Part shown: positions 1 to 64,000 of the stretch, one piece after another
Numbering within the stretch: the stretch's first letter is position 1
Layout: each line of letters begins with the position of its first letter
Virus record (IMG/VR): IMGVR_UViG_3300042261_002385
Span: 186,001 to 250,000 of that record
Length of the DNA stretch: 64,000 nucleotides
Reading direction: 5' to 3' (one strand)
Position numbers and translations under genes: made by a program
The notes under the pieces: model-generated
Databases searched by the model: none
What the model saw: only the letters and a program-made list of their open reading frames with translations
Told to the model about the DNA's origin: nothing

Positions 1-25
1 TCTACAATTTAATATATAAATATAA

Positions 26-811
26 ATGAAGAAAATTATGTTATCTGTTTATAACATACTCAAAGACTTGATTTTTTCTCAGAAGAAAATTGATAAATCA
101 AAACTTCCATCTCAAGGACTTTTTTATAAAGATGACCTTAATATATTTATTAAAAGGGCAAAAGAAGAGGATATAAACGAGTATGAAAGAAATTTCGTAA
201 AGAATAATTTAGGTCTAATAATTCAAAAAGTAAAACAGATAGTTGAAAATAATATTATTTTATCTAAAGGTTATTTATTTGAAGACCTAAAAAGTATAGA
301 CGTTGTTTTCATTTTTCTTGAAATTGTAAAATATACTAAAAACCAAAGCATTGTCATAAATTATGTTGATGAAATTAATAACAAACTAGACGATATTGAG
401 TTTAATCAAACTACATTTAACTATCATAAATTAAGTGACGAAGTTATGAAAAACTATAACCGTGAAGAAAAAAACTTTAAACTTAATGGATACACATACA
501 CATTACCTTCAATTGGAGTAGAAAATAGTTTAACCTTCTTTTTGTTCCACAAATCAACATCACAAGATTCTCACGTTTATCAGAATCTTTTCTATGACTT
601 CACATATTTTGTTGGAGATAAAAACTTTTTGACTTTTCAAGAGATTGAAAATCTGATACAAATTTTCAATCAAGATATTGAAAAAGAAGAATTAGAGAAA
701 GTTAAAAAAACCTTAGAAGTCTTTATTCCGCTACAAAAATATTCTCTAATAAAAGACGGCAAAGAAATAGATATAAATTCTAAAATAGATTTAGAAAATA
801 TCTGGAAATAA
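26..811 (+). CDS. Baseplate hub assembly protein-like (T4 gp26-like), paralog of 49235..50173
   Basis: LPSQGLFY motif parallels LPCGQFYP in 49235..50173; NGYTYTLPSIG parallels NGKFFELTPPNIG; AATATATA at 11-18 upstream. Confidence 0.5.
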   Translation: MKKIMLSVYNILKDLIFSQKKIDKSKLPSQGLFYKDDLNIFIKRAKEEDINEYERNFVKNNLGLIIQKVKQIVENNIILSKGYLFEDLKSIDVVFIFLEIVKYTKNQSIVINYVDEINNKLDDIEFNQTTFNYHKLSDEVMKNYNREEKNFKLNGYTYTLPSIGVENSLTFFLFHKSTSQDSHVYQNLFYDFTYFVGDKNFLTFQEIENLIQIFNQDIEKEELEKVKKTLEVFIPLQKYSLIKDGKEIDINSKIDLENIWK

Positions 812-836
812 AAAAACCTCCCAATATGAGAGGTTT
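809..836 (-). terminator. Intrinsic terminator after the TROVE gene
   Basis: Stem AAACCTC/GAGGTTT next to an A-run (U-tract on the minus strand) between convergent genes. Confidence 0.6.
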
Positions 837-840
837 GAAG

Positions 841-2295
841 TTAAACGAGTGATATAGATTTAATATCATTATATAAAGCCATTTTATCAGTCTCCATAAG
901 TTTCATAATATCAAAAACTTTATCAGAAAAACCAGCTAAACAAAAAACATTACTTTCAGGTAACTGTAAAGTTCCATAACCAGCCAAGTCCCAAGAGTAA
1001 ACAAACGGATTAGCATCAAATCTTTTCTTGTAAGCTTTGAACTCAGAAGAAGGACTAGTATAACCCACCCAACCTTGCATATCACTTAAAATAATAACTC
1101 GGTCATATTTTTTGTTTGCTTTTTGAAAAATTGATTTAAAGTTAGTTCCACCACCAGAATACTTGAAGCTGTTTCTGATAGACATAACAGAATCTAATGG
1201 ATTATATGATTTATAATTAGCATTTGTTGCAAAAGTCATAACATCACAGTTATTAACTTTAGCTAAAATAGCACCAAATAGTGACGCTATTTCAGATGCT
1301 CTACCCATCATAGAACCAGAAACATCCATAACTACTAGTGTTTCACCATCAAATTTAGGAACGTTCTGAACAGAAATTTCCAACGCTTGGTTGATAGCAA
1401 CTAAGACCTCTCTAACTTCTTTTGATTGACCAACTTTTTCAATCTCATCAAAAGCTGTAGTGAAACGAAAAGGTAAAACTCGTGATTTTTTAATTAAATT
1501 CTCATCAACTAACATCTCACAAGCAGCCTTAACAGATTGAGGAGACTGAGTAATTATGTTTCTTAGATTTCTAAGAAGAGCAAAATATCCAATCTTTCTA
1601 GTTTCAATCAACTCAGACCAAGCATTTGATTTTAAATCAGCTAATTCTTCTTCAGACTCAGCAACTTGACCAACTTTAGACAATTTAGCTTCCCAAGTGT
1701 CTGTATTTTTAAGTTCACCTTTAATAAGTAACTCAAGTGCCTCTTTATTTCTAAATGTAGGAACCGGGTGAACTAAATTTACAATATCCACAAGTTTAAC
1801 TTCTTTATTCTCACCTTTATACTTAGCTAATTGATAACCATCAAATTTATCAAAAGCCTTAGCAAATCCTTTTTTCAAAGCATTTGGAAACTTTGGATTG
1901 TCTTTTTCGGTTTTATAAGCCAAATAATAAGAAAGAATTTCGGTCATATCATCAACTCTAACGACAACTTTGTTGTAAAAATCTTTACCCCAATCAGCCC
2001 CAGATAACTGTGAAGTTAATTCAGCGGCTAAAGCGTGAGTCACACTACGCATTCCAAACTTATCACGAGCAAAGATAGCAGATTTAGCGACAAACTCTTT
2101 GTCTTTAACTTTCTCTGATAGTTTTTTCAACTCAACTAAAGTGGATTGAGCACCTCGGTAAAACTGGTCATTAACAAATGATGTTAATAACAAAGATACA
2201 AGAGCCATCTCAGATGACTGTGAGTATGCTTGACCACCAGCTAAGTTTTCAGTTAGTGTTTTTTGTTTTGGCATTGTTGCGTTAAATTTCGACAT
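841..2295 (-). CDS. rsr: Ro60/Rsr-like TROVE domain RNA-binding protein with C-terminal vWA domain
   Basis: N-terminal NLAGGQAY; helical TROVE region (ARDKFGMRS, TWEAKLS, GYFALLRNLRNI, RVLPFRF); vWA MIDAS motif DVSGSM, GGTN and ILSDMQ. Confidence 0.93.
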   Translation of the reverse strand: MSKFNATMPKQKTLTENLAGGQAYSQSSEMALVSLLLTSFVNDQFYRGAQSTLVELKKLSEKVKDKEFVAKSAIFARDKFGMRSVTHALAAELTSQLSGADWGKDFYNKVVVRVDDMTEILSYYLAYKTEKDNPKFPNALKKGFAKAFDKFDGYQLAKYKGENKEVKLVDIVNLVHPVPTFRNKEALELLIKGELKNTDTWEAKLSKVGQVAESEEELADLKSNAWSELIETRKIGYFALLRNLRNIITQSPQSVKAACEMLVDENLIKKSRVLPFRFTTAFDEIEKVGQSKEVREVLVAINQALEISVQNVPKFDGETLVVMDVSGSMMGRASEIASLFGAILAKVNNCDVMTFATNANYKSYNPLDSVMSIRNSFKYSGGGTNFKSIFQKANKKYDRVIILSDMQGWVGYTSPSSEFKAYKKRFDANPFVYSWDLAGYGTLQLPESNVFCLAGFSDKVFDIMKLMETDKMALYNDIKSISLV

Positions 2296-2323
2296 GACTT
2301 TTATTTTTTTTAATTTTTTCTAC

Positions 2324-2364
2324 AAAAAAAAGACCAGACTATCCGAAGATAAATCTGGTCTTTT
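2324..2364 (-). terminator. Intrinsic terminator between the structured RNAs and the TROVE start codon
   Basis: Minus strand AAAAGACCAGATTTATC-TTCG-GATAGTCTGGTC followed by 8 T. Confidence 0.85.
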
Positions 2365-2374
2365 ATATAATGTT

Positions 2375-2600
2375 GCAAACAAGATAATTTAGCCTGAGCG
2401 TTACAAAGAATTCTCCCGAAACTCTGCCGATAGTTGTAGTGACCATCTCACTTAACCCTTTACGTGGAATCATCCGGACTTTTTCACCTCAGCCATCTTT
2501 CAGGACTTGTTGGTAGTCTTAGCTGTCGCCATTAGACACTTTTCGATCGTTCTTAATTGAAATTGTATCTCGAAGTATCTCAAACTATCGCTATGTTTGC
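2375..2600 (-). ncRNA. Ro60-associated structured RNA 1 (Y-RNA-like, about 226 nt)
   Basis: Ends pair (GCAAACA/UGUUUGC; GAU/AUC; AGUUUGAG/CUCAGGCU with two G-U pairs that work only on the minus strand); GC visibly above background; internal hairpins; non-coding; next to TROVE. Confidence 0.72.
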
Positions 2601-2613
2601 TTTTAAACTATAT

Positions 2614-2695
2614 AATTGACCAGAGTAAATTGTCAAAGAGTGTTTTTTCATAATCCAAATTTCGAAGTAACTCTCTAACTCACTACTGGGTAATT
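2614..2695 (-). ncRNA. Ro60-associated structured RNA 2 (about 80 nt), same core fold as RNA 1
   Basis: CCA/UGG, UAGU bulge, GAGU/ACUC, AAUUU bulge, UAGAGAG/CUCUUUG; shares UAGYGA...GAGnUACUUCGA with RNA 1. Confidence 0.7.
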
Positions 2696-2818
2696 GTCAG
2701 TTAAACTTTTATTTCAAAAAATTAAAAAGTTTAAAAGGTTTTAATTTTTTTTCTTAAAAGTATGTTATATATCAACCTTAGAAATTTCGTTTTTTTCGAA
2801 GGTGGATTTTTTATAGCA

Positions 2819-2852
2819 TAAAAAAAGGAGAAAGTTTTAATTTTTCTCCTTT
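2819..2852 (-). terminator. Intrinsic terminator after nrdA
   Basis: Stem AAGGAGAAA/TTTCTCCTT with A-run on the plus strand. Confidence 0.75.
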
Positions 2853-2876
2853 AAGTATTTTTTATTAGAATCCTTA

Positions 2877-5429
2877 TCAGGAACCACATGAGAGGCAATC
2901 CTCTGGTGAATCCAAGCTACACGAGATTTCAGCCATTTGGTCTTCAACTGTTTTAACTTCTTTTTCTTCTTGAATAGTGAACTTAACTGCATCTGATGCA
3001 GATTTGTTTCTTAAGTAATACATACCAGTTTTAAGATTGTTTTTCTTTTCTCTATAGAATCTTGGACTACCGTCTTTATCATAAACAACTTGACAGTTTT
3101 CATCCTGTGGCAAAATTACTTGTCCCATATCATCTTTAAGTAGACTTCTTCTACCCCAACCATAAAAATGCATTGAAGTCAATTTTGCAAAGTTTGGAGA
3201 ATCCATAAAGATATTCATAGACTGTGTTTGGTCAATGAAAGCACCTCTCTCAGCCGCCATATCAATAACGTCTCTTTGTTTAATCTCATAAACTGTTTTG
3301 AAAATTTCCTTTATATTAGTAGGAATCTGTGGAACATTTTGAACTGAACCATTTTCTGAAATAATTCTTTTTCTTAAATTATCATCCCATATACCTAACT
3401 TAACTAATTCTTTCACTAAATATTTGTTAACTAAGATAAAAGTTCCTGATAGAACACCTCTTGTATACATATTTGAAGTTTGAGCCTCACAAGATGCTTC
3501 ATTTCCTAAGATAGAAGCAGTAGATGCCGTTGGCATAATACAAGTCGTAAGTGAGTTTCTAACTCCATATTTTTTAACTTCTTCTCTAAGTTTTTCCCAG
3601 TCCCATCTCTTAGTAGGTTTTGCTCCCCATAAGTCAAATTGAAATTTACCTTCAGACATTGGCGAACCTTTATAAGTAGCATAGTAACCGTCAACTTTAG
3701 CTAAATCACAAGATGCTTTAATCGAAGCGTAATAAATAGTTTCAAAAATCTCTTTATTGATTTGTTTTGCTTCATCTGAATCATAAGGTAATCCTAATAC
3801 GAAAAATACATCAGCTAGACCCTGAACACCTAAACCAACTGGTCTGTGTAATAGATTTGAAAATTTAGCAGCCTTAGAAGGATAGAAATTCACATCAATT
3901 ACATTGTTAAGATTAATAATAGCTTGATAAGCTACTTCATAAAGTTTATTGAAATTATAAGTCTTGTTTTTGTTAACAAATTTAGGAAGAGCTATTGAAG
4001 CTAAGTTACAAACAGCAGTTTCATTAACTGATTCTTCACCAATGAACTCAGATAACCCTAACTTATTTAAAAGTTCTGTGTCCTTTAATACGTCACTTTG
4101 AACTTTAGTAACACCAGTTGCTTCAACAATTTCAGCACAAAGATTAGAACTTCTAACAATTCCAATATTAGATTGATTTGATTTCTCGTTAATTGAATCT
4201 TTATAAAGAATATAAGGAGTTCCTGTTTCGATTTGAGATTCTAAAATTTTATTCCAAACTTCTCTTGCTTTAACAGTTTTTTTAGCTTTTCCTTCACTTT
4301 CATATTTCAAATATAATTGTCTAAATTCATCACCAAAAGTTTCATTAAGACCTTCACACTCGTTTGGACACATTAATGACCAATCCTCATCTAAATCTAC
4401 TCTTTCCATAAATAAATCATTAACCCACATAGCCAAGAAAAGGTCACGTGCTCTGATTTCATCTTTACCTTGATTCTTACGAAGGTCTAAGAACTCCATA
4501 ATATCACCGTGCCAAGGTTCCATATAGATAGCGATTGAACCTTTACGTTTACCACCACCCTGGTCAACCGCTCTTGCAGTTTCGTTGAAGATTTTTAAGA
4601 AAGGAATAATTCCATTTGATGTTCCGTTAGTTCCAGCAATGTAAGTTCCTTTAGCTCTAACTTTATTAAATGAAATACCAATACCACCTGCGTTTTTTGA
4701 AATTTGAGCAGACTCTTTAAGAGTGTTAAAAATTCCTTCAATTGAGTCAGTTTCTGTATCAAGTAAGAAACAAGAAGACAATTGTGGTCTAGTTGTTCCT
4801 GAGTTAAATAATGTAGGAGTAGCGTGTGTATAGTAACCTTCGGAAAGAGTGTTATAGGTTTCAATTACTCTGTCTAAGTTTTCTCCCCAAATTTGAAGAG
4901 CTGTTCTCATATACATATATTGAGGTCTTTCAGCAACTTCACCGTTTATTTTAAGCAAATATGATTTTTCTAATGTTTTATATCCAAAATAATCAAAATT
5001 ATGGTCTCTTGAGTGAACAATTGCAGAATCTAATTCATCAGCATATTTTTTTACTATTTTAAAAAAACTTTCAGAAACAATTGGAGAATGTTTACCTGTT
5101 TTTGGATTTATATAGTTGTAAAGATCTTTAACTGTTTCAGAAAAACTTTTCTTTGTTTCTTTATGTAGTGCAGTAATAGCTAGTCTAGCAGCTAAGACTG
5201 AATAATCCGGATGTTTTGTTGTAAGTGAAGCCGCAGTTTCCATTGCTAATTGGTCTAGTGTAGAAGTCTTGATATCAGGTGTCACACCAGCGATAACTTT
5301 CTGAGCTACATCAAATGGTGATATCCATTTTGAATCTAATCCATAAGTCTGTTGATTTATTCTTTCTAAGATTTTATCCAGCATTACTGGTTCTTTTTTA
5401 CCATTTCTTTTCGTTACTTTAATATTCAT
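2877..5429 (-). CDS. nrdA: Class Ia ribonucleotide reductase large subunit with ATP cone
   Basis: ATP cone (VTKRNG), ATPTLFN, QLSSCF, SNLCAEI, VCNLAS, MPTAST, KTGMYY and C-terminal CLSCGS. Confidence 0.97.
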   Translation of the reverse strand: MNIKVTKRNGKKEPVMLDKILERINQQTYGLDSKWISPFDVAQKVIAGVTPDIKTSTLDQLAMETAASLTTKHPDYSVLAARLAITALHKETKKSFSETVKDLYNYINPKTGKHSPIVSESFFKIVKKYADELDSAIVHSRDHNFDYFGYKTLEKSYLLKINGEVAERPQYMYMRTALQIWGENLDRVIETYNTLSEGYYTHATPTLFNSGTTRPQLSSCFLLDTETDSIEGIFNTLKESAQISKNAGGIGISFNKVRAKGTYIAGTNGTSNGIIPFLKIFNETARAVDQGGGKRKGSIAIYMEPWHGDIMEFLDLRKNQGKDEIRARDLFLAMWVNDLFMERVDLDEDWSLMCPNECEGLNETFGDEFRQLYLKYESEGKAKKTVKAREVWNKILESQIETGTPYILYKDSINEKSNQSNIGIVRSSNLCAEIVEATGVTKVQSDVLKDTELLNKLGLSEFIGEESVNETAVCNLASIALPKFVNKNKTYNFNKLYEVAYQAIINLNNVIDVNFYPSKAAKFSNLLHRPVGLGVQGLADVFFVLGLPYDSDEAKQINKEIFETIYYASIKASCDLAKVDGYYATYKGSPMSEGKFQFDLWGAKPTKRWDWEKLREEVKKYGVRNSLTTCIMPTASTASILGNEASCEAQTSNMYTRGVLSGTFILVNKYLVKELVKLGIWDDNLRKRIISENGSVQNVPQIPTNIKEIFKTVYEIKQRDVIDMAAERGAFIDQTQSMNIFMDSPNFAKLTSMHFYGWGRRSLLKDDMGQVILPQDENCQVVYDKDGSPRFYREKKNNLKTGMYYLRNKSASDAVKFTIQEEKEVKTVEDQMAEISCSLDSPEDCLSCGS

Positions 5430-5545
5430 ATTTGCCTTATAATTTTTTTGTTAGTTATATATTGAACCACTTTTTAAATCAAAATATCAATTTTGAATTT
5501 TTTCGAGGTTTTTTATATCATTATTTTTATTTTTTTCACATTTTT

Positions 5546-6499
5546 TTACAAAAAGTCTATGTTGTTTAATTTATTTAGGTTGTACTTAAATTTAGTATTA
5601 TTTAAAATTTTTGTTATATCTAAAATCTCTACCCAATATATTTTTTCAAATGAATCAACTTTGAAAATTGAGTCTTCATAATTTGTTTCCAATACAACTC
5701 CAGTAATTAATTTATCTTCTTCTAACATATCATCAAACCAAACAAATTCAATTTCAGTTCCTTCGTAGATATTTCTGTTTGTCACATCTTTGGAGTTTTG
5801 GTTTTTACCAATATGATCTTGAAGTTCATTAATTATCAAATTTCTCCAGCTATTATCTAAAAGTTTAAACATATTAAACAGATTATCAGAGAAATAGACC
5901 GCTAATTCATTAAATAATTCGACATTTGTAAAACTTTCATCTTTTAAATTCATTCTTAATAATGAATAATATTGATTAAAATCATTACGAGAAGGTTTTC
6001 TTCTGTTATTTAAGAAATTTATTGTTGTATTTTCTTTTAGGACATCGTAGACTCTCTCTTTTACAAGTTTTGCTCTAATGTAGGATTCATTATCCATAGA
6101 CTCTGTGTGATAAGCTGAAGACTTATCAACTTCAATAGTTTCTTTGAAGTAGTGTGAAAATCCATCTAGTGAGTCTTCATCGACAGGTTCTTCTTTTTTA
6201 CCTTTAAAAATTGAGTCATATTTTAATGAGTGTTTTCCTTCAATTTTATGTTTTGATAAGATAATCTCATCTTCTGAACTTTCTACTTCTGTAGTAGATT
6301 CCGGTTCATCAAGTTTTAAATCATCTTCATCTATTTCGATAATAATTTCTAAATCAGAATCATCATCATCTAATGACAATTCACTATCAGAATCTTCGTC
6401 TTCTGTTTCTTCTACTTCTTCTTGAAATGAATCTGTATCATCATCATTTTCAATGTCGTTTTCAAAGTCGTCATCTTCATCTACTCGCTTCTTAGCCAT
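5546..6499 (-). CDS. Hypothetical protein with highly acidic N-terminus
   Basis: 317-aa ORF in line with the helicase; first ~80 aa very D/E-rich. Confidence 0.75.
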   Translation of the reverse strand: MAKKRVDEDDDFENDIENDDDTDSFQEEVEETEDEDSDSELSLDDDDSDLEIIIEIDEDDLKLDEPESTTEVESSEDEIILSKHKIEGKHSLKYDSIFKGKKEEPVDEDSLDGFSHYFKETIEVDKSSAYHTESMDNESYIRAKLVKERVYDVLKENTTINFLNNRRKPSRNDFNQYYSLLRMNLKDESFTNVELFNELAVYFSDNLFNMFKLLDNSWRNLIINELQDHIGKNQNSKDVTNRNIYEGTEIEFVWFDDMLEEDKLITGVVLETNYEDSIFKVDSFEKIYWVEILDITKILNNTKFKYNLNKLNNIDFL

Positions 6500-6539
6500 A
6501 GAATTATTTTTATTTTTATATAATCAAATATTAATTTGT

Positions 6540-7871
6540 TTATTGGTCTAAAAACTGGTCATTTTCCAGTGTCAAATAGGTTGGATTCAAGTTCAACCTA
6601 ATCTGTGATTTAAGAAAATCACCGTCTCTTTGTTTCAATAGCTTGAAACGATATAAATTCTGTCTTTTCATTTCTTCAGTTCTAATGATTGCAAAGAAAG
6701 TGTCAGCAGTCTCGGCAATCGCCTTTGACTCAGGAACACTTTCTAATGTAATATCAGATGAATTCCAAGCATCCTTTGCAACCTGAACTCCAGTTATGAC
6801 AGGGCATTTATACTTAGCACCAAGAGCTCTCAAACCCTCAGCCAAAGCTTTTCCTTTAGTATAAAGATTGTCAGCACCAACACCTTTTGGAGCAGCTACT
6901 AATGTGATATAATCAACAATAATTAAATCAATCTTTATATCTTTTTTATCTTTTAGTTTTTGTAAGTAGTAATCAAAGTCAGATATAGTAGCAGTTCCAG
7001 CAGCCCAGAATTTACTATAAATTTTTCCAACTTTTTTCTCAAAGATATCCCCACCCTCTTTTATATTACCTAGAGCTTTGATTCTTTTCTTAATCATATC
7101 AGTATCTTTGGACACCGAATCATAATCATTGATAGGTATTTTAAGTCTCATAGCTCCAAGTCTTTTCATCACTTTTCTCTCAGACATTTCAAGCGTTATA
7201 TAAAGAACATTGTATCCAGCATCCGCTGATTTTACTGCGAAATTTTGCATCCAGAGTGATTTACCATTATTAGTTTCAGCCATTATACAATTTAGTGTCT
7301 GTATATCCCAGCCACCACCTAACATATGGTCTAATGTTTCTAAGCCAGATTTAATTTTGAATTTAGATGAGTCTTGGACGTGATTTTCTGGGTCATCAAA
7401 GTCTGAACCTAAATCATCATCTTGAACAAAATTGGTTGACGACATTTCATCTACAATTATTTTGATTCTTTCAGCGGCTTCAATTGCTTTATCAAAATCA
7501 GAAATTTGGTCTAAATTTCTAGTTTCATCAATAATGTCAACGGTTCCAGTTTTAAGACGATTTGAAAGAACCCATGCATTGAACTTTGGTTCAATAAAGT
7601 TTTTTTCGTCATATTCTTTGAGGTCGACTTGTAGGATAGATTTTAATATTTCTTTAGTAATAACTCCTTCTTTATCCTCTAAAGAAATCATGTCTAAGAT
7701 TTGTCTCGGTGTGGGTATTTTACTATCTGTAGAATTAATCATATAATTTCTTACTACACCATAGACAAACTGTATTTCTGAATTTCTAAAGAAAAACGGC
7801 TTTACTATTTCAAAGTATTTTTTATAAGATAGTATATAATTGAAAAATACCTTCTCTAATTGAGGAGTCAT
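6540..7871 (-). CDS. gp41: T4 gp41-like replicative helicase (DnaB family)
   Basis: Walker A AETNNGKS, YITLEMSE, IIVDYI, ESKAIAETAD, LKQRDG. Confidence 0.92.
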   Translation of the reverse strand: MTPQLEKVFFNYILSYKKYFEIVKPFFFRNSEIQFVYGVVRNYMINSTDSKIPTPRQILDMISLEDKEGVITKEILKSILQVDLKEYDEKNFIEPKFNAWVLSNRLKTGTVDIIDETRNLDQISDFDKAIEAAERIKIIVDEMSSTNFVQDDDLGSDFDDPENHVQDSSKFKIKSGLETLDHMLGGGWDIQTLNCIMAETNNGKSLWMQNFAVKSADAGYNVLYITLEMSERKVMKRLGAMRLKIPINDYDSVSKDTDMIKKRIKALGNIKEGGDIFEKKVGKIYSKFWAAGTATISDFDYYLQKLKDKKDIKIDLIIVDYITLVAAPKGVGADNLYTKGKALAEGLRALGAKYKCPVITGVQVAKDAWNSSDITLESVPESKAIAETADTFFAIIRTEEMKRQNLYRFKLLKQRDGDFLKSQIRLNLNPTYLTLENDQFLDQ

Positions 7872-7920
7872 TAAATTAAAATCATTTTTTATTTATATGA
7901 CATTTAAGCAACATGGTTTA

Positions 7921-8877
7921 TTATTGCTCCTTAATTAAATCACCTTCCTGTTCTGAGTCTGTGTCGCCGTGTGTAAAATCACCAAATTTTTGTATTACTG
8001 GTGTCTCAATTTCATCCAGAATATCTCTTTTACTTTTTGGTGAAATAAATTTTCTCAATCTATCAAGAATCTCAACTAATCCGTGTTTAGCGATTCTAGT
8101 AGCTACTCCAACAGATAGCATAAAAAAGTTTGCTATAACATCATCAACTGACATCTTATGAAGTCCTATAACAGTCATAATAGCATTCATTATAGGAATT
8201 AATATAGACGTATAAGCAAACATATCAATAATTCCACCAACAGCGGCTCCTAAATGTTTTGCTATAGTAGAAAAGATGTTATTGATTCCACTAAGTGCTT
8301 TGATAACTTTTTTAACTATACCATCACCTATACCCTGCATTCTTAACTCTTCAAGCATTGACTTAGAATCTTTAGTTAATATTTCTTCCTCTTCTGGTTT
8401 TGCTTTTTTCTCTTCTAAATAAACAATTGTAATTGAAGCTATCGTCAGTAATACAACTGTTTGTTTTGAGATTTCAACACCTAATGACATATTTTGCATC
8501 ATTTGAGAAACAACTGGATAAAGTGCTCCGATTCCAGCTCCAAAAGTCAATACCAATTTCGAATCAAGTTTTAAATCAGATATTACCTTTTTTTCGATAG
8601 ATTTATAAGTTGAGAGGTCTTCTTCTATATCATCTTCTTCTTTTGGTATAAAATCATCTAAGACTTGAAATATTTCATCACTATCAAATCCCTCACTTCT
8701 AAGTTTATGATAAAACTCAGCAAATTGAGTAGTATTTGGCATAGTTTTTCCAAACTCTTGCTCAAATCTTTTTAAGATTTCATTTTTTTCACCATCATCG
8801 GATTCATTCAGAAAATTCAAGAAATCATCTACAATAACTTCTTGCCTATAATAATCATCAAATCTTTGAATTTTCAT
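7921..8877 (-). CDS. Putative packaged protein with hydrophobic segments
   Basis: N-terminus MKIQRFDDY...FLNFLNES; several hydrophobic helices; AATATATA upstream. Confidence 0.65.
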   Translation of the reverse strand: MKIQRFDDYYRQEVIVDDFLNFLNESDDGEKNEILKRFEQEFGKTMPNTTQFAEFYHKLRSEGFDSDEIFQVLDDFIPKEEDDIEEDLSTYKSIEKKVISDLKLDSKLVLTFGAGIGALYPVVSQMMQNMSLGVEISKQTVVLLTIASITIVYLEEKKAKPEEEEILTKDSKSMLEELRMQGIGDGIVKKVIKALSGINNIFSTIAKHLGAAVGGIIDMFAYTSILIPIMNAIMTVIGLHKMSVDDVIANFFMLSVGVATRIAKHGLVEILDRLRKFISPKSKRDILDEIETPVIQKFGDFTHGDTDSEQEGDLIKEQ

Positions 8878-8914
8878 AATTGTATATATTAAAATCTAAA
8901 ATTAATCTTTGGAT

Positions 8915-9910
8915 TCAATCGTAGTCATAAACATCGTAAGTTCCATCAGTATTCATAAACCTCCAATATGTTCCTTTTGGCTCATAGTTGTAAGCAACGT
9001 CTTTATGAACATAGCTAAAAGTGTCCATATATGGATATTCTTCATCTGGAAATTCAAAAACATCTAAAATTTTTACAGCTGTAAGAATTGTTTCTTCTTT
9101 TCCTCTTTTTATAAACTTAGTCAGACCTGTATTCATTTTTTTATAATAAAAATCGTTCTCATCAGCCCATCTTGTAAATTTATAATAGTCTTTATCATAC
9201 ACAAAATAAACTCTATCCATAATATTCCTACCTTCTAAGTCTGTCCAAAGAAGAGCTCTTCCCAATATAGCACCTTCTTCATCAAGTAAAACAAGAAGTT
9301 TGACACTTGGACAATATTGATAAAAACTGACATATGGAACATCATTCATACAAGAGTTCATAAGTGGATTCATACCATTATCATAATCATTAAAATGATA
9401 CAGTCTTGATGAATATCCTTTACCTATTTCACTTTTTTCCCAAATTTCAAATGTTGACTGACCACTTAGTGATTTCCATTGGTTTACAAATTTTTCTATC
9501 TGAAAATCGGTATACTTGTCACCAAAAAAGGACCTAATGAATCTACCGATATTCATTTCAGTTCTTGCAAATTGTAACAAGCTATTGTCAAGTGATGGAA
9601 AATTGATTTTTTTTATAAAGTTTATGATTTCTTCTTGGTCATCAATTTGATAAGTATCGGATACATACTTGCTTACTTTAGCAGAATCGGTGTAGACTAT
9701 CTTATCATCTGATTCAGATACAGAAATAAAAGTCCACTTACTTAAAACTTTATATTGAGAACTACCATAAGTTGCCATTAATTGAAAATCTTTAGAAATC
9801 GGAGAATCAATACTTTCAACTCTTTTAATAAAATCTTTACTAAAAAGAGTAGGTAATTTGACATCAGTCTTAGATTCTAAAATAAACTCAAAGTATCTGA
9901 ATAACTTCAT
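8915..9910 (-). CDS. Hypothetical protein with CTS-like N-terminus
   Basis: MKLFRYFEFILES; C-terminal SCMND...GRALLW...MDRVY...YPYMDTF region looks like a conserved phage domain of unknown function. Confidence 0.7.
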   Translation of the reverse strand: MKLFRYFEFILESKTDVKLPTLFSKDFIKRVESIDSPISKDFQLMATYGSSQYKVLSKWTFISVSESDDKIVYTDSAKVSKYVSDTYQIDDQEEIINFIKKINFPSLDNSLLQFARTEMNIGRFIRSFFGDKYTDFQIEKFVNQWKSLSGQSTFEIWEKSEIGKGYSSRLYHFNDYDNGMNPLMNSCMNDVPYVSFYQYCPSVKLLVLLDEEGAILGRALLWTDLEGRNIMDRVYFVYDKDYYKFTRWADENDFYYKKMNTGLTKFIKRGKEETILTAVKILDVFEFPDEEYPYMDTFSYVHKDVAYNYEPKGTYWRFMNTDGTYDVYDYD

Positions 9911-9981
9911 ATACTATATATAAAAAGTTAGAAAATGAAATAAAATTATTAATATATAACTTAAAATAAAACCTTTTATAT

Positions 9982-10572
9982 ATGAAACATCTTAGAAGAT
10001 TTGAAAACTTTGACTTAGGTCATAGATTTTCTGATGAACAAGAACAAATTCAACCAATTGAATTAGACAAACCATCTCACGAAGAAGAAGACATTTACTC
10101 AGAGGATCCTAAAGAAGAAGAAGGTGATGAATATTGTGAACCATGTGATTCTGAAGAAGGTGATGAAACTGGAGATACAAGAAACTGGGGCGATGAAAAC
10201 ATTGCACTAGAATCTATTGCGAGTTTTAAAAACTTCCTTAATGAGAAAAAAGCTACGCCAGCTCAATTAGCTGCTAGAAAAGCTTTTGCTGAAAAAGCAA
10301 AAGAAAAGGCTGATAAGAAAGACGATAAAAAAGACGATAAGTCAAAAAAAGAGGTTTCATATAAAAAATCAGGTTTAAAAAATCCAGAGAAGGCAGACTT
10401 AGATAAAAACAAAAAAATCTCTGGTTATGAAAAGGCTAGAGGTAAGGCAGTCCAAGATGCAATTGAAGACGAAAAAGAAGAAAAAGGGAGTAAAGGTTTG
10501 ACTGCGGCTCAAAAGAAACTTCCAGAAGGTCCGAGAAAAGCTATTGAAGCTAAAAATAAAAATAAAAAATAA
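9982..10572 (+). CDS. Charged putative internal head protein
   Basis: MKHLRRFENF tag; internal SFKNFLNEK; acidic half then Lys-rich half; DLDKNKKISGYE EF-hand-like loop. Confidence 0.7.
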   Translation: MKHLRRFENFDLGHRFSDEQEQIQPIELDKPSHEEEDIYSEDPKEEEGDEYCEPCDSEEGDETGDTRNWGDENIALESIASFKNFLNEKKATPAQLAARKAFAEKAKEKADKKDDKKDDKSKKEVSYKKSGLKNPEKADLDKNKKISGYEKARGKAVQDAIEDEKEEKGSKGLTAAQKKLPEGPRKAIEAKNKNKK

Positions 10573-10576
10573 AAAA

Positions 10577-11254
10577 ATGAAGTACGTAAAAACATACGAA
10601 AACTTTAGTTCTCAAATAAACGAAGAAGAAGAAATCTTAAAATCTATAAGAAAAGCATTTGGAAAAGAATCAGAGGCTGATTTAGCTCCATTAAAAGAAA
10701 AGTTTGATGCTGAATTAGAGAATATGGAAAAACAAATTTTAGCTAATATGGAAAATCCTAATTCACCTATCAAAGTTCATTTGAATATACTCGATGAAGA
10801 TGAAGCAGAAGCTAAAAAAGAAACCACTTTCAAAGGGGTTGTTGCTCCTCTCTCAGCAGAAGCCTATAAGTCAAAAGACTATCAAGAAAGATGGGGTAGT
10901 AAATCATACTTACAACTTCTACAAGTTCAATACATTCAAGAAAATGGATGGTTTGATTACACGACTGGAAAATACTCTACACCTGAAGAAATGAAAGGAA
11001 AAGAGTTAGAGATTTGTAAAAATACCTGGGCCTTAATAAAACCTAAGATTCAAGAAAAAGCAAAAGAAATAAAATACAACGGACAGTTCCAAAAATACTC
11101 ATTTTGGAAGTTACTTTTTATGAGTAAAAAAGGAGCTTATCCTCAAGAAGGATTAGATAAAGAAGGCAAAGTTTATTTATGCCTATCGAATGAACTTTTT
11201 GATAAAACTGCCGAAGCGAAAGGAACTTATGCCTCTGGTGGCTTTCACAGATAA
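10577..11254 (+). CDS. Hypothetical protein with CTS-like N-terminus
   Basis: Start moved to the ATG at 10577: MKYVKTYENFSSQINEEEE. Confidence 0.75.
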   Translation: MKYVKTYENFSSQINEEEEILKSIRKAFGKESEADLAPLKEKFDAELENMEKQILANMENPNSPIKVHLNILDEDEAEAKKETTFKGVVAPLSAEAYKSKDYQERWGSKSYLQLLQVQYIQENGWFDYTTGKYSTPEEMKGKELEICKNTWALIKPKIQEKAKEIKYNGQFQKYSFWKLLFMSKKGAYPQEGLDKEGKVYLCLSNELFDKTAEAKGTYASGGFHR

Positions 11255-11262
11255 TTGATATC

Positions 11263-11841
11263 ATGAAACATCTAAAAAAATTTGAGTCTTTTTCAACATT
11301 AAACATAGATTTTTCAGATAACACGGAAATTGATGAGTTTAAATATGTGTATGAGGAAAACTTCATGGACAATGATGACTTTTATTTACTAAGAGAATAT
11401 ACATCTAAGTATGAAAAATATTTGTTAGACTCAAAAGATTCTCGTGATGGTGTTGTAAGATATAATTTACCGATAGATTCAGAAATTTTGACAGGAATGC
11501 TAAAAAAATATGAATCTAAAATTAGAGAATTAACAGACAATAATTTAATTTATCTATCAGACTATCCGATAGAATTAAGAAAATATGTTAAGGGTTGTTT
11601 TATGAGCCCACATAAAGACACACAAATTTATAAAATCCCACAGTATGAGTGTGTTTTTACCATTTCAAACACAACAGATTCTGTTACTAATGTAGATGGT
11701 GATGAAATTAGAACAATTCCAAACTCACTAATAATACTTAAAGCATGTGGTGCTACACATCATGTGACCGAAGTAAGTAGTGGAGAAAGAAACTTTTTGA
11801 AATTTATTTTCACAGAAACTGATGAACTATTAGAAGATTAA
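11263..11841 (+). CDS. 2OG-Fe(II) dioxygenase with CTS-like N-terminus
   Basis: HxD (PHKD), distal H (ATHHVTEV) and R (SGER) as in prolyl-hydroxylase-like enzymes; begins MKHLKKFESF. Confidence 0.8.
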   Translation: MKHLKKFESFSTLNIDFSDNTEIDEFKYVYEENFMDNDDFYLLREYTSKYEKYLLDSKDSRDGVVRYNLPIDSEILTGMLKKYESKIRELTDNNLIYLSDYPIELRKYVKGCFMSPHKDTQIYKIPQYECVFTISNTTDSVTNVDGDEIRTIPNSLIILKACGATHHVTEVSSGERNFLKFIFTETDELLED

Positions 11842-13508
11842 GAAGGTGAAATATTGACATTCACTCTTTTTATAGCTTCTTGAATCCAATCTGGTAAGTA
11901 TTGAGAAGAATGTTTGATTACATCTCCGAACCCACCATCTATAATAATAGTGTCAGCATAGTCTATTTCAGACCTTACAGGTCGACCAGTCATCTGAATT
12001 AGACCAGAAACGGTTTTCCAAGAATACCAATCAGGATTATTCATTTGTCTCATTTTATTCTTTTGAGAAGCAAGACTAGGATAAGGAACTTTTGCAATAA
12101 TTTGAAAACGAGCAGAGTCATTATCAAAACTAACACCTGTATCCATAGAAGGACTCACAATGACCGTTGGTTCATCAGATTCCATATGCATTCTTAAAAC
12201 TTCGTCTTTATTTGATGAATCGTGAAAAACCAATCTTGGGTCATTTATTGAATTTTCAATCCATTTTGCCAATTCAAAAGAGTTAGTGTGAATAATTCCT
12301 TTTTTCTTTTTATACTTATCAAGTAATTTCTGAATATAAGGAACATATCTTTTAAAAGTATCATCTTTGGATTTAAAAGACATTTTACCTAATGGCATAT
12401 AATATATTGGTCTATTTTTTAAAGGAAAAGGAGATCCTATCGAATAGTAAACAGCCTTAGTTACATCTAAACCATTCAATTGACAGAATAGATTCTTATC
12501 TAAAATGGTTCCAGACATAAGAAATACCATATCATAATTTGAAAATACATACTTATCTAAGTAATCATAAGCCCAAATTGGTTCAAGTGATAATTCTTTA
12601 CTTTTCATTTTTTCATTCCAATTAGATTCCAATACCCAGTTGTTAGGATTATCTTTATATTCTTTAAGAAATACTTCAATTTTAAGTTGATACTGCTTCA
12701 AATCTGTTACAAGATTCATCACTTTCACATCTGAGTTTTTAGTTTTGAGAACTTTTGAGATTTTTAAATCTCTTTTGTCGGACTTAACATTTCTTGGAGC
12801 ACTTGACATACCTCTTTCCATATCTTCGATTGTAGATACAATTTCACCGTTCAAATATCTCAAAAAATCAACATAGTCAGATATAGAATTAACAGACTTT
12901 AATTTTTTTAAAACATCATATTCATTTGAGAATTTGAATTTTTTGACAACATTGTCAGTAATCTTGATTGATATAAAATCAGACATTACATCATCAAACT
13001 CATGAGCCTCGTCGACAATAAGAACTCGTGCTCCTCTATTTTCCATAAGTTTTGGATTGTAGATTGCATAAAGTATATAAAGATAAAAGTTAGTCAATGA
13101 GATACCTCCAGAGATATAGTTTTCTCTAGCAAAAGAGTAAGGGCAACTCTCACAACTTGTTTTATTTAATCTATTGAACTCAGCACCCTGAGCACAAGAA
13201 CAAGAATAAGACTCACACTCATAATTTTCTTTTCCCTTCAAATCCGATATTGACTCATAGGTATCAGCATACTGGTCTTGAAGAATTTTACTATTAGTGA
13301 TAATGTCAACTCTTGACATCTTAGTTACATTTTTTCTATACCAATCAGCAATCATAAGTGCTAAGTGACTTTTACCTGAACCAACTGGTAAGTTAAGTAA
13401 GAAAAATTTATTCAATTTATTCTTTTGATATTCAGAATCAATGAAACTTAAAGCCTCTTTTTGTTCCTTTCGAGGCTTATATTTTGACAGGTCATTTTTT
13501 AACGACAT
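11838..13508 (-). CDS. DinG/XPD-like SF2 helicase
   Basis: PVGSGKS, Cys cluster (CESYSCSC...CESCPY), VDEAH, MSGT, TGVSF, QMTGRPVR. Confidence 0.88.
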   Translation of the reverse strand: MSLKNDLSKYKPRKEQKEALSFIDSEYQKNKLNKFFLLNLPVGSGKSHLALMIADWYRKNVTKMSRVDIITNSKILQDQYADTYESISDLKGKENYECESYSCSCAQGAEFNRLNKTSCESCPYSFARENYISGGISLTNFYLYILYAIYNPKLMENRGARVLIVDEAHEFDDVMSDFISIKITDNVVKKFKFSNEYDVLKKLKSVNSISDYVDFLRYLNGEIVSTIEDMERGMSSAPRNVKSDKRDLKISKVLKTKNSDVKVMNLVTDLKQYQLKIEVFLKEYKDNPNNWVLESNWNEKMKSKELSLEPIWAYDYLDKYVFSNYDMVFLMSGTILDKNLFCQLNGLDVTKAVYYSIGSPFPLKNRPIYYMPLGKMSFKSKDDTFKRYVPYIQKLLDKYKKKKGIIHTNSFELAKWIENSINDPRLVFHDSSNKDEVLRMHMESDEPTVIVSPSMDTGVSFDNDSARFQIIAKVPYPSLASQKNKMRQMNNPDWYSWKTVSGLIQMTGRPVRSEIDYADTIIIDGGFGDVIKHSSQYLPDWIQEAIKRVNVNISPS

Positions 13509-13617
13509 TAAGAAATTATTATTTTGTAAAAATTATATCAGAATTTTAGTTTTTAGTTTAAAAAATGAGGTTTTTTAAAGATTATGATTAATATATAAGA
13601 AAAAATCAGTTTTCTTT

Positions 13618-13803
13618 ATGCAAGTTCTACCTCATTACGATGAATTCGGAATCTACACAACAGTAGATGATGTTAAAAACTTTGTCAATTCACTTTTTGA
13701 CCAGGGCATTTCATCAGAGGAAGAGGTTTTTTCAAGTTGTATTACCGAATTTGGAAGAGCCAATTTTGATCTGATAGAGACAGCTCTTTATGGTGAAGAT
13801 TGA
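13618..13803 (+). CDS. Small hypothetical protein
   Basis: AATATATA upstream; overlaps next start; weak CTS-like VLPHYDEF. Confidence 0.55.
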   Translation: MQVLPHYDEFGIYTTVDDVKNFVNSLFDQGISSEEEVFSSCITEFGRANFDLIETALYGED

Positions 13804-14443
13804 TAAATTTAATGAATTCAGTATAGAGAATAAAACTCTATATGTATTTGACTTTGACGACACTCTTATGGTGACGCCAAGATATGAAGATATTACCGTA
13901 AAATACCTAACTGAAAACCTCACAGTAAAAGAACTTTTAGATAGAGCAATCAAAAGAATTGGAGTTACTAAAGACCAATTAAAAGTTCAAGATAGAAGAA
14001 TATTTATAGAAGATCCAGATAAACGATTTAAAGAAGAAAAAGAGTGGGCAAGAAAAGGCAATCGACTTTACTTAGTTCAACCAGATGAATTTTGTTATTT
14101 AGATGAAAGTCTACCAACACAGGTAAAAGAACTAGTTGAACTTTATAAGTCAGTTCAAGACAAGTGTATTGTGACAGCTAGACCTCAAAGTATGAGAAAT
14201 AAAATAGAATCAGTTCTCAAACAGTTTGGATTAGATAATCCAAAATGGGGGGTTCATATGTGTCCTAATAGTAGAATGAATGCTGGTAAATGGAAAGGAG
14301 AAAAGATTGTCGAACTCGTTAAGTTGACCGGTTTCAATAATGTAATCTTCTACGATGATAATTCAAAATATATTAGAGGAGCAAAACAGGTAGTCTCTGA
14401 GAAACTACCGGATTTAAATTTTAAATGTATTAAGGTAGTTTAG
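13790..14443 (+). CDS. HAD-superfamily phosphatase (RNA-repair/PNKP-like HAD)
   Basis: Motif I VFDFDDTL, motif II VTAR, K, motif IV FYDD; N-terminus MVKIDKFNEF. Confidence 0.8.
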   Translation: MVKIDKFNEFSIENKTLYVFDFDDTLMVTPRYEDITVKYLTENLTVKELLDRAIKRIGVTKDQLKVQDRRIFIEDPDKRFKEEKEWARKGNRLYLVQPDEFCYLDESLPTQVKELVELYKSVQDKCIVTARPQSMRNKIESVLKQFGLDNPKWGVHMCPNSRMNAGKWKGEKIVELVKLTGFNNVIFYDDNSKYIRGAKQVVSEKLPDLNFKCIKVV

Positions 14444-15014
14444 ATTTACAATCACTACAAAAAATTGGTTTATCATTTTGACTATCCCAATATTCAAAGG
14501 ACTCATTATTCATAATACAAGTGTTTTTACAATGTTGTAGCCCAAAACTATGAGCAACTTCGTGTATAGCATTAACTTTAATTAAATCAATAGATGATTG
14601 TCTATCATAAACAATATTTGACTTTAGATAAATTTGGTTTCCATAACACAAACCTTGCACTGAATTATTTGAAGTTGTTGATGCGCCAAGTGGGTCGTAT
14701 AGGTCCTGATTAGTAGCATAAATTACAATTTTTTCACCCTCTACATAATCAAAATAATCTTTTTGACCAAGTTCATATTGAGCCGTTTCACAACTACTTA
14801 GATTTAGACTCACTGGTTCAGAAATTTTACATTCAAATCCGTAGAAATTTTCTAACGTAGACTTTATAATTTCTAAATCTTCTTCACAGTAATCATTAAG
14901 ACCTACAATCTCAACAATTACTTCTGATTTTTGAACTGATTTGTTTTTTGAAAAATCTAATTCACAAGAATATAGTGAAAAAATAATTGACAATAAGATG
15001 ATGATACTTTTCAT
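14430..15014 (-). CDS. Lipoprotein zinc metalloprotease (archaemetzincin-like)
   Basis: Start moved to ATG 15014: MKSIIILLSIIFSLYSC lipobox; HEVAHSFGLQHC...CIM; C-terminal FCSDC. Confidence 0.82.
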   Translation of the reverse strand: MKSIIILLSIIFSLYSCELDFSKNKSVQKSEVIVEIVGLNDYCEEDLEIIKSTLENFYGFECKISEPVSLNLSSCETAQYELGQKDYFDYVEGEKIVIYATNQDLYDPLGASTTSNNSVQGLCYGNQIYLKSNIVYDRQSSIDLIKVNAIHEVAHSFGLQHCKNTCIMNNESFEYWDSQNDKPIFCSDCKSKLP

Positions 15015-15030
15015 AGTGGATTTATTTACA

Positions 15031-15038
15031 CAAATATA
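15031..15038 (-). promoter_or_regulatory. Bacteroidota-type -7 element
   Basis: TATATTTG 16 nt before the lipoprotein ATG; no clear -33 element. Confidence 0.55.
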
Positions 15039-15046
15039 CAAAAAAA

Positions 15047-15069
15047 CCTCTAATAATTTATATTAGAGG
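15047..15069. terminator. Intrinsic terminator hairpin
   Basis: CCTCTAATA/TATTAGAGG stem flanked by A- and T-rich runs. Confidence 0.7.
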
Positions 15070-15094
15070 CTAATTTTTTTTATAAAAATTTATC

Positions 15095-15739
15095 TTAGTC
15101 TTTGATCCAAACTTTTGTTCCAGCTGGCCAATCCAACAAGTCACCTGCTGTTTTTCCAGTTCCAGACCAATCACCTGAGAAAATATCACCAAGTGTATCA
15201 CCTTTACCATGAGGATCACTTCCGATAGTTTTTAAAGTTGTAATGATTTCTGATTTATCTGGACCCTGAACTCCTTTTGTTAAAAATTCAACTCCTTTAT
15301 CATAATCACCTCCACCAAAATCCTTAACAGCTTTTACAAAATCTTCTGGTGAGGACTTTGGATTTAAATCACTACCTGTGTATTTATTCAAAGTTCCTGT
15401 AATTCCTCCTTTATCTGCCGGTAAAAACTTACCATCAGTGTGCGGTGGTGGCGGTGGCTCAACATTTGCTGCTTTGTAAATCATAGCAGCTCCAGCAATT
15501 GTCAATGCTAATCCAAGTCCAAACTGGCTATTTTTTTCTTTGATTATAATACTTCTAAGATATTTAGCAGCTTCATTAGGATCTTGCTTATATAAATCTA
15601 AAAGTTTCTGCTGTTGAGACTCTGGTAGTTTTTGAATTTCATCACCAGCTGATTGACCAGTTACGGTTCTTCTCATTTTAGCTGCTAACTCTTTCAAACC
15701 CTCATTAGTAAACTCTCCGAATTTTTCAATTTTACTCAT
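15095..15739 (-). CDS. Putative packaged membrane protein
   Basis: MSKIEKFGEFTNEG tag; one TM segment (FGLGLALTIAGAAMIY); PPPPP linker; Gly-rich C-domain. Confidence 0.75.
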   Translation of the reverse strand: MSKIEKFGEFTNEGLKELAAKMRRTVTGQSAGDEIQKLPESQQQKLLDLYKQDPNEAAKYLRSIIIKEKNSQFGLGLALTIAGAAMIYKAANVEPPPPPHTDGKFLPADKGGITGTLNKYTGSDLNPKSSPEDFVKAVKDFGGGDYDKGVEFLTKGVQGPDKSEIITTLKTIGSDPHGKGDTLGDIFSGDWSGTGKTAGDLLDWPAGTKVWIKD

Positions 15740-15748
15740 AGTTTATTA

Positions 15749-17464
15749 TTATTTATTGTTGTAGTTTTTAAAAGTGTAAACTTGACTTTCTTTCAATTCT
15801 GCCTGAAAGGATGTCATAATCTCTTTCAACGTCGTATTAAAGTCTCTCATATCAGCTCCGAATTCACCAAGTGAAGCATACATATTTTCACCTTCGAATT
15901 GTAAAGTTCTTTTAGCTAATCTTGCAATTTTCTCAGCAACAACTTTTCTTTTGTTTTTATCAGATATAACTTCAATACTCTCATTATATAATGGTCCGAA
16001 ATCAGACATAGTTTTTGAATATTTACCATAAAGATGCTCATAAACTTCTTCATAAAGAGCCTTTATTGATTTTTTAGCATCTACGTCCATTTTCTTGTCT
16101 AAGATATTTTTGATAAATTCGTCAGTGATTCCGATTCCTTTATCTTTTTCATCTTTTAATACTTTAAGTGATTTCTGAGCATTTTTAAATGCTTGTGTTA
16201 AATGTTCTTCAGCTGAAGTAATTTCTACATTTCTTGGTTGTTTAGAAAACTCTTTAGAAAATTCTTTTTCAAAAATTGAATAAGTTAAAATAGACTCTCT
16301 TACTTTTTGTCTTTGGACTCTTGCTACTTCTTCAGCATTCTTTTTTCTAATTCTTTCTTCATCTTCTGTTGAACCAGATTCACCGGCCAACCTAACTCCT
16401 TCAAAAGAAATAATCATACTTTGAAGAGCTTGAAGATTTTTAATCATAGTAGGGTAAAGAGATTTAAGTGGTTTAGCATTTTTTTCTTCTTCAGCTGAAA
16501 TTGCTATTTGGTCACCTTCTTTTTCACCAGAACTAGAAGTTACTACAGTGATGTCTGTGTTTTCAACATAAGTGATATCTATATCCTGAATAAAGATATT
16601 TACCACACCATTTCCTTCTAAGTTACCACCAAAAGCCATATGTAAATAAGCCAAACAGTCTTCTACAGTTGGATAAGGTTTACAAACCCAGATTGCTAAA
16701 ATAATTAGACCAGCCATAAGTAACATACCACCAATAGCAGCCATAGCTACAGGTCCTAAACCTAAAGTTAAACCAGCTAAACTAATACCAGCCACTTTTA
16801 AAACTCCTATAATAATTAAACCGATTGTTGTCTTTTTCATGATTTGAGAAACGACACCGTTAAATCTAGCATTTTTAATACCTAAAGCATGAGCTATTTT
16901 TTCAAATACACCATAATATTTTACTTCATCATCACCAATAGCGTATGGACTATCAGCTTCATTTAATTTAACTTGATTACCAACTGATTGTAATTTATCA
17001 GGAGTCACACCTGCTTCTTGCCAGTTTACAGCGGACTTAGCTTTTTGACACAAAATCTGCCAAATTCTTTGAAAATTAGGTCTATTATTTTCATCACATA
17101 AACCGTTTGAAACAATAAAGTCCTTGAAACCACTCAACATATCTTTGATTTTAGTCCAAGTTTTTGTTCCGATTTCTTTTATTTTATTGAAAATTGATCC
17201 TGCTAACTTACTTAAGGAAAAGTTTTTAAAGAAATTTACAACTCCGGTAAAAAATTTACTAATTGCATCTTTAACATTAGTATAAACATTTGATACTGCT
17301 TGTTTTCCTTTTTGGATAAGATTTCCGATAAACTCTTCAGTTATTAGCGATTCTAATGGATTTATTATATCTTCAGCCGTGATGTTTTGATCAGTCAAAA
17401 ACTGACATTCCATCAATTTAGCCTCGTATAGTTTGGAGTAATTTGTGAAACTTTGAACTCTCAT
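15749..17464 (-). CDS. Putative packaged protein with TM hairpin; C-terminal domain shared with 54912..57809
   Basis: MRVQSFTNYSKLYEA; long hydrophobic stretch TTIGLIIIG...ILAIWV; DKGIG and VVAEKIAR shared with the 966-aa ORF. Confidence 0.78.
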   Translation of the reverse strand: MRVQSFTNYSKLYEAKLMECQFLTDQNITAEDIINPLESLITEEFIGNLIQKGKQAVSNVYTNVKDAISKFFTGVVNFFKNFSLSKLAGSIFNKIKEIGTKTWTKIKDMLSGFKDFIVSNGLCDENNRPNFQRIWQILCQKAKSAVNWQEAGVTPDKLQSVGNQVKLNEADSPYAIGDDEVKYYGVFEKIAHALGIKNARFNGVVSQIMKKTTIGLIIIGVLKVAGISLAGLTLGLGPVAMAAIGGMLLMAGLIILAIWVCKPYPTVEDCLAYLHMAFGGNLEGNGVVNIFIQDIDITYVENTDITVVTSSSGEKEGDQIAISAEEEKNAKPLKSLYPTMIKNLQALQSMIISFEGVRLAGESGSTEDEERIRKKNAEEVARVQRQKVRESILTYSIFEKEFSKEFSKQPRNVEITSAEEHLTQAFKNAQKSLKVLKDEKDKGIGITDEFIKNILDKKMDVDAKKSIKALYEEVYEHLYGKYSKTMSDFGPLYNESIEVISDKNKRKVVAEKIARLAKRTLQFEGENMYASLGEFGADMRDFNTTLKEIMTSFQAELKESQVYTFKNYNNK

Positions 17465-17520
17465 ATAAAATTTTTTAATTTTTAGGTAAATTATATATTA
17501 AATTCAAAAATTGAGTTTTT

Positions 17521-19047
17521 TTAGATTTCCGCTTCTAATCTTTTAATTTCATCCATAACTTCTTTTAACTCTTCCTTTTTTTGCATCATAATTTTCTTAT
17601 TCTTCTTTCTATCTGCATAGACATCTTCCAACATTAGAAGTGTAGGTGACTTTCTTTTTTCAAAAACAACACCATTCACACAAAGAACATGTTTTTCTAA
17701 GTCAATAGGTCGACCATTTGTGCATTTAGATTTGTCTTTTTCATCTTGAAGACCAACAAAAGTTTCAGGAGCTATAAAGAATTGTCTTTGAGTAGTAGGA
17801 TATAGTGAAGCAAAGTCATAAGTAACACACCACTGGTTCATTCCAACTACAGGGTCTTTTACCCAACCACCAGCAATCGTTGATTCAGCATCACCTTTTT
17901 CATCTCTGAAAAGTACTATGTTATCCATTTCTCTAAAACGGTTTCTTAAAACTCCTTCTGTGATGGCTAGTGAACCAAGTGCGTTGTTCATTTGAGAAAC
18001 AACATCTACGATTCTGATTTGAGCAAGTGATGAAATCGCATAGATGATAGAGATATAATTTCTAGCTTCGTGAATTTTTTGAACCAGAACACTATCGACA
18101 GCGTTATAATACATAAAAGTCTCAAAATCATCTTCATATAGTTTTTGAAGAGATCCGGTATATTTAATCTTTTCAACACCAACGAGTTTATGAGAAACAA
18201 AATCTAGTGAAGAAGACTCTTTTACCTTAATTGAAGTGTCACAGATTTCATAAAGTTGCATGTAATCAAAAATCATTCTGTGAGCAGGCACTTCATATTC
18301 AGTTCCCCAAGCTTTTGTTATTCTTTTAGTCAGTGAAGAAACAGCTGGATCAATTTTGTATTCTCTACCATTAGCCCATTTACTAATTTTACGAGAACGG
18401 TTTACTAAATATAACCAGTCATATTGTAAGAAGTTCCAACCTGTAAGCAGTGGCATTTTTGGAACCATTTTGTAGAAGAAAGCATATAACATATCAAACT
18501 CATCTTCATATTTAATATATTTGAACTTATATTCTGTTCCAAATTTTTCAAAATATTTATTAGTATTATTTAATATACGTTCTTGCATGTCTTCTGGCAT
18601 GTCTTTCAGACCCAAAAGAATGATTTTATCATCATAGACTATTGAAATAGAAAGAATTTGAGTAATAGCTCCTTCTTTTACAACGTTTCCGGCAGCATCT
18701 TTAACATCGGCTGCTTCAGGAAAACCATCAATAATCTCAGTCTCAATATCTATAAAGTATATCTTTGGTAGATTGAATTCAAATATCTCTTGTTTTTCTT
18801 TTTCCGGTAGTGAGTCTAAAAATTCATAAGTAGCATATCTATCTGGTTGGTTTACTTCTATTTGCTTAACGGATTTTCCATCCCAAGATCGAAACGAGGG
18901 GTGTCGTTGTGGATCTGTATCCTCACAAGCAACATATTTCATAGGATTATCCCAGTTATAATATTTGAGTTTTATATCACCTGTCTTATCAACATAGCTG
19001 ACTACAAGTTTTTTACTATTTGATAGATATTGAGTTTCTACAAGCAC
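17521..19047 (-). CDS. gp43: Family B DNA polymerase, N-terminal half (gp43A-like split polymerase)
   Basis: ExoI DIETE, ExoII GWNFLQYD, ExoIII YNAVD, motif A DFASLYP; stops in the fingers, lacking KxxxNSxYG and YGDTDS. Confidence 0.9.
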   Translation of the reverse strand: MLVETQYLSNSKKLVVSYVDKTGDIKLKYYNWDNPMKYVACEDTDPQRHPSFRSWDGKSVKQIEVNQPDRYATYEFLDSLPEKEKQEIFEFNLPKIYFIDIETEIIDGFPEAADVKDAAGNVVKEGAITQILSISIVYDDKIILLGLKDMPEDMQERILNNTNKYFEKFGTEYKFKYIKYEDEFDMLYAFFYKMVPKMPLLTGWNFLQYDWLYLVNRSRKISKWANGREYKIDPAVSSLTKRITKAWGTEYEVPAHRMIFDYMQLYEICDTSIKVKESSSLDFVSHKLVGVEKIKYTGSLQKLYEDDFETFMYYNAVDSVLVQKIHEARNYISIIYAISSLAQIRIVDVVSQMNNALGSLAITEGVLRNRFREMDNIVLFRDEKGDAESTIAGGWVKDPVVGMNQWCVTYDFASLYPTTQRQFFIAPETFVGLQDEKDKSKCTNGRPIDLEKHVLCVNGVVFEKRKSPTLLMLEDVYADRKKNKKIMMQKKEELKEVMDEIKRLEAEI

Positions 19048-19109
19048 GTAATTAATTTTTTATTTTATATGACTAAATATCTTAAATGTTATTTTTTTTT
19101 CAAATAAAT

Positions 19110-19140
19110 TTTGTTTATCAAATAAAAATAATTATATTTG
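19110..19140 (+). promoter_or_regulatory. Bacteroidota housekeeping-sigma promoter (-33/-7)
   Basis: TTTG (19110-19113), 19-nt spacer, TATATTTG (19133-19140). Confidence 0.7.
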
Positions 19141-19170
19141 TAGAAATTAATCTTTCTAAAAAATAAAACT

Positions 19171-19446
19171 ATGAAAACACTACTTAAATTTTACCTTAAA
19201 AACTTCAAATTTATTCATCATCTCTTTTTTATTGTTTTGGTTTTTTCAACACTAAAATTACTATCATTTGCGCCATTTTTAGGATGGATTTTTGATGTGA
19301 TTTTTCAACCAGGATTAATTGGTCTGTTTTTTCAAATTGGTATTTTAGCTTATTGTTTTAAAGTGAATCCAATTATTTTAGAACAAGCTGGTCTTACAGA
19401 CGACTACATGAAAGAAGAACTCGAAAATTTAGACAAAAAAAAATAG
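19171..19446 (+). CDS. Small 2-TM membrane protein, copy 1
   Basis: MKTLLKFYLKNFK; hydrophobic core; C-terminal AGLTDDYMKEELENLDKKK. Confidence 0.85.
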   Translation: MKTLLKFYLKNFKFIHHLFFIVLVFSTLKLLSFAPFLGWIFDVIFQPGLIGLFFQIGILAYCFKVNPIILEQAGLTDDYMKEELENLDKKK

Positions 19447-19472
19447 TAAGTGAATAACTTACTATTTTTTTT
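19432..19472. terminator. Bidirectional terminator, copy 1
   Basis: A-run-TAGTAAGT-gaata-ACTTACTA-T-run between convergent genes. Confidence 0.8.
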
Positions 19473-19490
19473 TATTGAAAATAATTTTAA

Positions 19491-20144
19491 TTATTTACCA
19501 GTCACTGCACCATAACCGACTCTTCCACATAAAAGTGTCGCTGCAGTAGCTACAGCGGTTGACCAACAAGCCACAAATATACTAAAACCAGTTCCAGCAG
19601 CAGCTGCAACTGCTATTGCGCCTGCAGCAATCTTAATTAGAGCTCCAAGAGCTACAAGAACAATAACTAAAGCAACTATTATCGCCAAAAATTTACCAGC
19701 TAATCCTAAAGCTTTCAAAATCTTTTGTCCCAAAGTTTGAGCATTTTCATTTATTGCAATAAGTCTAGATTCGTATAACGGTGTTCCGTATTTTGTTCTA
19801 GAAATACTTACAGAATCTTGAATCAATTCTTTTAATTCTTCTTCAGTTCCTTCTGGAGCTTGAGCAGCAGCTGTATCTGGATTAAAAGTTTCCATTTTTT
19901 GTTTCAATTCCTCAAGATCTCCTTCTGGTAAGGCATTTATTAGTTCTTGAGCTTTAGCAAATTTTCCACTATTAGCCGCGTCTTCTACAACTTTTTTGGT
20001 AGCCTCAGCCATTTCTACAGCTTTTTTATTTTTCCAACCAGAATACCACTTACTGATTTTTGAAAAGATGTTACCTTCTCCCCATAACCAACCTTCATTG
20101 GTTGTATTATAGTTAAAACTTTCGAATGTTTTTACGTATTTCAT
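19491..20144 (-). CDS. CTS-tagged protein with hydrophobic C-terminus, copy 1
   Basis: MKYVKTFESFNYNTTNEG; KYGTPLYES...INE before a ~65-aa hydrophobic tail. Confidence 0.82.
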   Translation of the reverse strand: MKYVKTFESFNYNTTNEGWLWGEGNIFSKISKWYSGWKNKKAVEMAEATKKVVEDAANSGKFAKAQELINALPEGDLEELKQKMETFNPDTAAAQAPEGTEEELKELIQDSVSISRTKYGTPLYESRLIAINENAQTLGQKILKALGLAGKFLAIIVALVIVLVALGALIKIAAGAIAVAAAAGTGFSIFVACWSTAVATAATLLCGRVGYGAVTGK

Positions 20145-20214
20145 AATTTTTTTTTTTTTTTATAATGTATATATTCTATTTAAAAAATCATTTTTTGTAT
20201 TTTTATCAAATATT

Positions 20215-20244
20215 TTTGAATTAATAGAAATTTGTTTATGTTTG
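20215..20244 (+). promoter_or_regulatory. Bacteroidota housekeeping-sigma promoter (-33/-7)
   Basis: TTTG (20215-20218), 18-nt spacer, TATGTTTG (20237-20244). Confidence 0.65.
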
Positions 20245-20274
20245 TAGAAATTAATCTTTTTTAAAAATCAGACT

Positions 20275-20553
20275 ATGAAAACATTACTTAAATTTTACCT
20301 CAAAAACTTTAAAGTTATACATCACTCTTTTTTTATACTACTAGTCTTTTCGACTTTTAAATTGTTTACTTTTGTTCCAGGTTTTTTTGGACAAACATTT
20401 CAGATGATTCTAAGTCATAATATATTAGGATTTTGTTTTCAGATTGCAATTTTAGTTTATTGTTTTAAAGTAAATCCAATTATGTTAGAAAGAGCTGGTC
20501 TTACTGACGACTACATGAAAGAACAACTAGAAAATTTAGACAAAAAAAAATAG
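20275..20553 (+). CDS. Small 2-TM membrane protein, copy 2
   Basis: Clear paralog of 19171..19446 with a diverged central loop. Confidence 0.85.
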   Translation: MKTLLKFYLKNFKVIHHSFFILLVFSTFKLFTFVPGFFGQTFQMILSHNILGFCFQIAILVYCFKVNPIMLERAGLTDDYMKEQLENLDKKK

Positions 20554-20578
20554 TAAGTGAGAACTTACTATTTTTTTT
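20543..20578. terminator. Bidirectional terminator, copy 2
   Basis: A-run-TAGTAAGT-gaga-ACTTACTA-T-run. Confidence 0.8.
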
Positions 20579-20613
20579 ATTTGAAATAATTTTAATTATT
20601 CGACTAATTATGC

Positions 20614-21237
20614 TTATTTATTATCAAAAGCTGTATTCGTTCCAGAGCCCACTTCAAGTTCGGAACCATGCATAGACCTAACGACAAGGAAAGCTAAACC
20701 AGCAACAATTAAAGACCCAAAAACAACAAATCCAATCACGGCTGATGCAGCAACCACAGCGAGTATCGACGAAATAGAGACGATTAAAATTGTAATCAAT
20801 GTTAAATACTCAAAATTTAAACCAAGCCATTTAAGAACTCTTTTAGCTAAACTTTCAGAGGATTCATTAAGCGACATTTGATAAGATTCGTAAAGTGCGC
20901 TTCCGTATTTTGTCATTCTCATCTCATTAGCCGTTCCAATAGTTGCTTCAACCTCCGCTGCGCCTTCTTTGTCTTCTACCTTACCATCTGGTGTCCATTT
21001 TGCTACCCAATCTTTAAGATATAATTGTGACTTTTCAGGTAATTTCTTAAACACATCAACAGCCTTTTGAACTATCCCCGGGTTCTTTTCCAATTTTTGT
21101 GTTAGCATATCTGCTGCTTTTTTAGCCTGTTGATTTTTCCAGTTGTTCCACTTGTCTCTAACAGATCTGAAAAAATCCATTAATCCCTCATTTGTTGGGT
21201 CGTAGTTGAAACTTTCGAATGTTTTTACGTATTTCAT
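20614..21237 (-). CDS. CTS-tagged protein with hydrophobic C-terminus, copy 2
   Basis: MKYVKTFESFNYDPTNEG; KYGSALYES...LNE before a hydrophobic hairpin. Confidence 0.82.
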   Translation of the reverse strand: MKYVKTFESFNYDPTNEGLMDFFRSVRDKWNNWKNQQAKKAADMLTQKLEKNPGIVQKAVDVFKKLPEKSQLYLKDWVAKWTPDGKVEDKEGAAEVEATIGTANEMRMTKYGSALYESYQMSLNESSESLAKRVLKWLGLNFEYLTLITILIVSISSILAVVAASAVIGFVVFGSLIVAGLAFLVVRSMHGSELEVGSGTNTAFDNK

Positions 21238-21362
21238 AAATTTTTTTTTTTTATAATGTATATATTTATATTAAAAACTCATTTTTTGTATTTTTTGAAA
21301 ACTGTAAAAAATTATTTTTTTAAAATATAACATATATAAAAAATTTAAAAAACTATTTTTTA

Positions 21363-21884
21363 TCAAAAGTCACAATCATAGTAATCTAAAATAATACCAT
21401 TTCTTTTGTTAATGAAAAGCAATTCATCTCTTCTTACTAATTGATATTCATAGTGTCTACCTGTTTTGAAAAGCGTTCTAATAAAGTCAATACCCTGACC
21501 GAAGTTGACAACTCTTTCATCAACCATCAAACATAGTATCTTAGTATCATCTTCATTTGAATAGTTTACTACTTCATTATCATGATCTTTTTCTAAACCT
21601 TTTTTCCCGTAACAGATGAATTTTGTAGTCAATTCCTCAGTATAGTCCGATATAATCTCTTTCGACAAATAAGCATTTGGTTTGTAAGTTATTACAATAT
21701 CATCACCGGCTTGAACATTTAAATCTTGTTCTTTTAGATAAAGTCTTATCCAGAAATAAATTTTTTGTTCTTCAACAATTTTCGAAGACGACACCTGTTC
21801 AACCTCATCAGGTAAACCGTCCGTGTCAATTTTTCTAATAGATTCTAAAAGTTGTTCTCTATAGTCTGTTTTTGCTATGTTCAT
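21363..21884 (-). CDS. Hypothetical protein
   Basis: 173-aa ORF directly downstream of thyA. Confidence 0.7.
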   Translation of the reverse strand: MNIAKTDYREQLLESIRKIDTDGLPDEVEQVSSSKIVEEQKIYFWIRLYLKEQDLNVQAGDDIVITYKPNAYLSKEIISDYTEELTTKFICYGKKGLEKDHDNEVVNYSNEDDTKILCLMVDERVVNFGQGIDFIRTLFKTGRHYEYQLVRRDELLFINKRNGIILDYYDCDF

Positions 21885-21899
21885 TTTTTTAATTATTTT

Positions 21900-22931
21900 T
21901 TAATTAGATAATGGAAATTTTATTGTATCACAAGATTTATAATCAAATATTTCAATATCTTCATATTTTAAGTCAAAAATTGATTTGTTGTTTAATTTTA
22001 AATTAGGTAATTTATATGTTTCTCTTTTCAACTGTTCTTTCACACCTTTTATTTGATTAGAATAAATATGACAATCTCCACCTGAAAAAATTAAATCATT
22101 AGGTATCATATTAACTTCTTTTGCTAAGAGATGAAGTAAAATAGCATACGATGCTATATTGAATGGTATACCTAAAGGAACATCACAGGATCTTTGAGTC
22201 CACATCAAATCTAACTTTCTATCAGGAACTCCAATTTCGTCTAATTTATCTTTAGTCATATCATCAGCGAATGTTATACTTCTTCCTCTTGAATCACACC
22301 ACCATTTTACTCTTTCATCAAAAGTCAATAAAGTAGTGTAACATTGAAATCCATAATGACAAGGAGGTAGAGTCATCTGACTTAATTGTCCGACGTTCCA
22401 AGCAGAAACCATTAATCTTCTAGAATCTGGATTTGTTTTAAGATCGTTGATAAGATTAGATATCTGGTCTAATGGTTTATGGTAAACATACTCAGTTCCA
22501 TTATGATATTCCTGTTCACCTCTCCACCTTCTCCATTGAGCCCCATACACAGGTCCGAGTTCACCCCACTTTTTAGAAAACTCATCATCAGTTTTTATTT
22601 TATCAATAAATTCTTCTTTTGATAAATATGAAGAATTAGATGGATGATTAGTATAGGCTTTATACGCATCACCATCCCAAATATGAACACCGTTTTCAAC
22701 TAAATATTTAATATTAGTATCACCTCTTAAAAACCAAATCAATTCATGAATTACGGCTTTAGTAAATATTTTTTTTGAAGTTAGAAGTGGAAATCCCCAA
22801 TTCATATTAAATCTCATATTATATCCAAAGACTGAAATTGTTCCAGTGCCAGTTCTATCTTTTTTTTCAACACCATTTTCTAAAATATATTCTAAAAAAC
22901 TAAGGTATTGTTTATCTACTTTATTTTTCAT
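21900..22931 (-). CDS. thyA: Thymidylate synthase
   Basis: DRTGTGT, LGPVYGAQWR, PDSRR, LPPCH, QRSCD, PFNIASY, HIYSN. Confidence 0.97.
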   Translation of the reverse strand: MKNKVDKQYLSFLEYILENGVEKKDRTGTGTISVFGYNMRFNMNWGFPLLTSKKIFTKAVIHELIWFLRGDTNIKYLVENGVHIWDGDAYKAYTNHPSNSSYLSKEEFIDKIKTDDEFSKKWGELGPVYGAQWRRWRGEQEYHNGTEYVYHKPLDQISNLINDLKTNPDSRRLMVSAWNVGQLSQMTLPPCHYGFQCYTTLLTFDERVKWWCDSRGRSITFADDMTKDKLDEIGVPDRKLDLMWTQRSCDVPLGIPFNIASYAILLHLLAKEVNMIPNDLIFSGGDCHIYSNQIKGVKEQLKRETYKLPNLKLNNKSIFDLKYEDIEIFDYKSCDTIKFPLSN

Positions 22932-23749
22932 ACAGTAATTTTATTGATTTTTTTCTGAATAGTTGGATAAGGACAATAATCTATCCATTTTGGATCGAAC
23001 CAAAAAGTTCTACCAGTCTTATCTTTACAAGAGATGCCTTTTTGATAATATACCCACTTTTGAAATTCCTCATAGTCAGTGTCAAATGGATTTTTCCAAT
23101 CTGACAATTGACCTCCATTCAAGTGGTAAGCCTTAATTGGAATATCTCTACACATAGATAATATTTTAGAATTATCTTTTATAACTTTTCTGGCCTGTTC
23201 AAATGGATTTACATCTAAATAATATAGTATAGTGCTTCTAAGATAGTTGCCTATACCATTAAAGTATTCTTGGTTAAGAAGTGCTTCACAAATTGGTTTA
23301 TCAAATGCCTTTTTATCGATGTTGTTCATAACATTGTCGTAAAAATCACTAAAAAATTTAGATGGATCTGGTCCACGTTTTATACCAGTAAATCCACCAA
23401 TTCGATATTTTGGTCCCATATAGGAACCATATAGTAAAAGAGACCAACCATCAATAGTGTCTACTCTCATTCTACAATATTTAGTATCGTTCCAGACTCC
23501 AGTGGGAACCCACTTCCAATTACCAGACATTCCCATAAACACTGAGATTTTATGTGTTTCAGTTTTGTTGAAGAATCTTATGACCAATTCTTTACCTAAA
23601 GACTCAGCATCTATTTGAAATTCATCTAATAAATGAAACTGTTCTGGATTATTTCCCTTTAAAACATGAAAAGATTTATTAAAGACTTTTCTTTTAACAT
23701 TCTGATTTATATAATCAGCCATTATTTTGAGTTCAGCTAGTTCCGGCAT
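22928..23749 (-). CDS. nei: Fpg/Nei-family DNA glycosylase, NEIL1-like
   Basis: Catalytic N-terminal PE; GKEL; GMSG; H2TH KAFDKPICEALLNQEYFNGIGNYLR; zincless-finger-like DKTGRTFWF. Confidence 0.92.
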   Translation of the reverse strand: MPELAELKIMADYINQNVKRKVFNKSFHVLKGNNPEQFHLLDEFQIDAESLGKELVIRFFNKTETHKISVFMGMSGNWKWVPTGVWNDTKYCRMRVDTIDGWSLLLYGSYMGPKYRIGGFTGIKRGPDPSKFFSDFYDNVMNNIDKKAFDKPICEALLNQEYFNGIGNYLRSTILYYLDVNPFEQARKVIKDNSKILSMCRDIPIKAYHLNGGQLSDWKNPFDTDYEEFQKWVYYQKGISCKDKTGRTFWFDPKWIDYCPYPTIQKKINKITV

Positions 23750-23796
23750 AATTTAAGTTTTCGGATATTCTATCAAATTATATAAAATTTGTTGAG

Positions 23797-24150
23797 CTAT
23801 ACACACATCTTTTTAACCCATTTAACTAAGATGTCACCGTGACAAGATTTTCCACCTCCACCCAGATTTTTACACCAACAACCAAGTGTCTTATCTTTGA
23901 GTTCACAAAGAGAATCCATCAATTCTTTATTACTGAGTAGATATTCTTCATAAGCATTTACAATTATTTTACGAGGTGTTCCCTTTGGAAAGCTGTTTCT
24001 TAATTCTTTAGGATAAGCCCACTTGTTAAATTTACCACCAGGTAGACGACCAATATAAATATCAAATGGTTCTTTTTTGAAATGAACTACTTTTACTAAA
24101 TGTTTGTGACCACTATCAGACTTCTTAAAACTATCAAAAAAATCTTCCAT
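23797..24150 (-). CDS. DUF4326-like protein
   Basis: DIYIGR...NKWAYP...LKDKTLGCWC...CHGDIL. Confidence 0.8.
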   Translation of the reverse strand: MEDFFDSFKKSDSGHKHLVKVVHFKKEPFDIYIGRLPGGKFNKWAYPKELRNSFPKGTPRKIIVNAYEEYLLSNKELMDSLCELKDKTLGCWCKNLGGGGKSCHGDILVKWVKKMCV

Positions 24151-24239
24151 AAATATTATATCAAAATATTTCTAGATGTTACTTGTTAATATTTTAAATT
24201 AGTCGTATATTTATAGTATAAACAATAAAAAAATAAGTT

Positions 24240-24674
24240 ATGTTGAAATTTGTTAAAGTTGTAGTAAATAACTCAGCGATTTTTTTGGACACATTATTCG
24301 AACAAAGAGCCAAAAGTTTAGATATGTATAAATTGAAAATCATTTCAAATGTAGAGTCTGTTGAGTTTGAGGTAGATGGTAAACAACAAGTATACTGTAT
24401 AGCAAATGATATTGATATAGATTGTTTTAAATACTTGATTGAAAATCTTGACTCAAAAATAACAGAAGTTGAAGACTTGTCTAAAGATGTTCTTTTTGAC
24501 AATGACATTAAGACTGATTTTGTATCAAAAACCGGAGACAGTTTAGAAAAAGACATCAAAGACCTTATTATGTCGTTTAAACTTCAAGCAACTGACTGTG
24601 ATGTTGTTTTAGACAAAATCATTGAGAAAGGAATTGATTCATTGACAGATTTTGATAAAAATTATCTTAAATAA
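24240..24674 (+). CDS. Hypothetical protein with C-terminal DUF6576-like motif
   Basis: Ends VLDKIIEKGIDSLTDFDKNYL. Confidence 0.65.
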   Translation: MLKFVKVVVNNSAIFLDTLFEQRAKSLDMYKLKIISNVESVEFEVDGKQQVYCIANDIDIDCFKYLIENLDSKITEVEDLSKDVLFDNDIKTDFVSKTGDSLEKDIKDLIMSFKLQATDCDVVLDKIIEKGIDSLTDFDKNYLK

Positions 24675-24731
24675 GGTAAAAAAATGGCTTTTTATTTTAA
24701 ATATATAATAAGTAAAAAAAATAAAAAGTCT

Positions 24732-25091
24732 ATGAAATACTTAAAGACATTTGAATCTTTTTCTCCTATAAACGAAGAAGAGGAATTTATTTCAGCAGTA
24801 AAAGACATGATATCTGGTAAATCTGCTTATAAAACAACTATTAAATACTTAGAAAGTAAATCTAAAGAGGCTGAAGAGGCTATTAAGATTTATAAGGAAA
24901 TTCAAGATTCCGGTAAACCAGCAAAGCAACAATTAGACAAAGTTGATAGAATAAACAGACTTGGTAGAATGTGGGCAGAAGCAAATAAAATGGAAGGTAA
25001 TGACTATGATTACAATCACGTAGACACAGTTATGAAAGGCGAATGGGGTAGAAAATACCACGGTGGAACAAATGTGACTGTTGGAGAATAA
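24732..25091 (+). CDS. Small CTS-tagged protein
   Basis: Start moved to ATG 24732: MKYLKTFESFSPINEEEE; AATATATA at 24700-24707. Confidence 0.78.
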   Translation: MKYLKTFESFSPINEEEEFISAVKDMISGKSAYKTTIKYLESKSKEAEEAIKIYKEIQDSGKPAKQQLDKVDRINRLGRMWAEANKMEGNDYDYNHVDTVMKGEWGRKYHGGTNVTVGE

Positions 25092-25097
25092 TAATTG

Positions 25098-25127
25098 AAA
25101 AAAGAGACTTTTAAAGTCTCTTTTTTT
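25098..25127. terminator. Bidirectional terminator
   Basis: AAAAAGAGACT/AGTCTCTTTTT. Confidence 0.85.
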
Positions 25128-25131
25128 ATGC

Positions 25132-25599
25132 CTATAAATTAAATTTTATACATTGGTCAGTAATATACTTAGAATGTTCTAATTGTAAGTGAGTAGCCAA
25201 ACCAACAGTAATGTGATATCCAAAATAAGGATCTCCTAAACCCATAGCAGTTCTGATATTTTGACAATCCAGTGAATCAGCCTTCAACCACCAGTGTCCT
25301 TTTTTATTGGACCTGATAAGACTTGGATCATACTGTATTGTAACTTCTTTTCCATCAAAAATTTCTTTAGCTTGTAGATAGACACCATCACTAACAATAT
25401 CATTGATAAAAGTTAAGTGAGTTCCTCTTAGTGGTTTATTTAAAAATAAATTAAATCTTTTTTGTAGAAACCAAGAGTAGTAAGCGTATATATCACAATC
25501 AAATTTTACAATAGCAACTTTTTTCCACACAGCTTGAGAATTGTGTTTCTTAGTCACATTGATTGGATCAAATACTATTTTACCTTTTATGCTAAACAT
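25132..25599 (-). CDS. 2H phosphoesterase superfamily protein
   Basis: Two HxT motifs (GTHLTF, GYHITV) about 68 aa apart in a 155-aa protein. Confidence 0.7.
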   Translation of the reverse strand: MFSIKGKIVFDPINVTKKHNSQAVWKKVAIVKFDCDIYAYYSWFLQKRFNLFLNKPLRGTHLTFINDIVSDGVYLQAKEIFDGKEVTIQYDPSLIRSNKKGHWWLKADSLDCQNIRTAMGLGDPYFGYHITVGLATHLQLEHSKYITDQCIKFNL

Positions 25600-25603
25600 A
25601 TAA

Positions 25604-25611
25604 CAAAGATA
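25604..25611 (-). promoter_or_regulatory. Bacteroidota-type -7 element, possibly giving a leaderless mRNA
   Basis: TATCTTTG only 4 nt before the ATG at 25599. Confidence 0.5.
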
Positions 25612-25635
25612 AACAATTTATTTAATATATACTTT

Positions 25636-25791
25636 ATGAACTCAAAGAAAAACAGCAAATTATTTAAAAGTTTAGTCAAAGAAAGAATTATGACTAAACT
25701 TTGTAAAGAAAGAGGTTGGAATATTAACGAACTGACAGTAAGACAAATGTTGTTTATAACCAATCACCCAGATGTAAAAAATTCTAAATGA
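25636..25791 (+). CDS. Small basic hypothetical protein
   Basis: ATG 25636 follows AATATATA (25624-25631); 51 aa. Confidence 0.55.
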   Translation: MNSKKNSKLFKSLVKERIMTKLCKERGWNINELTVRQMLFITNHPDVKNSK

Positions 25792-26863
25792 AACCTTTTA
25801 AATGTTCAGCGGGAATCTGTTTCAAATCCTCAATATAATCAATTAATTCAGCTCTTGTTGCTATAAAATGATACTCACCTGATTGACTTGCGCCATGTAA
25901 ACTCTGTCCATCCCAAGTGAAGTCCATAAAACCAGTAGAAAGACCAGTAGAATTCATATATCCAACAATCGTTTCCCTCTCAACTTCAATTTGTTCATCT
26001 GATATCATCATTTTTTTAGTCTTACCATCCCAACTTATCCAAGTAAAATTGTGTGTCTGAAAATTTTGGTTCAAATCAGACCAATTTTCATCTTCATCTT
26101 CATCATACCATAGGTCATTTTTATGGTCATAACCAGGAGTTTTGACGACAGGAAGTGATTCCCAATCTATCTTACAAACTGCGTCACATAATTTTTCTAA
26201 GTGTCTAATATCTTGTCTTTCAGAGTGAGAGTGCTCATTATAGTAACCAACTGAGATATTAGTACATTCTGAAATTAAATTAGTAAACTGAGCAGAATCT
26301 GTGTATATTCCAGTTGGATCTGGTCTATAGTTAAATGAGCTTTCAACAACATTCAAATTATTAGACAACTCTTTAGCGAATTCTAGAGAACAACAAACAC
26401 CATATAATTGTTCAGTTATTACCGAATCAGTTCCTCTCCTGTCAAATGAAATACATTTTGTGATGTAATTTGATTCAGGTCTTTTAGACCAAACTTTTGC
26501 CAGTCTACTTGAACCAACACAACCTCTTTCTTCACCAATAAAAAAATAATAGAGACCAGGAATATTTTTTTCAATCATATAAAGCAAAACAACCATTCCG
26601 GCTTTATCATCAGCGCCTAAAATTGAGGTTCCGTCTGTTCTAATAATATTACCATCTAATACATGTTTTACTTTCTCTTGTTTACGGTCTGCAGTATCAA
26701 GGTGGCAAGTAAACATAGTAGAAGGATTGTTACCGATTTCAATAAAATAATTACCATTTCCATCTTCTTTAAAACCGTTTGGTAAATGATTTTTTAGCTC
26801 GGTCTCTGTTCCGTGTGGATACGTTTTTGAAGTAAGTTTTAAAAACTTCTTTTTTACATTCAT
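25784..26863 (-). CDS. M28/M20-family zinc peptidase
   Basis: CHLDT, GADDKAG, GEERGCVGS, FDRRG, TDSA, EH. Confidence 0.85.
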   Translation of the reverse strand: MNVKKKFLKLTSKTYPHGTETELKNHLPNGFKEDGNGNYFIEIGNNPSTMFTCHLDTADRKQEKVKHVLDGNIIRTDGTSILGADDKAGMVVLLYMIEKNIPGLYYFFIGEERGCVGSSRLAKVWSKRPESNYITKCISFDRRGTDSVITEQLYGVCCSLEFAKELSNNLNVVESSFNYRPDPTGIYTDSAQFTNLISECTNISVGYYNEHSHSERQDIRHLEKLCDAVCKIDWESLPVVKTPGYDHKNDLWYDEDEDENWSDLNQNFQTHNFTWISWDGKTKKMMISDEQIEVERETIVGYMNSTGLSTGFMDFTWDGQSLHGASQSGEYHFIATRAELIDYIEDLKQIPAEHLKGFI

Positions 26864-26895
26864 TTTTATAGATTTTTATAAATTTAACAAATAAT

Positions 26896-27429
26896 TTACT
26901 CATTACCAAATAAATACTCAAGTTTCTTATCTCTTATATACGATTTCTTCAAAGAATCAAGAGTAGTAGTTACATTTTTTACTTTATCATTAATCCAGAT
27001 TTCACTTTTCTGTAAATCTTTATATTCTTTTCTTATATGAAAGTCATTAACATCATCGCCTGTTTTATATTGAAACTCTCTAGCGACAATTATTGAGTCT
27101 AAATTAAATTTAGAAATTTCAGAAGTATACATCCAAAGATTATTTTTAGAAATATTCCAAAAATCAAAAACTAGCAAATCAACTCTAAACAAGTTTGATT
27201 TGTTATTTAATTTTTCAGAAAACTCATTGAAATCTCTAAATTCTATTTTATTATCTAAATAATGAAATAGACATAGGTCATGATATTTACTTGAAGAACT
27301 CGGTTTATTTGGAGTAAATAGAACATAATTACGACCAGCTAAATCAAAAAAGTTTACTATCTGACTTACCCCAGAAGCGACTTCACTGATATCACCGGTA
27401 AAATAATTATATTTTTTTAGGTCTACCAT
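26896..27429 (-). CDS. Hypothetical protein
   Basis: 177-aa ORF ending IRDKKLEYLF. Confidence 0.7.
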   Translation of the reverse strand: MVDLKKYNYFTGDISEVASGVSQIVNFFDLAGRNYVLFTPNKPSSSSKYHDLCLFHYLDNKIEFRDFNEFSEKLNNKSNLFRVDLLVFDFWNISKNNLWMYTSEISKFNLDSIIVAREFQYKTGDDVNDFHIRKEYKDLQKSEIWINDKVKNVTTTLDSLKKSYIRDKKLEYLFGNE

Positions 27430-27805
27430 AAATATTTTTTTTACTTACATCTACAATAAAATTGTTTGTATGTAGAAACTTTCTACCAATTAATATAGGG
27501 AATTTCATGTTCTTCCTATTAGTAAGAGAGACAAATATTTTGAACTTTCTTTTTCCGATTTGAATTTTTAAATTGATACCAAATCTTTTTTGAGTTTTTC
27601 CATTTGAGCTTTTTACCTCAATCTCAGACCATTTATGAAAAATATACGTATTAGTTTTTATTCTGACTTGAAGTCCAGAGTCAATAATCTTTACCTCATC
27701 AACGTGTAGTGCGGCATTAAAAGCACCAGTGTCTATTTTAGCAGGCATTACTCCTTCATTTAAAGAAGTAAAAATTATTTTTTCATATCTACCAATTTTT
27801 TTCAA
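27407..27805 (-). CDS. RimK-associated retropepsin-like protease
   Basis: AKIDTGA catalytic motif, VKSSNG, SLTNRKNMKFPILIGRKFL. Confidence 0.85.
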   Translation of the reverse strand: MKKIGRYEKIIFTSLNEGVMPAKIDTGAFNAALHVDEVKIIDSGLQVRIKTNTYIFHKWSEIEVKSSNGKTQKRFGINLKIQIGKRKFKIFVSLTNRKNMKFPILIGRKFLHTNNFIVDVSKKNIYGRPKKI

Positions 27806-27857
27806 TTAGAGAGCTTTTATGCTTATATATATCTAAGTAATAAAAAGTTTAAAAGTG

Positions 27858-30482
27858 ATGAGTCGAGGAAACACCATTTTTGGTCATAAATATAAAAGCA
27901 ATTCTAGGCCAAAAATTCAACCTAAAATTTTGAAAAGTTCGGCTGTATCACAATCGATTTCACAAAGTATTATAGCTCCAAAAAAAAAATTAGATGTTAT
28001 TATTGTATCAGTAGATTATAACGATTTTCTGATACTCACTCTAGAACACAATAAAAAAATATTTGATAATATAACAGTTGTCACAACACATGATGACATG
28101 ATGTGTCAAAATATTTGTCGGAAATACAACACAAGATGCATTACGACTGATATTTTTTATGAGAATGATTATAAATTCAACAAAGGAGCGGCAATAAACA
28201 AAGCTATAGAATCACTAAATAATCCGGAACTAATTCTATTATTAGATGCGGATATAATTGTCACTAGTCCAATAAATTTAGAAGAAATAGAAGATGATGT
28301 ATTATACACTTCGGATAGATGGATATGTTACAATTATTTTCAATATGAGAGATGGCAAAAGAATGAAATTTCTGTCGTAAATCTTCCAAAATATGAAAAG
28401 GATAATAATTATGGATTTTTTCAACTATTCAGTTGTAAAAATCCATTTGGTATTGAGTGGTATCCTAGTGATCTAGAAAATTCAAGTCACCCTGACCTAA
28501 AATTTAGTAGCCTTTTTCCGACTAAAAAAACAATAAAATCAGATATTATACATTTAGGAGATGTTAAAAAAAACTGGGATGGCAGAACATCTGAGAAATT
28601 TATTACAGATGAAACTTTCTATGAACTTTATGATAGTAATATCGATCTTGATAAAAATGAAATTAATGTTTATGACACAAAAACAGAAATTTCCAAATAT
28701 GGCAAATTTCGTATTCAAAATCAGATAAGCTTTGAGCATCACAATGGAGGTTGGTCATATGCACTAAAATCAATGAATAAAATCAATGGCATAAACGGTA
28801 TACGATTAGAGTGTTTTTTAGACATGAATTTCTGTTGGATTAATTCAAATAAAGAACAAATAAAAGAAAATTGGGTTGGGATTTTACATAATCCAATTGA
28901 AGCACCGACGTGGTATTTAAATCAAGTCAGAAATAGACAAATATTAAAATCATCGTCTTTTATTAAAAGTCTCGAATGCTGCAAAGGATTATATGTCTTT
29001 AGTCAACATGAAAAAAATATATTATCTGAACAAATTCTTAAATTTGGACACGAAACAAAAATAAATGTTTTAAGACATCCAACGACAGAGTCTGACAAAA
29101 AATGGTCAATAGAAAAATTCTACTCAGACAAAAAAATTATACACATAGGCTGGTGGTTAAGAGACATTCAATCTTTCTACAGGTTAGATGTAAATCTAAG
29201 AAAACTTAGAATAAAGCTCAATCAAAGTATAGAAAATAAAATAAACCAGATTTTTAATTTAAAATCAGATTCAGTTATTGAAATAGAAAATTTGAACGAA
29301 AAGGAATATGATGACATTCTTTGTAGTTCAGTAGTTTTCATAAATCTAATCGATTCGGTTGTGAACAACACCGTTTTAGAATGTATAGAAAGAAATACGC
29401 CAATAATAGTAAACAGAAATCCATCAATTGAAGAATATATTGGCAAAGACTATCCTCTATTCTTTGATGAGATATCAGATGTCTCAGAACTATTGACTTA
29501 TGATAAATTAACACAAGCGAATTCTCATCTAAAAAAAATTAATTTAGATAGAGATTTAGGTTTACAAATCCAAAACTCAGAAATTTATAAATCAATCGAA
29601 TCAGACTTAGACGTGACAGATATGCTCAAACCAGGTGATTTAGAGGACTCAGAAGGTGGAATTTATAATCCAGGATTCTGTGAATTTAGGGGAAAAAACT
29701 ATATGATAGTAAGAGTTGAAAAAAACACGGAAAAGGAAAGAGGTATTCGTGACCTTTGGCTAAGAACTACTTCAGTTCCATATATAGTAGAACTTGACTC
29801 AAAATTTGAGATTATTAATAAATTTCCATTAAGAGTAGTTGGAGATTTCATAAGAGTCGAAGATTTTAGGTTATTTACATTTAACAATAAACTTTATTCA
29901 AATCATGTTGTAGTAGATAAATCTAAAAAAATATATCCGGTCATTTCAGAAGTTGACCTACATAATCAAACTTTGAAAATTCTCGGAACAATCGAACTAG
30001 ACATATCTAAGAGGGAAGTTGAAAAGAATTGGTCTTTCTTTACTCACAATGATGAATTATTTTTAATATACTCGGTTTCACCATGGGTTATTTTCAAAAT
30101 TGACTTAGAACAACTTACAGGAGTCAATATCAAAAATTATGAGACAAAGTTTGATTGGATTGAGTCTGGTTTTATATCAAACAGCACTAATCCTATAAAA
30201 TTAGACACAAATACAAACATTATGGGGTTTCATAGCAGAGATAATAAGTTTATCTATCATCAAGGTTTTTTAATATTTGATGACAATTTAAATTACATAA
30301 ACTCATCAAAAGAGCCATATCTATCAGGTGGGGATTACGACACAATACATCCAAATGTTATTTATACATCATCAATATCTTTAAGTAGTGAAAAAAGACT
30401 AGTGGTGTTTGCAGGTGATGGTGACACTAAGACAATTAAAATAGAATTTAAAAAAGATAAAATATGGAAAGAATTATTATAA
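27858..30482 (+). CDS. Multidomain glycosyltransferase: GT-A, central GT-like domain and C-terminal GH130-like beta-propeller
   Basis: VSVDYNDFL...FNKG...LLLDADI; central HIGWWLR...NNTVLECI; C-terminal YNPG...EDFRL...EKNWSFF. Confidence 0.75.
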   Translation: MSRGNTIFGHKYKSNSRPKIQPKILKSSAVSQSISQSIIAPKKKLDVIIVSVDYNDFLILTLEHNKKIFDNITVVTTHDDMMCQNICRKYNTRCITTDIFYENDYKFNKGAAINKAIESLNNPELILLLDADIIVTSPINLEEIEDDVLYTSDRWICYNYFQYERWQKNEISVVNLPKYEKDNNYGFFQLFSCKNPFGIEWYPSDLENSSHPDLKFSSLFPTKKTIKSDIIHLGDVKKNWDGRTSEKFITDETFYELYDSNIDLDKNEINVYDTKTEISKYGKFRIQNQISFEHHNGGWSYALKSMNKINGINGIRLECFLDMNFCWINSNKEQIKENWVGILHNPIEAPTWYLNQVRNRQILKSSSFIKSLECCKGLYVFSQHEKNILSEQILKFGHETKINVLRHPTTESDKKWSIEKFYSDKKIIHIGWWLRDIQSFYRLDVNLRKLRIKLNQSIENKINQIFNLKSDSVIEIENLNEKEYDDILCSSVVFINLIDSVVNNTVLECIERNTPIIVNRNPSIEEYIGKDYPLFFDEISDVSELLTYDKLTQANSHLKKINLDRDLGLQIQNSEIYKSIESDLDVTDMLKPGDLEDSEGGIYNPGFCEFRGKNYMIVRVEKNTEKERGIRDLWLRTTSVPYIVELDSKFEIINKFPLRVVGDFIRVEDFRLFTFNNKLYSNHVVVDKSKKIYPVISEVDLHNQTLKILGTIELDISKREVEKNWSFFTHNDELFLIYSVSPWVIFKIDLEQLTGVNIKNYETKFDWIESGFISNSTNPIKLDTNTNIMGFHSRDNKFIYHQGFLIFDDNLNYINSSKEPYLSGGDYDTIHPNVIYTSSISLSSEKRLVVFAGDGDTKTIKIEFKKDKIWKELL

Positions 30483-31522
30483 ACGGTTTTTTCGGAAAAG
30501 GTAACTGTGGAGATGAAGCCATATTACACACCTGGTATGAAAAATTATCACCAGAATTTAGAATAGTGGCTTCAGTTGACTCTGATTTGTTTGAAAGACC
30601 TGGAAATTTTGAAAATAATAAAATTTATCATTCAATAGATTTGATACACAATAGAAGATTAGATATTTTCTGCCGAGAAGATATAAAAGCGTATATAATA
30701 GGTGGAGGTGGATTAGGTTTAGGATTTGGCATTGAACAGTGGCTACATGCATCAATTAGAAATAAAAAAATGTTTTACTTAGGCACAATTGTTCATGAGG
30801 AATTTCTGATAGGCGATGAACACATGTATCAAATTAATAAAAACTTTTTTAAATCTTTCAATTATATAATGGTCAGAGACCACATTTCTAAAAAAAATCT
30901 TAAAGAAAAATTCGGTGTTGATTCAGATAATTATCCTGATATAGCCTTTGCGTTGACTCCAGAAAAAACAAATTTTTCCTTACCAAAAAAATTTATGACT
31001 GTCACCGTAAGAGACAATGGAAATAATGACAAAGACTCTATTATGAAATGGTTAGAAAAAATTAAAAAATTTGCAAAAGAAAGAAATTGTGAAATTATAT
31101 ACCTACCATTTGATAAAACAGATAAGTTTCTGTTAAAGTCAATTGGTATAGAAATTCCAGAGGAGTATCAACAAATATATTGGCAGCCAAAAATGGTCAA
31201 ATACATTATGTCTAAAGCAGAAATGGTTTTTTCATTAGGAAGATTCCATCCATTAGTATTTTCACTTTCGACTGGAGTTACCTGTTATTACATTCAATGT
31301 CAAGAGACTGACTATAGTTGGAGATATGATAAAAATACTCAAGATAAAAGTTTCAATATATTAAATGATTGGGGCTTAAGCAAACATTATTTAACAAATG
31401 ATGATATAGATTGTAAATTCAGAAAAAATAGTAAATTCTACGCAGTAGCGGTAGAAAGTCAAAAAAGAATTATTGAATTTTTTGAGGTTCTGAAACAAAA
31501 ACTAACTACAAACTATGATTAA
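30464..31522 (+). CDS. Polysaccharide pyruvyl transferase family protein
   Basis: GFFGKGNCGDEAI, IIGGGGL, VRDHIS, PDIAF, RFHPLV. Confidence 0.85.
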   Translation: MERIIINGFFGKGNCGDEAILHTWYEKLSPEFRIVASVDSDLFERPGNFENNKIYHSIDLIHNRRLDIFCREDIKAYIIGGGGLGLGFGIEQWLHASIRNKKMFYLGTIVHEEFLIGDEHMYQINKNFFKSFNYIMVRDHISKKNLKEKFGVDSDNYPDIAFALTPEKTNFSLPKKFMTVTVRDNGNNDKDSIMKWLEKIKKFAKERNCEIIYLPFDKTDKFLLKSIGIEIPEEYQQIYWQPKMVKYIMSKAEMVFSLGRFHPLVFSLSTGVTCYYIQCQETDYSWRYDKNTQDKSFNILNDWGLSKHYLTNDDIDCKFRKNSKFYAVAVESQKRIIEFFEVLKQKLTTNYD

Positions 31523-32699
31523 TCACCATAAAATTGAATATCCAAAATTTTCATTTGTGATGGCACCGTTTTATTTTATAGGTGATGATGAGCTACTTAA
31601 ATCACAACTTTTAAACTTAAATAATCAAACAGTTATAGATTTCGAATTGATAGTTCCTGATCCACATTATAAAAAAAGAGAATGGCTAAAAAATTTTGTC
31701 GAATGTCTAAAATATAATGTTATACACTTTGAATATGTTCCAAACAAAGAAACCCCTAAGTCTTTCGACTACGGTATATTAAATACCGCAGTTCTAATGT
31801 CAAATAGTAATAAAATAGTTACATTTCAAGATTGGAGATTTTGTAACAGAGATTTAGTAAAAAAATTATTAAAATTTAGAAAATACAAATTCATAGGACT
31901 GAGGTGGCAGGTTCTTTATAAAGACGACTCATCAATTTCAACTCACTGGGGAAAAAGCACAATAGATTTAAACATCAATCAAGCGAATGAGTTATATTCG
32001 ACAGGTAACTTTCCTGAAATAAATATAAATTACGAATTTGTAAACACTTTCCATAATTCTTGCTGGGGTCATTACTGTATTGATAAAGATTTGTGGTTAG
32101 AAGTCAATGGTATAGATGAGGTTGTGACAAATACTAGACACTATGCAGACTTAGATATTAATACGAGATTAGAATATTATCACAAACTCAATGGTCTTAA
32201 AATTGAAATACCAATGTTAGAAAACGCGATGGTTAGAATTATGCACTCAAAGGGAAACTTCTTCGGTGGTTCTAATATAGAGTTGGAACATAATTACAAT
32301 GTCGAACACATAACCTGTTGTTTTTCAAACACAGGCTCTATGAATGATAAAGTTTTTACTGAATATGTTGTTGAAAAAATAACTAAGAATGAATACTCTA
32401 AAATTTATGAAATACCATACTCAACAAACTTCGTAAAAAATAATACAAATAGCTCACTCGACTCTCAATATGCAGTAATTGGTTTTGAATGTAATAATTG
32501 TGGACTTATCGGTGAGACACCTCACTGGTATGAGAAATCACCAAATTCAAGATATATTGCAACAATTGGAGCTGGGTTGAAAAATAAAAAAATAGGAAGA
32601 AATCTAAAAAAAATTCAAATAGATCTAGACAACTGTAATTTTGAGGAAAAGGTGAAGCTTTTAGAAAAATCCTGGTATGATACAAAATATTTACAATAA
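31515..32699 (+). CDS. GT2-like glycosyltransferase
   Basis: N-terminal SFVM...QTVIDFELIVPD; LEVNGIDE. Confidence 0.6.
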   Translation: MINHHKIEYPKFSFVMAPFYFIGDDELLKSQLLNLNNQTVIDFELIVPDPHYKKREWLKNFVECLKYNVIHFEYVPNKETPKSFDYGILNTAVLMSNSNKIVTFQDWRFCNRDLVKKLLKFRKYKFIGLRWQVLYKDDSSISTHWGKSTIDLNINQANELYSTGNFPEININYEFVNTFHNSCWGHYCIDKDLWLEVNGIDEVVTNTRHYADLDINTRLEYYHKLNGLKIEIPMLENAMVRIMHSKGNFFGGSNIELEHNYNVEHITCCFSNTGSMNDKVFTEYVVEKITKNEYSKIYEIPYSTNFVKNNTNSSLDSQYAVIGFECNNCGLIGETPHWYEKSPNSRYIATIGAGLKNKKIGRNLKKIQIDLDNCNFEEKVKLLEKSWYDTKYLQ

Positions 32700-33331
32700 T
32701 GAAGAAAAACAAATACAAATTTACAGCTAATTGGTTCGGAAGTGAAGAACAAATCGAAGATTTGAAATCAGTTCTACCAAATTCATCCTCGGAACTGCAT
32801 ATGTTAGAAATTGGTTCATATGAAGGAAGAAGTACAGTTTGGTTTTTAGAAAATTTACTTTTGAATGAAAAATCGACTATTACTTGTGTAGATCCTTGGC
32901 TAGATTACTCACAAGACAAAAAAAGTTTAGACTCTTACAATTCCCCAGAGGCAGACTGGAAATTTGGAACAAATAAAATTGTAGAAACTTTTTTGTTCAA
33001 TATTGAATCCTCAGGTTTTAGAAACAAAGTGTCTGTCGAAAGAGGTCTATCAACAGAAATTTTACCAAAATTACTACTGAATTCAAATAAATATGATATA
33101 ATATTCATAGACGGTAACCACGTTGCACCATTTGTTCTTATAGATGCGGTTTTATCTTGGTCCTTATTAAAAAATGGTGGAATTTTAATATTTGATGACT
33201 ATCTATGGATGCCGGATTTGTATAAGACACTTTCACCTAAACTAGCTATCGATTCATTTGTAGAAGTTTTTGAAGATTACATTGATGTAATTTTAGACAA
33301 ATATCGAAAAGTTTTAAAAAAAAATAGCTAA
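32699..33331 (+). CDS. Class I SAM-dependent methyltransferase (Methyltransf_24-like)
   Basis: LEIGSYEGRS, VDPW, YDIIFIDGNH, LKNGGILIFDDY. Confidence 0.9.
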   Translation: MKKNKYKFTANWFGSEEQIEDLKSVLPNSSSELHMLEIGSYEGRSTVWFLENLLLNEKSTITCVDPWLDYSQDKKSLDSYNSPEADWKFGTNKIVETFLFNIESSGFRNKVSVERGLSTEILPKLLLNSNKYDIIFIDGNHVAPFVLIDAVLSWSLLKNGGILIFDDYLWMPDLYKTLSPKLAIDSFVEVFEDYIDVILDKYRKVLKKNS

Positions 33332-33333
33332 TT

Positions 33334-33963
33334 ATGGCAAACGGAATTTATAAAATAACTGAAGATTTTGAAAAAGCTTTGTCGGAATATACAGGAGCAC
33401 CACATGTCATTACAGTAGATAATCAAAGTAATGCTCTTTTTTTAGCACTAATGTATGAAAAAGTGAGTGGTAAAGAAATTACAATACCATCACGGACTTA
33501 TCCATCTGTTCCCTGTGAAATAATTCATGCAGGCGCAAAAGTCAAATTTAGAAAAGTAAAGGGTAAAACCTTAAAAGGTTCTTATCAACTTGAGCCAACA
33601 AACGTTTGGGATTCAGCTCTAAGCTTTACGGCTGATATGTATAAACCCGGAACTCATATGTGTATCTCATTCACTGGACCATATAAACATTTTAAATTAT
33701 CAAAAGGAGGAGCAATTTTAACTGATAACTACGAAGCTTATTTGTGGTTTAAAAGAGCTAGATATTCGGGTAGAAGAGAGTGTTCATATCACGACGACCA
33801 TTTTGACATGATTGGTTGGAACTTCTACATGATGCCAGAATTAGCTACACGAGGTCTATTACTTATGAATCAATTCTATAACGTTGATGGAACAAAAAAA
33901 CACAATGAAGATCTTGAACTACCTTATCCAGATCTGTCAAAATTTGAGATATACACAAGATGA
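33334..33963 (+). CDS. DegT/DnrJ/EryC1-like PLP aminotransferase (short form)
   Basis: FEKALSEYTGA, WDSA, SFTGPYKHFKLSKGGAI, GWNFYM; only 209 aa. Confidence 0.8.
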   Translation: MANGIYKITEDFEKALSEYTGAPHVITVDNQSNALFLALMYEKVSGKEITIPSRTYPSVPCEIIHAGAKVKFRKVKGKTLKGSYQLEPTNVWDSALSFTADMYKPGTHMCISFTGPYKHFKLSKGGAILTDNYEAYLWFKRARYSGRRECSYHDDHFDMIGWNFYMMPELATRGLLLMNQFYNVDGTKKHNEDLELPYPDLSKFEIYTR

Positions 33964-34547
33964 TTAAAGCTCTGATTGGCAATGGTGGACATGCTAGGGA
34001 AGTGATGTCTCAGATGTCTTGTGATTTAGTCAGGTTTATAGATGATATTTACTGGACACCAGGTGATAGTATGGTTTTACCACTTTCAGAATTCGATGAA
34101 ACAAAATATATAGTCATGATTGCGATAGGTGGTTCTCAACAAAGACATGATGTTCACAAAAGACTACCGAGAAAAACTCAGTTTTTTTCATTTGTTCATC
34201 CATCTTCGTTGATATTTGGTAAAGACGTAGAAATAGGTGAGGGTTCTTTCATTGGAGCATATTCACAAATAACAACTAATATAATACTTGGTAAACATGC
34301 CATTCTAAATAGATCGAACCATATTGGACATGACTCTATTATAGGTGATTTTTTCTCAGCACATCCTGGTTCAATAGTTTCTGGTAATTGTAGAATAGGA
34401 AATAGAGTATATCTAGGAACCAACTCATCAATAAAAGAAAAGACAATCATTTGTGATGATGTTGTAATAGGTCTAAACTCAGGCGTTGTATGTGACATAA
34501 AAGAACCAGGTATCTACGGAGGTGTTCCTGTTAAAAAATTGAAATAG
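33960..34547 (+). CDS. NeuD/PglD-type sugar acetyltransferase
   Basis: GNGGHAREV, IAIG, HPS, hexapeptide repeats, HIGHD, YGGVPVK. Confidence 0.9.
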   Translation: MIKALIGNGGHAREVMSQMSCDLVRFIDDIYWTPGDSMVLPLSEFDETKYIVMIAIGGSQQRHDVHKRLPRKTQFFSFVHPSSLIFGKDVEIGEGSFIGAYSQITTNIILGKHAILNRSNHIGHDSIIGDFFSAHPGSIVSGNCRIGNRVYLGTNSSIKEKTIICDDVVIGLNSGVVCDIKEPGIYGGVPVKKLK

Positions 34548-34548
34548 T

Positions 34549-35280
34549 ATGAAATTAAGTGTAATCATATCTTGTTATAATTTTGAAAATTATATACAAC
34601 AAGCCATTCTATCAGTGTTAGCTCAAAGGACAAACTTTGAATTTGAGATTTTAGTAAGAGACGACAACTCAACCGATAAGTCATATGAAAATATATTACC
34701 TCTTTCAGGGTATATCAAACTTTTAGACTCCACAAAAAACTTAGGACCATATGGTAATATCAAAACATTGATAGACAATTGTCAAGGAGAATATATTGCT
34801 TATCTCGATGGTGACGACTATTGGACAGAAATAAACAAACTTCAAAAACAAGTTGATTACATGGAACAAAATAAAGACTGTTCTATGACTTTTACTGGAT
34901 TTTGGCAACATGATCAAGATGGATTTACACCACCAATACAAATTGGATGGCTTTCAATACCGAGTATGTATGAAAATCAAAAACTTAAAATAGAGAATTT
35001 GGTACAGACCAATCCAGGAACCTTCGGAAGAGTTTTTAGAAATATACCAGGTCTTTTCAAAGACTGGATGTCTCAAATAAGATTTTTAGACTGGGTTACA
35101 AACTATGAACTATCAAAATATGGTAGAGTAAAATATTTAGATTTTCCAGGAGGCGTATATAGAGCCGATGGAAATGGACTACTTTCATCCATGAAACAGG
35201 AAAAAATTAATGAAGAGATGTCTGAAATGAGAGAAATTATAAAAGCAGACTACATAGAATGGAAAAACAAAACACAATAA
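34549..35280 (+). CDS. GT2 glycosyltransferase
   Basis: SVIISCYN...DDNSTD...GEYIAYLDGDDYW...KLQKQ. Confidence 0.9.
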   Translation: MKLSVIISCYNFENYIQQAILSVLAQRTNFEFEILVRDDNSTDKSYENILPLSGYIKLLDSTKNLGPYGNIKTLIDNCQGEYIAYLDGDDYWTEINKLQKQVDYMEQNKDCSMTFTGFWQHDQDGFTPPIQIGWLSIPSMYENQKLKIENLVQTNPGTFGRVFRNIPGLFKDWMSQIRFLDWVTNYELSKYGRVKYLDFPGGVYRADGNGLLSSMKQEKINEEMSEMREIIKADYIEWKNKTQ

Positions 35281-35311
35281 ATATACTATAAAATAAAAAA
35301 TAATTATTTAA

Positions 35312-36070
35312 ATGAATAATGGACATTCTTTCACTTACATAATCGGATATAGACACAAAATCGACCGATTACAAAATCTCAGAAGAGTTTTAGACTGGAT
35401 AAACGGTTTTCAAGGAGTTGATGTAATTGTCGTTGAACAAGATACTCACTCTAAAATTTCACATCTAAGCCTCAGATGTCGTCATCTATTTCTTAAATCT
35501 GACAAACCATATAATAAATCCTGGTCATTCAACTACGCCACAAAAATGGCTAAGTCAAACATAATTGTTTTCGCAGACTCGGATTTAATAATGCACCCAA
35601 ATCAACTAATTGAAGGTTTAAAAGAAATTGAAAATTATGAAATGGTAAATCCATATAAATCAGTCATTGATTTAGAACCACAAGAAACAAATCTTCAACT
35701 TGAACAAATTATACAAATTAACAGACCTGGACGTGGTGAGACGGACCATCAAAAAGTTCCAATCTGTGGTGGAATATGTATATTCAGAAGAGAAACAATA
35801 AATAAAATTGGAGGTTGGAATGAAAATTTCATAGGTTGGGGAGCAGAAGATGATTTTGTATCGGTGAAAGTTCAACATTTTTTAAATTGGAAACAAATGG
35901 ACTATAGATGTTATCATTTGTTTCACACAAGAGAACAACCTAATATGAATGAATATCAAAAAAACTTAAACTTACTTCAACAGTTAGCAAAACTACCTAA
36001 GGAAGAACTTTGGAAAATCAGTCACAGAGATGTTCCAAAAAACGGTATGAAAAATAAGTATGAAGGATAA
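35312..36070 (+). CDS. GT2/GT7-type glycosyltransferase
   Basis: VEQD, YNKSW, FADSD, IGGWNENFIGWGAEDD, HLFH. Confidence 0.88.
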   Translation: MNNGHSFTYIIGYRHKIDRLQNLRRVLDWINGFQGVDVIVVEQDTHSKISHLSLRCRHLFLKSDKPYNKSWSFNYATKMAKSNIIVFADSDLIMHPNQLIEGLKEIENYEMVNPYKSVIDLEPQETNLQLEQIIQINRPGRGETDHQKVPICGGICIFRRETINKIGGWNENFIGWGAEDDFVSVKVQHFLNWKQMDYRCYHLFHTREQPNMNEYQKNLNLLQQLAKLPKEELWKISHRDVPKNGMKNKYEG

Positions 36071-36503
36071 GAAAGATTTACTAGATAAATGGTCATCTAT
36101 TTTAGGTTCAGTAGGACTGACTGGTTCACAATTTTCAGAAAACCAATCTAATAAAATATTAGAGCAGAATAATAAAGTATCTGAATTTCCAACAATTTTA
36201 CCAATGGCTATGAAAGTATCTGCTCAAACAATTGGTCAAAATTTAGTCACTGTTAAGCCAATGCCTCATTCTGGAATGTCTCAAGAAGAAATTGATAGAA
36301 TTAATGCTGAAATTAAAAAAGAAAACCGTGATGGTAAAATTGACGCTATCGTAGAAGGAAAAAATTATAAAGAATTAAAACCTGAAGAACATCCTGATTG
36401 GAATTTAGGTCCAATTGGTAGTATATTTTATTTAGATTATAAATACAGTCACAAAAAAACTCGAAGAGCTGGTAAAAAACATAAAAAGAAATCAAATGAA
36501 TAA
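36060..36503 (+). CDS. Short protein carrying the N-terminal segment of a T4 gp23-like major capsid protein
   Basis: KWSSIL...PTILPMAMKVSAQTIGQNLVTVKPM...GPIGSIFYLDYKY resembles the gp23 V-x-PM-x-GP-x-G segment, split by a charged insert. Confidence 0.6.
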   Translation: MKDKKDLLDKWSSILGSVGLTGSQFSENQSNKILEQNNKVSEFPTILPMAMKVSAQTIGQNLVTVKPMPHSGMSQEEIDRINAEIKKENRDGKIDAIVEGKNYKELKPEEHPDWNLGPIGSIFYLDYKYSHKKTRRAGKKHKKKSNE

Positions 36504-36624
36504 GTATGTATCACCTGGTGTTTATGTTAAAGAAGTAGATATTTCTACTACATACTACCCTCCAAAAAAATGGACGAGGAATAAGAAAATTGCTAGAATT
36601 TTTTGTTCAGAAAACAAATGTTAA
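36496..36624 (+). CDS. 42-aa ORF carrying a tail-sheath N-terminal motif (not in the ORF track)
   Basis: Translated by hand: MNKYVSPGVYVKEVDISTTYYPPKKWTRNKKIARIFCSENKC; ATG overlaps the previous stop by 8 nt. Confidence 0.6.
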   Translation: MNKYVSPGVYVKEVDISTTYYPPKKWTRNKKIARIFCSENKC

Positions 36625-36643
36625 GATATATAATATAATAATT

Positions 36644-37057
36644 ATGTTGAAGAAGTTAAGACTTTTTTATTTATGGAAAAAGACTATAAAAGAGTCAAAA
36701 TTTGAGTTGCAACAAAAATTTAATTTAAGAATTGATAGAGCTCAAAGGCTATATACAGTAATTAATGTTCCCGAAGAATTAGTAGGAGAAGCTTATGCTC
36801 TTAAAAAATCAGATATTGATAGAATATCTGAAAATTACATCAGAAGCTATAGTGGTGAATTATCACAGGTATTAAATGATAGAGGTCTACAAGAACTCTT
36901 CAGAGTCTATGAAATAACTAAGGTTGACAAATACTCTTATTTAATAGTAATTGGTTTTTCTTTATTTAAAAGTCAAAAATACTATAACATACTTTACTAC
37001 GTTTTAACACCAATATTAGTGATTAGTTCAATTATATTTTCTATAATATTGTTTTAA
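36644..37057 (+). CDS. Hypothetical protein with C-terminal TM helix
   Basis: ATG 36644 after GATATATAA; hydrophobic C-terminus. Confidence 0.7.
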   Translation: MLKKLRLFYLWKKTIKESKFELQQKFNLRIDRAQRLYTVINVPEELVGEAYALKKSDIDRISENYIRSYSGELSQVLNDRGLQELFRVYEITKVDKYSYLIVIGFSLFKSQKYYNILYYVLTPILVISSIIFSIILF

Positions 37058-37103
37058 GTTAAACTTTTACAATATTTTTGTTTATAAAATAAAAAAATAA
37101 AAT

Positions 37104-37532
37104 ATGGATAGATTTTACGAGTTGTCACAAGACACAATTGATGATTTTTTTGCAGTTTTTAATAAAAAATCATTTCCAATCGCTATCAAATTTCAATTTA
37201 TTGGTGATTCAAAACAAAAAAATTTAGTCAAGATTGCTAAAGTTGCAGACGATATGGCTTTCATTCTTCAGAAAGAACTTAAAGTTACAATAAATGAAGA
37301 CTTATTGAACGTATATGATGAAGAATCAGCAACAATTCTTTTTGAACAAGAAATTGACAAAATCAACATTAACCTTGACTCAGGAAAAATTAAGCTTGTA
37401 AAAACAGATTTAAATACTTTTTCTTCTTTAGTTAATAAATACGGGGTTGAAAAAGTAGCAAGAGCTAACAAAGTAGAAGAACTTTATCAAGAACAACAAA
37501 AAGACGCAAAAGACGAAGAATTTATTATATAA
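37104..37532 (+). CDS. Possible degenerate phage metallopeptidase homolog
   Basis: EQEIDKI...SGKIKLVKTDLNTFSSLVNKYG parallels the HELxHI...GK...HD...YG pattern but lacks the His ligands. Confidence 0.45.
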   Translation: MDRFYELSQDTIDDFFAVFNKKSFPIAIKFQFIGDSKQKNLVKIAKVADDMAFILQKELKVTINEDLLNVYDEESATILFEQEIDKININLDSGKIKLVKTDLNTFSSLVNKYGVEKVARANKVEELYQEQQKDAKDEEFII

Positions 37533-37535
37533 CTT

Positions 37536-37772
37536 ATGGAAACAACAAAACTAGGACAAAATTACATCACAGCTTTAAGAAAAAAATATGAAGCTGAAAT
37601 GGCAGAAGCAGAAGCTAATTTAGCACTTTATGTCAATCAATTGGTAGCCATCGGAGAACACTCTGATTTGATGGATGAACACGACAAGTGGATTGAAAAA
37701 TACACTAATGCAAAAGATAAATTAGAATCATTAAACCATCTTTTTGATTCTCAACAAATAATTAAAGGATAA
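37536..37772 (+). CDS. Small coiled-coil protein
   Basis: 78 aa helical ORF (IGEHSD motif) in the operon. Confidence 0.7.
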   Translation: METTKLGQNYITALRKKYEAEMAEAEANLALYVNQLVAIGEHSDLMDEHDKWIEKYTNAKDKLESLNHLFDSQQIIKG

Positions 37773-37790
37773 AAAATAAAACAAATAAAA

Positions 37791-38444
37791 ATGGCAAGAA
37801 AAATTGAAACTAATGTAGTGAAACCAGAAACTAAATTTGAATATTTAGGAAAAGAGTATTTACACATCGATAGTGAACAAGAACTTTTACTAGACTCAAA
37901 AATTGATTCAGTAAATCAATTCATGAAAAATAATTCAGGTAAAGGGAAAGAGTCTAAAGAACAAGATGCTCTTTATGGAGAGTCTCAAAAACTTTGGCAG
38001 AACTTCATAGCAACTTTAGAATCTACTAAATATAATTTCTACTTAAACAAAGACCAGTGGAAATTTTTAACAGATTTAATCTATTCTAAATTAGAGTATG
38101 ATGTAAATACAGTTTTCTTTGCACTAGAACTAAATCAGTTATTAACTGATATCAAATCTTCAAAATATACAGGAAATGAAATTATTCCTTTTCCAGTTAC
38201 TGCCACAGAAGTAACTTATATTTACCACTTGATTCAAAATCATAAAGTCAAAGGTTTAGGTAAAGACTCTTTACTGTTCTCACAAATTCTTTTGACTATA
38301 GGTGCAATTAGTAAGATTTTCAATTATTATGACGCAACTGGTAAAAATATGTCAAACGATATTCAAGACTGGGTTCTTACATTTGAAGAAGGAGTTTATA
38401 TGGAAGGAACCGTTCCAGCACATGTTCCGCAAATCACAGGATAG
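37791..38444 (+). CDS. Hypothetical protein
   Basis: 217-aa ORF followed by a terminator. Confidence 0.75.
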   Translation: MARKIETNVVKPETKFEYLGKEYLHIDSEQELLLDSKIDSVNQFMKNNSGKGKESKEQDALYGESQKLWQNFIATLESTKYNFYLNKDQWKFLTDLIYSKLEYDVNTVFFALELNQLLTDIKSSKYTGNEIIPFPVTATEVTYIYHLIQNHKVKGLGKDSLLFSQILLTIGAISKIFNYYDATGKNMSNDIQDWVLTFEEGVYMEGTVPAHVPQITG

Positions 38445-38462
38445 ACAAATAAATAAAATTCG

Positions 38463-38488
38463 AAACCCTCTTTTAAAGAGGGTTTTTT
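38463..38488. terminator. Bidirectional terminator
   Basis: AAACCCTCTT/AAGAGGGTTT plus T-run. Confidence 0.85.
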
Positions 38489-38492
38489 TATG

Positions 38493-41400
38493 CTAGTAAA
38501 CTGGAGTAATCGGAGTAAATGGACCCAATTTATCTATTGGTCTATAAGGTTCCGTAATATCTTTAGTTCCTTTCAAATAATAATTTTTATTATCAGCAAA
38601 TACAGCACCATAACCACTGTGAGATGTAACTTCAATTGTTATAAATGGATCAATATTCGAGTCAACAGTAAAATTAAATGGAAGTAAATTTGTCCCTTTT
38701 CTTTGCTCACTTATTATTTGAACCGGTTCATAATCTAATAGTTTCCACTCGGTAATCCTTAACCAACTTTGTGGATAGAATGATGGTGCAGTCGTTGACT
38801 GACCACCTAAACCAGAGAATACGTAAAACTCTCTTTGATACTCAACTACATCAGAGACTTTATATTTAGAACTTGGCTGCCAAGTCAAAACATTTTCATA
38901 CTTTCTTGGATTATTAAGCTTATTATTTGTCTTAGTAGACTCATAAAGTTTATCGAAGTAGATTACTTTATCTCCAACATCATACGTCACATAAGGAGCC
39001 CACTCTTTATATGTTTTATAAGTTCTGATTTTTATATCAAAGATATCAGGAGAAACAAGTTTGTTTGAAAACTCATAATATGGTTTTGGTTTATCAAGCA
39101 GTTCACCGTTACCATCAAGAATCTGATTTGGATTATAGTTAGCTCCTAAGTTTTCGATAATACTGTAAAACTCAATAACACAGTTATATACAGTAGAACC
39201 ACTATTTACTGGTGACAAATAAACTTCATTCATCTTAAATGTCACTGGTGTCATTTGTTCTTTTAATTTAAACATTTGACAATCATACATATTATGAGTA
39301 AGGTGATTTCCAGTTTCTACGTATGCATTACCCGTAATGTCTAATATTTTATGTGTTAAAGGAATAATATTTTTCTTAAGCCAATACTTAAGACCTTGTA
39401 ATTTTATTATAATTTCTTCTAAAGAATAATTTAGTATGTAGTTTCCTTCTTTGTCTGTTATGAAATAAGTTAGATTAAATGAATTAGTTGCTCTAAATTT
39501 ATCACTTGTTAAGTATTCACTTGTAATATAGTCTTTTTCGGTCCAACCTTTGACTGTATTGTCGAATATATCCGGTATTTCAATTTTAAACAATTGTCTA
39601 CCTCTATTCGTAAATATAGTTCTACCACTTGATAAAACTCTACCACCAGTTGAAACTGTTAGACTTCTATCTTGTAGTCCTTCGACTTGCTCATAATACT
39701 CATTTAATTGAAGATCATTATATCCAAAGTAGTTTATTGCATTTATTATCGATTTATAAGCACCGATATATGGATATATTACGTCTTTGGTCATCAACAT
39801 TTCTTTTCTCTTCATATTGAGATAAGTCCAATCGATACCGCCTTCGTTTATGTCATATTCTTTAAAAATGAAAACTTCATCTGGATTTATTAACTTTCCA
39901 ACATTTCCTAATTCAATTTTAAATCTTATATCTTCATCTTCTGTCTCACCGTAGGTTATAAATCGACCAATTTCTCTATCTCTCACAGTAAAAGTAGATT
40001 TTAGATAAGTCGTCTTTGTAACTTTCGGATAATCTACAAGTTTTGTATTTTCAGTAGCTAATGAGTCGAAAGCTGGACTAAAGAAATCAACAATTAATTG
40101 TTTACTGTAAACTTCTCTAATTTTTACAAAAAGTCCGTTATTTTCAGAAATGTATTGATTAAACTGATTAGTATTGTCTTTGATATAAATTGTTAGATGT
40201 TGACCAGCTTTTAGACCTCTTCCAGTGAAATTTTCGGTCGAAGTCTCATTAATCATGATTCTACCTCTCTTATCACCTTCTGGATCTAGCGTTTCAAATG
40301 TAACATTAGTAACAGAAGATGAAATTATATCAAATGATATTTCTTCTTTTTTATAAAGTTGCAAAACTGATCTTATAGCGCCCTCTTGTTCCGACCTAAA
40401 TCCTAAAAATAACTCTAAAGACTGAGCTTCAACTGAAACATCATCTGAATCATCTATATAACTTAGAGTGTATTCTATTTTATTGAAAACTGTCTGTTGT
40501 TCTTCTGGTAAATGTGTTCTATTTAAATCTCTATTAGGATTTTTGTTCAAATAAATCGTTGATAACGGTTTCTCACCTGTATATGCGTATGGACCTGTAG
40601 ATTCTAGTTGTTCACCAGAAAAGTCATACATAAAGAATTCCGGTGTTTGGTCTGTTAACCACTTCCAGTAATATTTTACGGCAATCTCACTTTCAAAGTT
40701 TTCTCTTGGTCTTCTAAAATAATCTCGAGTTTTTAGCCAGACACTTTCTTTAGGTTGATAATTTGCATCTAATGTTCCATAATTATTCTCAGCAATTTGC
40801 GAAAAAGTGCTAGCGACTTGAGTTATTATTTGATTAATCTCTACTTCTATTTCAACAAATGTATTAGAAGAGGCTTGATAAGTCCACATTGATTTTCTCT
40901 CTGGATTGTAAATAATTCTACCAGTTTGTGAAGATAAAGTCAACTCGTCTTTAATTTGTCCAGTTTCAGATGATATAATTACTATTTTTGTAATACCAGG
41001 ACTTTGAACACTCATGTAAACATCATTATCAAACTGACTGACTCCTAAATAACCATACTTATTAGTATAACCCAGTGTAGTATATGATGTCGTTCCTAAA
41101 TTTAGTATAGTGTAGTCACTATTAGAATCTGAAATATTTAACTGTGTGTAGTGATTGTTAAAGATCATATCTACAAAAGGTCTCGTGACTATTCCAGATA
41201 TTTGTTCATAAGCGTCGTTATCAATTTTCCAAAGACTAGCCGATCCATAAACATATATAGCCTCATAAACAGGGTCATAAAAGATACTATGAGTAAGACC
41301 AGGTATATCATAGCTTGTATTTTGAATAGTTTGATTAGGGTTGGTCAAGAAATTCTGAACAACTCCACCATTTACTCTAATTACTTCATTAAGCCCGGAA

Positions 41401-44390
41401 GGATTACCTTCAGTCGTAATATACATATCCCCCTCAAATTCATTGAAAACCATTGCACCTGTTCTGGTCGCTAGAGGAGGAAAGTTAGAAGTACTTGTGT
41501 TCAGTGTCACTGATGGAGATGAAGTTAAATTATCAAATTCCCAAATATCAACTCGAGCGGCGTTCTGATATGATACATAAACGTCTCCATTTACCGGATT
41601 AATTTCCATATCAAATGCATCATATGAAACACTACTAAATGTTATAGTTGTGATTAAAGTATTACTAGTAGGATCTACAACATATAGTTTCTTTTTAGAT
41701 AAACAATATAAGTAACTGTTAGTTGTATTTAATTCCATCTCTATACTCTGAGTGTTACCTGGTAAAGAAATAGTTGCGTTCAGTGTTCCAAAGTAAGCAT
41801 CAATTGACACTAAATAATCACCAAAACCAAATATCGAATTTGTAAGTTCAACATATTCGATATCAACAAGTCCTGGATATCCCTGATAGTAATTAGTTGT
41901 GTAAACATTAAATGTGCTTATGTAAATACTAAAACTTGGATCAAACATCGGTGGGTAATAAGGACCCATAACACTAGATGTTGGTGTTATAGGAACGATA
42001 CAAACTGATTGACTAAATCCAGAATCAAAACCGGTAACTTGATACGGCGAAACTAAACATGGATTAGCGGTTAATCCCCAAAAAGGACCTTGGTAACTTA
42101 AATTCATTGTATGAGGCTCAAGATATTGAATTACAAAGTCTTGATTTACGTAAGTATAAAAAGTGTTGTTTATTGTAAGAGCCATTCCTGTTGAAAAACC
42201 AGCATTTTCAAAACTAAAAGTTGAAGATGACGGTAATATAATCTCATTAGATGCGACCAGAACTCCTGGATTACCAGATAAATTTGTCTGTATAGTATAA
42301 TCCGGTAAACCAGGTAAAGTTGTTCTACCAGTTGTGATTGTGTAGTCTAAATTCAAACCAGCTGCTGAAAGTCTTGGACCCGGATCCAATAAATCAAATT
42401 TTAGTAATGTGTTATATGCTTTGACTTGAACAGAGTGAAGTTCAGCCACTGTCGATGAATATCTATCTTCCCAATCAGCAAGCGCAGTAGATATTGATAG
42501 AGTAGCACCTACTGTTGATACAGTAAAACCATAATCCTCACCATCAATATTGATGTTGAGATAAGTTCCCATATTTGAAAAAAGAACTTTTGAGTGCTCT
42601 AAATAATAAAAAGCAGTAGTTCCAACTTGTATGTCATTAAGTTGAACCTCGACATTTGGATATTCAGATTTGATAACAATTGAATTATAGAAAACAGATG
42701 TGAAACTTCCAGTATACTTTAACTCGACTAAAACACCTAATGCCATCAAATCCACATACCAACGTTTCAACCAGTTTCTAAGAGTTTTATCAATGGTTCT
42801 TTCCATATCTATGTAAGCACCAGAATAGATTAGAACAGCCTCTTCATCGTAAATTTGATTATTAATGACAAGCTTTATACCGAATTCATCTATATCGGTA
42901 AAAACTACTACATATTTCTGATTCTCAGAATAATTGTAGTTCAATTCGGTATTCAATTTTTCAGTAACTTCTACTATCCTTTCAACTGTTTCATTTACAG
43001 TTCCAATCGAATAAGTTGGACCAATATTAGTATGATAAAAATTGACAATTGCGTACTTAGACGGATATTTTAGATCAGCTTTAAGTTTTTTATTGGCATA
43101 ATACAAATCTATGTTAAAAATTTCTAAGTTTGATTTATATTTCTGAGCAAAAGAAGCCAAAGTTGTTTCTGCTGAGTAGGTCCATCCATAAGTATAATAA
43201 TATCTATCAGATGTCAGGAATATTTGAGCACTTAGAAGATCTTCATAAGCAAAACTGTTTTCTACACCAACATATGTTGGATTTGACCAATAGTCAGTAT
43301 TTTCAGGAGTTATATTAGAAGTAGCCAAATTACTTATGCTTTGTGTATAAGACGTGATACATTGATAAATTTTACCATTCCAAATTACTTGGTCTTCAAC
43401 ATTAAAAGCTGTAGTAGTGGTTATATTTCTAAAATCTCGAATAGAGGCTACTCTATAAAAATTAGTAGCGGAAGACTGACTTGCTACGATTTTGAACTCT
43501 ATACCAGGCTTAAGTGTCTGAGGATATCTCAATAATTCTTTGATTTCTATCCTATTACCAGTAAGTGTCATACCACCTTGATACACTAGTGGTACATCAG
43601 TTCTTGTGAGAACCTCCATCACCAAATTTGTGCCTTGTGGAAGAGAGGTTCTATCTAATGAGTATTCAAAATGAGTCAGGTCATTAAATGTAGAATTAGT
43701 GACTGTTATTATACCATCATTATGTTCACTACCAATTACATTAATTTTTCTACCGACGTAGTATTCATCAAAAAATTCTCTTTCGTTCCATAAAGATAGC
43801 TTTGGCATATAATTAGCATCTCTGTAGTCATAAACACCAAACGCATTTACGCCAGAAATTGTCACGTCCAAATAGCTATCTACTTCTACATATTGAGGTT
43901 GATATTGTGCTTCAAATGTAGCATTATCAATAAATGAAACAATCATTATTTTACTTGGTCCTGTTGAAATTACAGTGAAAGCTTGATTAGGATTATTAAA
44001 TTCTAAGAATGGTGTATTAAATTTTATTAAAGACCCGACAGGATATTTTCTGTCAAAATTATCACCATATATCCACTTAGTATAGAAATTAGGATCGTTG
44101 TTTACTGGTTCCATTTTTGTGACCGGGTCTTCAGCTTTGTAGCCGGTGCCATAAAAATGAAAACCTTTCTCATTAAATAGTTGAAACTTTTTAGTCGATA
44201 ATTCCCCAGGAATTTCATACTCAAAAGAAGGTATGTTTTCTAAGGTATAGATAGCAGCTGTTTTATATGTATCGGTAGAATTTTTATGAAAAAGTATGTC
44301 TCCTTCAAAACGGTCTGTAGATTCATTATATTTAAAATTTAAATAATCACCCTCTTTATTGAAGAAGAACAATTTTTTGTGATTTGACAT
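38493..44390 (-). CDS. Large baseplate/tail structural protein with beta-propeller and carbohydrate-binding-like repeats
   Basis: 1965 aa; YVTN-like blades (LYVVDPTSNTLITTI); CBM5/12-like repeats (WAPYVTYDVGDKV, WQPSSKYKVSDVV); YIGAYKSIINAINYFG wedge-like segment. Confidence 0.7.
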   Translation of the reverse strand: MSNHKKLFFFNKEGDYLNFKYNESTDRFEGDILFHKNSTDTYKTAAIYTLENIPSFEYEIPGELSTKKFQLFNEKGFHFYGTGYKAEDPVTKMEPVNNDPNFYTKWIYGDNFDRKYPVGSLIKFNTPFLEFNNPNQAFTVISTGPSKIMIVSFIDNATFEAQYQPQYVEVDSYLDVTISGVNAFGVYDYRDANYMPKLSLWNEREFFDEYYVGRKINVIGSEHNDGIITVTNSTFNDLTHFEYSLDRTSLPQGTNLVMEVLTRTDVPLVYQGGMTLTGNRIEIKELLRYPQTLKPGIEFKIVASQSSATNFYRVASIRDFRNITTTTAFNVEDQVIWNGKIYQCITSYTQSISNLATSNITPENTDYWSNPTYVGVENSFAYEDLLSAQIFLTSDRYYYTYGWTYSAETTLASFAQKYKSNLEIFNIDLYYANKKLKADLKYPSKYAIVNFYHTNIGPTYSIGTVNETVERIVEVTEKLNTELNYNYSENQKYVVVFTDIDEFGIKLVINNQIYDEEAVLIYSGAYIDMERTIDKTLRNWLKRWYVDLMALGVLVELKYTGSFTSVFYNSIVIKSEYPNVEVQLNDIQVGTTAFYYLEHSKVLFSNMGTYLNINIDGEDYGFTVSTVGATLSISTALADWEDRYSSTVAELHSVQVKAYNTLLKFDLLDPGPRLSAAGLNLDYTITTGRTTLPGLPDYTIQTNLSGNPGVLVASNEIILPSSSTFSFENAGFSTGMALTINNTFYTYVNQDFVIQYLEPHTMNLSYQGPFWGLTANPCLVSPYQVTGFDSGFSQSVCIVPITPTSSVMGPYYPPMFDPSFSIYISTFNVYTTNYYQGYPGLVDIEYVELTNSIFGFGDYLVSIDAYFGTLNATISLPGNTQSIEMELNTTNSYLYCLSKKKLYVVDPTSNTLITTITFSSVSYDAFDMEINPVNGDVYVSYQNAARVDIWEFDNLTSSPSVTLNTSTSNFPPLATRTGAMVFNEFEGDMYITTEGNPSGLNEVIRVNGGVVQNFLTNPNQTIQNTSYDIPGLTHSIFYDPVYEAIYVYGSASLWKIDNDAYEQISGIVTRPFVDMIFNNHYTQLNISDSNSDYTILNLGTTSYTTLGYTNKYGYLGVSQFDNDVYMSVQSPGITKIVIISSETGQIKDELTLSSQTGRIIYNPERKSMWTYQASSNTFVEIEVEINQIITQVASTFSQIAENNYGTLDANYQPKESVWLKTRDYFRRPRENFESEIAVKYYWKWLTDQTPEFFMYDFSGEQLESTGPYAYTGEKPLSTIYLNKNPNRDLNRTHLPEEQQTVFNKIEYTLSYIDDSDDVSVEAQSLELFLGFRSEQEGAIRSVLQLYKKEEISFDIISSSVTNVTFETLDPEGDKRGRIMINETSTENFTGRGLKAGQHLTIYIKDNTNQFNQYISENNGLFVKIREVYSKQLIVDFFSPAFDSLATENTKLVDYPKVTKTTYLKSTFTVRDREIGRFITYGETEDEDIRFKIELGNVGKLINPDEVFIFKEYDINEGGIDWTYLNMKRKEMLMTKDVIYPYIGAYKSIINAINYFGYNDLQLNEYYEQVEGLQDRSLTVSTGGRVLSSGRTIFTNRGRQLFKIEIPDIFDNTVKGWTEKDYITSEYLTSDKFRATNSFNLTYFITDKEGNYILNYSLEEIIIKLQGLKYWLKKNIIPLTHKILDITGNAYVETGNHLTHNMYDCQMFKLKEQMTPVTFKMNEVYLSPVNSGSTVYNCVIEFYSIIENLGANYNPNQILDGNGELLDKPKPYYEFSNKLVSPDIFDIKIRTYKTYKEWAPYVTYDVGDKVIYFDKLYESTKTNNKLNNPRKYENVLTWQPSSKYKVSDVVEYQREFYVFSGLGGQSTTAPSFYPQSWLRITEWKLLDYEPVQIISEQRKGTNLLPFNFTVDSNIDPFITIEVTSHSGYGAVFADNKNYYLKGTKDITEPYRPIDKLGPFTPITPVY

Positions 44391-44458
44391 CTAATATTAT
44401 GACTTTTGATTATATATTAATTTTACATTTCTCAATCAAATAAAATAATATATAAGGT

Positions 44459-44824
44459 ATGAGTAAAATTCATAATTATGATGATTTTCTAAATGAAGAG
44501 TTTTTTAGAAAAATATTTAAAAGTGGCAAAAAAGCATCACAAAAGTCTAAAATAGATTCTTGTGTTGAAGAAATTATGAATTTTCTTAATGAAAATGGAA
44601 TCTATACTTGGGATGACTTTCTTTACTCTAAGAAGGCTGATAAATATATCATAAACAAAATAATTGACGGATCAACGTCAAATATGAAAGAGTTAGAAGA
44701 AGTTAGATTTAAATTAAGACTTGAATTATCAAGCAGACAACAATTAAAAGATTATCTTAAAGAATTAGAATCAAATGAAGAGTATGAAAAATGTGCTCTC
44801 ATAGTAAAAAAACTAAGTAATTAG
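44459..44824 (+). CDS. CTS-tagged protein with C-terminal UVR-like motif
   Basis: MSKIHNYDDFLNEE; ESNEEYEKCALI. Confidence 0.7.
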   Translation: MSKIHNYDDFLNEEFFRKIFKSGKKASQKSKIDSCVEEIMNFLNENGIYTWDDFLYSKKADKYIINKIIDGSTSNMKELEEVRFKLRLELSSRQQLKDYLKELESNEEYEKCALIVKKLSN

Positions 44825-44861
44825 TGACCATAATCAATATTTAAAAAAAATAACTCAATAT

Positions 44862-45815
44862 ATGAAAGTTAAAAAATTTAGTAAAGAAAATAAAAAGAAA
44901 GAAGCAGAAGAAATTGTTTTTAAAGCTAAATCTTTAGAAAAGGATAAAGAAGAAAAGCCAGGTTTTAAAACATCTGTAGATGACCAAGAAAAAACCGAAA
45001 AAGAATTTAAAAAACAATTAGACAAAATAGAAAAGTTTGAGTCTTTCATTACTATAAATATAGACCATGTGGACAATATTGACTGTGAAAACGAATATGA
45101 ATTTTCAGATGACGATGAATCAGAAGAAGATGATAGCGAAGAAAGTGAAACTTCAGGATGTGGATGTTGTAATGACTGCACAGGTGAAGAAGATTGCTAC
45201 TGTGGATGTGAAGATTGTAAATGTGGTGATGAGAATATACAAAAAGCCTCTGATTTTGTAAATGTTATATTTTCAGAAAGCCTTAAATACCACTTAGAGA
45301 ATAATAAACCGATAACCGAAAACATTTATAGACCAGGATCTAAAGCGTTTTATGATGTAATTAAAGAAACTCGTCACTTTTTTGAATTAGGTAAAATTAA
45401 ACTTTGTGATATAGATAAACAAATCTTTGAATCAACTGATATTGGTAAATTCGGATGGTTTAATGGTGAACTAGTTCCATTAGACCTACCTATGGAAAAT
45501 ATCATTGAAGTAAATGAGGCTGAATATCATGGAAAAAAAGTGAAACTAAATCATCCGATGAGAAATACAGGTTCTGGCAAGAAATACTATGTATATGTTA
45601 AAAATCCTAAAACTAAGAAAATAATCCGTGTGAATTTTGGTGACGTAAAAGGTGGTCTGACTGCTAAAGTAAGTGACGCCGAAGCAAGAAGAAACTTTGC
45701 TTCAAGACATAAATGTTCAACTAAGAAAGATAAGACTAAACCAGGATATTGGGCATGTAGAATCAACAAATATGGACATTTGTTTGGAGGTAAAACTTAT
45801 CCTGGATTCTGGTAA
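44862..45815 (+). CDS. Modular protein: charged N-terminus, Cys-rich cluster, conserved basic C-terminal phage domain
   Basis: KIEKFESFI; CGCCNDC...CYCGCEDCKC; EAEYHGKKVKLN...VNFGD...RHKC...PGYWAC. Confidence 0.75.
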   Translation: MKVKKFSKENKKKEAEEIVFKAKSLEKDKEEKPGFKTSVDDQEKTEKEFKKQLDKIEKFESFITINIDHVDNIDCENEYEFSDDDESEEDDSEESETSGCGCCNDCTGEEDCYCGCEDCKCGDENIQKASDFVNVIFSESLKYHLENNKPITENIYRPGSKAFYDVIKETRHFFELGKIKLCDIDKQIFESTDIGKFGWFNGELVPLDLPMENIIEVNEAEYHGKKVKLNHPMRNTGSGKKYYVYVKNPKTKKIIRVNFGDVKGGLTAKVSDAEARRNFASRHKCSTKKDKTKPGYWACRINKYGHLFGGKTYPGFW

Positions 45816-45817
45816 TT

Positions 45818-46231
45818 ATGAAACACTTAAAATCATATGAATTATTTGAATCCGTTGATAAGACTTTTGTTAAAGACTTTTTAACAGATTTCGGTACTCT
45901 TATCTCACTAAACTTTAGTCAAATTACAAAAATGGGTAAGGATGAAAATTCAACAAAAGAACTTACTCTTATGATGCAACAACTTAGAAAGCCTATAATA
46001 AATGGACAAACTTATTTTGATTTCCTGAAAGATAATATTAATACAATTCCAAACAATCCTAAATTACTTTCATCTCTTTTAGGTATTATTAGAGATTTTT
46101 TAATTTATATCGAACCAAGAATTAAACAATTTGTAACTGATGAACCAGTGAAAAATGGCATAAATTACAAAGAAGCTTGGTTAAAAAGGATAGATAAAAT
46201 TAAAAATGACTATAAATTGATAATTAATTAA
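45818..46231 (+). CDS. CTS-tagged hypothetical protein
   Basis: MKHLKSYELFES. Confidence 0.75.
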   Translation: MKHLKSYELFESVDKTFVKDFLTDFGTLISLNFSQITKMGKDENSTKELTLMMQQLRKPIINGQTYFDFLKDNINTIPNNPKLLSSLLGIIRDFLIYIEPRIKQFVTDEPVKNGINYKEAWLKRIDKIKNDYKLIIN

Positions 46232-46232
46232 T

Positions 46233-46502
46233 ATGTTACCATTTCAAGAAACTAAATTAAGCGATAATAAGTTTATCAGAGTCTTCAGTCAATATACTGA
46301 CTCTGGAGAGTTCATGTGGCACAGAGATTATGAAGATAGAATAATTGAATCAATTAATGAAACTGATTGGAAAATTCAGATTGATAATGAACTTCCAATT
46401 AAAATAGATGGTAAAGTCTTTATCCCGAAAGGAGTTTACCACAGATTAATAAAAGGAAATGGTGATTTGAAAATTAATCTAACAAAGCTGAACTTAAGTT
46501 AA
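46233..46502 (+). CDS. Small cupin-like protein
   Basis: WHRDYEDR...FIPKGVYHRLIKG cupin motifs. Confidence 0.7.
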   Translation: MLPFQETKLSDNKFIRVFSQYTDSGEFMWHRDYEDRIIESINETDWKIQIDNELPIKIDGKVFIPKGVYHRLIKGNGDLKINLTKLNLS

Positions 46503-46665
46503 ATCTTTTTTCAATAAACTTATTCAACTCTATACACTTTTCAAATTCATCTAATTCTGCTAATTTTTCAACTACTTTATTTAGATATTTTTTGGTATAA
46601 ATTTTAAGTTCTTTAGAATATGGTTTTCCAGATATACACCGGTCATAGACTTCAATAGGATTCAT
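46474..46665 (-). CDS. Small hypothetical protein with UVR-like motif
   Basis: ELDEFEKCIEL; directly follows the gp47-like gene. Confidence 0.6.
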   Translation of the reverse strand: MNPIEVYDRCISGKPYSKELKIYTKKYLNKVVEKLAELDEFEKCIELNKFIEKRFNLSSALLD

Positions 46666-46666
46666 T

Positions 46667-47794
46667 TTAATCGTTTTGTGCGTTATAGTTGTCTTTAAAA
46701 ATTTTAATTATTTCATCAAATTCAGAAATTAATCCCGATTTGAACTTCTCGTTATCATATTTTTGTTTCAAAATATATTCTTTTACATAATCCTCATAAT
46801 CAAGAGAAATTGAAATATCCATAGTCTCTTCGTCTATTTCAACAGACTCGTTGAGTTCTTCATCATCTTGTAATTCTTTTGTAATATCATCAATATATTC
46901 AACAGAAGCAAAATTACTCTTTTCTAAGATTATTTCCAATTTTCTACGTAGTTTTCTATTAGAAATTAATAAATTATTAGATATAGCAATATCTATATAA
47001 TCTTTTGAATCCTTCAAAGATTCTAGTAATTGAACACCATCTTCATCAACAACTCTGACTTTTTTGAAAACAGGAGATATCATATTAGCAATAAACTCTG
47101 TTTCTCCTGTCTCGGTATCAAGAACTGTGATACCTTTCTGGTCTCCGAAATCATTCCTATCCATTTGAAAATTAGAACCAATAAATTCAAAGTTTTTATT
47201 TACCTGTCGAATATGAATGTGTCCGGAAAATACTCTTTTAAATGATGTGAAGTCTTCGATATCAATTTTATCAGAATTTCTATGACTTACTGATGTTAAG
47301 TGCATACGACAACCATTCAAATCAGAGTGACAGAAAAGATAGTCACTATCTTTATTTTGATTAATTAGTTTAATTTGTTCTAATCTTTTTTCAATGAAAG
47401 GCATCAAACAAAGTTTCAATCCACTAAATTCAATCTGAGTAGTTTTATCATAGATATAGACATTCGGAATCCATTTAAATGGCCTTACTGTATTAATTTC
47501 ATCAGAACTCTTACTCCAACAATCATGATTTCCAATGATTATGTGTAGAGGTGCTATTTTTGAAATCTCTTCAACTACATCCATACCATAGTTTAGAAGG
47601 TTGATTGGAATTACATTTCTATTATCAAAAAGGTCTCCGAGGTGTAAAATCATATCACCTGGTTTTACTCTATCTTTTAACAGAGGAATTAGGAACTGTG
47701 AGAAGTATTGTTGATGAACTTTATACCACTTATCCACTGAATTAGGATAACCTAATCCTATATGAGAGTCACCAATTAGGTATATTTTTGCCAT
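46667..47794 (-). CDS. gp47: T4 gp47/SbcD/Mre11-like recombination nuclease
   Basis: GDSH, LGDLFD, GNHD, CHSD, SGHIH metallophosphoesterase motifs. Confidence 0.92.
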   Translation of the reverse strand: MAKIYLIGDSHIGLGYPNSVDKWYKVHQQYFSQFLIPLLKDRVKPGDMILHLGDLFDNRNVIPINLLNYGMDVVEEISKIAPLHIIIGNHDCWSKSSDEINTVRPFKWIPNVYIYDKTTQIEFSGLKLCLMPFIEKRLEQIKLINQNKDSDYLFCHSDLNGCRMHLTSVSHRNSDKIDIEDFTSFKRVFSGHIHIRQVNKNFEFIGSNFQMDRNDFGDQKGITVLDTETGETEFIANMISPVFKKVRVVDEDGVQLLESLKDSKDYIDIAISNNLLISNRKLRRKLEIILEKSNFASVEYIDDITKELQDDEELNESVEIDEETMDISISLDYEDYVKEYILKQKYDNEKFKSGLISEFDEIIKIFKDNYNAQND

Positions 47795-47846
47795 ATAAAT
47801 AAAACTATTTTTGCTTAGTATATATAGTCACAATTATTAAAATAGT

Positions 47847-48194
47847 TTACTCTACAGTCGTGTCTTTTCTTCGTGCCTCTCTAGCACATTTTTCACATCC
47901 TCTACCAGAATAAAGATGAGCATCCGGAGTTTGTTCAAATTCACCGTGAATAGGACATATTATCTTAACTTTTGTTCTACAGTTTTCATATAAAACTAAG
48001 TCATAATTATATTTATCTTTATGTTTTTCTTTTGATCTATTTATAAAATCTCTACTTTTTTTGCTCTTTCTTTTAAGAGCAGCAAGTTCTCTTGATATAG
48101 CCTTTTCTTTAGATTTACAATTCTTATTACAGAATCTTCTATCAGGTCTACCATACTTAATTTCTTTACCACAATATCTGTAATTACAGTTCAT
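47847..48194 (-). CDS. Zinc-finger protein with DUF723-like module (homing-endonuclease accessory type, no nuclease domain seen)
   Basis: CNYRYC...FCNKNC; KVKIICPIHGEFEQTPDAHLYSGRGCEKC. Confidence 0.7.
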   Translation of the reverse strand: MNCNYRYCGKEIKYGRPDRRFCNKNCKSKEKAISRELAALKRKSKKSRDFINRSKEKHKDKYNYDLVLYENCRTKVKIICPIHGEFEQTPDAHLYSGRGCEKCAREARRKDTTVE

Positions 48195-48318
48195 AATAAA
48201 TATCTATTAAATCTAAAAAGTGGAAAAGGCAATTTTGACAACATAATTGTCAATAATAGAACTAAAGAGACTTCAGAGAAAAATATATAAATTATAACAA
48301 AAAATAATTTAAAAAAAT

Positions 48319-48939
48319 ATGCCGTTGCCACATTTTACCCAAGTAACAAATGCCGGATCACCAGGTGGACCAGGAACTCTACCAGATGAAGTAGTGTATC
48401 TAAACTTGTTTGAGATAACTTTTATCTTACCAGTTATCCTACAAGCTCAGGGAAGAGACCCTATCTTATTGCTTCAAAACGCAACTAAAATTGACTTAAA
48501 CTTAACAGAATTTGACGTCGCTGAGAAAACTCAAAGATTTAAATACTCTACGAGATTATTTATGGCTCCTCCTACAAAAACTGACGGAGCTCTATCTATT
48601 CCTCTACAAGTGAATGTGAATCAAGCAGGTTCGATGGAAACATGGAATACTATGAAAGCTTGGTATGACTTAGTATTTAACTCTCAGAACGGAGCTCTTC
48701 ACTATAAGTCTGATATTATCGGAACTATCATTGTAAATCAACATGATAAAAAAGGTGTTGTATTGAGAAGAGTTACCTTCCAGAACGTTCAATTAAAGAA
48801 AATCGGAGGTTACTCACTTGACTGGTCTTCCGCCAACATCATTGAAAACACAACTTTAGATTTTGTCTATGACTACTTCATCGATGAGTATATTGACCAA
48901 AGCTTTAGAATCGAACCACCATTGGTTTCAGGATATTAA
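48319..48939 (+). CDS. gp19: Tail tube protein (T4 gp19-like)
   Basis: Near the sheath; NLFEITF, TMKAWYDL, YKSDIIGTIIVNQHD, LDWS, FVYDY. Confidence 0.75.
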   Translation: MPLPHFTQVTNAGSPGGPGTLPDEVVYLNLFEITFILPVILQAQGRDPILLLQNATKIDLNLTEFDVAEKTQRFKYSTRLFMAPPTKTDGALSIPLQVNVNQAGSMETWNTMKAWYDLVFNSQNGALHYKSDIIGTIIVNQHDKKGVVLRRVTFQNVQLKKIGGYSLDWSSANIIENTTLDFVYDYFIDEYIDQSFRIEPPLVSGY

Positions 48940-48956
48940 TATTATCTTTAATAAAC

Positions 48957-48984
48957 AAAAAACCCATCAATTGATGGGTTTTTT
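48957..48984. terminator. Bidirectional terminator
   Basis: AAAACCCATCAA/TTGATGGGTTTT. Confidence 0.88.
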
Positions 48985-49008
48985 TATTTTGTAAAGTTTT
49001 TTATTTAT

Positions 49009-49263
49009 TTAGAAGCTTGGCATACTAAAGTTTCCAAAATTAGGAGTGCTCATATTCTTCATCATACCGTCGTAGTTTGGCATTCCTTTAGATTGTTCTC
49101 CTTCTTGTTTCTTACGATTTGTTTCTTCTTCTTCGGAAAGTTCATTAACAAGTTTGATATTTTCTTCTAAAAGCCAGAATGGCCACTCATCTATTGCCCA
49201 TTCCTGTAATCTCCAGTGTTTTTGTAAAAGAAGTTTATTCTTTAATATATGCATCAAAGGCAT
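49009..49263 (-). CDS. Baseplate hub assembly catalyst-like (T4 gp51-like)
   Basis: LLLQKHWRLQEWAIDEWPFWLLEENIKLV; ATG at 49263 or 49254 overlaps the upstream stop. Confidence 0.55.
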   Translation of the reverse strand: MPLMHILKNKLLLQKHWRLQEWAIDEWPFWLLEENIKLVNELSEEEETNRKKQEGEQSKGMPNYDGMMKNMSTPNFGNFSMPSF

Positions 49264-50173
49264 CTGGAACAACGAAAATACTTGAGGCTCCGTTGGGAAA
49301 TTGCATATCAGTGCGGACCTCCTCACCGCACTCACAAGTCGTCTTTAATTCAGAAATACCAATAGTCATTTTACCAACAGCAGCATTAAGGAATTGGAAT
49401 GAAATGTCATCCATTTCTTCAAACTCTTTAACTTTAGCCTTAACACCATCAATAGTGATTGAAGTTCTTCCAGCCATCATAAAAGGAATAATTTTCAAGA
49501 AAGCCAAATTAGGAGTTCTTTTCTCTTGATTTTCTCTAACGATATAGTCTGTGAAAGCTTTCTGAAGACCAATATTCGGTGGGGTCAATTCAAAGAATTT
49601 ACCATTAACTGTCTTAAATTGAAAAGTTTTAGTCGCGATGTTAAAATACTTTTCTAATTTTTCATCAGTTTCGTGAAATACAAAGTTCTTTCTAGTAAGC
49701 TCAAGTTTGTTTTCAGTTCCGCAACCACACTTAACGTTTACGGCTAAAGCGTTTCCTTGTTGAAAAGTCAACTCTCTAATTAAGAAAATTAAAAATAATC
49801 TGTCCTGGTCTTTAATCTCTAAGTATGAACCCATTTTTCCATCTGGATATTTAATTCTCACACAAGCTTGAAGCATGTCATTCATTTTTTCAACAATATC
49901 ATAGAAATTGTTATCATCGACCATTGCATAAGCTTGAATTTCTCTAACCTGTGCTGGTCTGACCATAAATAGAGTTCCGGTTGGATAGAACTGACCACAA
50001 GGTAGTTCTCTAATATCCATATTAAAGTATTGAAGATCTGAAGTTCTGTTTACTTGAGGACCTTCAACAAATGGTAACTCACCAGAAGCCTCTTTTTGAC
50101 CCTGTTCTAAGTCTTGTAAGTGTCTTTTCAGATAGTCTTCTTCAGACATTTCATTCTTTTTATTATTTGACAT
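49235..50173 (-). CDS. Baseplate hub subunit (T4 gp26-like)
   Basis: LPCGQFY, VRPAQVREI, DRLFLIFLIR, CGCG and CECG zinc knuckles. Confidence 0.6.
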   Translation of the reverse strand: MSNNKKNEMSEEDYLKRHLQDLEQGQKEASGELPFVEGPQVNRTSDLQYFNMDIRELPCGQFYPTGTLFMVRPAQVREIQAYAMVDDNNFYDIVEKMNDMLQACVRIKYPDGKMGSYLEIKDQDRLFLIFLIRELTFQQGNALAVNVKCGCGTENKLELTRKNFVFHETDEKLEKYFNIATKTFQFKTVNGKFFELTPPNIGLQKAFTDYIVRENQEKRTPNLAFLKIIPFMMAGRTSITIDGVKAKVKEFEEMDDISFQFLNAAVGKMTIGISELKTTCECGEEVRTDMQFPNGASSIFVVPDAFDAYIKE

Positions 50174-50257
50174 ATAATTTAGATTATTTTTTTTATATAT
50201 TACATATTTTGTCTCCTCTATTATAATGACTCAATACTAAAAAGTTTGATTTAAAAC

Positions 50258-50288
50258 AAAAAACCCTCAATTTTTTAATTGAGGGTTT
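50258..50288. terminator. Terminator after the tail sheath gene
   Basis: AAACCCTCAATT/AATTGAGGGTTT. Confidence 0.85.
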
Positions 50289-50310
50289 AATTAATTTTCT
50301 TTTTTAAGAA

Positions 50311-53300
50311 TTATCCATTGATAAATCCACCGGCTGCGATAGCTCCTGTTCTAAGTATTGTCACATTGTTTACAATGATACCCATACCTTTGATTGGTTC
50401 TACATAAGTATCAAGAACACCAATTTGGTTATCAATAATTTCTGGAGTATTATTTTCTTCATCCATTTTATTGAAGTAATTGTATAAACCATTCTTACTT
50501 ACATATGTTTCACAGATAACATCCGCTCTTAATTTAATATCAGCTCTTACATCAGCTGTGTTGAATTTCCACTGGAAGTCTAACAACATTCTTGATAATT
50601 CTCTTTCAAGCTCAATCAATACCTCTCTTACGTGGATGTAAGATAGTGCTGATTTTACAAGTGTCTGAGCTGTATTTTCAGTCTCAATAATGAATCCTCT
50701 GTTTCTTTTGAACACAAGTGGGTTCATTTGAGCTTGATTCAAGAATTCAATATCTTCTGGAGTGAAGTCTTGTTCAATAGAATTGATACCTGTAATTCTA
50801 CCATTCGTAACACCAGCTGCAATAGTCCATGGAGTTACATTTCCTACATTTGAAATATGTTTAGCCATGTAAGTTGTTGCAACAAACGGTGCTGGTGGAT
50901 GGTCTAACGGTCTACCATTATCATTAATATTAACATAAGGGAAGAAGTAACCTACACAAGTAGTTCCTGCTCCATCACCAAATGAGTAAAGGAATGCTGG
51001 ATTACTTTCTGGATCTCCTCCTTTAGCAACGTATTCCATCTGTAAAACACCTTCAGTATTTACGAAAGTAGGTGAAGAAGAATTTTTAAACATTCTCGCA
51101 GATGGCATGTTGATAAATCCAAAAGCATCTAATCTATCACCACAAATATCTAGTAACTGTTGTTTGCTTCTTTCTGTTAAACCTAATCCAAAAGAGTCAA
51201 CTAAGTATCTGAAGTCAATTGCCTCTTTGTTTGTCAATGCCTTAAATAGTGGAGTTCCTTTAGCAACTAAATTCAAAATTGAATTTTGTCTTGCTTCAGT
51301 TCCATCAGGCATCGAAGCGTTTCTAATTCTAAATCCTTTCAACGAAAGTGCTTTATAAGTAGTTGCGTATTGATCTACTGTAGTATATCTTTGAGTCTGT
51401 AATTCACCACCTGAGAATCTTGTTGCGATTCTAGAATCACAAGTCACCTCAGTCAATGAAGCATCACCCGAATATTGTCTTTTTGACAAAATTCTTGTTA
51501 ATTTTCTTGGATATTGACCAGTCTGAAGAGCAGTTGAATCATAGTATGCCTCTAAGAAATCTCCAACTTTTACCTCAGAATATCTCTCACCATTTATAAG
51601 AATCTTATTTGGAACTTGAACATACCCAGCTGGAATCTCAATCTCAATAGTTTGTTTGTAGTTTGATTTTTCAGATTTGATATAGAATGTATTGTTAGCC
51701 AACGCAGCAACATCAACATCTGTTGTCAAATCTGAGTCTTTAAACTCCACATACAATGTAGAGCTGCTATCCGTATACATTCTTAAATAATGTTTTACTA
51801 AATAGTCGTATACTCTATTCACATCAGTAAGTTGTTCAAAAACTACTTCTTCCGAAACAGTGTAAGCGTAATACTCAGATGAGTTAGAACCATTTCCATA
51901 TCCCAGAAGTCCAGCAATTTGTTGAGGTGTTTTACCATTGAAAGCTGTTACTTGATTTGTTGCAAGTGTAAATGAACCAGTATTTAACGTTGAATCGGGG
52001 AAATATAGTTGCTCAAAAGTAGCTAAATTTATTTCAGTGTCCCAGTTTGGCACATCTGATTGAAATACTATATAATCATATCCTGCCCACGACTGGGTAG
52101 TTCCACCGTTTGTTGCCTCCTCTCCATCTACGAATAATACACTAACAGTAGTTCCAAGTAAAGTTGCGTTACTGGCAGATGCTCCAGAATCACCTAAGAA
52201 TAATCTGTTACTGTAAAAGTAGTCTTTTGTATTAATTTGACCATCATAATTTTTAGTGTAGAAGTTTGAATATTTACCCACAACACCTATGTTGTTGAAA
52301 TCAGCAGTGTCCGATTTAGTCTGAACACCTTCACTTCCAAGTATAAATTCATTATCTTCAGTATAAATTACTAAATAACCATTTAGAATATCAGCCAATT
52401 GAGCTGTAGTCAATCCAGTATCCAACCTAAATGACTTATTAAGAACTGAACTTTGAACAATGTCAGAAATAGTTATATTTTCAAAACTATATTTTTCATA
52501 AGTAACTGGATTAAGGACTATTGACATTCTGTTTTTGTTTGGACTGTCAATCAAGTTTACTAATCTATTAAACATTTTGAATTTTCTCCACTGTTTATAG
52601 TTTGTAACAGATGGTGTTTCATTTGTGCCTGGAAACTCAATTTTGATGATGCCAGAACCAGCTGTTACTTCGGAAATATAATAATCACTTGATGAATAAG
52701 TTCCAAAGTCATAATCAATATACTCGGACGTTCCAACCGTAACATCTTCAACATTAAATGACAGTGGTGATACAAACGATTGAGAAGCTACTCCAAGTTC
52801 GATGTATCCTAAAACTATGTCAGTAGCCCCAACTGCTGGATTGACACCAACTGTCAAACTGTTTACCACTGAAATCTCACCAGTATTATCTAATACAAAT
52901 GCTGAAGAGTAAGTAGCTAAAGTAGTACTAAAAGGATAATCGGTAGCATTCATAGTCAAAGTAGCAGTAGCAGCGATAGGAACATAAGTATTTCCTATGA
53001 CTGCATAAGCACCAGGACCAACACTATATGTTACACAAATAGAAGTTGTAGCTGTAACAATTCCAGGAGTAGATGAAACTAAATCAACGTTGTAAACCGA
53101 TCCTTCACCAAACCAAGCTGTTCTCTCTGAGTTTTCCACAATACCACTTGTTAACATAGATTCAGCAAACTCGTTACCGGGAGTCAAATCGAATCCGTAA
53201 GCGTGAGGTGTTTGTGATACATAAGAGTAAGAACCATAAGATGGACCCAAATCACCTAACATCGCAGTCACATTACCAGGTAAGTCAAGTGGAGTAGATA

Positions 53301-54309
53301 CTATTTTGATATCTTCTGTGATTGTCTCTCTGTATGATAGAAAATCAATTGTGTTTTCACCACCATCAGCAATTGTATTACCTAATAAGTCTAACACACC
53401 GTTGTAGTAGTCAGCCTCAACTAAGTCATTGTTGAATGCACAGAAAACACCAGTTCTATCAGTATCTCTATTGATAGTAGTTTCAATAAAGATGTTTCTA
53501 CCATTTAAATCTCTAAAATATGGAATCAAAGAAAGACCTTCGTAGTAAGCCAATGTTGTTACATTTCTATCGTTTGCGAAGTTTCTAATCTGAGCTTTTC
53601 TCAAACCGGATGCGTTGAAGTATGAACTCCATCTTGGATCAACAGCTAACTCTTGGTAGTTAGACCAATCACCTGCAACAATAACAACATCTACAAGATA
53701 ATCAGAAGCGAAGTCTTGAGGATTAACATAAGATGGCATTTTCTCAATTGAACCATACCATTCTAACAATGTTCTATCAAAACCAGTCAAAGTTGATTTA
53801 AAAATAAATACTGAAACATATCTGTCTGAAAGATTCGTAATGTTGAATGCTCTTTCAGTATATCCAGAATTATTTTTAGTAAGATTAATAAATGAATCAG
53901 TATCTCTCTTCCAGAAACCTGTTGTATCAAAGAATCTTCTGTAAGGTCCTTCTCTTTCGATATCATTATTATATCCTGCTGAAGAAGAAAGTGATTGATA
54001 TTCAATTTTATCTAAAGTATCATCAGTTAATAATAGGTTCATAGCGAAAACTGGCGCCGTTTCTACCATTTTAGAAACTGTTCTATGAAAGAATGAACCT
54101 TTTCTTTCTAATCCTCTATCTAATTGACCGAAAATAGACTCCAACTCATTAGTTGTAGTTATTCTAATCGGTGTATTAACAGGCCCTTTTCTTGAAACAC
54201 CAATAACGAGGTTTGTGATACCTTCAACTACTGGGCTTGTGATTACAGACTTGTCAAATTCTTCTAAGAAGATTCCTGGTCTCTTGTATTTTCCAATTTG
54301 AATTGCCAT
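50311..54309 (-). CDS. gp18: Tail sheath protein with large central insertion
   Basis: N-terminal RPGIFLEEFD, GVSRKGPVNTP, FGQ; C-terminal NPL, TAQTLVKSALSYIHVREVLI, DEENNTPEIIDN, VEPIKG. Confidence 0.93.
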   Translation of the reverse strand: MAIQIGKYKRPGIFLEEFDKSVITSPVVEGITNLVIGVSRKGPVNTPIRITTTNELESIFGQLDRGLERKGSFFHRTVSKMVETAPVFAMNLLLTDDTLDKIEYQSLSSSAGYNNDIEREGPYRRFFDTTGFWKRDTDSFINLTKNNSGYTERAFNITNLSDRYVSVFIFKSTLTGFDRTLLEWYGSIEKMPSYVNPQDFASDYLVDVVIVAGDWSNYQELAVDPRWSSYFNASGLRKAQIRNFANDRNVTTLAYYEGLSLIPYFRDLNGRNIFIETTINRDTDRTGVFCAFNNDLVEADYYNGVLDLLGNTIADGGENTIDFLSYRETITEDIKIVSTPLDLPGNVTAMLGDLGPSYGSYSYVSQTPHAYGFDLTPGNEFAESMLTSGIVENSERTAWFGEGSVYNVDLVSSTPGIVTATTSICVTYSVGPGAYAVIGNTYVPIAATATLTMNATDYPFSTTLATYSSAFVLDNTGEISVVNSLTVGVNPAVGATDIVLGYIELGVASQSFVSPLSFNVEDVTVGTSEYIDYDFGTYSSSDYYISEVTAGSGIIKIEFPGTNETPSVTNYKQWRKFKMFNRLVNLIDSPNKNRMSIVLNPVTYEKYSFENITISDIVQSSVLNKSFRLDTGLTTAQLADILNGYLVIYTEDNEFILGSEGVQTKSDTADFNNIGVVGKYSNFYTKNYDGQINTKDYFYSNRLFLGDSGASASNATLLGTTVSVLFVDGEEATNGGTTQSWAGYDYIVFQSDVPNWDTEINLATFEQLYFPDSTLNTGSFTLATNQVTAFNGKTPQQIAGLLGYGNGSNSSEYYAYTVSEEVVFEQLTDVNRVYDYLVKHYLRMYTDSSSTLYVEFKDSDLTTDVDVAALANNTFYIKSEKSNYKQTIEIEIPAGYVQVPNKILINGERYSEVKVGDFLEAYYDSTALQTGQYPRKLTRILSKRQYSGDASLTEVTCDSRIATRFSGGELQTQRYTTVDQYATTYKALSLKGFRIRNASMPDGTEARQNSILNLVAKGTPLFKALTNKEAIDFRYLVDSFGLGLTERSKQQLLDICGDRLDAFGFINMPSARMFKNSSSPTFVNTEGVLQMEYVAKGGDPESNPAFLYSFGDGAGTTCVGYFFPYVNINDNGRPLDHPPAPFVATTYMAKHISNVGNVTPWTIAAGVTNGRITGINSIEQDFTPEDIEFLNQAQMNPLVFKRNRGFIIETENTAQTLVKSALSYIHVREVLIELERELSRMLLDFQWKFNTADVRADIKLRADVICETYVSKNGLYNYFNKMDEENNTPEIIDNQIGVLDTYVEPIKGMGIIVNNVTILRTGAIAAGGFING

Positions 54310-54375
54310 ATTGTTTTATATTTTTTTTAATTTTAAAGTATATATAAAAAAGAAAAAACGATATTTTTTCTTTTT

Positions 54376-54915
54376 TTACTTTTTCATTTGAATTTCTTGA
54401 GTGTCTTTTTTCAATTCCTTCTCAGTATCAATCATAAGTTTTTTGTGTTCAGCCATCAGTTTTTGAAGTTCCTTTGACTTTTCTGCTAAAATCTTTTGCA
54501 AATCACCTAGTTTTACGTCAATTTCTTTTAATTGAGTATCTAATTTTTTAATACTCGCTGGATCTTTTGTCAATCCCTTCTCCTGAACATATTTATCTTT
54601 ATTAATATTAGCATCAACTCTTGCTTGGCTATTTCCGTTGATTTCATTTTGAATTCTACAAATTTTAAGATATTCTACTAAGAATCTATTTTTATTCTCT
54701 TTTTCAGGAAACATTTTCTTTAACTCTTGTTCTATTTCTAAATCATTCTTTGTAGAGTTATAAAGCTGGTCTATTTTAGGTTTTTTTTCTCGATACTCTT
54801 TTAAATCAGATTCTACATCATTCAAGCTTTGTTTAGCCAATTTTTCATCTGGTCTATCGGTTGTTGATATAGCTAATACTTCTTTAAAAAAATCATATTT
54901 TCTTAGATATTTCAT
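54376..54915 (-). CDS. CTS-tagged coiled-coil protein
   Basis: MKYLRKYDFFKE; long coiled coil. Confidence 0.75.
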   Translation of the reverse strand: MKYLRKYDFFKEVLAISTTDRPDEKLAKQSLNDVESDLKEYREKKPKIDQLYNSTKNDLEIEQELKKMFPEKENKNRFLVEYLKICRIQNEINGNSQARVDANINKDKYVQEKGLTKDPASIKKLDTQLKEIDVKLGDLQKILAEKSKELQKLMAEHKKLMIDTEKELKKDTQEIQMKK

Positions 54916-57809
54916 TTTGAAATCACCCCAGGGGTAAATTTACCCTCATCATATTTTTTATCAACAACTTCTCTATAATTGATAAACGCTGGTTTCACAG
55001 CTTTCAAAGCAGTAGCAACTGAATCTTTAGACTCAAGTTTCAATATATTTTGTCCTTTGAACTTATTATCTTCCATTTGTCTCATCACCAACCAATTTAC
55101 AGAAGTAATCTTAATTGTTTCAGTTCTTGTTTTTGGCTTATCCTCTTCTTTAACAATTCCTTTGATTTCTATTTCCTTAGCTCTGTTGTTTCCAACATTT
55201 TCCAAAGCCTTTTTAGTCATAACAGTGTGAATAACAGGATAAGGACCACTGCCTAATCTATCTCTTAATTCAGGATTAATATCTGAGTCGCCTTTACCAA
55301 TCTCAGTAGAGGGATGCTCGCTTTGTATTAGATTTCTGAAGTAAGCCATAGTTTTAGACATCATCACATAATATTTATCGTTGGCAATTTCATTAACAAA
55401 GACATACCAGTGGACAATTTTACCTTCAGTATCCTTACCATTTATTTGAAAAGTTGTAAATCTAAATTTACTTTCTTTTAAAACTTCATCAGCGGTCAAA
55501 GATGATGATTTAGCAAATTGTAAGTTTGATACGGTAATAGAGTCAGCATTTTGATTATTAATTTCAATATCGTTTTTACCAGTTTTCTTATCTTTCATAC
55601 CCAATTGAACATCTGAATTTTTCTCAAAAAATTCATTTGCAGTTTCACCAAAGTATTTTTCAATAGCTTTCTTTTGAGCCCCAGCTGAATCACCACCACT
55701 ACCTGATTTATAAAGATTATCACCATCTAAAAGGTCTGTCATAAGTTGTCTAAGTGCGACTCCTGCTCCTTCTCTAACATTTCCAGCACCATCATCTAAA
55801 ACAGTTTCTTTTGCAAATATTGGAGAAAATCTTGTATCAGCAAGAACATCCATCACTGCATCTTCCCAAATATTGAATGTCTTTTTATGTCTATATGGTC
55901 CGTGTTCAGTAGCACTAGGCTCACCAGAACCACCACCAAAAGCAGTATATTCATTATATGTTAATCTATCGACTGCACCACCTGATCTATTACCAGGGAT
56001 TACATCCGTGGTATGTAGCTTATAGGCTCTATTAAATAATCTTACGATTTCAATAATAGGGTTCATACCATTGATAACGATTGATTTTCCTTGTTTCTTA
56101 GCAGCATCTTCTACTTTTGTCTCAACTTCTTTAACTTCTTCTTCTGAAAGTAAAAAAGCCTCAAAGTCTAAGTTTTCATCAAAATATTCCTTTATTTCTT
56201 TAGAAATCTCAGCAGATTTATCTTCTTTGTTTTCTTTATCATCATCACCCTCTGCTTCTCTAATTAAAGTTAAGTAAGAACCATATTTTAATAACTTTTG
56301 TGAAACTGATTCTTCTTTCTTTTCAACTTTTTCTTCCTTAGCTAACTCATCAGGGTTAATCTTTTTGAGTTCTTTCATAGTATCAACGAACTCTTTAAGA
56401 GGTTTTCCTAATTCACCCAATGGTCCATAAAGATTCTGACCATCAAATTGGATAGCTCTCATCGTAAATCTTGCTATCTTTTCAGCGACAACAATTTTTT
56501 TGTTTTTATCTTTGATTACATCAAGACTTTCTTTGAAGAGAGCATCTGTAGGGGCGTTTAGTGTAGCCTTTTTATCACCAATCAAATATCTTAATACTTC
56601 TTTATACAAAGACTTAACTTGAATTTTAGTTTGTTCATCAACTGATTTTTCGGTGATTGCCTTTAGAAAATCAAAAGTGACTCCGATGCCTTTGTCCTTA
56701 GGATCTTCCAATACTTCACAGGCTTTTTTCAATTTGTTATAAGCCTGAGTGACATGATCTTCTTTCTTAGTTCCGACATTTCTATTTACACCACCACCAG
56801 TTCCTATACCTGTAGGACTTCCACCTTGTCCAATAGCAATTGGGCCTTCTTCAAAAAGATAACCTTCTTTAACTAAAGACAATTTAATTTTTAGGTCCTT
56901 TGTTAATTGAAGTTTATTTTTGTCCATTTTAGACTTTTCAGCCTTTATGGTATAAGGCTCTAATGTTTTTGAATTAGAAGACCAAATCTGATCAGTAGTT
57001 AATTTGTTTTTGTTAATTTTAACATCTTTTTGAATTACTTCAATAGTCTCACCACCTTTTGTGATATAAACATAATCCTCAGGTGCTGACGCAATTGCAT
57101 TTGGTGTAAATTTTTTGTAGTTTGCTAATACCAATGACAGTGATCTTAAGTTCTTTATCATAACTGGATATCCAGACTTTATGGAAATCTTTCCACCTGT
57201 TGATTCTTCAGAGTCGGAATCTTCTTCTTCATCATCGGTTGTTTTCTCTGCATCTTCTGAAAGAGGACCACCTTTACCATCAGTATCTTTAAACTTATTA
57301 AGAAATTCTAAAAACTCTTCCAGAGCTTTCAATATAACTTGCTTTGATTCTTCCGACTTCTCACTTACCTCGAGTGCCTCTAAATTATCAATAGTATTCT
57401 GTGTAATGTCTTTAATTTTTCCAACTTTTTCACCATCATCAACTGCTTTTTTAAGAACTCCTAAAATAGATGATATTTGAACTTTAGAAATATCTTCTTG
57501 GTCTTCTTTCGATAAGGTTCTAATTGCTGATTCACTAACTAATCTTTCGAATTGTGACTTCATTTGTTTAGCAACTAACGATATTCTACCCATATCAACT
57601 CCGACCCCAATCTTACGTATTACAAAATTTATAAATCTACCCAAAAGAGAGTCACCCCATCTTACGTTATTACCGAATGCTCCAGATCCAGGGGCATTTT
57701 CTTCTAAAATCAACTTTGTAGTCAAGTCTTCCAACAATTTATCTTGTTGAACTTTTTTTCTTTCACTTATATTCTTTAGGTAATTATCTCTTGAGTGTAA
57801 ATATTTCAT
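54912..57809 (-). CDS. Large putative packaged polyprotein-like protein
   Basis: ATG 57809 MKYLHSRDNYLKNISE; internal LILEE, YLFEE, KLLKYGSYLTLIREAE; domain shared with 15749..17464. Confidence 0.8.
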   Translation of the reverse strand: MKYLHSRDNYLKNISERKKVQQDKLLEDLTTKLILEENAPGSGAFGNNVRWGDSLLGRFINFVIRKIGVGVDMGRISLVAKQMKSQFERLVSESAIRTLSKEDQEDISKVQISSILGVLKKAVDDGEKVGKIKDITQNTIDNLEALEVSEKSEESKQVILKALEEFLEFLNKFKDTDGKGGPLSEDAEKTTDDEEEDSDSEESTGGKISIKSGYPVMIKNLRSLSLVLANYKKFTPNAIASAPEDYVYITKGGETIEVIQKDVKINKNKLTTDQIWSSNSKTLEPYTIKAEKSKMDKNKLQLTKDLKIKLSLVKEGYLFEEGPIAIGQGGSPTGIGTGGGVNRNVGTKKEDHVTQAYNKLKKACEVLEDPKDKGIGVTFDFLKAITEKSVDEQTKIQVKSLYKEVLRYLIGDKKATLNAPTDALFKESLDVIKDKNKKIVVAEKIARFTMRAIQFDGQNLYGPLGELGKPLKEFVDTMKELKKINPDELAKEEKVEKKEESVSQKLLKYGSYLTLIREAEGDDDKENKEDKSAEISKEIKEYFDENLDFEAFLLSEEEVKEVETKVEDAAKKQGKSIVINGMNPIIEIVRLFNRAYKLHTTDVIPGNRSGGAVDRLTYNEYTAFGGGSGEPSATEHGPYRHKKTFNIWEDAVMDVLADTRFSPIFAKETVLDDGAGNVREGAGVALRQLMTDLLDGDNLYKSGSGGDSAGAQKKAIEKYFGETANEFFEKNSDVQLGMKDKKTGKNDIEINNQNADSITVSNLQFAKSSSLTADEVLKESKFRFTTFQINGKDTEGKIVHWYVFVNEIANDKYYVMMSKTMAYFRNLIQSEHPSTEIGKGDSDINPELRDRLGSGPYPVIHTVMTKKALENVGNNRAKEIEIKGIVKEEDKPKTRTETIKITSVNWLVMRQMEDNKFKGQNILKLESKDSVATALKAVKPAFINYREVVDKKYDEGKFTPGVISK

Positions 57810-57910
57810 CAAAATGATTTAATTTTTTTGTATATATTATTTTCTTTACTCCGAAATTTGTATATTTACAGATATGATTGTCAATTCTAAAAATAAAATA
57901 TCTAAAAATG

Positions 57911-57941
57911 TTTGGCAAACAAAATAAAATCCTTATATTTG
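57911..57941 (+). promoter_or_regulatory. Bacteroidota housekeeping-sigma promoter (-33/-7)
   Basis: TTTG (57911-57914), 19-nt spacer, TATATTTG (57934-57941). Confidence 0.7.
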
Positions 57942-57957
57942 TATAAATAACACTACG

Positions 57958-58419
57958 ATGAACTGGTCTAATATAATCTGTATTGAAATCAAAAAATATA
58001 ACAATCAACAACTTGATGTTATCTGTGAACAACTAAACCTACAACCTGGTGTCCTTAAAGAGTTTAAAGAATCTGGCTCGACACGTCTATACTGGGAAAA
58101 AGATAAACCATACGTTATTGGTGGTCTGAAGAAAGAAGATTTGAGAGAAAAATTTAGTAAACCACTCTACAAAGGTCTATATCTAAATACCAACTACTCA
58201 CATTTGACACAAAAAGAAAAAGATAAACTTCTTAAGATTAAACCAACTGAGTTTCAAACAAAGAAAAATAGTAAAATTCTCAATGTCGTTGAACAAAAGA
58301 AGGAAAAATCACAATTAGTATTAGACTTAGATTCAATACTTGACAAGATTTCAGAATTTGGTATGAATTCTTTGACTAAACTTGAAAAGAAATTCTTGGA
58401 TGATTTATCAAAATCTTAA
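57958..58419 (+). CDS. Hypothetical early protein with C-terminal DUF6576-like motif
   Basis: Ends LDSILDKISEFGMNSLTKLEKKFL. Confidence 0.7.
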   Translation: MNWSNIICIEIKKYNNQQLDVICEQLNLQPGVLKEFKESGSTRLYWEKDKPYVIGGLKKEDLREKFSKPLYKGLYLNTNYSHLTQKEKDKLLKIKPTEFQTKKNSKILNVVEQKKEKSQLVLDLDSILDKISEFGMNSLTKLEKKFLDDLSKS

Positions 58420-58430
58420 CAAAAATTATA

Positions 58431-58456
58431 AAAAACCGAACAAAATGTTCGGTTTT
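58431..58456. terminator. Intrinsic terminator
   Basis: AAAACCGAAC/GTTCGGTTTT. Confidence 0.85.
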
Positions 58457-58566
58457 ATTTTTTTGTAATTTTTTTTATTGTCTTTTTTTTTCAAAATCTT
58501 AAAAAATCCATGCTTTGATAAATATTCCATAAAAAAGGCTGAATATATATCTTAACAAACAATTTT

Positions 58567-58884
58567 TTGACTATGAACTTTATAGGCAAAGCTTACGCTA
58601 AACCACCAAAAGAACTTATTTTTGGTGACAAAACATTTACTAATCCAAAACAAATTTTGGATATTTTAGAATCTCAAAATTTTTATTGGCTGATTGATTC
58701 TACTACGAGCGATGCTGTAGTCGAGATTAAAAAAAACACAATAATTTGGCACGATGGTAATTTCTTATCAGGAAATTGGCATTATGGTATATTTAAAAAA
58801 GGAGAATTTTACGGAATATGGGAAAACGGTATATGGGAAGGTGGACAATTTAACGGCAATTGGATAAGCGGTATCAAAAAATAA
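58567..58884 (+). CDS. Hypothetical protein with Trp/Gly repeats
   Basis: WHDG, WHYG, WENG, WEGG, WISG repeats. Confidence 0.7.
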   Translation: MTMNFIGKAYAKPPKELIFGDKTFTNPKQILDILESQNFYWLIDSTTSDAVVEIKKNTIIWHDGNFLSGNWHYGIFKKGEFYGIWENGIWEGGQFNGNWISGIKK

Positions 58885-58894
58885 TTTTCATACT

Positions 58895-59341
58895 ATGAAA
58901 AAACGAAAATTAGTTATTGAAAACATATCAGAGCTAATATTCTCTGACGAAAAAATTAAAATTAACAAACAAGGAAAAACTTTTATTTTTGAAATTGGTA
59001 AAGAAATAACTTCAGACTTAGGTGAAGCAGTCGCCATAATGATGAACACATTAGATGATGAACATAAAATATGGAATTTTGAGCTCGAAATCACCGAAGA
59101 AATAACACCAGAAAAATCATTATACTGGTTGACTGGAGGTGACATAGAGTGGAAAACGTTAGAAAACTATGAAAACACTTGGTCAGAAAGTTATTTATAC
59201 TTTCAAGAAGAATTTGGATTATCAATCGTAAGTATACTAAAAAAAGCAAAAAAACTTAATGATATCAAAGAAGGATTCAGAAAAAATATAAATTTACCGA
59301 TAGTATATGAATTCGCACTAAGTAAAAACTTAGTCAAATAA
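58895..59341 (+). CDS. Hypothetical protein
   Basis: 148-aa ORF followed by a terminator. Confidence 0.7.
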   Translation: MKKRKLVIENISELIFSDEKIKINKQGKTFIFEIGKEITSDLGEAVAIMMNTLDDEHKIWNFELEITEEITPEKSLYWLTGGDIEWKTLENYENTWSESYLYFQEEFGLSIVSILKKAKKLNDIKEGFRKNINLPIVYEFALSKNLVK

Positions 59342-59345
59342 ATTG

Positions 59346-59373
59346 AAAAAAACCCATCAAATTGATGGGTTTT
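59346..59373. terminator. Intrinsic terminator
   Basis: AAAACCCATCAA/TTGATGGGTTTT, same stem as at 48957. Confidence 0.85.
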
Positions 59374-59392
59374 CTTTTTTAATATATAGTGT

Positions 59393-59629
59393 ATGGAAAC
59401 TTTTAATTCAGTATGTTCAAATCCGTGGTGTAAAGCTCACTTTTCATATACAGAACTTAATTTTATTAAAACAGATGACGGAATGATTCATCCCAAGCAA
59501 TGTCAAAAGTGTAGAAGTTTCGATAAAGAACTTAGTGGCGGTGTTGAATGGAAAGATAGAACTTATGAAGGTTCTATAGACACTGGACCACATGAAATAA
59601 AGTATAAAGTAACTAATTATAAACTATGA
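59393..59629 (+). CDS. Small zinc-binding protein
   Basis: CSNPWC...CQKC; AATATATA at 59381. Confidence 0.7.
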   Translation: METFNSVCSNPWCKAHFSYTELNFIKTDDGMIHPKQCQKCRSFDKELSGGVEWKDRTYEGSIDTGPHEIKYKVTNYKL

Positions 59630-60477
59630 ATGCTCACTTCTTTGATTTAAATACAGCCATTGTAGTGGAAAGTGAAGTTTGGATTGTATCTAAAAAAAAT
59701 CCAAATCAACCATTGGTCAAAATCTCACAATCAGATTTTAATCTTATTAGAAAGTCAATTTTTAGAAATAAAGGTGAATCAATTAAAATAGATGACGTAG
59801 AATATTGGATTGAAAGTGAATTATTTGAGAAGATAAAAAACAGATGTAAGTCTCTAAAGGTTGAAATAACGGAATTGGCATTTTCTATGCAAGAATTTAT
59901 GAAACCGGAACTAATCAAATCACTTGATTATAAAATATGGAAAGAACATTTTATAAACTTAAAAAATTCTGACGATGACATCTACTTTATTTGTTCAAAA
60001 AACACAAAATCCAATTATGAATATCTAATTGAAAAATTAGAAACCTATCTCAGAGACGAACTTGGACTCAAAATTAAAAACTACTACTTTATTTCCGAGA
60101 CATTTTATAATAGAGATGAAGATAGAACTGCTCATAAAAAAGTTAGATTACTTTTACAACATCTTACAGGATACAAAACAGATGGTGATTTATTTACAAG
60201 CGAAGAATTACCCAAGTATCAAAAGATATATTTCTATGATGATGAAGTTAAAACATTGAATTTGGCTTCATCAATAAATGATGTATTAAGATTTTTGTTA
60301 TCTAACACAGAAACTGAATTGAAAAAGAATATAGAATCATTTATAAAATCAAATAAAATAACTTTAGAGATAAAATCAGTTACTTATAACAAAGTAAATA
60401 TGTTCAGTAAAAAAGAAGTAGTTCTGAGTTTAGATAGAATTATGAAAACTTATGAAAGGTTTATTAACAGGTTTTAA
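59626..60477 (+). CDS. Degenerate HAD-fold protein
   Basis: HFFDLNT (motif I with second Asp replaced), FICSK, FYDDE. Confidence 0.55.
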   Translation: MNAHFFDLNTAIVVESEVWIVSKKNPNQPLVKISQSDFNLIRKSIFRNKGESIKIDDVEYWIESELFEKIKNRCKSLKVEITELAFSMQEFMKPELIKSLDYKIWKEHFINLKNSDDDIYFICSKNTKSNYEYLIEKLETYLRDELGLKIKNYYFISETFYNRDEDRTAHKKVRLLLQHLTGYKTDGDLFTSEELPKYQKIYFYDDEVKTLNLASSINDVLRFLLSNTETELKKNIESFIKSNKITLEIKSVTYNKVNMFSKKEVVLSLDRIMKTYERFINRF

Positions 60478-61109
60478 GATTTTTTATCACTATCTTTATT
60501 AATCATAGCTTGTTTTATCAACTCATTCAAAGATCGATTATCCATAATGGATCCATCTTTATTTTCAGATTCAGAATCGCTTATGTGCTCAGTTTGTTTA
60601 ATTTCAGGATTATCAATCTCATTATAACCTAAGTCTTTACGTAGATTCTTATAGAATTTTTCGAGATCTGTTCTTTGAGTTGACAAAAATTTAGCATTTT
60701 CTCTAATCTGACCTATTGTCTGATTGACTACTTCATGCATTCGAGCAGAGTTATCACCATTATCAACTTGTCTCAATTGAGACAAAAAGTTTTTTCTAGT
60801 CATTTTAGTCAAAAATATAGCTTCAGCATAAACCGTGGCATCTTCTTTCATTTTATTCTTTATATAAGGATGTTCCTTCAATTGAGGAATGTCACTCAAA
60901 TATAAATCGACCAATGATTCCAATACATCCATAGATTGCTGAGATGAAACTGTCAAATCAGAATCATAATCATAAATTTCTATTTCACCTAAATCAGGCA
61001 AATCTTCTGGTTTGGCTAAGTGTTTTGAAATATCAAATTCACCTCCTTCTGATTGAATTTGGTCAAATTCATCTTTTAATCTGTTTCTTTCATCTTCTGA
61101 CTTCGACAT
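60474..61109 (-). CDS. Probable terminase small subunit (gp16-like)
   Basis: Divergent from the large terminase; SARMHEVVNQTIGQI resembles the gp16 PRAFEV helix. Confidence 0.5.
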   Translation of the reverse strand: MSKSEDERNRLKDEFDQIQSEGGEFDISKHLAKPEDLPDLGEIEIYDYDSDLTVSSQQSMDVLESLVDLYLSDIPQLKEHPYIKNKMKEDATVYAEAIFLTKMTRKNFLSQLRQVDNGDNSARMHEVVNQTIGQIRENAKFLSTQRTDLEKFYKNLRKDLGYNEIDNPEIKQTEHISDSESENKDGSIMDNRSLNELIKQAMINKDSDKKS

Positions 61110-61156
61110 AGAAAGTGGTTTTTTACAATATATATAAAAAATCGAGAGTCTACCCT

Positions 61157-63292
61157 ATGGCGGTTGCAAATGAAAATGAAAAACAAATGGTCTTCACCAC
61201 AAAACTTGTGGATGAGTCTACAGATAAAATAAATGATGGTATTGTAATAAAACGATATCAAAATCCCTGGCTTAAGAGTGAGGTTGGCTTAAGGAGAGCA
61301 GGTGTTACTTTCAAAATGTCATCCGATGAACAACAAGAGTATATCAGATGTGCTTTAGACGTTCATTACTTCGTAGAAAAATATTGTAAAGTAAAAAGAG
61401 AAGACGGTTCAATTGGTAATATTTTATTGAGAGATTACCAGAAAGAAATACTTGATAACTTTGTTAATAGTAGGTTTAATATACTTATGGCCTCACGTCA
61501 GGTTGGAAAAACTATTTCATCTGCAATTTTTATGCTACATAAAATACTTTTTGATAACGATAAAAATATAATGATTGTTGCTAACAAAGGAGACACCGCT
61601 GTAGAGATTGTAGATAAGATTAAATCTATCTATACTTTACTTCCATTCTTTTTGAAACCCGGTATTAAAACTTGGAATCAAAAGTCTCTAACATTTGAGA
61701 ATGGTTGTAGGATTAAGACCTCAGCTAGAACAAAAACACCAGCAATTGGTTTTACCATAGACGTTCTTTACTTAGATGAGTTTGCTCACATACCATCAAA
61801 CATTATAGAGCCTTACTATACCGCTGCTTTTCCAACCACTGCAGCTGTTCAAAACTCAAAAATTATAATCACTTCAACTCCGAATGGTATGAATCTATTT
61901 CATAAACTTCTAACTGATGCCGAAAGACCCGAAGGTGATCCACAGAAAAATAATTACAAAGCGATGAGAGTCTATTGGTATCAAGTTCCCGGTCGTTTTG
62001 TGACTTACTTACGACTGAATTCTCATAAATTATATGAACACGGACTTACAAAAGAAGACGTTCTTAAGATATGTCAAGAAAGATGGGGCTCAAAAACAAA
62101 AATAGAAATTGGTTGGAATTCTGATTTACAGAAGGATATTTTGCATATTTTCAATAATGAAAATTGCTCTGATGAAGAGGTGAAAAGACTGACAATTGAA
62201 GACAACAGAGGGTTTGAAGTTCCAATAAGAACATTAGCTGACGTTACGACTTGGAAAGAAGAAGCAATAAAAGATATTGGTGGAGAAGACGCTTTCAATC
62301 AAGAGTATGGACTAAGATTTATCAATGCATCCAAATCACTTTTGAATGAAGCAATTATTGATGAACTACTCAAAAGTAAGAAAAACTATGTTTTTGAAGA
62401 AATATCAGAATTTGATAAAAAGATTAAATTTAGTTACTCTGATTTAAAATTTGTCGATGATGATGAAATATTTATACCACTAAAAAGAAAAGAATACAAA
62501 ATTGTTGTTTCTATTGATATTGCTGAAGGATTAGGACAGGATTATTCCGTTATTAATATTTTTAGAATAAGTAATAAACCTAAAGAGGTTATTGAAAGTC
62601 AAAAAAATAACTACAAATCACTAGTTGACTTCTTTAGACTCGAACAAATAGGTATTTTCAGAAATAACATGATTTCAATTAAACAACTAGCTGAGATCCT
62701 TTATTTAATTTGCTTTGAATATTTCAATCCAGAGAATGTCAAAGTTGTATTAGAGTTGAATAATTATGGAAATACTTTACTGGCTGAAATGCCACACGTA
62801 TTTGACGGAAAAAACGACTATGGTTCATCCATCTTTGTAAGATACAAACACAGAGTAGATTCTACAGAAGAAAAAGTAGGTCTGAAAGTAGGAGAAAACA
62901 AAAATCTTTTAGTAAAAGATTATCAAGATCTTATGTATTCTAGAGGATTTGCTATTAATAATGAAGACACAATTAGAGAAATAACAACCTTTGTGAAGCA
63001 TATTACTTCAGCCGGTAACACTAGATACGCAGCTGACGTCGGGCATGATGATTGTGTAATGACTATTGTGAATACAACTTCAATCTTTCAAAAAACAGAA
63101 TTTAAAGAGATGATTGATGAGTGGTCAAGCAAACACACAGATAAGGAAATGCTACAATTTATTAATCAGTGTATGAATAGTATTGATTTTGTAGAAGGTG
63201 TTGATTACGGTTCATTTTTAAGAGCAAAAAATTTAGCAAAACCTAAAACTGGAAAAACTGGCTTGGGAAATAATTGGTTTGGTATAGGTTAA
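61157..63292 (+). CDS. gp17: Terminase large subunit (T4 gp17-like)
   Basis: LRDYQ, SRQVGKT, LDEFAH, TSTPNGMN, DIAEGLGQDYS, ELNNYG, HDDCVM. Confidence 0.96.
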   Translation: MAVANENEKQMVFTTKLVDESTDKINDGIVIKRYQNPWLKSEVGLRRAGVTFKMSSDEQQEYIRCALDVHYFVEKYCKVKREDGSIGNILLRDYQKEILDNFVNSRFNILMASRQVGKTISSAIFMLHKILFDNDKNIMIVANKGDTAVEIVDKIKSIYTLLPFFLKPGIKTWNQKSLTFENGCRIKTSARTKTPAIGFTIDVLYLDEFAHIPSNIIEPYYTAAFPTTAAVQNSKIIITSTPNGMNLFHKLLTDAERPEGDPQKNNYKAMRVYWYQVPGRFVTYLRLNSHKLYEHGLTKEDVLKICQERWGSKTKIEIGWNSDLQKDILHIFNNENCSDEEVKRLTIEDNRGFEVPIRTLADVTTWKEEAIKDIGGEDAFNQEYGLRFINASKSLLNEAIIDELLKSKKNYVFEEISEFDKKIKFSYSDLKFVDDDEIFIPLKRKEYKIVVSIDIAEGLGQDYSVINIFRISNKPKEVIESQKNNYKSLVDFFRLEQIGIFRNNMISIKQLAEILYLICFEYFNPENVKVVLELNNYGNTLLAEMPHVFDGKNDYGSSIFVRYKHRVDSTEEKVGLKVGENKNLLVKDYQDLMYSRGFAINNEDTIREITTFVKHITSAGNTRYAADVGHDDCVMTIVNTTSIFQKTEFKEMIDEWSSKHTDKEMLQFINQCMNSIDFVEGVDYGSFLRAKNLAKPKTGKTGLGNNWFGIG

Positions 63293-63573
63293 GAATTCTC
63301 TTCCATGGTAACTGACAGACCAGCATTCTGAAGTTTTTCCTTCATAGTAGAAATAGTCTCGAAATCACCATACTTGACGTCACATTTTCCTTTAAAGTGA
63401 ACAATATGTGCACACTGATTAGCTTGTTCATATTCATGCCCGCAAACTTTCATCAAACAAGAGATAACCCAGTCAAAGGAGTTGAAATCATCATTATGTA
63501 AATCCAATCTATAAGGTTTTGAAAGAATTTCTTTTGCTTTACTTTGTGTTTTCTTTTTTGTAATAGTCGCCAT
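63289..63573 (-). CDS. clpS: ClpS-like Clp protease adaptor
   Basis: LHNDDFNSFDWVISCL...EQANQCAHIVHFKGKCDVK. Confidence 0.88.
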   Translation of the reverse strand: MATITKKKTQSKAKEILSKPYRLDLHNDDFNSFDWVISCLMKVCGHEYEQANQCAHIVHFKGKCDVKYGDFETISTMKEKLQNAGLSVTMEENS

Positions 63574-63594
63574 ATAACTTATATTTTATTTTAA

Positions 63595-64000
63595 TTAGAA
63601 AGTTTTTAAAGTCTTGTTTACTACATCAACAACAGTTACGGCACAGGATTGATTTTTTGCCCACTCTTCGAAATGTGGAAGATGGTCTTTTCTATCATCA
63701 TACATAACAAAATGTCTACAACCTGTTTTAATTATCATTTTCTCAAATAATTGTGTTTTAAATTTAAAAGTATCTCCTCCCCAGTTTAGATAGATTTCAT
63801 CAAATTCAAATCCATAATTTTTGAGAATTTTAATTACACCATCTCTCATACCTGGAACTGTATCTAACCTACCAGTGGCCAATATCAAATAACCAGTGGG
63901 GTCAGATTTTGCATCAATATATTTTTTATAAGTCCATTCGTTTTTAGGAGTATCAAATATGTTCATATCTAAAGTTTCTACTTTAGACCACCAACCTCTG
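63595..64000 (-). CDS. HAD-family (Swiss-army-knife RNA-repair-type) protein, 5' end beyond the window
   Basis: Frame stays open to the window edge (RGWWSKVETLD-MNIF); LATGR, KFKTQ, MYDDRKDH. Confidence 0.7.
   Translation of the reverse strand, partial: RGWWSKVETLDMNIFDTPKNEWTYKKYIDAKSDPTGYLILATGRLDTVPGMRDGVIKILKNYGFEFDEIYLNWGGDTFKFKTQLFEKMIIKTGCRHFVMYDDRKDHLPHFEEWAKNQSCAVTVVDVVNKTLKTF

What the first reader, a model, noticed from the sequence alone, without database searches (positions are those of the whole stretch)
19110..21296. Duplicated convergent pair resembling a packaged membrane effector and its immunity protein
Seen: a ~1.1-kb unit repeated twice. Each has (+) a ~91-aa 2-TM protein behind a host-type promoter, a bidirectional terminator, and (-) a tagged protein behind AATATATA whose last 65-80 aa, after a KYGxxLYES...[IL]NE site, are strongly hydrophobic. 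Tag, processing site and small-protein ends are conserved; the hydrophobic tails and the small-protein central loop diverge. Established: pore-forming colicins end in a hydrophobic hairpin and their membrane immunity genes lie convergently on the opposite strand. Inference: a virion-delivered membrane peptide neutralised by a cognate early protein, a diversifying self/non-self or superinfection-competition module. This is my best candidate for an undescribed system.
Basis: partly seen in the sequence, partly recalled or inferred. Interest (0 to 1): 0.82.

Follow-up and report, generated by a model that had tools for sequence, protein, structure and literature searches.

The report
Paired membrane-protein genes in huge phage
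Two tandem copies of a previously undescribed two-gene membrane module sit in a 436-kb freshwater phage: a tagged protein with a rapidly shuffled hydrophobic tail and a small two-helix partner on the opposite strand. A Bacteroidota bacterium has captured the small partner alone, which suggests that it protects cells, but no experiment has tested this.

Summary
Two ~1.1-kb units (window 19110-21296) each hold a 91/92-aa two-helix membrane protein (SP) and a convergent 217/207-aa protein (BP).

**The two genes**
- SP sits behind a Bacteroidota-type promoter.
- BP sits behind AATATATA. It has an N-terminal tag, a helical domain and a hydrophobic tail.
- A bidirectional terminator hairpin separates them.

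**What I added**
- The pair is a conserved, mobile module. 21 of 25 BP loci and 7 of 8 SP loci show the partner.
- There are two unrelated SP types, and four BP paralogues in this genome.
- About 10% of the phage's genes carry the tag, which resembles the T4 capsid-targeting sequence.
- A hydrophobic-Asn-Glu motif recurs after the tag and before the tail.
- The tail is a recombination-swapped cassette that changes while SP stays identical, so strict cognate pairing is not supported.
- An intact SP under purifying selection sits alone in a Bacteroidota chromosome island.

**What failed**
- There is no sequence or fold similarity to colicins, T4 Imm, holins or any other described family.

**Reading**
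My best reading (about 0.4) is a membrane-inserting phage protein plus an early protective or exclusion partner, analogous to T4 Imm/tape measure or P22 SieA/ejection proteins. Virion packaging and cleavage are inferred only.

The parts
19110..19140 (+). Bacteroidota-type promoter of small gene A (TTTG, 19-nt spacer, TATATTTG)
   Evidence: Read from the sequence. The pattern scan places it 30 nt before the ATG, and the same arrangement precedes small gene B and the type-B small gene elsewhere in the genome.
19171..19446 (+). SP-A: 91-aa protein with two predicted membrane helices, a basic N-terminus (FYLKNFKxIHH) and a charged C-terminus (AGLTDDYMKEELE..KKK)
   Evidence: family alignment; dN/dS 0.16-0.26.
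19435..19473 (.). Bidirectional terminator-like hairpin (A9, 8-bp stem, loop, T9). It overlaps the KKK and stop codons of SP-A.
   Evidence: Folds on both strands at -17.8 and -19.6 kcal/mol, z -6.3 and -7.1.
19491..20144 (-). BP-A: 217-aa tagged protein. Tag at residues 1-11 (20112-20144); TNE at residues 15-17; helical domain; KYG..INE at residues 118-133 (19746-19793); hydrophobic tail at residues 141-217 (19494-19724).
   Evidence: AF2 model is helical, with pLDDT 70-85 for residues 25-140.
20168..20175 (-). AATATATA element 31 nt upstream of the BP-A start codon
   Evidence: 126 of 508 genes in the genome have this octamer within 60 nt upstream.
20215..20244 (+). Bacteroidota-type promoter of small gene B (TTTG, 18-nt spacer, TATGTTTG)
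20275..20553 (+). SP-B: 92-aa two-helix protein, 72% identical to SP-A. The differences are concentrated at residues 33-58.
20543..20578 (.). Bidirectional terminator-like hairpin of unit B
   Evidence: z -4.9 and -6.5.
20614..21237 (-). BP-B: 207-aa tagged protein, 34% identical to BP-A. Hydrophobic region at residues 137-190 (tail-coding DNA 20617-20829).
21259..21266 (-). AATATATA element 29 nt upstream of the BP-B start codon. The conserved upstream stretch runs to about 21296.

Best explanation
Each unit is one copy of a conserved, mobile two-gene inner-membrane module. The module is found only in a clade of freshwater huge phages whose hosts are probably Bacteroidota.

The large protein (BP) is made from the phage's own promoter class (AATATATA). 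It starts with the N-terminal peptide that about one in ten proteins of this phage share. It continues as a helical cytoplasmic domain and ends in two or three hydrophobic helices. The DNA encoding those helices is swapped between alleles by recombination.

The small protein (SP) is made from a host-type promoter, so presumably earlier. It sits in the inner membrane as a two-helix hairpin with both ends in the cytoplasm.

I propose that the BP tail inserts into the inner membrane. It would do so either when delivered from the virion or when BP is made late. I propose that SP neutralises this insertion, protecting the infected cell and excluding related phages. This is how T4 Imm acts on the membrane part of the tape measure protein, and how P22 SieA acts on ejection proteins.

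- Shown: the anatomy, the linkage, the promoter dichotomy, tail shuffling, and SP surviving alone in a bacterium.
- Inferred: membrane activity of BP, antagonism by SP, packaging through the tag, and cleavage at the Asn-Glu motifs.
For: **Linkage**
- 21 of 25 distinct BP genes have an opposite-strand two-helix ORF of 65-114 aa within 131 nt. Three of the four exceptions are cut by contig ends.
- 7 of 8 contexts approached from the SP side show a convergent BP.
- Two unrelated SP types (hhalign probability 9%) pair with the same BP family.

**Regulation and expression**
- All three SP genes in this genome have TTTG-N18/19-TAnnTTTG 29-30 nt upstream. The BP genes have AATATATA.
- RNA-library contigs from three runs lie only over the BP genes.

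**SP has value on its own**
- An intact SP, 87% identical to phage copies and with dN/dS 0.14-0.19, lies in a low-GC island of a contig.
- That contig also carries trigger factor, AhpC and T9SS-tagged PhoD.
- No other phage-like gene is present on it.

**Tag and motif**
- The tag occurs at 50 of 508 N-termini and once internally.
- Positions 4, 7 and 10 are hydrophobic. In the T4 CTS, residues 4 and 7 target and residues 8 and 10 direct processing (PMC9026906).
- [LIVT]NE[EGN] follows the tag in 54 of 60 family representatives. [LIV]NE precedes the tail in 26 of 60, against 1-2 of 60 in control windows.
- There is a weak T4-type prohead protease match.

**Precedents**
-.
Against: - There is no experimental datum of any kind, and no cultured phage carries the module.
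- SP does not track the tail. Identical SP genes sit beside tails only 51-55% identical, so any recognition must be broad or aimed at conserved parts.
- One BP paralogue (genome 429194-429772) has no membrane partner.
- A protein with a 60-80 aa hydrophobic tail would be expected to enter the membrane of the producing cell rather than a prohead.
- Across all tagged proteins, [LI]xE after the tag is not enriched (14 of 50 against 122 of 458).
- The tag also sits on enzyme-like proteins.
- The protease match is below Pfam's cut-off (22.5 against 27 bits).
- The RNA evidence is contigs only, and DNA carry-over cannot be excluded.
- The tail dN/dS of 0.84-1.04 also fits a loosely constrained membrane anchor.
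Confidence: 0.4

Rival explanations
1. Lysis-timing pair. BP, or SP itself, is a holin-like hole former, and the other protein is its antiholin. Early SP would hold back a late membrane-damaging BP until lysis.
For: SP has the size and predicted topology of a class II holin: two helices and a charged C-terminus. The early/late promoter split fits an inhibitor made before its target. The sizes recall T4 T and RI (my own knowledge).
Against: - No holin, antiholin or endolysin family hit.
- The neighbours are DNA-metabolism genes, not an endolysin.
- This genome holds four BP paralogues, three of them with an SP partner, at three sites.
- The tail is recombination-shuffled.
- An antiholin alone would be useless to a bacterium, yet SP is maintained alone under purifying selection.
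Confidence: 0.13
2. Non-antagonistic membrane complex. BP is a tail-anchored adaptor whose conserved N-terminal region recruits something to the inner membrane, for example proheads or other tagged cargo. SP is its assembly partner. The tail would be only an anchor and would drift freely.
For: - Residues 1-40 of BP are the most conserved part, while the tail has dN/dS near 1.
- SP's conserved parts are its cytoplasmic ends.
- SP does not co-vary with the tail.
- T4 proheads assemble on the membrane (my own knowledge).
Against: - It does not explain why a bacterium keeps SP alone.
- It does not explain why two unrelated SP families serve the same BP family.
- In the tail, dS is far above that of the flanks (0.42-0.50 against 0-0.17). 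That indicates import of foreign alleles, not mere drift.
Confidence: 0.17
3. One reading: a colicin-like, virion-delivered killing peptide with a cognate immunity protein, the two diversifying together as a self/non-self system.
For: Convergent arrangement with a separate promoter for the small gene, as for the immunity genes of pore-forming colicins (my own knowledge of colicin operons). Between units A and B, both the tail and the SP centre differ.
Against: - No colicin pore domain or immunity family hit, and no fold match.
- In two close comparisons SP is identical in DNA while the tails are 51% and 55% identical. Specificity is therefore not cognate at that scale.
Confidence: 0.07

Closest known systems
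T4 Imm and the tape measure protein gp29 (superinfection exclusion)
   Same: A small early phage inner-membrane protein acts on a membrane-inserting, virion-delivered phage protein. [quoted passage not shown]
   Different: No sequence similarity: no Pfam hit at E<=1. Here the two genes are adjacent and convergent, and the putative target is a small non-structural-looking protein present in several copies. Binding and exclusion are untested.
P22 SieA and the ejection proteins gp16/gp20
   Same: An inner-membrane exclusion protein acts against membrane-active virion proteins that are highly mosaic and variable. SieA types less than 30% identical show the same specificity. This parallels the two SP types and the lack of co-variation seen here (PMC10883804).
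   Different: SieA is prophage-expressed and is not linked to its targets. There is no homology. Here the phage looks lytic and huge, and the BP role in DNA entry is only a conjecture.
T4 internal proteins with their capsid targeting sequence
   Same: A short N-terminal peptide is shared by otherwise unrelated, fast-evolving small proteins in hypervariable genome slots. Hydrophobic residues occupy positions 4 and 7. A hydrophobic-x-Glu motif follows, and a gp21-like protease may be present (PMC3012670).
   Different: - About 50 proteins carry the tag here, against a handful in T4.
- Some tagged proteins are enzyme-like.
- T4 internal proteins have no membrane helices.
- Packaging and cleavage are not shown.
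Pore-forming colicins with opposite-strand immunity genes
   Same: A hydrophobic C-terminal helical region, and a small membrane protein gene convergent on the other strand with its own promoter.
   Different: No ten-helix pore domain, no receptor or translocation domains, and no immunity-family match. SP has two helices, not three or four.
Mobile regulatory cassettes of T4-type hyperplastic regions (promoter-early stem-loops)
   Same: Nearly identical promoter, terminator and gene-end sequences flank diverged cores, and the module moves between genome slots. The comparison rests on my own knowledge of that literature.
   Different: Here the conserved flanks include coding sequence (the tag and the SP ends). 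I did not test for recombination intermediates.

Membership tests
Pore-forming colicin | C-terminal ten-helix pore-forming domain (Pfam Colicin) | tested here: not met
   No Pfam match at E<=1. The best PDB and BFVD fold matches have E>0.6 and TM<0.3.
Pore-forming colicin | Immunity gene downstream on the opposite strand with its own promoter | tested here: met
   Convergent small ORF at 45-61 nt, with a TTTG/TAnnTTTG promoter. This is a resemblance in gene arrangement only.
Colicin immunity protein | Membership of a known immunity family; three or four membrane helices | tested here: not met
   No Pfam, NCBIfam, PHROG or PADLOC match. Two hydrophobic helices by hydropathy.
T4-type capsid targeting sequence proteins | Short N-terminal peptide shared by otherwise unrelated proteins | tested here: met
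   50 of 508 N-termini match the motif, with one internal match in 122,000 residues. 18 of the 20 tagged proteins scanned have no Pfam family at E<=0.001 and over its cut-off.
T4-type capsid targeting sequence proteins | Removal by a gp21-type prohead protease after hydrophobic-x-Glu | tested here: inconclusive
   [LIVT]NE[EGN] follows the tag in 54 of 60 BP relatives, and there are FINES-type tags. Across all tagged proteins there is no enrichment of [LI]xE. The PF03420 match scores 22.5 bits, below the 27-bit cut-off.
T4-type capsid targeting sequence proteins | Presence of the mature protein in the virion | not testable with these tools
   There is no cultured relative, and no match in 50,697 GenBank phage records.
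Superinfection exclusion proteins (T4 Imm, P22 SieA) | Sequence membership (e.g. the Pfam family of T4 Imm) | tested here: not met
   No Pfam or PHROG match for SP of either type.
Superinfection exclusion proteins (T4 Imm, P22 SieA) | Small inner-membrane protein expressed before or independently of late genes | tested here: met
   Predicted two-helix hairpin. Host-type promoter on all three SP genes, against AATATATA on the BP genes. These are predictions only.
Superinfection exclusion proteins (T4 Imm, P22 SieA) | Blocks genome entry of related phages | not testable with these tools
   The only indirect support is an SP kept alone under purifying selection in a Bacteroidota chromosome.
Holin/antiholin | Known holin family, next to an endolysin, late expression | tested here: not met
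   No family match. The neighbours are polB, ThyA, Fpg/Nei and a helicase. SP has a host-type promoter.
Diversity-generating retroelement target | Reverse transcriptase and a template repeat matching the variable 3' region | tested here: not met
   No RVT_1 match in the genome. No second copy of either tail-coding segment.

The most novel reading that the evidence does not exclude
Huge Bacteroidota phages may use a T4-like but far more widely deployed capsid-targeting and processing tag, carried on about a tenth of their genes. With it they would load the head with diverse cargo, including a family of proteins that release a recombination-shuffled membrane-inserting peptide on infection. Each such gene travels with an early exclusion gene that blocks the peptide, and host bacteria have captured that exclusion gene as an anti-phage defence.
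Probability: 0.2. Interest if true: 0.85.

Novelty: new variant of a known kind. Interest (0 to 1): 0.62.

Why it matters
- Both protein families are undescribed: no Pfam, PHROG, NCBIfam or PADLOC match, and no match in GenBank phages. Yet they form a tightly conserved, multi-copy, mobile module in huge phages, whose biology is known almost only from sequence.
- If the small protein is an exclusion or immunity factor, the chromosomal copy in a Bacteroidota bacterium would be a phage-derived defence gene of a new family.
- The module would then be a linked version of the Imm/tape-measure and SieA/ejection-protein conflicts.
- The shared N-terminal tag, if it is a capsid-targeting signal, would give a sequence-only way to list the injected proteome of uncultured huge phages.
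- All of this can be tested with ordinary expression and mass-spectrometry experiments.

Tried and rejected
- **Family scans.** Pfam, PHROGs, NCBIfam and PADLOC scans of both BP, both SP and four further SP gave nothing above noise.
- **ESM Atlas.** Only unnamed viral clusters, all below 0.8.
- **GenBank phages.** tblastn of BP and SP gave no match, even in the two closest huge-phage records.
- **GTDB genomes.** Scanning 185,579 species genomes for SP gave no relative. My first attempt failed because the alignment was too diverse.
- **Structure.** The first AF2 model (26 sequences) had pLDDT 54.6 and I did not use it. The second (52 sequences, pLDDT 66) gave no fold match in PDB or BFVD.
- **Diversity-generating retroelement.** I considered this for the variable tail and rejected it: no reverse transcriptase and no template repeat.
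- **Co-divergence.** Tail and SP identities correlate (Spearman 0.71). I set this aside as evidence, because linked genes share history and close pairs break the correlation.
- **Cleavage site after every tag.** A general [LI]xE site after all tags is not supported.
- **Type A and type B small proteins.** Homology between them is not supported.
- **Record lookup.** Looking up the bacterial contig as a held genome failed, so I extended it by contig look-ups instead.
Full report
**Setting.** The window is bases 186001-250000 of a 436,265-base IMG/VR virus record with 31% G+C. Its nearest GenBank relatives are two uncultured huge phages of 635 and 642 kb. The finding lies between the N-terminal part of a family B DNA polymerase and a thymidylate synthase, in a DNA-metabolism region.

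**Observation.**
- Four ORFs form two tandem units: 19171-19446(+) 91 aa with 19491-20144(-) 217 aa, and 20275-20553(+) 92 aa with 20614-21237(-) 207 aa.
- The units align over about 1.1 kb in a mosaic. The small-gene promoter and 5' end, its 3' end with the terminator, and the large-gene 5' end with its upstream region are nearly identical. The cores have diverged.
- The small proteins (SP) are 72% identical and the large ones (BP) 34%.
- Hydropathy gives two helices in each SP, and a hydrophobic stretch of 54-67 residues at the end of each BP.
- The intergenic A9-stem-T9 hairpin folds well on both strands (z -4.9 to -7.1). It includes the KKK and stop codons of SP. The generic terminator scan missed it because the stem is AT-rich.

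**Promoters.**
- SP genes are preceded by TTTG, 18-19 nt, then TAnnTTTG. This is the Bacteroidota housekeeping promoter consensus (established knowledge). It ends 30 nt before the ATG.
- A third, unrelated small partner gene elsewhere in the genome has the same arrangement at 29 nt.
- BP genes are preceded by AATATATA at -31 and -29.
- That octamer occurs 169 times in the genome, and 126 of 508 called genes have it within 60 nt upstream. It falls into two spacing classes, so it is a genuine phage-wide signal.
- The two genes of a unit thus belong to different expression classes. That SP comes earlier is an inference.

**The tag.**
- Fifteen ORFs match a strict form of the N-terminal motif. Fifty of 508 match a relaxed form, against one internal match in 122,000 residues.
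- Position 4 is a hydrophobic residue (Leu, Ile or Val in 48 of 50) and position 7 is always Phe or Tyr. Position 10 is Phe in 42 of 50, and position 8 is Glu in 30.
- Of 20 tagged proteins scanned, 18 have no Pfam family at E<=0.001 and over its cut-off. One is weakly racemase-like and one has a glutamine amidotransferase domain.
- In T4, a 10-19-residue N-terminal propeptide targets diverse internal proteins to the prohead core. Residues 4 and 7 matter for targeting and residues 8 and 10 for processing (PMC9026906; PMC3012670). The T4 peptide is MKTYQEFIAE.
- Several tags here read ...QFINES or ...EFINES, which resembles FIAE.
- The genome has one weak match to the T4 prohead protease family: 22.5 bits against a cut-off of 27.
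- This makes a targeting role plausible but not shown. Across all tagged proteins, a hydrophobic-x-Glu motif after the tag is no more frequent than in untagged proteins.

**The BP family.**
- A word-indexed search found 36 relatives. An exhaustive profile search with the N-terminal domain found 79 clusters at 50% identity among 1.84 billion proteins.
- Of 60 full-length representatives, 58 end in a hydrophobic region.
- [LIVT]NE[EGN] lies at residues 9-25 in 54 of 60. [LIV]NE lies within 30 residues before the tail in 26 of 60, against 1-2 of 60 in control windows.
- Genome-wide, [LIV]NE[SGAE] is rare: 36 sites, 11 of them within the first 30 residues of a protein.
- The same short motif at two domain borders fits a protease site. 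It could also be a structural element.
- This genome has four BP paralogues: the two in the window, one at 355415-356005 and one at 429194-429772.

**Linkage.**
- In 25 distinct BP loci from the genome, IMG/VR and metagenomes, 21 have an opposite-strand two-helix ORF of 65-114 aa within 131 nt. Three of the four exceptions are cut by contig ends.
- Approached from the SP side, 7 of 8 contexts show a convergent BP of 201-238 aa.
- The partners fall into two families, type A and type B, with no detectable relationship. Type A carries FYLKNFKxIHH ... AGLTxxYMxEEL. Type B is 106-114 aa and can be convergent or divergent.
- The module occupies at least three genomic slots: polB-ThyA, deformylase-tRNA synthetase-like, and beside an NT5C gene.
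- Relatives have one unit where the window has two. The tandem A+B arrangement recurs in another assembly (L024).
- The two GenBank relatives carry other tagged genes in the same slot, and no module.

**Evolution of the tail.**
- Between L012 and L018 the SP genes are identical in DNA (dS 0). The BP N-domain has dS 0.17, and the tail dS 0.50 with dN/dS 0.84.
- Between unit B and L031 the corresponding figures are 0, 0.013 and 0.42, with tail dN/dS 0.86.
- Sliding-window identity shows a segment of about 200 nt at 42-80% identity, flanked by 95-100%.
- The tail is therefore exchanged by recombination, independently of SP.
- It is not a retroelement target.
- This contradicts strict cognate pairing of tail and SP. 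The same situation is reported for P22: mosaic, highly variable ejection proteins, and SieA types under 30% identical with the same specificity.

**An SP without BP, in a bacterium.**
- One SP (85 aa) lies on a 26-kb contig of a metagenome-assembled genome.
- About 10 kb away, that contig encodes trigger factor, AhpC, thioredoxin, a LysR regulator, a PhoD phosphatase with a T9SS sorting domain and a CHU_C protein. This marks it as a Bacteroidota chromosome.
- The SP sits in an island of 30-31% G+C, against 36.5% for the core genes.
- None of the island's other ORFs matches the phage genome or any fetched locus.
- The copy is intact, 87% identical to phage SPs, with dN/dS 0.14-0.19. The same arrangement occurs in a second sample (L071).
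- A gene that is useful alone to a bacterium fits a protective factor. It does not fit an antiholin or a BP-specific assembly partner.
- This is one case and therefore only suggestive.

**Expression.** Contigs from three RNA libraries lie only over the BP genes and not over SP or the neighbours. These are assembler contigs without strand, and DNA carry-over cannot be excluded.

**Structure.** With 52 sequences, AF2 gives a helical N-domain (pLDDT 70-85 for residues 25-140) and an unconfident tail. No match in PDB or BFVD reaches E<0.6.

**Interpretation.**
- The best-supported reading is a membrane-inserting phage protein with an early protective or exclusion partner.
- The closest worked examples are T4 Imm, which binds the membrane-active part of the tape measure protein, and P22 SieA acting on ejection proteins.
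- The families here are new, and the two genes are physically linked, which they are not in T4 or P22.
- Whether BP travels in the virion is open. I give the general reading 0.4. I give the holin/antiholin rival 0.13, a non-antagonistic membrane complex 0.17, and the strictly cognate colicin-like model 0.07.

Noticed in passing
whole genome; in the window e.g. 20168-20175(-), 21259-21266(-): AATATATA occurs 169 times in the genome, and 126 of 508 genes have it within 60 nt upstream. There are two spacing classes: the motif starts at -12/-13 (43 genes) or at -25 to -33. It precedes the ribonucleotide reductase, the 1965-aa ORF and the protease-like ORF alike.
   Followed up: partly
window 9982, 10577, 11263, 24732 (+), 8915-9910(-), 45818, 54376-54915(-) and about 40 genes outside the window: About 10% of genes start with M-[KR]-x-[LIV]-[KR]-x-[FY]-x-x-F. 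Nearly all are ORFans. Two are enzyme-like: one Asp/Glu racemase-like and one with a GATase domain.
   Followed up: partly
L076:9623-9880 (= L080:790-1047), contig CANEYV010000010.1: A homologue of the small protein sits alone in a low-GC island of a Bacteroidota chromosome. The island also holds duplicated pairs of signal-peptide proteins (266 and 274 aa), each followed by a 116-aa protein, and an AAA ATPase.
   Followed up: partly
window 15749-17464(-) and 17521-19047(-): The family B DNA polymerase stops after 508 aa. The next ORF (571 aa, in a different frame, 56 nt away) has no Pfam match. A relative's helicase gene carries Hint/intein domains (L012), so inteins or introns may interrupt replication genes here.
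   Followed up: no
genome 354977-356005 (outside the window); L014, L022, L069: A second module type: a BP paralogue lies divergent from a 109-aa two-helix protein of an unrelated family, next to peptide deformylase. In L069 the two module types lie back to back.
   Followed up: partly
L026, L069, L074, P0023 C-termini: A BP subgroup ends in a conserved hydrophilic motif (...RTGWESSGGPIM) after the hydrophobic tail. This suggests a functional C-terminal end beyond a simple anchor.
   Followed up: no
window 20176-20206 and 21271-21296; also upstream of other tagged genes: An A-run/short loop/T-run palindrome (AAAAAATGAxTTTTT) lies just upstream of the AATATATA element of several tagged genes. 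Together they form a promoter-plus-hairpin cassette that may act as the recombination substrate.
   Followed up: no
window 21363-21884(-): A 173-aa protein without any family match is the constant neighbour of thymidylate synthase in all relatives. It marks one border of the hypervariable slot.
   Followed up: no

What the first reader, a model, noticed from the sequence alone, without database searches (positions are those of the whole stretch)
22928..23749. Phage glycosylase closely resembling eukaryotic NEIL1
Seen: KAFDKPICEALLNQEYFNGIGNYLRSTILY...PFEQAR and DKTGRTFWF. Established, from memory: human NEIL1 has KAFDRPICEALLDQRFFNGIGNYLRAEILY...PFEKAR and a zincless finger (DRHGRTIWF); bacterial Fpg/Nei have a C4 zinc finger, absent here. 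Inference: a NEIL1-clade enzyme in a bacteriophage, relevant to the origin of NEIL1; overlap with thyA suggests a pyrimidine-damage module.
Basis: partly seen in the sequence, partly recalled or inferred. Interest (0 to 1): 0.65.

Follow-up and report, generated by a model that had tools for sequence, protein, structure and literature searches.

The report
NEIL1-like DNA glycosylase in freshwater jumbo phage
A 436-kb freshwater tailed phage carries a conserved DNA-repair glycosylase that is far closer to animal NEIL1 than to bacterial Nei or Fpg. It belongs to a large, apparently undescribed phage and bacterial sister family of NEIL1, and its own sub-clade has rebuilt one DNA-contact loop.

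Summary
The minus-strand ORF 22928..23749 encodes 273 aa containing the quoted motifs.

**Similarity to NEIL1.** Human NEIL1 is by far the best solved relative, by sequence, family profile and predicted fold. The catalytic Pro2, Glu3 and Lys53 and the finger Arg247 are conserved. The C-terminal finger has no zinc ligands.

**Host genome.** The contig is a 436-kb tailed jumbo phage from freshwater metagenomes.

**Phylogeny.** It is not inside the eukaryotic NEIL1 clade. It sits in a jumbo-phage clade within a large radiation of phage genes, plus a few genuinely bacterial ones (Poribacteria). Whether eukaryotic NEIL1 is nested in that radiation or sister to it is unresolved (AU p = 0.445).

**Clade-specific change.** The jumbo-phage clade uniquely replaces the DxRRFGxW loop, which holds NEIL1 Arg118 and Phe120, with YGSYMGPKY.

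**thyA link.** The 4-nt overlap with a canonical thyA is real. The linkage is synteny specific to this phage lineage, not a feature of the family.

**Most likely function.** A bifunctional glycosylase/AP lyase that repairs oxidised bases in phage DNA. Substrate range is uncertain.

The parts
22928..23749 (-). Gene for a 273-aa NEIL1-like Fpg/Nei-family DNA glycosylase/AP lyase (P0001)
   Evidence: ORF and translation. Human NEIL1 E 4e-29 by phmmer. Family profile against NEIL1 7e-70. AF2 pLDDT 94.7, and the top 50 Foldseek hits are all NEIL1 at TM 0.80. dN/dS about 0.05-0.10 against orthologues.
23741..23746 (-). Codons for Pro2 and Glu3, the N-terminal nucleophile and catalytic acid
   Evidence: Pro is near-invariant and Glu invariant across phage, bacterial and eukaryotic members and the Fpg/Nei outgroups.
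23591..23593 (-). Codon for Lys53, equivalent to human NEIL1 Lys54
   Evidence: Invariant in the GKE motif.
23405..23431 (-). Remodelled intercalation loop, residues 107-115 (YGSYMGPKY), replacing the canonical DxRRFGxW
   Evidence: All 13 jumbo-clade rows have G/Y/M/G/Y where human NEIL1 has D116, R118, R119, F120 and W123. All 77 other short family members keep D and F, and 76 of 77 keep R118; the eukaryotes all keep D116 and W123 and mostly keep R118 and F120 (8 of 11 each).
23189..23311 (-). Helix-two-turn-helix DNA-binding block, residues 147-187, including the NGIGNYLR motif
   Evidence: Pfam H2TH E 3e-6. Q160, G167, Y169 and P182 are invariant. About 80% identical to human NEIL1 over this block.
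22994..23047 (-). Zincless finger, residues 235-252: a beta-hairpin with Arg247, equivalent to human Arg277
   Evidence: Pfam Neil1-DNA_bind E 0.005. Predicted strands at 239-242 and 248-251. R247 and W250 are conserved and there are no Cys4 ligands.
21900..22931 (-). Canonical thymidylate synthase thyA (343 aa); its start overlaps the glycosylase stop by 4 nt (ATGA, 22928-22931)
   Evidence: Pfam 1.4e-99. Passes two NCBIfam thymidylate synthase equivalog cut-offs. Overlap read directly. Downstream of nei, mostly within about 1.5 kb, in roughly 20 of 54 IMG/VR loci.
23797..24150 (-). Upstream DUF4326 gene (117 aa) on the same strand, 47 nt before nei
   Evidence: Pfam DUF4326 1e-13. Syntenic in many related jumbo-phage loci. 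No terminator-like site between the genes.
21363..21884 (-). Conserved downstream gene of unknown function (173 aa), syntenic with nei and thyA
   Evidence: Found downstream in most related loci at 43-75% identity. No significant family match.

Best explanation
The gene encodes a functional, compact (273 aa, no C-terminal tail) NEIL1-type member of the Fpg/Nei superfamily, carried by a 436-kb freshwater jumbo myophage.

**Inferred mechanism, by homology with NEIL1.**
1. The Pro2 amine attacks C1' of a flipped-out damaged base, assisted by Glu3, and forms a Schiff base.
2. Lys53, the H2TH motif and Arg247 of the zincless finger hold the lesion phosphates.
3. Beta- or beta,delta-elimination then nicks the strand.

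**Likely role.** It clears oxidised or ring-opened bases from phage DNA during replication. It is probably co-transcribed with DUF4326, thyA and other nucleotide and replication genes. The phage supplies a PolB and an NAD-dependent ligase. No phage 3'-end-cleaning enzyme was found, so that step is presumably done by the host.

**Evolution.** It belongs to a large phage-borne, and occasionally bacterial, family that forms a superclade with eukaryotic NEIL1. Its own jumbo-phage sub-clade has replaced the Arg/Phe intercalation loop with a conserved YGSYMGPKY loop. It also keeps an Fpg-like GGxQLxDW loop where NEIL1 has its Lys242/Tyr244 lesion loop. Substrate range therefore cannot be copied from human NEIL1.

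**Shown:** family, fold, residue conservation, selection, phylogenetic position, phage context. **Inferred:** catalysis, substrates, in vivo role.
For: - **Sequence.** phmmer against PDB gives NEIL1 4e-29 and E. coli Nei 2e-4. The family profile gives NEIL1 7e-70 over its full length including the finger, MvNei1 3e-26, plant Fpg 6e-25, E. coli Fpg 6e-22, E. coli Nei 1e-14, NEIL3 3e-9 and NEIL2 1e-5.
- **Fold.** AF2 pLDDT 94.7. The top 50 Foldseek PDB hits are all human NEIL1, at TM 0.80 and 30% identity.
- **Residues.** P2, E3, E6, K53, M74, R125, N164, N168, Y169, R171, Y235, R247 and W250 are conserved.
- **Selection.** dN/dS is about 0.05-0.10.
- **Tree.** NEIL1-like against Fpg/Nei 99/95. 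Jumbo clade 100/100.
- **Phage context.** TerL, tail sheath, DnaB, SbcD, RNR and PolB. A 436,265-bp record with 28 tRNAs. An NAD ligase.
- **Distribution.** 54 IMG/VR loci. Atlas clusters are 78-93% viral, apart from one 63% cluster, and mainly Uroviricota.
- **Transcription hint.** An exact 246-nt contig inside the gene occurs in a metatranscriptome library.
Against: - No biochemical data exist.
- The clade lacks equivalents of NEIL1 Arg118 and Phe120 (Y110 and G112 instead) and of Asp116. These normally fill the void and wedge the DNA, so activity or specificity may differ.
- On its own the protein scores below the Pfam gathering cut-offs for H2TH, Fapy_DNA_glyco and Neil1-DNA_bind.
- No phage-encoded AP endonuclease or 3'-phosphatase was found. 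PNK3P and AP_endonuc_2 are absent. The EEP protein is DNase I-like. The AAA_33 protein is a kinase domain only.
- The RNA-library contig does not prove transcription, because DNA carry-over is possible.
Confidence: 0.75

Rival explanations
1. The enzyme is catalytically active but re-targeted. The rebuilt intercalation loop and the Fpg-like recognition loop adapt it to another job. Examples are lesions in single-stranded or fork DNA, a modified base of the phage or host, or attack on host DNA rather than repair of phage DNA.
For: The D/R/R/F/W to G/Y/M/G/Y replacement is clade-wide and strictly conserved in 13 of 13 rows, while every other family member keeps the canonical loop. The lesion loop differs from NEIL1 Lys242/Tyr244. 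The genome also encodes a DNase I-like nuclease.
Against: All catalytic and phosphate-binding residues are retained. Met74, the third void-filling residue, is kept. No DNA hypermodification genes were found next to the gene, and thyA is canonical. Nothing specifically points to host-DNA targeting.
Confidence: 0.15
2. The gene was recently captured from a eukaryote or a giant virus. On this reading it is a true NEIL1 orthologue that moved into a phage.
For: Local identity to human NEIL1 in the H2TH block is about 80%. NEIL1 is the top hit by every measure.
Against: All named eukaryotes form their own clade (99/97) without any phage row. These comprise animals, four amoebozoans, a euglenid and an MMETSP protist. 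The window protein sits in a phage-only group (99/94). Overall identity to NEIL1 is only about 30%. There are hundreds of diverged phage clusters. MvNei1 is far more distant than NEIL1.
Confidence: 0.03
3. The protein is a catalytically dead or lyase-only DNA-binding relic, or the contig is cellular rather than viral.
For: Two canonical DNA-intercalating residues are missing. IMG/VR labels the record 'provirus'.
Against: Purifying selection is strong and the nucleophile and acid are invariant. GC is a uniform 31% across 436 kb, apart from a stretch of giant ORFs. Terminase and tail sheath are in the same window.
Confidence: 0.05

Closest known systems
Human and metazoan NEIL1 (endonuclease VIII-like 1; PDB 1TDH, 5ITT, 6LWx)
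   Same: - Best match by sequence (4e-29), profile (7e-70 over the full length) and fold (TM 0.80).
- Same Pro2, Glu3, Lys54 and Met81 equivalents.
- Same NGIGNYLR H2TH motif.
- Same zincless finger with the Arg277 equivalent.
   Different: - 273 aa, with no disordered C-terminal interaction tail.
- Arg118, Arg119, Phe120, Asp116 and Trp123 are replaced by Y, M, G, G and Y.
- The Lys242/Tyr244 lesion loop is replaced by an Fpg-like GGxQLxDWxNP loop.
- Lies outside the eukaryotic clade.
Mimivirus MvNei1 (L315; PDB 3A42, 3A45, 3VK7), the known 'viral NEIL1 orthologue'
   Same: A virus-encoded, compact Fpg/Nei enzyme with a zincless finger (PMC3188539 and its references).
   Different: - Much more distant. 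The family profile scores 96 bits against MvNei1 and 239 bits against NEIL1, and the MvNei1 match stops before the finger.
- MvNei1 is not a hit at E <= 1 for the single protein.
- The host virus is an NCLDV of amoebae, not a tailed phage.
E. coli endonuclease VIII (Nei) and Fpg/MutM
   Same: Same superfamily fold and the same N-terminal Pro-Glu and Lys catalytic set. The recognition-loop motif resembles the Fpg GGxxLxDF motif.
   Different: - Nei and Fpg have a Cys4 zinc finger, which is absent here.
- NCBIfam scores are 56 and 47 bits against cut-offs of 252 and 203.
- Separated in the tree at 99/95.
Plant and fungal Fpg (Arabidopsis Fpg1, PDB 3TWK)
   Same: Zincless finger; Fpg/Nei fold.
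   Different: Profile score is only 6e-25, over residues 1-213, without the finger. The literature treats its zincless finger as having an independent origin (PMC3188539).

Membership tests
Fpg/Nei (H2TH) DNA glycosylase superfamily | Two-domain fold: N-terminal beta-sandwich, H2TH motif and C-terminal finger | tested here: met
   AF2 pLDDT 94.7. Foldseek gives TM 0.80 to NEIL1 chains. All three Pfam domains are detected, each below its gathering cut-off in hmmscan.
Fpg/Nei (H2TH) DNA glycosylase superfamily | N-terminal Pro nucleophile after Met removal, Glu3, and the catalytic or DNA-binding Lys in the GKx motif | tested here: met
   P2, E3 and K53 are present. E3 and K53 are invariant and P2 is near-invariant across the 77-sequence family alignment; the outgroups mostly share them.
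Fpg/Nei (H2TH) DNA glycosylase superfamily | Glycosylase and AP-lyase activity through a Schiff base | not testable with these tools
   Needs an enzyme assay.
NEIL1 type (broad sense: the superclade including eukaryotic NEIL1) | Zincless finger: a beta-hairpin without Zn ligands that carries the conserved Arg (human Arg277) | tested here: met
   R247 and W250 are conserved. Only C241 and C259 are present, they are not conserved, and there are no CxxC pairs. The hairpin is predicted at 239-251. The profile aligns to NEIL1 through residue 282.
NEIL1 type (broad sense: the superclade including eukaryotic NEIL1) | Groups with NEIL1 to the exclusion of bacterial Fpg/Nei | tested here: met
   Careful ML tree gives 99/95. 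The quick 126-row tree gives aLRT 91. Caveat: the outgroup is E. coli Nei and Fpg plus Poribacteria-phylum Fpg only. MvNei1, NEIL2/3, plant Fpg and actinobacterial Nei were compared only by PDB profile scores.
Eukaryotic NEIL1 orthologue group (strict sense, 'MeNeil1') | Falls inside the eukaryotic NEIL1 clade | tested here: not met
   The eukaryote clade of 21 rows has 99/97 support and excludes all phage and MAG rows. The window protein is in a phage-only clade (100/100).
Eukaryotic NEIL1 orthologue group (strict sense, 'MeNeil1') | Void-filling and wedge residues Met81, Arg118 and Phe120 | tested here: not met
   The Met is kept (M74). Arg118 becomes Y110 and Phe120 becomes G112, in 13 of 13 jumbo-clade rows.
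Eukaryotic NEIL1 orthologue group (strict sense, 'MeNeil1') | Long disordered C-terminal protein-interaction tail (about 100 aa) | tested here: not met
   The protein ends 21 residues after the finger, at 273 aa. Eukaryotic members are 365-791 aa.
Bacterial endonuclease VIII (Nei), Nei2 and Fpg equivalogs | Score above the NCBIfam equivalog cut-off, and a Cys4 zinc finger | tested here: not met
   56.5, 19.5 and 47.4 bits against cut-offs of 252, 400 and 203. No zinc ligands.
Tailed phage (Caudoviricetes) gene | Encoded on a contig with hallmark phage packaging and tail genes | tested here: met
   TerL (Pfam 3e-20, PHROG 6e-49) and tail sheath (PHROG 8e-95) are in the window. The record is a 436-kb virus record.

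The most novel reading that the evidence does not exclude
Eukaryotic NEIL1 descends from this phage and bacterial family of compact zincless-finger glycosylases. On this reading an early eukaryote acquired it once from a bacterium or phage, so NEIL1 is neither a metazoan invention nor a product of eukaryote-internal Nei divergence.

The ML tree nests the eukaryote clade three nodes deep in the phage radiation. The phage and bacterial members also keep an Fpg-like recognition loop, which looks ancestral. The AU test does not reject a simple sister relationship.
Probability: 0.4. Interest if true: 0.7.

Novelty: new variant of a known kind. Interest (0 to 1): 0.5.

Why it matters
- **Breadth of NEIL1.** The DNA-repair literature I could reach treats NEIL1 as a metazoan clade with one giant-virus orthologue. 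This family changes that picture. Hundreds of tailed-phage lineages and some bacteria (pelagic Poribacteria) carry a compact enzyme much closer to NEIL1 than MvNei1 is. Amoebozoa and a euglenid also have NEIL1.
- **Testable origin.** The origin of NEIL1 and of its zincless finger becomes testable with real sister sequences.
- **Model enzymes.** The family offers small, tail-less NEIL1 models for structural and enzymological work.
- **A natural experiment.** The jumbo-phage sub-clade has replaced the Arg/Phe intercalation loop, which bears on how orphan-base contact and DNA wedging shape specificity.
- **Phage biology.** Large freshwater phages invest in their own oxidative-damage base excision step.

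Tried and rejected
- **Cultured phages.** tblastn against 50,697 GenBank phage records found nothing at E <= 1e-5. PHROGs gives only a weak hit to an unannotated family, phrog_21295, at 2e-9.
- **Bacterial and archaeal genomes.** The first pattern scan of GTDB species genomes found no relatives. The second used a single H2TH pattern, so its 11 loci are a lower bound.
- **Giant-virus origin.** The long metagenomic contigs (up to 656 kb) first suggested a giant virus of eukaryotes. I rejected this because of the T4-type terminase and the tail sheath.
- **Phage BER partners.**
  - No PNK3P, AP_endonuc_2, HhH-GPD or UDG was found.
  - I first took the EEP hit for an ExoIII-like AP endonuclease. 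It is DNase I-like or MnuA-like.
  - The AAA_33 hit is a bare kinase domain.
- **thyA as a base-modifying hydroxymethylase.** Rejected, because it passes the thymidylate synthase equivalog cut-offs.
- **Regulatory signals.** Promoter-like sites are no more frequent than in shuffled sequence (25 against 20.9). There are no terminator-like sites.
- **Literature.** Four full-text searches found no paper on phage NEIL1-like enzymes. The marine jumbo-phage and moraphage papers do not mention glycosylases.
- **Gaps in the tree.** MvNei1, NEIL2/3, plant Fpg and actinobacterial Nei are not in the tree, because no referenceable sequences were available. They were compared by profile scores only.
Full report
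**Observation.** In the PDB alignment the NEIL1 chains carry KAFDRPICEALLDQRFFNGIGNYLRAEILY..PFEKAR and DRHGRTIWF opposite exactly these residues. The stop codon overlaps the start of the next gene by 4 nt, ATGA at 22928-22931. That gene is a canonical thymidylate synthase: Pfam 1.4e-99, and above two NCBIfam equivalog cut-offs.

**What the genome is.** The window is bases 186001-250000 of a 436,265-bp IMG/VR virus record with a CheckV completeness estimate of 95%.
- It is 31.5% GC and encodes 28 tRNAs.
- The window holds a T4-type large terminase, a 1332-aa tail sheath (PHROG 8e-95), a DnaB-like helicase, SbcD, class I ribonucleotide reductase and PolB.
- This makes it a jumbo myophage, not a giant virus of eukaryotes and not cellular DNA.
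- A higher-GC stretch elsewhere in the genome consists of giant ORFs, not host genes.
- The stretch occurs, at half or more of its sampled words, in freshwater, lake-water and drinking-water metagenomes from about nine studies.

**What the protein is.**
- *Single-sequence search of PDB:* human NEIL1 4e-29, E. coli Nei 2e-4, mimivirus L720 0.02, NEIL3 0.025, Fpg about 0.03.
- *Profile of 77 family members:* NEIL1 7e-70 (239 bits), aligned from residue 1 through the zincless finger at NEIL1 residue 282. The next best are MvNei1 3e-26, Arabidopsis Fpg 6e-25, L. lactis Fpg 5e-24, E. coli Fpg 6e-22, E. coli Nei 1e-14, MvNei2 2e-12, NEIL3 3e-9 and NEIL2 1e-5.
- *Fold:* the AlphaFold2 model is confident (pLDDT 94.7, pTM 0.91). 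Its 50 best Foldseek matches in the PDB are all human NEIL1, at TM about 0.80 and 30% identity.
- *Conserved residues:* Pro2, Glu3, Glu6, Lys53 (human Lys54), Met74 (Met81), Arg125, Asn164, Asn168, Tyr169, Arg171, Tyr235, Arg247 (Arg277) and Trp250.
- *Finger:* it has no Cys4 ligands.
- *Bacterial equivalogs:* the NCBIfam models for Nei, Nei2 and Fpg are missed by a wide margin.
- *Pfam:* on its own the protein scores just under the gathering cut-offs for all three domains, although relatives pass them.
- *Selection:* against orthologues at 77-85% identity, dN/dS is about 0.05-0.10 with saturated dS.

**How it differs from NEIL1.**
1. There is no C-terminal tail.
2. The loop that in NEIL1 carries Asp116, Arg118, Arg119, Phe120 and Trp123 reads YGSYMGPKY here. 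All 13 members of the jumbo-phage clade share G/Y/M/G/Y at these positions. All 77 other short family members keep D and F, and 76 of 77 keep R118. The eukaryotes all keep D116 and W123 and mostly keep R118 and F120 (8 of 11 each). Arg118 and Phe120, together with Met81, are the residues that occupy the void and wedge the DNA in NEIL1 (established knowledge from the NEIL1-DNA structures). This is a derived change that is likely to matter for function.
3. Where NEIL1 has its Lys242/Tyr244 lesion-recognition loop, the phage and bacterial members have a GGxQLxDWxNP motif that resembles the Fpg GGTTLKDF loop.

**Relatives and phylogeny.**
- The word-index search found 1206 homologues. The top 120 are 65-99% identical, all metagenomic, on contigs up to 656 kb, and JGI often auto-names them 'endonuclease VIII-like 1'.
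- The exhaustive search of 50%-identity representatives found 849 clusters at E <= 1e-3 and 65 at E <= 1e-30.
- Interleaved among the roughly 260-280-aa metagenomic proteins are named eukaryotic NEIL1s. These include tuatara, primates, crab, sea urchin, oyster, Hydra and a sponge. They also include the amoebozoans Pelomyxa, Mastigella, Endostelium and Planoprotostelium, the euglenid Ploeotia and an MMETSP protist.
- IMG/VR holds 54 loci on viral contigs of 14-476 kb. ESM-Atlas clusters are mostly 78-93% viral and mainly Uroviricota.
- Two lineages that branch near the base of the tree sit in phage-like neighbourhoods.
- Among GTDB species genomes, a pattern-limited scan found 11 MAG loci.
- The Poribacteria locus L063 is flanked by a sulfatase, RlmL, an L,D-transpeptidase and a GFO/IDH/MocA oxidoreductase. 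It is therefore genuinely chromosomal. These MAGs show no other Fapy_DNA_glyco gene, whereas other genomes of that phylum have canonical Fpg.

The careful ML tree used 80 rows under LG+C20 PMSF. Its outgroup was E. coli Nei and Fpg plus three bacterial Fpg. Its main results are:
- NEIL1-like sequences separate from Fpg/Nei at 99/95.
- All eukaryotes form one clade at 99/97.
- The window protein lies in a jumbo-phage clade at 100/100, inside a phage-only group at 99/94.
- The eukaryote clade is nested three moderately supported nodes deep (93/48, 93/78, 94/83).

An AU test does not reject the alternative in which all non-eukaryotic members form one clade (delta lnL 4.3, p = 0.445). The protein is also not a member of the eukaryotic NEIL1 clade, and the direction of transfer is open. 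The 126-row quick tree gives the same picture.

**Context and partners.**
- DUF4326, nei, thyA and orf173 lie on one strand with no terminator-like site between them. Promoter-like hits are no more frequent than chance.
- This order, together with two upstream genes (a 155-aa ORF and a PepT-like peptidase), recurs in many jumbo-phage loci. thyA follows nei, mostly within about 1.5 kb, in roughly 20 of 54 loci. It is not found next to nei in the most distant family members, L042-L055 apart from L049.
- The linkage is therefore lineage synteny within a nucleotide-metabolism and replication region. That is weak evidence for a dedicated 'pyrimidine-damage module'.
- The genome encodes an NAD-dependent ligase and PolB.
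- It has no detectable PNK3P, Nfo-type AP endonuclease, HhH-GPD glycosylase or UDG.
- Its EEP-family protein is DNase I-like or MnuA-like, not ExoIII-like. An AAA_33 protein is a bare kinase domain.
- Processing of the 3' end after lyase action is therefore presumably left to the host. This is an inference.
- Contigs from RNA libraries match exactly inside nei (23197-23442) and over DUF4326. Contigs cannot prove transcription.

**Novelty.** The DNA-repair literature I could search describes NEIL1 as a metazoan clade ('MeNeil1') with mimivirus enzymes as the viral relatives (PMC3188539). Four full-text searches found nothing on NEIL1-like enzymes of tailed phages. Automated annotation already labels many of these proteins 'endonuclease VIII-like 1', so the resemblance is not hidden. 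The enzyme is a known kind. The new elements are the size and viral or bacterial nature of the NEIL1 sister family, and the rebuilt intercalation loop of this clade.

**Limits.**
- MvNei1, NEIL2/3, plant and fungal Fpg, and actinobacterial Nei could not be placed in the tree, because no referenceable sequences were available. Their distance rests on profile scores.
- The outgroup branches are long.
- No activity data exist.
- No human contig was fetched or compared, and no step needed referral.

Noticed in passing
window 19491-20144 (-), 20614-21237 (-), 24684-25091 (+): Three paralogous genes share a near-identical N-terminus (MKYVKTFESFNY / MKYLKTFESF). Two have hydrophobic C-terminal segments. 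The third has 16 extra residues before the shared motif, which suggests a mis-called start. Relatives at 27-37% identity recur next to the nei-thyA block in other loci.
   Followed up: no
window 17521-19047 (-) and 15749-17464 (-): The family-B DNA polymerase looks split. The 508-aa ORF carries the exonuclease domain and only the first third or so of the polymerase domain. The adjacent 571-aa ORF has no Pfam hit. It may be a split or highly diverged PolB.
   Followed up: no
window 30464-36070 (+): A glycan-biosynthesis cluster in a phage: polysaccharide pyruvyl transferase, SAM methyltransferase, a short DegT-type aminotransferase, a PglD-like acetyltransferase and two GT2 glycosyltransferases. 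It could modify virion proteins, host surface or DNA.
   Followed up: no
window 50311-54309 (-) and 38493-44390 (-): The tail sheath is unusually long at 1332 aa, with the sheath homology confined to the C-terminal half. A separate 1965-aa protein carries a CBM_5_12 carbohydrate-binding module.
   Followed up: no
window 23797-24150 (-): A DUF4326 gene sits immediately upstream of nei and is conserved in that position or nearby in many related jumbo phages. Its function is unknown, so a functional link to the glycosylase is possible.
   Followed up: partly
L063 (Poribacteria MAG contig PAYP01000023.1) 3001-3813; also L059, L061, L062, L064-L066: Pelagic Poribacteria MAGs from several studies carry a NEIL1-like zincless glycosylase among ordinary cellular genes. 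They have no other Fapy_DNA_glyco gene, while other genomes of the phylum have canonical Fpg.
   Followed up: partly
Family alignment, P0001 residues 211-222: Phage and bacterial NEIL1-like proteins keep a GGxQLxDWxNP motif like the Fpg 8-oxoG capping loop, where eukaryotic NEIL1 has the Lys242/Tyr244 loop. It may be an ancestral character that could help polarise the tree.
   Followed up: partly
G000 36.9-75.6 kb and about 284-298 kb (outside the window): 27 of the 28 tRNA genes lie in clustered arrays on one strand. A block at 40-47% GC consists of giant ORFs of 1695 aa and more than 2300 aa.
   Followed up: partly
window 25784-26863 (-): A PepT-like (M20 peptidase family) 359-aa gene is conserved in synteny upstream of the nei block in many related loci.
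   Followed up: no

Follow-up and report, generated by a model that had tools for sequence, protein, structure and literature searches.

Why would a giant freshwater phage carry, back to back, two small open reading frames (ORFs) that resemble the front ends of a major capsid protein (MCP) and a tail-sheath protein? We addressed this question using a 64,000-nucleotide stretch (the window; positions 186,001 to 250,000 of IMG/VR record IMGVR_UViG_3300042261_002385) of the 436-kb genome of such a phage. A preliminary description made from the sequence alone had noted an ORF with a gp23-like segment interrupted by a charged insert containing RDGKIDAI, overlapped by an unannotated 42-aa ORF with a sheath-like N-terminus followed by RNKKIARIF. 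Both ORFs were found on the plus strand, at 36060–36503 (147 aa; hereafter mini-MCP) and 36496–36624 (42 aa; hereafter mini-sheath), and the observation was thus confirmed. Database searches retrieved 166 proteins of similar length related to mini-MCP and 261 homologues of mini-sheath, showing that both belong to families conserved across a clade of huge uncultured phages. These families are abundant in freshwater and marine metagenomes but have no annotation and are usually missed or labelled hypothetical; neither protein matched a described family in Pfam, PHROG or NCBIfam.

Since conservation and similarity to gp23 and gp18 had been named beforehand among the points on which the observation would stand or fall, we compared the two proteins with the phage's own structural proteins. 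Residues 46–69 of mini-MCP matched the 590-aa MCP of the same genome (genome positions 267436–269208, outside the window; residues 97–120) at 16 of 24 positions, with a pairwise E-value of 2e-8, or 3e-6 against all large ORFs of the genome. At the family level, a profile–profile comparison (hhalign) with the MCP N-termini of the clade gave 99.6% (E 1.6e-23), and the best PDB profile hit was T4 gp23, residues 1–45 plus 90–120. The mini-MCP of the window itself had no Pfam hit at E up to 10, whereas 31 of 38 family members hit Pfam Gp23 (PF07068), albeit weakly (best E 3.2e-5), and the phage's own MCP hit it at 7e-29. Mini-sheath matched the N-terminus of the phage's own tail sheath (1332 aa; 50311–54309, minus strand; N-terminus MAIQIGKYKRPGIFLEEFD; PHROG tail sheath, E 8e-95) at 8 of 22 positions (E 0.002). 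The family-level comparison with the sheath N-termini of the clade gave 94% (E 1e-7), and the three best PDB hits were all phage sheath N-termini, residues 2–15. These results indicate that the two proteins are partial paralogues of this clade's own capsid and sheath proteins.

We next examined which parts of the parents were retained. In mini-MCP, residues 1–37 (36060–36170), which carry the invariant K10-W11 and G19, were similar to the MCP propeptide (delta region), aligning with MCP 6–45 and with T4 gp23 1–45. Residues 41–71 (36180–36272) were similar to the MCP N-arm, equivalent to T4 gp23 90–120, the conserved Gol region. An inserted module of about 45 aa that is absent from the MCP (residues 72–116; 36273–36407) followed, corresponding to the 'charged insert' of the preliminary description. 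It is a conserved module, for which a module-only profile found 259 clusters at 50% identity, and the only part that AlphaFold2 modelled with confidence (helix 75–99, pLDDT about 80–90, versus 63 for the protein); a search of the ESM Atlas for look-alikes gave nothing usable. Residues 90–98 in this module (RDGKIDAIV; 36327–36353) constitute a motif in which R90, K93 and I94, as well as the preceding N89, are invariant in the family. Residues 117–129 (GPIGSIFYLDYKY; 36408–36446), with invariant Y124, D126 and Y129, had been taken for a distant or C-terminal gp23 piece. We rejected this reading, because the segment is the strand that directly follows the arm in the MCP (MCP 121–133, GPKIDLLYVDFRY); this was read by eye for the present protein, and the homologous segment in L007, one of the related loci (L-numbered here), matched MCP 112–130 at 58% over 19 aa (E 2e-5). 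The protein ends with a strongly basic tail (HKKTRRAGKKHKKK...; 36447–36500), and 93 of 101 full-length family members had seven or more K/R in the last 16 residues. Homology thus covered only MCP 6–45 and 92–133, and AlphaFold2 found no globular fold, showing that mini-MCP lacks the complete HK97-type body and is a partial paralogue rather than a capsid protein.

Mini-sheath proved to be a short variant of a family of 37–83 aa, usually 58–70 aa, whose longer members continue into the next sheath segment. Its residues 1–17 (MNKYVSPGVYVKEVDIS; 36496–36546) were similar to the sheath N-terminal donor strand and contain the PGVY..E motif, and S6, P7, G8 and V9 are invariant or nearly so in the family. 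The motif R28–F36 (RNKKIARIF; 36577–36603), with invariant R28, K31 and I32, is an insertion relative to the sheath, lying in a 12-residue insertion in the profile alignment. No Pfam sheath domain (PF04984/PF17482), including the C-terminal handshake domain, was detected in mini-sheath, whereas the phage's own sheath has these domains at its C-terminus.

The start of mini-sheath lies inside the stop region of mini-MCP, in the +1 frame, with an 8-nt overlap (ATGAATAA; 36496–36503) that suggests translational coupling. The two genes were adjacent and start/stop-coupled in 18 of 28 related loci, with overlapping or abutting junctions in L003, L005, L008, L009 and L011, and in the present genome and in L005 the pair has moved as a unit to a new place. 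Both genes are under purifying selection: the dN/dS ratio of mini-MCP had a median of 0.33 and was 0.16–0.27 for close pairs, and that of mini-sheath was 0.15–0.36 for close pairs, while dS was about 1. That the two genes are expressed is inferred from sequence, since the only RNA-Seq-labelled runs containing this stretch are metagenomic libraries flagged as probably DNA. Upstream of mini-MCP, relatives share an inverted repeat resembling TTTCTATAA, whereas the dominant upstream motif of the present genome is AATATATA and the T4-type TATAAATA is not clearly used, leaving the timing of expression undecided.

The inserts in the two proteins share a helical motif, R-[DE]-x-K-[IL]-x-x-[IL]-[ILF]. 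The preliminary description had noted that a similar motif ends ORF 26896; this ORF (26896–27429) does end with it (IRDKKLEYLFGNE; RDKKLEYLF at 26908–26934, minus strand). What had not been foreseen is that the motif is a genome-wide C-terminal tag of unrelated small proteins: about 22 small ORFs carry it, with 27 C-terminal hits against 2.3 expected from shuffled sequences, and many carriers cluster at 351–436 kb, as in accessory or early regions. It is C-terminal in these carriers and in short mini-sheaths but internal in mini-MCP. The possibility that the motif is a DNA repeat or mobile element was rejected because codons at the conserved positions vary freely. The carriers are also not one paralogous family, since no BLAST matches remained once the motif was removed, and they have no Pfam or PHROG family.

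Together, these results support the earlier view that the side-by-side arrangement of the two fragments is deliberate. The accompanying interpretation, that they serve as decoys for defences sensing capsid or sheath proteins, as poisons against co-infecting phages or as assembly regulators, was only partly supported, as the data do not decide among these roles. What the analysis establishes is that the two ORFs are genuine genes, that they arose by partial duplication of the 5′ ends of the phage's own MCP and sheath genes, and that selection has kept only the N-terminal arm of each parent (the propeptide start, the N-arm and the first following strand of the MCP; the donor strand of the sheath) together with an inserted basic-amphipathic helix. 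Their expression, co-translation, binding and function are inferred. The T4 gp23 N-terminal region sits inside the unexpanded shell, probably on the scaffold, and later forms the arm and N-fist with extensive inter-capsomer contacts (PMC9546572), and N- and C-terminal strands of sheath subunits are donated to neighbouring subunits in the 'handshake' (PMC5807055). The mini-proteins would therefore most likely dock on free MCP and sheath subunits at these interface sites, acting as caps or chaperone-like regulators that keep the two self-polymerising late proteins from assembling off-pathway (polyheads, polysheaths) or that time their assembly. In this view, the shared helix would couple both to a common, still unidentified partner, which more than 20 other small proteins of the phage would engage through the same motif at their C-termini. 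The absence of an autonomous fold apart from the module helix fits segments that fold only on a partner, but a complex prediction for the two mini-proteins gave no answer and is not evidence either way.

This interpretation is our preferred one but remains tentative, falling short of an even chance. The pair does not sit in the structural module; in most relatives it lies among replication and recombination genes, in front of a T5orf172 gene and an SbcC-like gene. The mini-proteins also evolve much faster than their parents (mini-MCP is 29–45% identical where the MCP is 71–75%), as an arms-race protein would. In addition, the mini-sheath strand (SPGVYVKEVD) is closer to the general sheath consensus than to the clade's invariant RPGIFLEEFD, and a cap model does not by itself explain the shared motif or the basic tail. 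If it is right, huge phages keep small arm-only copies of their two main self-polymerising proteins as dedicated assembly regulators or decoys, a class of phage protein that has not been described. The shared motif points to a hub-and-tag network among the ORFan small proteins of megaphages, which would give a direct experimental handle on dozens of proteins of unknown function, and also shows that a peptide module can be spliced repeatedly into fragments of a capsid protein.

The rapid evolution and the non-structural neighbourhood would suit counter-defence adaptors or decoys, which would display the most conserved arm segments to a host sensor and either hand whatever binds them to a hub such as a protease through the motif or simply soak up the sensor without activating it. 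The minimal 'strand + linker + C-terminal motif' architecture of short mini-sheaths and the sharing of the motif with about 22 ORFans are consistent with this. Moreover, the retained MCP segment is the equivalent of the Gol region, the most conserved part of gp23, which is sensed with EF-Tu by the Lit exclusion system (PMC3014915), and bacterial Avs sensors recognise MCPs and other core structural proteins (bioRxiv 10.64898/2026.01.04.697583). However, no defence sensor of a sheath N-terminus or an MCP N-arm is known for this clade, whose host is unknown; the Gol peptide activates rather than blocks the defence, so that a free copy would be harmful; literature searches found no similar anti-defence family and no comparable case; and the nature of the hub is pure inference. 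We consider this reading unlikely. A bolder form, in which the motif is a common tag wiring more than 20 unrelated small proteins to one hub and the mini-proteins are 'bait plus tag' adaptors delivering host sensors or surplus subunits to it, would be a phage counterpart of the motif mimicry and targeted-removal strategies of eukaryotic viruses; it is not excluded but is less likely still.

About as doubtful is the possibility that mini-MCP is a prohead-core or internal virion protein, which would use its propeptide copy to enter the prohead on the scaffold, be trimmed by the T4-type prohead protease and lie with its basic tail on the packaged DNA, resembling T4 gp68 and the internal proteins, with mini-sheath as a minor tail component. 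In keeping with this, the propeptide-like N-terminus is retained, 94 of 101 members have an [IL]-x-E triplet just upstream of the arm (although this triplet is too short to be evidence on its own), the genome has a T4-like protease–scaffold–MCP order with a weak Peptidase_S77 hit (E 1.5e-5) next to the scaffold, T4 gp68 has a comparable basic tail, and T4 core proteins are packaged in hundreds of copies (PMC9546572). However, the coupled mini-sheath is left unexplained, the gene is not in the head module, the inserted module showed no similarity to T4 gp67, gp68, gp22, gp21 or Inh, and the motif cannot be a capsid-packaging tag because one carrier is a three-helix membrane protein. Poisoning of the capsids or sheaths of co-infecting myophages, resident prophages or tailocins appears improbable: although the mini-sheath strand matches the general consensus (YxSPGVYVEEV in three solved sheaths) better than the clade's own, the mini-MCP arm is most similar to the phage's own MCP (67% over the arm) and would poison self first, the later part of long mini-sheaths aligns with the clade's own sheath, and there is no evidence of exclusion genes nearby. 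That the genes are non-functional leftovers, or promoter-plus-5′-end duplications surviving by chance, is very improbable despite their origin by partial duplication and the presence of such remnants in T4, being contradicted by intact reading frames in hundreds of divergent lineages, dN/dS well below 1, invariant key residues, conserved coupling and relocation as a unit.

Among described systems, the T4 gp23 N-terminal region is closest to mini-MCP, whose profile aligns with it collinearly over the part that contacts the scaffold and portal and later forms inter-capsomer arms, with the EF-Tu-binding Gol segment at its core. In contrast, mini-MCP is a free-standing protein lacking the HK97-type body, with a helical module inserted and a basic tail added; no T4 gene encodes such a fragment, and a tblastn search found no cultured-phage record with one. 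Similarly, the system closest to mini-sheath is the N-terminal donor strand of contractile sheath proteins (the handshake of phage, pyocin and T6SS sheaths): mini-sheath keeps the invariant SPGV[YF]..E.D strand at the very N-terminus and, in long variants, the following KGP.N.P...F..FG segment, but it is 37–83 aa long instead of 500–1300 aa, has none of the sheath domains and carries a 12–17-aa basic motif inserted after the strand. T4 alt.-1 and alt.-2 are likewise small ORFs, annotated in the T4 record as an old duplication of the first part of a virion protein gene (alt), but they are one lineage-restricted remnant, whereas here two families with a shared inserted motif are conserved across a whole clade.

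[quoted passage not shown] The T4 tails ...SLDFLFG and ...SLDFLYEAND share a hydrophobic-D-x-hydrophobic-hydrophobic core with ...KIDTILS and ...KIDDIFDDID here. However, the present motif has conserved R and K residues that are absent from the hydrophobic/acidic T4 tails, and it is carried by about 22 small ORFans rather than by polymerase and transcription factors. No clamp could be identified in this genome: the gp45 Pfam families are absent, and a 257-aa candidate (genome positions 315803–316576) had no Pfam, PHROG, NCBIfam or PDB hit and an AlphaFold2 pLDDT of 41. In principle, the proposed mimicry resembles that of SaPI1 CpmB and the 80alpha scaffolding protein, in which a small protein copies only the short interaction segment of a morphogenetic protein and thereby redirects or modulates assembly. 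No sequence similarity is known between the two cases, and CpmB is encoded by a parasite of the phage and copies the C-terminal helix of the scaffold, whereas here the phage itself copies the N-terminal arms of its own capsid and sheath proteins.

The two ORFs lie in a 436-kb virus record with a G+C content of 31%, of which the window covers bases 186001-250000. The major capsid protein (MCP) of this phage is 71-75% identical to those of the >630-kb freshwater and subsurface "megaphages" LR756502 and LR745206 (PMC9723777) and of two IMG/VR fragments, and the stretch itself occurs in many lake, river and drinking-water metagenomes. The head module is T4-like, with a weak S77 protease hit followed by the scaffold and a gp23-type MCP, while the 1332-aa ORF at 50311-54309 (minus strand) is the tail sheath. 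Only 17 of the 547 crude genes of the genome have a Shine-Dalgarno-like core upstream, as expected for a host, such as Bacteroidota, that does not rely on Shine-Dalgarno pairing.

We first confirmed the observation that two coupled mini-ORFs carry N-terminal pieces of capsid and sheath proteins. ORF 36060-36503 (147 aa; mini-MCP) and ORF 36496-36624 (42 aa; mini-sheath) exist as stated in the preliminary description and overlap by 8 nt, ATGAATAA. Residues 46-69 of the mini-MCP match the phage's own MCP at 16/24 identities (E 2e-8), and its N-terminus (K10-W11 ... G19-x-T-G) mirrors that of the MCP. The mini-sheath starts like the sheath (8/22 identities, E 0.002). The mini-sheath is in the +1 frame in most loci, the junction is A-rich, and a +1 frameshift fusion of the two ORFs cannot be excluded. 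An exact T4 late-promoter octamer, TATAAATA, lies at 36438-36445 inside the mini-MCP coding sequence (the D-Y-K-Y codons), 51-58 nt upstream of the mini-sheath start, but it is probably a coincidence of codon choice, since relatives with F-D-Y-Q-Y or M-D-F-K-Y lack it. AATATATA / TTAATATATA is 23-fold enriched within 60 nt upstream of genes (129 of 547 genes) and is probably the main promoter element; a copy (GATATATAATATAA) lies at 36625-36643, right after the mini-sheath stop and in front of the next gene, and the element also lies upstream of the MCP and sheath genes.

Next, we examined whether the two ORFs are conserved. A search restricted to proteins of similar length found 166 relatives of the 147-aa protein, down to 47% identity, and 261 relatives of the small ORF, many of which had been called independently by several annotation pipelines. 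A profile of the inserted module of the mini-MCP alone retrieved 259 clusters at 50% identity. Among closer relatives, pairwise dN/dS was 0.16-0.27 for the mini-MCP and 0.15-0.36 for the mini-sheath, with dS near 0.6-1. In 18 of 28 loci with a complete mini-MCP, a mini-sheath follows directly with overlapping or abutting stop and start, whereas one relative's locus (L004) has a variant that has lost the PGVY strand but kept the basic motif. In most relatives the pair lies in a conserved block in front of a T5orf172 gene and an SbcC-like gene; a 110-aa T5orf172-domain gene following the pair was seen in loci L003, L004, L008, L009, L011, L036, L046, L047, L050 and L053. In this genome that block sits at about 117-126 kb without the pair, with the T5orf172-domain gene at 121200-121532 (minus strand) of the genome, while the pair sits 100 kb away next to a glycosyltransferase gene, as in locus L005. 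The pair therefore moved as a unit. The gene upstream of the pair (35312-36070) is a family-2 glycosyltransferase whose stop overlaps the mini-MCP start, and two genes downstream lies a "putative phage metallopeptidase" (PF18894; 37104-37532).

We then traced the origin of the ORFs by profile comparisons. The mini-MCP family aligned to the first 150 residues of the clade's MCPs with a probability of 99.6% (E 1.6e-23), and the mini-sheath family aligned to the first 75 residues of the clade's sheaths with a probability of 94% (E 1e-7), the basic motif appearing there as a 12-residue insertion. In addition, 31 of 38 mini-MCPs hit Pfam Gp23 weakly. The best PDB profile hit of the mini-MCP was T4 gp23, with two collinear pieces at 1-45 and 90-120, and the three best PDB hits of the mini-sheath profile were all phage sheath proteins, at residues 2-15. 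In the 147-aa protein, residues 1-37 correspond to the MCP propeptide start, residues 41-71 to the MCP N-arm and residues 117-129 to the strand that follows the arm in the MCP (MCP 121-133), while residues 72-116 are an inserted module and residues 130-147 a basic tail. The variable Gly/Ser-rich MCP stretch (about 50-90) is deleted, and in one subfamily the module sits before, rather than after, the V-x-P-M turn. Typical mini-sheaths are 58-70 aa and continue after the motif into the next sheath segment (..KGP.N.P....F..F), whereas the 42-aa version studied here belongs to a short subfamily (37-42 aa) that ends just after the motif. The mini-proteins evolve much faster than their parents: the mini-MCP is 29-45% identical where the MCP is 71-75%, and the mini-sheath about 50% where the sheath N-terminus is 59-93%.

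In relatives (L006:3403-4468 and L007:3616-4285, two loci of relatives), the 45-aa helical module is also spliced into other MCP fragments, namely the spine-helix region (about 335-390), the C-terminal strands (about 507-552) and, in a 323-aa protein, in front of an A-domain half. In L006 one 250-aa ORF reads like the end of one MCP copy fused to the start of the next, with modules inserted, and this genome has a 250-aa MCP-derived ORF at 425055-425807, outside the window, with a weak module. The mini-MCP is thus one member of a set of reduced, module-bearing MCP derivatives.

The insert of the mini-MCP (N-R-D-G-K-I-D-A-I-V) and that of the mini-sheath (R-N-K-K-I-A-R-I-F) fit one pattern, R-[DE]-x-K-[IL]-x-x-[IL]-[ILF], and their key residues are invariant in each family. 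A strict pattern occurred 28 times in the 547 crude genes, against 1.55 ± 1.3 in shuffles, and a relaxed pattern lay in the last 16 residues of 27 proteins, against 2.3 expected. About 22 carriers, unrelated small ORFs, have the motif within six residues of the C-terminus; one is ORF 26896 in the window (motif at 26908-26934, minus strand), and others are at 120675-120893, 319791-320021 and 392612-392827 of the genome. The carriers are not similar to one another outside the motif and have no known family. Thirteen of them lie at 373-436 kb, and one is a three-helix membrane protein. Codons at the conserved positions vary, so the conservation is at the peptide rather than the nucleotide level. 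The motif also ends 12 of 245 ORFs in relatives' loci, against 0.25 expected.

The roles of the retained pieces are described for the parent proteins. In T4, the first 65 residues of gp23 are the cleaved propeptide, and residues 66-105 lie inside the unexpanded shell, probably on the scaffold; after expansion they form the arm and N-fist, which make extensive intra- and inter-capsomer contacts, and Met98 touches the portal whisker (PMC9546572). The segment equivalent to mini-MCP 41-71 is the Gol region, which is the most conserved part of gp23 and binds EF-Tu (PMC3014915). In contractile sheaths, the N-terminal strand of one subunit and the C-terminal strand of another complete a neighbor's sheet, the "handshake" (PMC5807055). 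Both mini-proteins are therefore made of interface arms and lack any globular body, in agreement with AlphaFold2, which modeled only the module helix (75-99) with confidence.

Together, these results establish that both ORFs are real, conserved, coupled genes, that they are partial paralogues of the MCP and sheath arms, and that they share an inserted motif that is a genome-wide C-terminal tag. Their expression, their binding partners and their function, on the other hand, are inferred from sequence alone, and the interpretation in the preliminary description, which offered decoys, assembly poisons or assembly regulators, is only partly supported. We tentatively prefer the view that they are interface mimics that would cap or chaperone unassembled MCP and sheath subunits, which follows from the role of the arms and from the classical tendency of gp23 and gp18 to form polyheads and polysheaths, polyheads being covered in reviews of the T4 head. 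Next in preference, they may be bait-plus-tag decoys or adaptors against host sensors, a possibility kept alive by the location outside the structural module and by the fast evolution. A role as prohead-core or internal proteins ranks below these: it is supported by the propeptide mimic, by an [IL]-x-E triplet in 94 of 101 members and by basic tails in 93 of 101, but it does not explain the mini-sheath, and the membrane-protein carrier argues against the motif being a capsid-packaging signal. Poisoning of competing contractile systems ranks lower still, and the view that the ORFs are decaying duplicates is rejected by the conservation.

The shared motif was also compared with the clamp-binding tails of T4. 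A 257-aa protein (315803-316576 of the genome) conserved next to the DNA polymerase (317542-318975) could by position be the sliding clamp, and in L006 and L007 it directly precedes the module-bearing ORFs. It has a repeated beta-alpha-beta-beta-beta pattern in a low-confidence model (pLDDT 41). However, no profile recognized this protein, and no clamp could be verified in this genome. The polymerase fragment ends ...VVMDIFSGFGKGGF. The core of the motif resembles the C-terminal clamp-binding tails of T4 gp43 and gp55, as read from the T4 record, and these T4 tails are interchangeable tags (PMC2988020).
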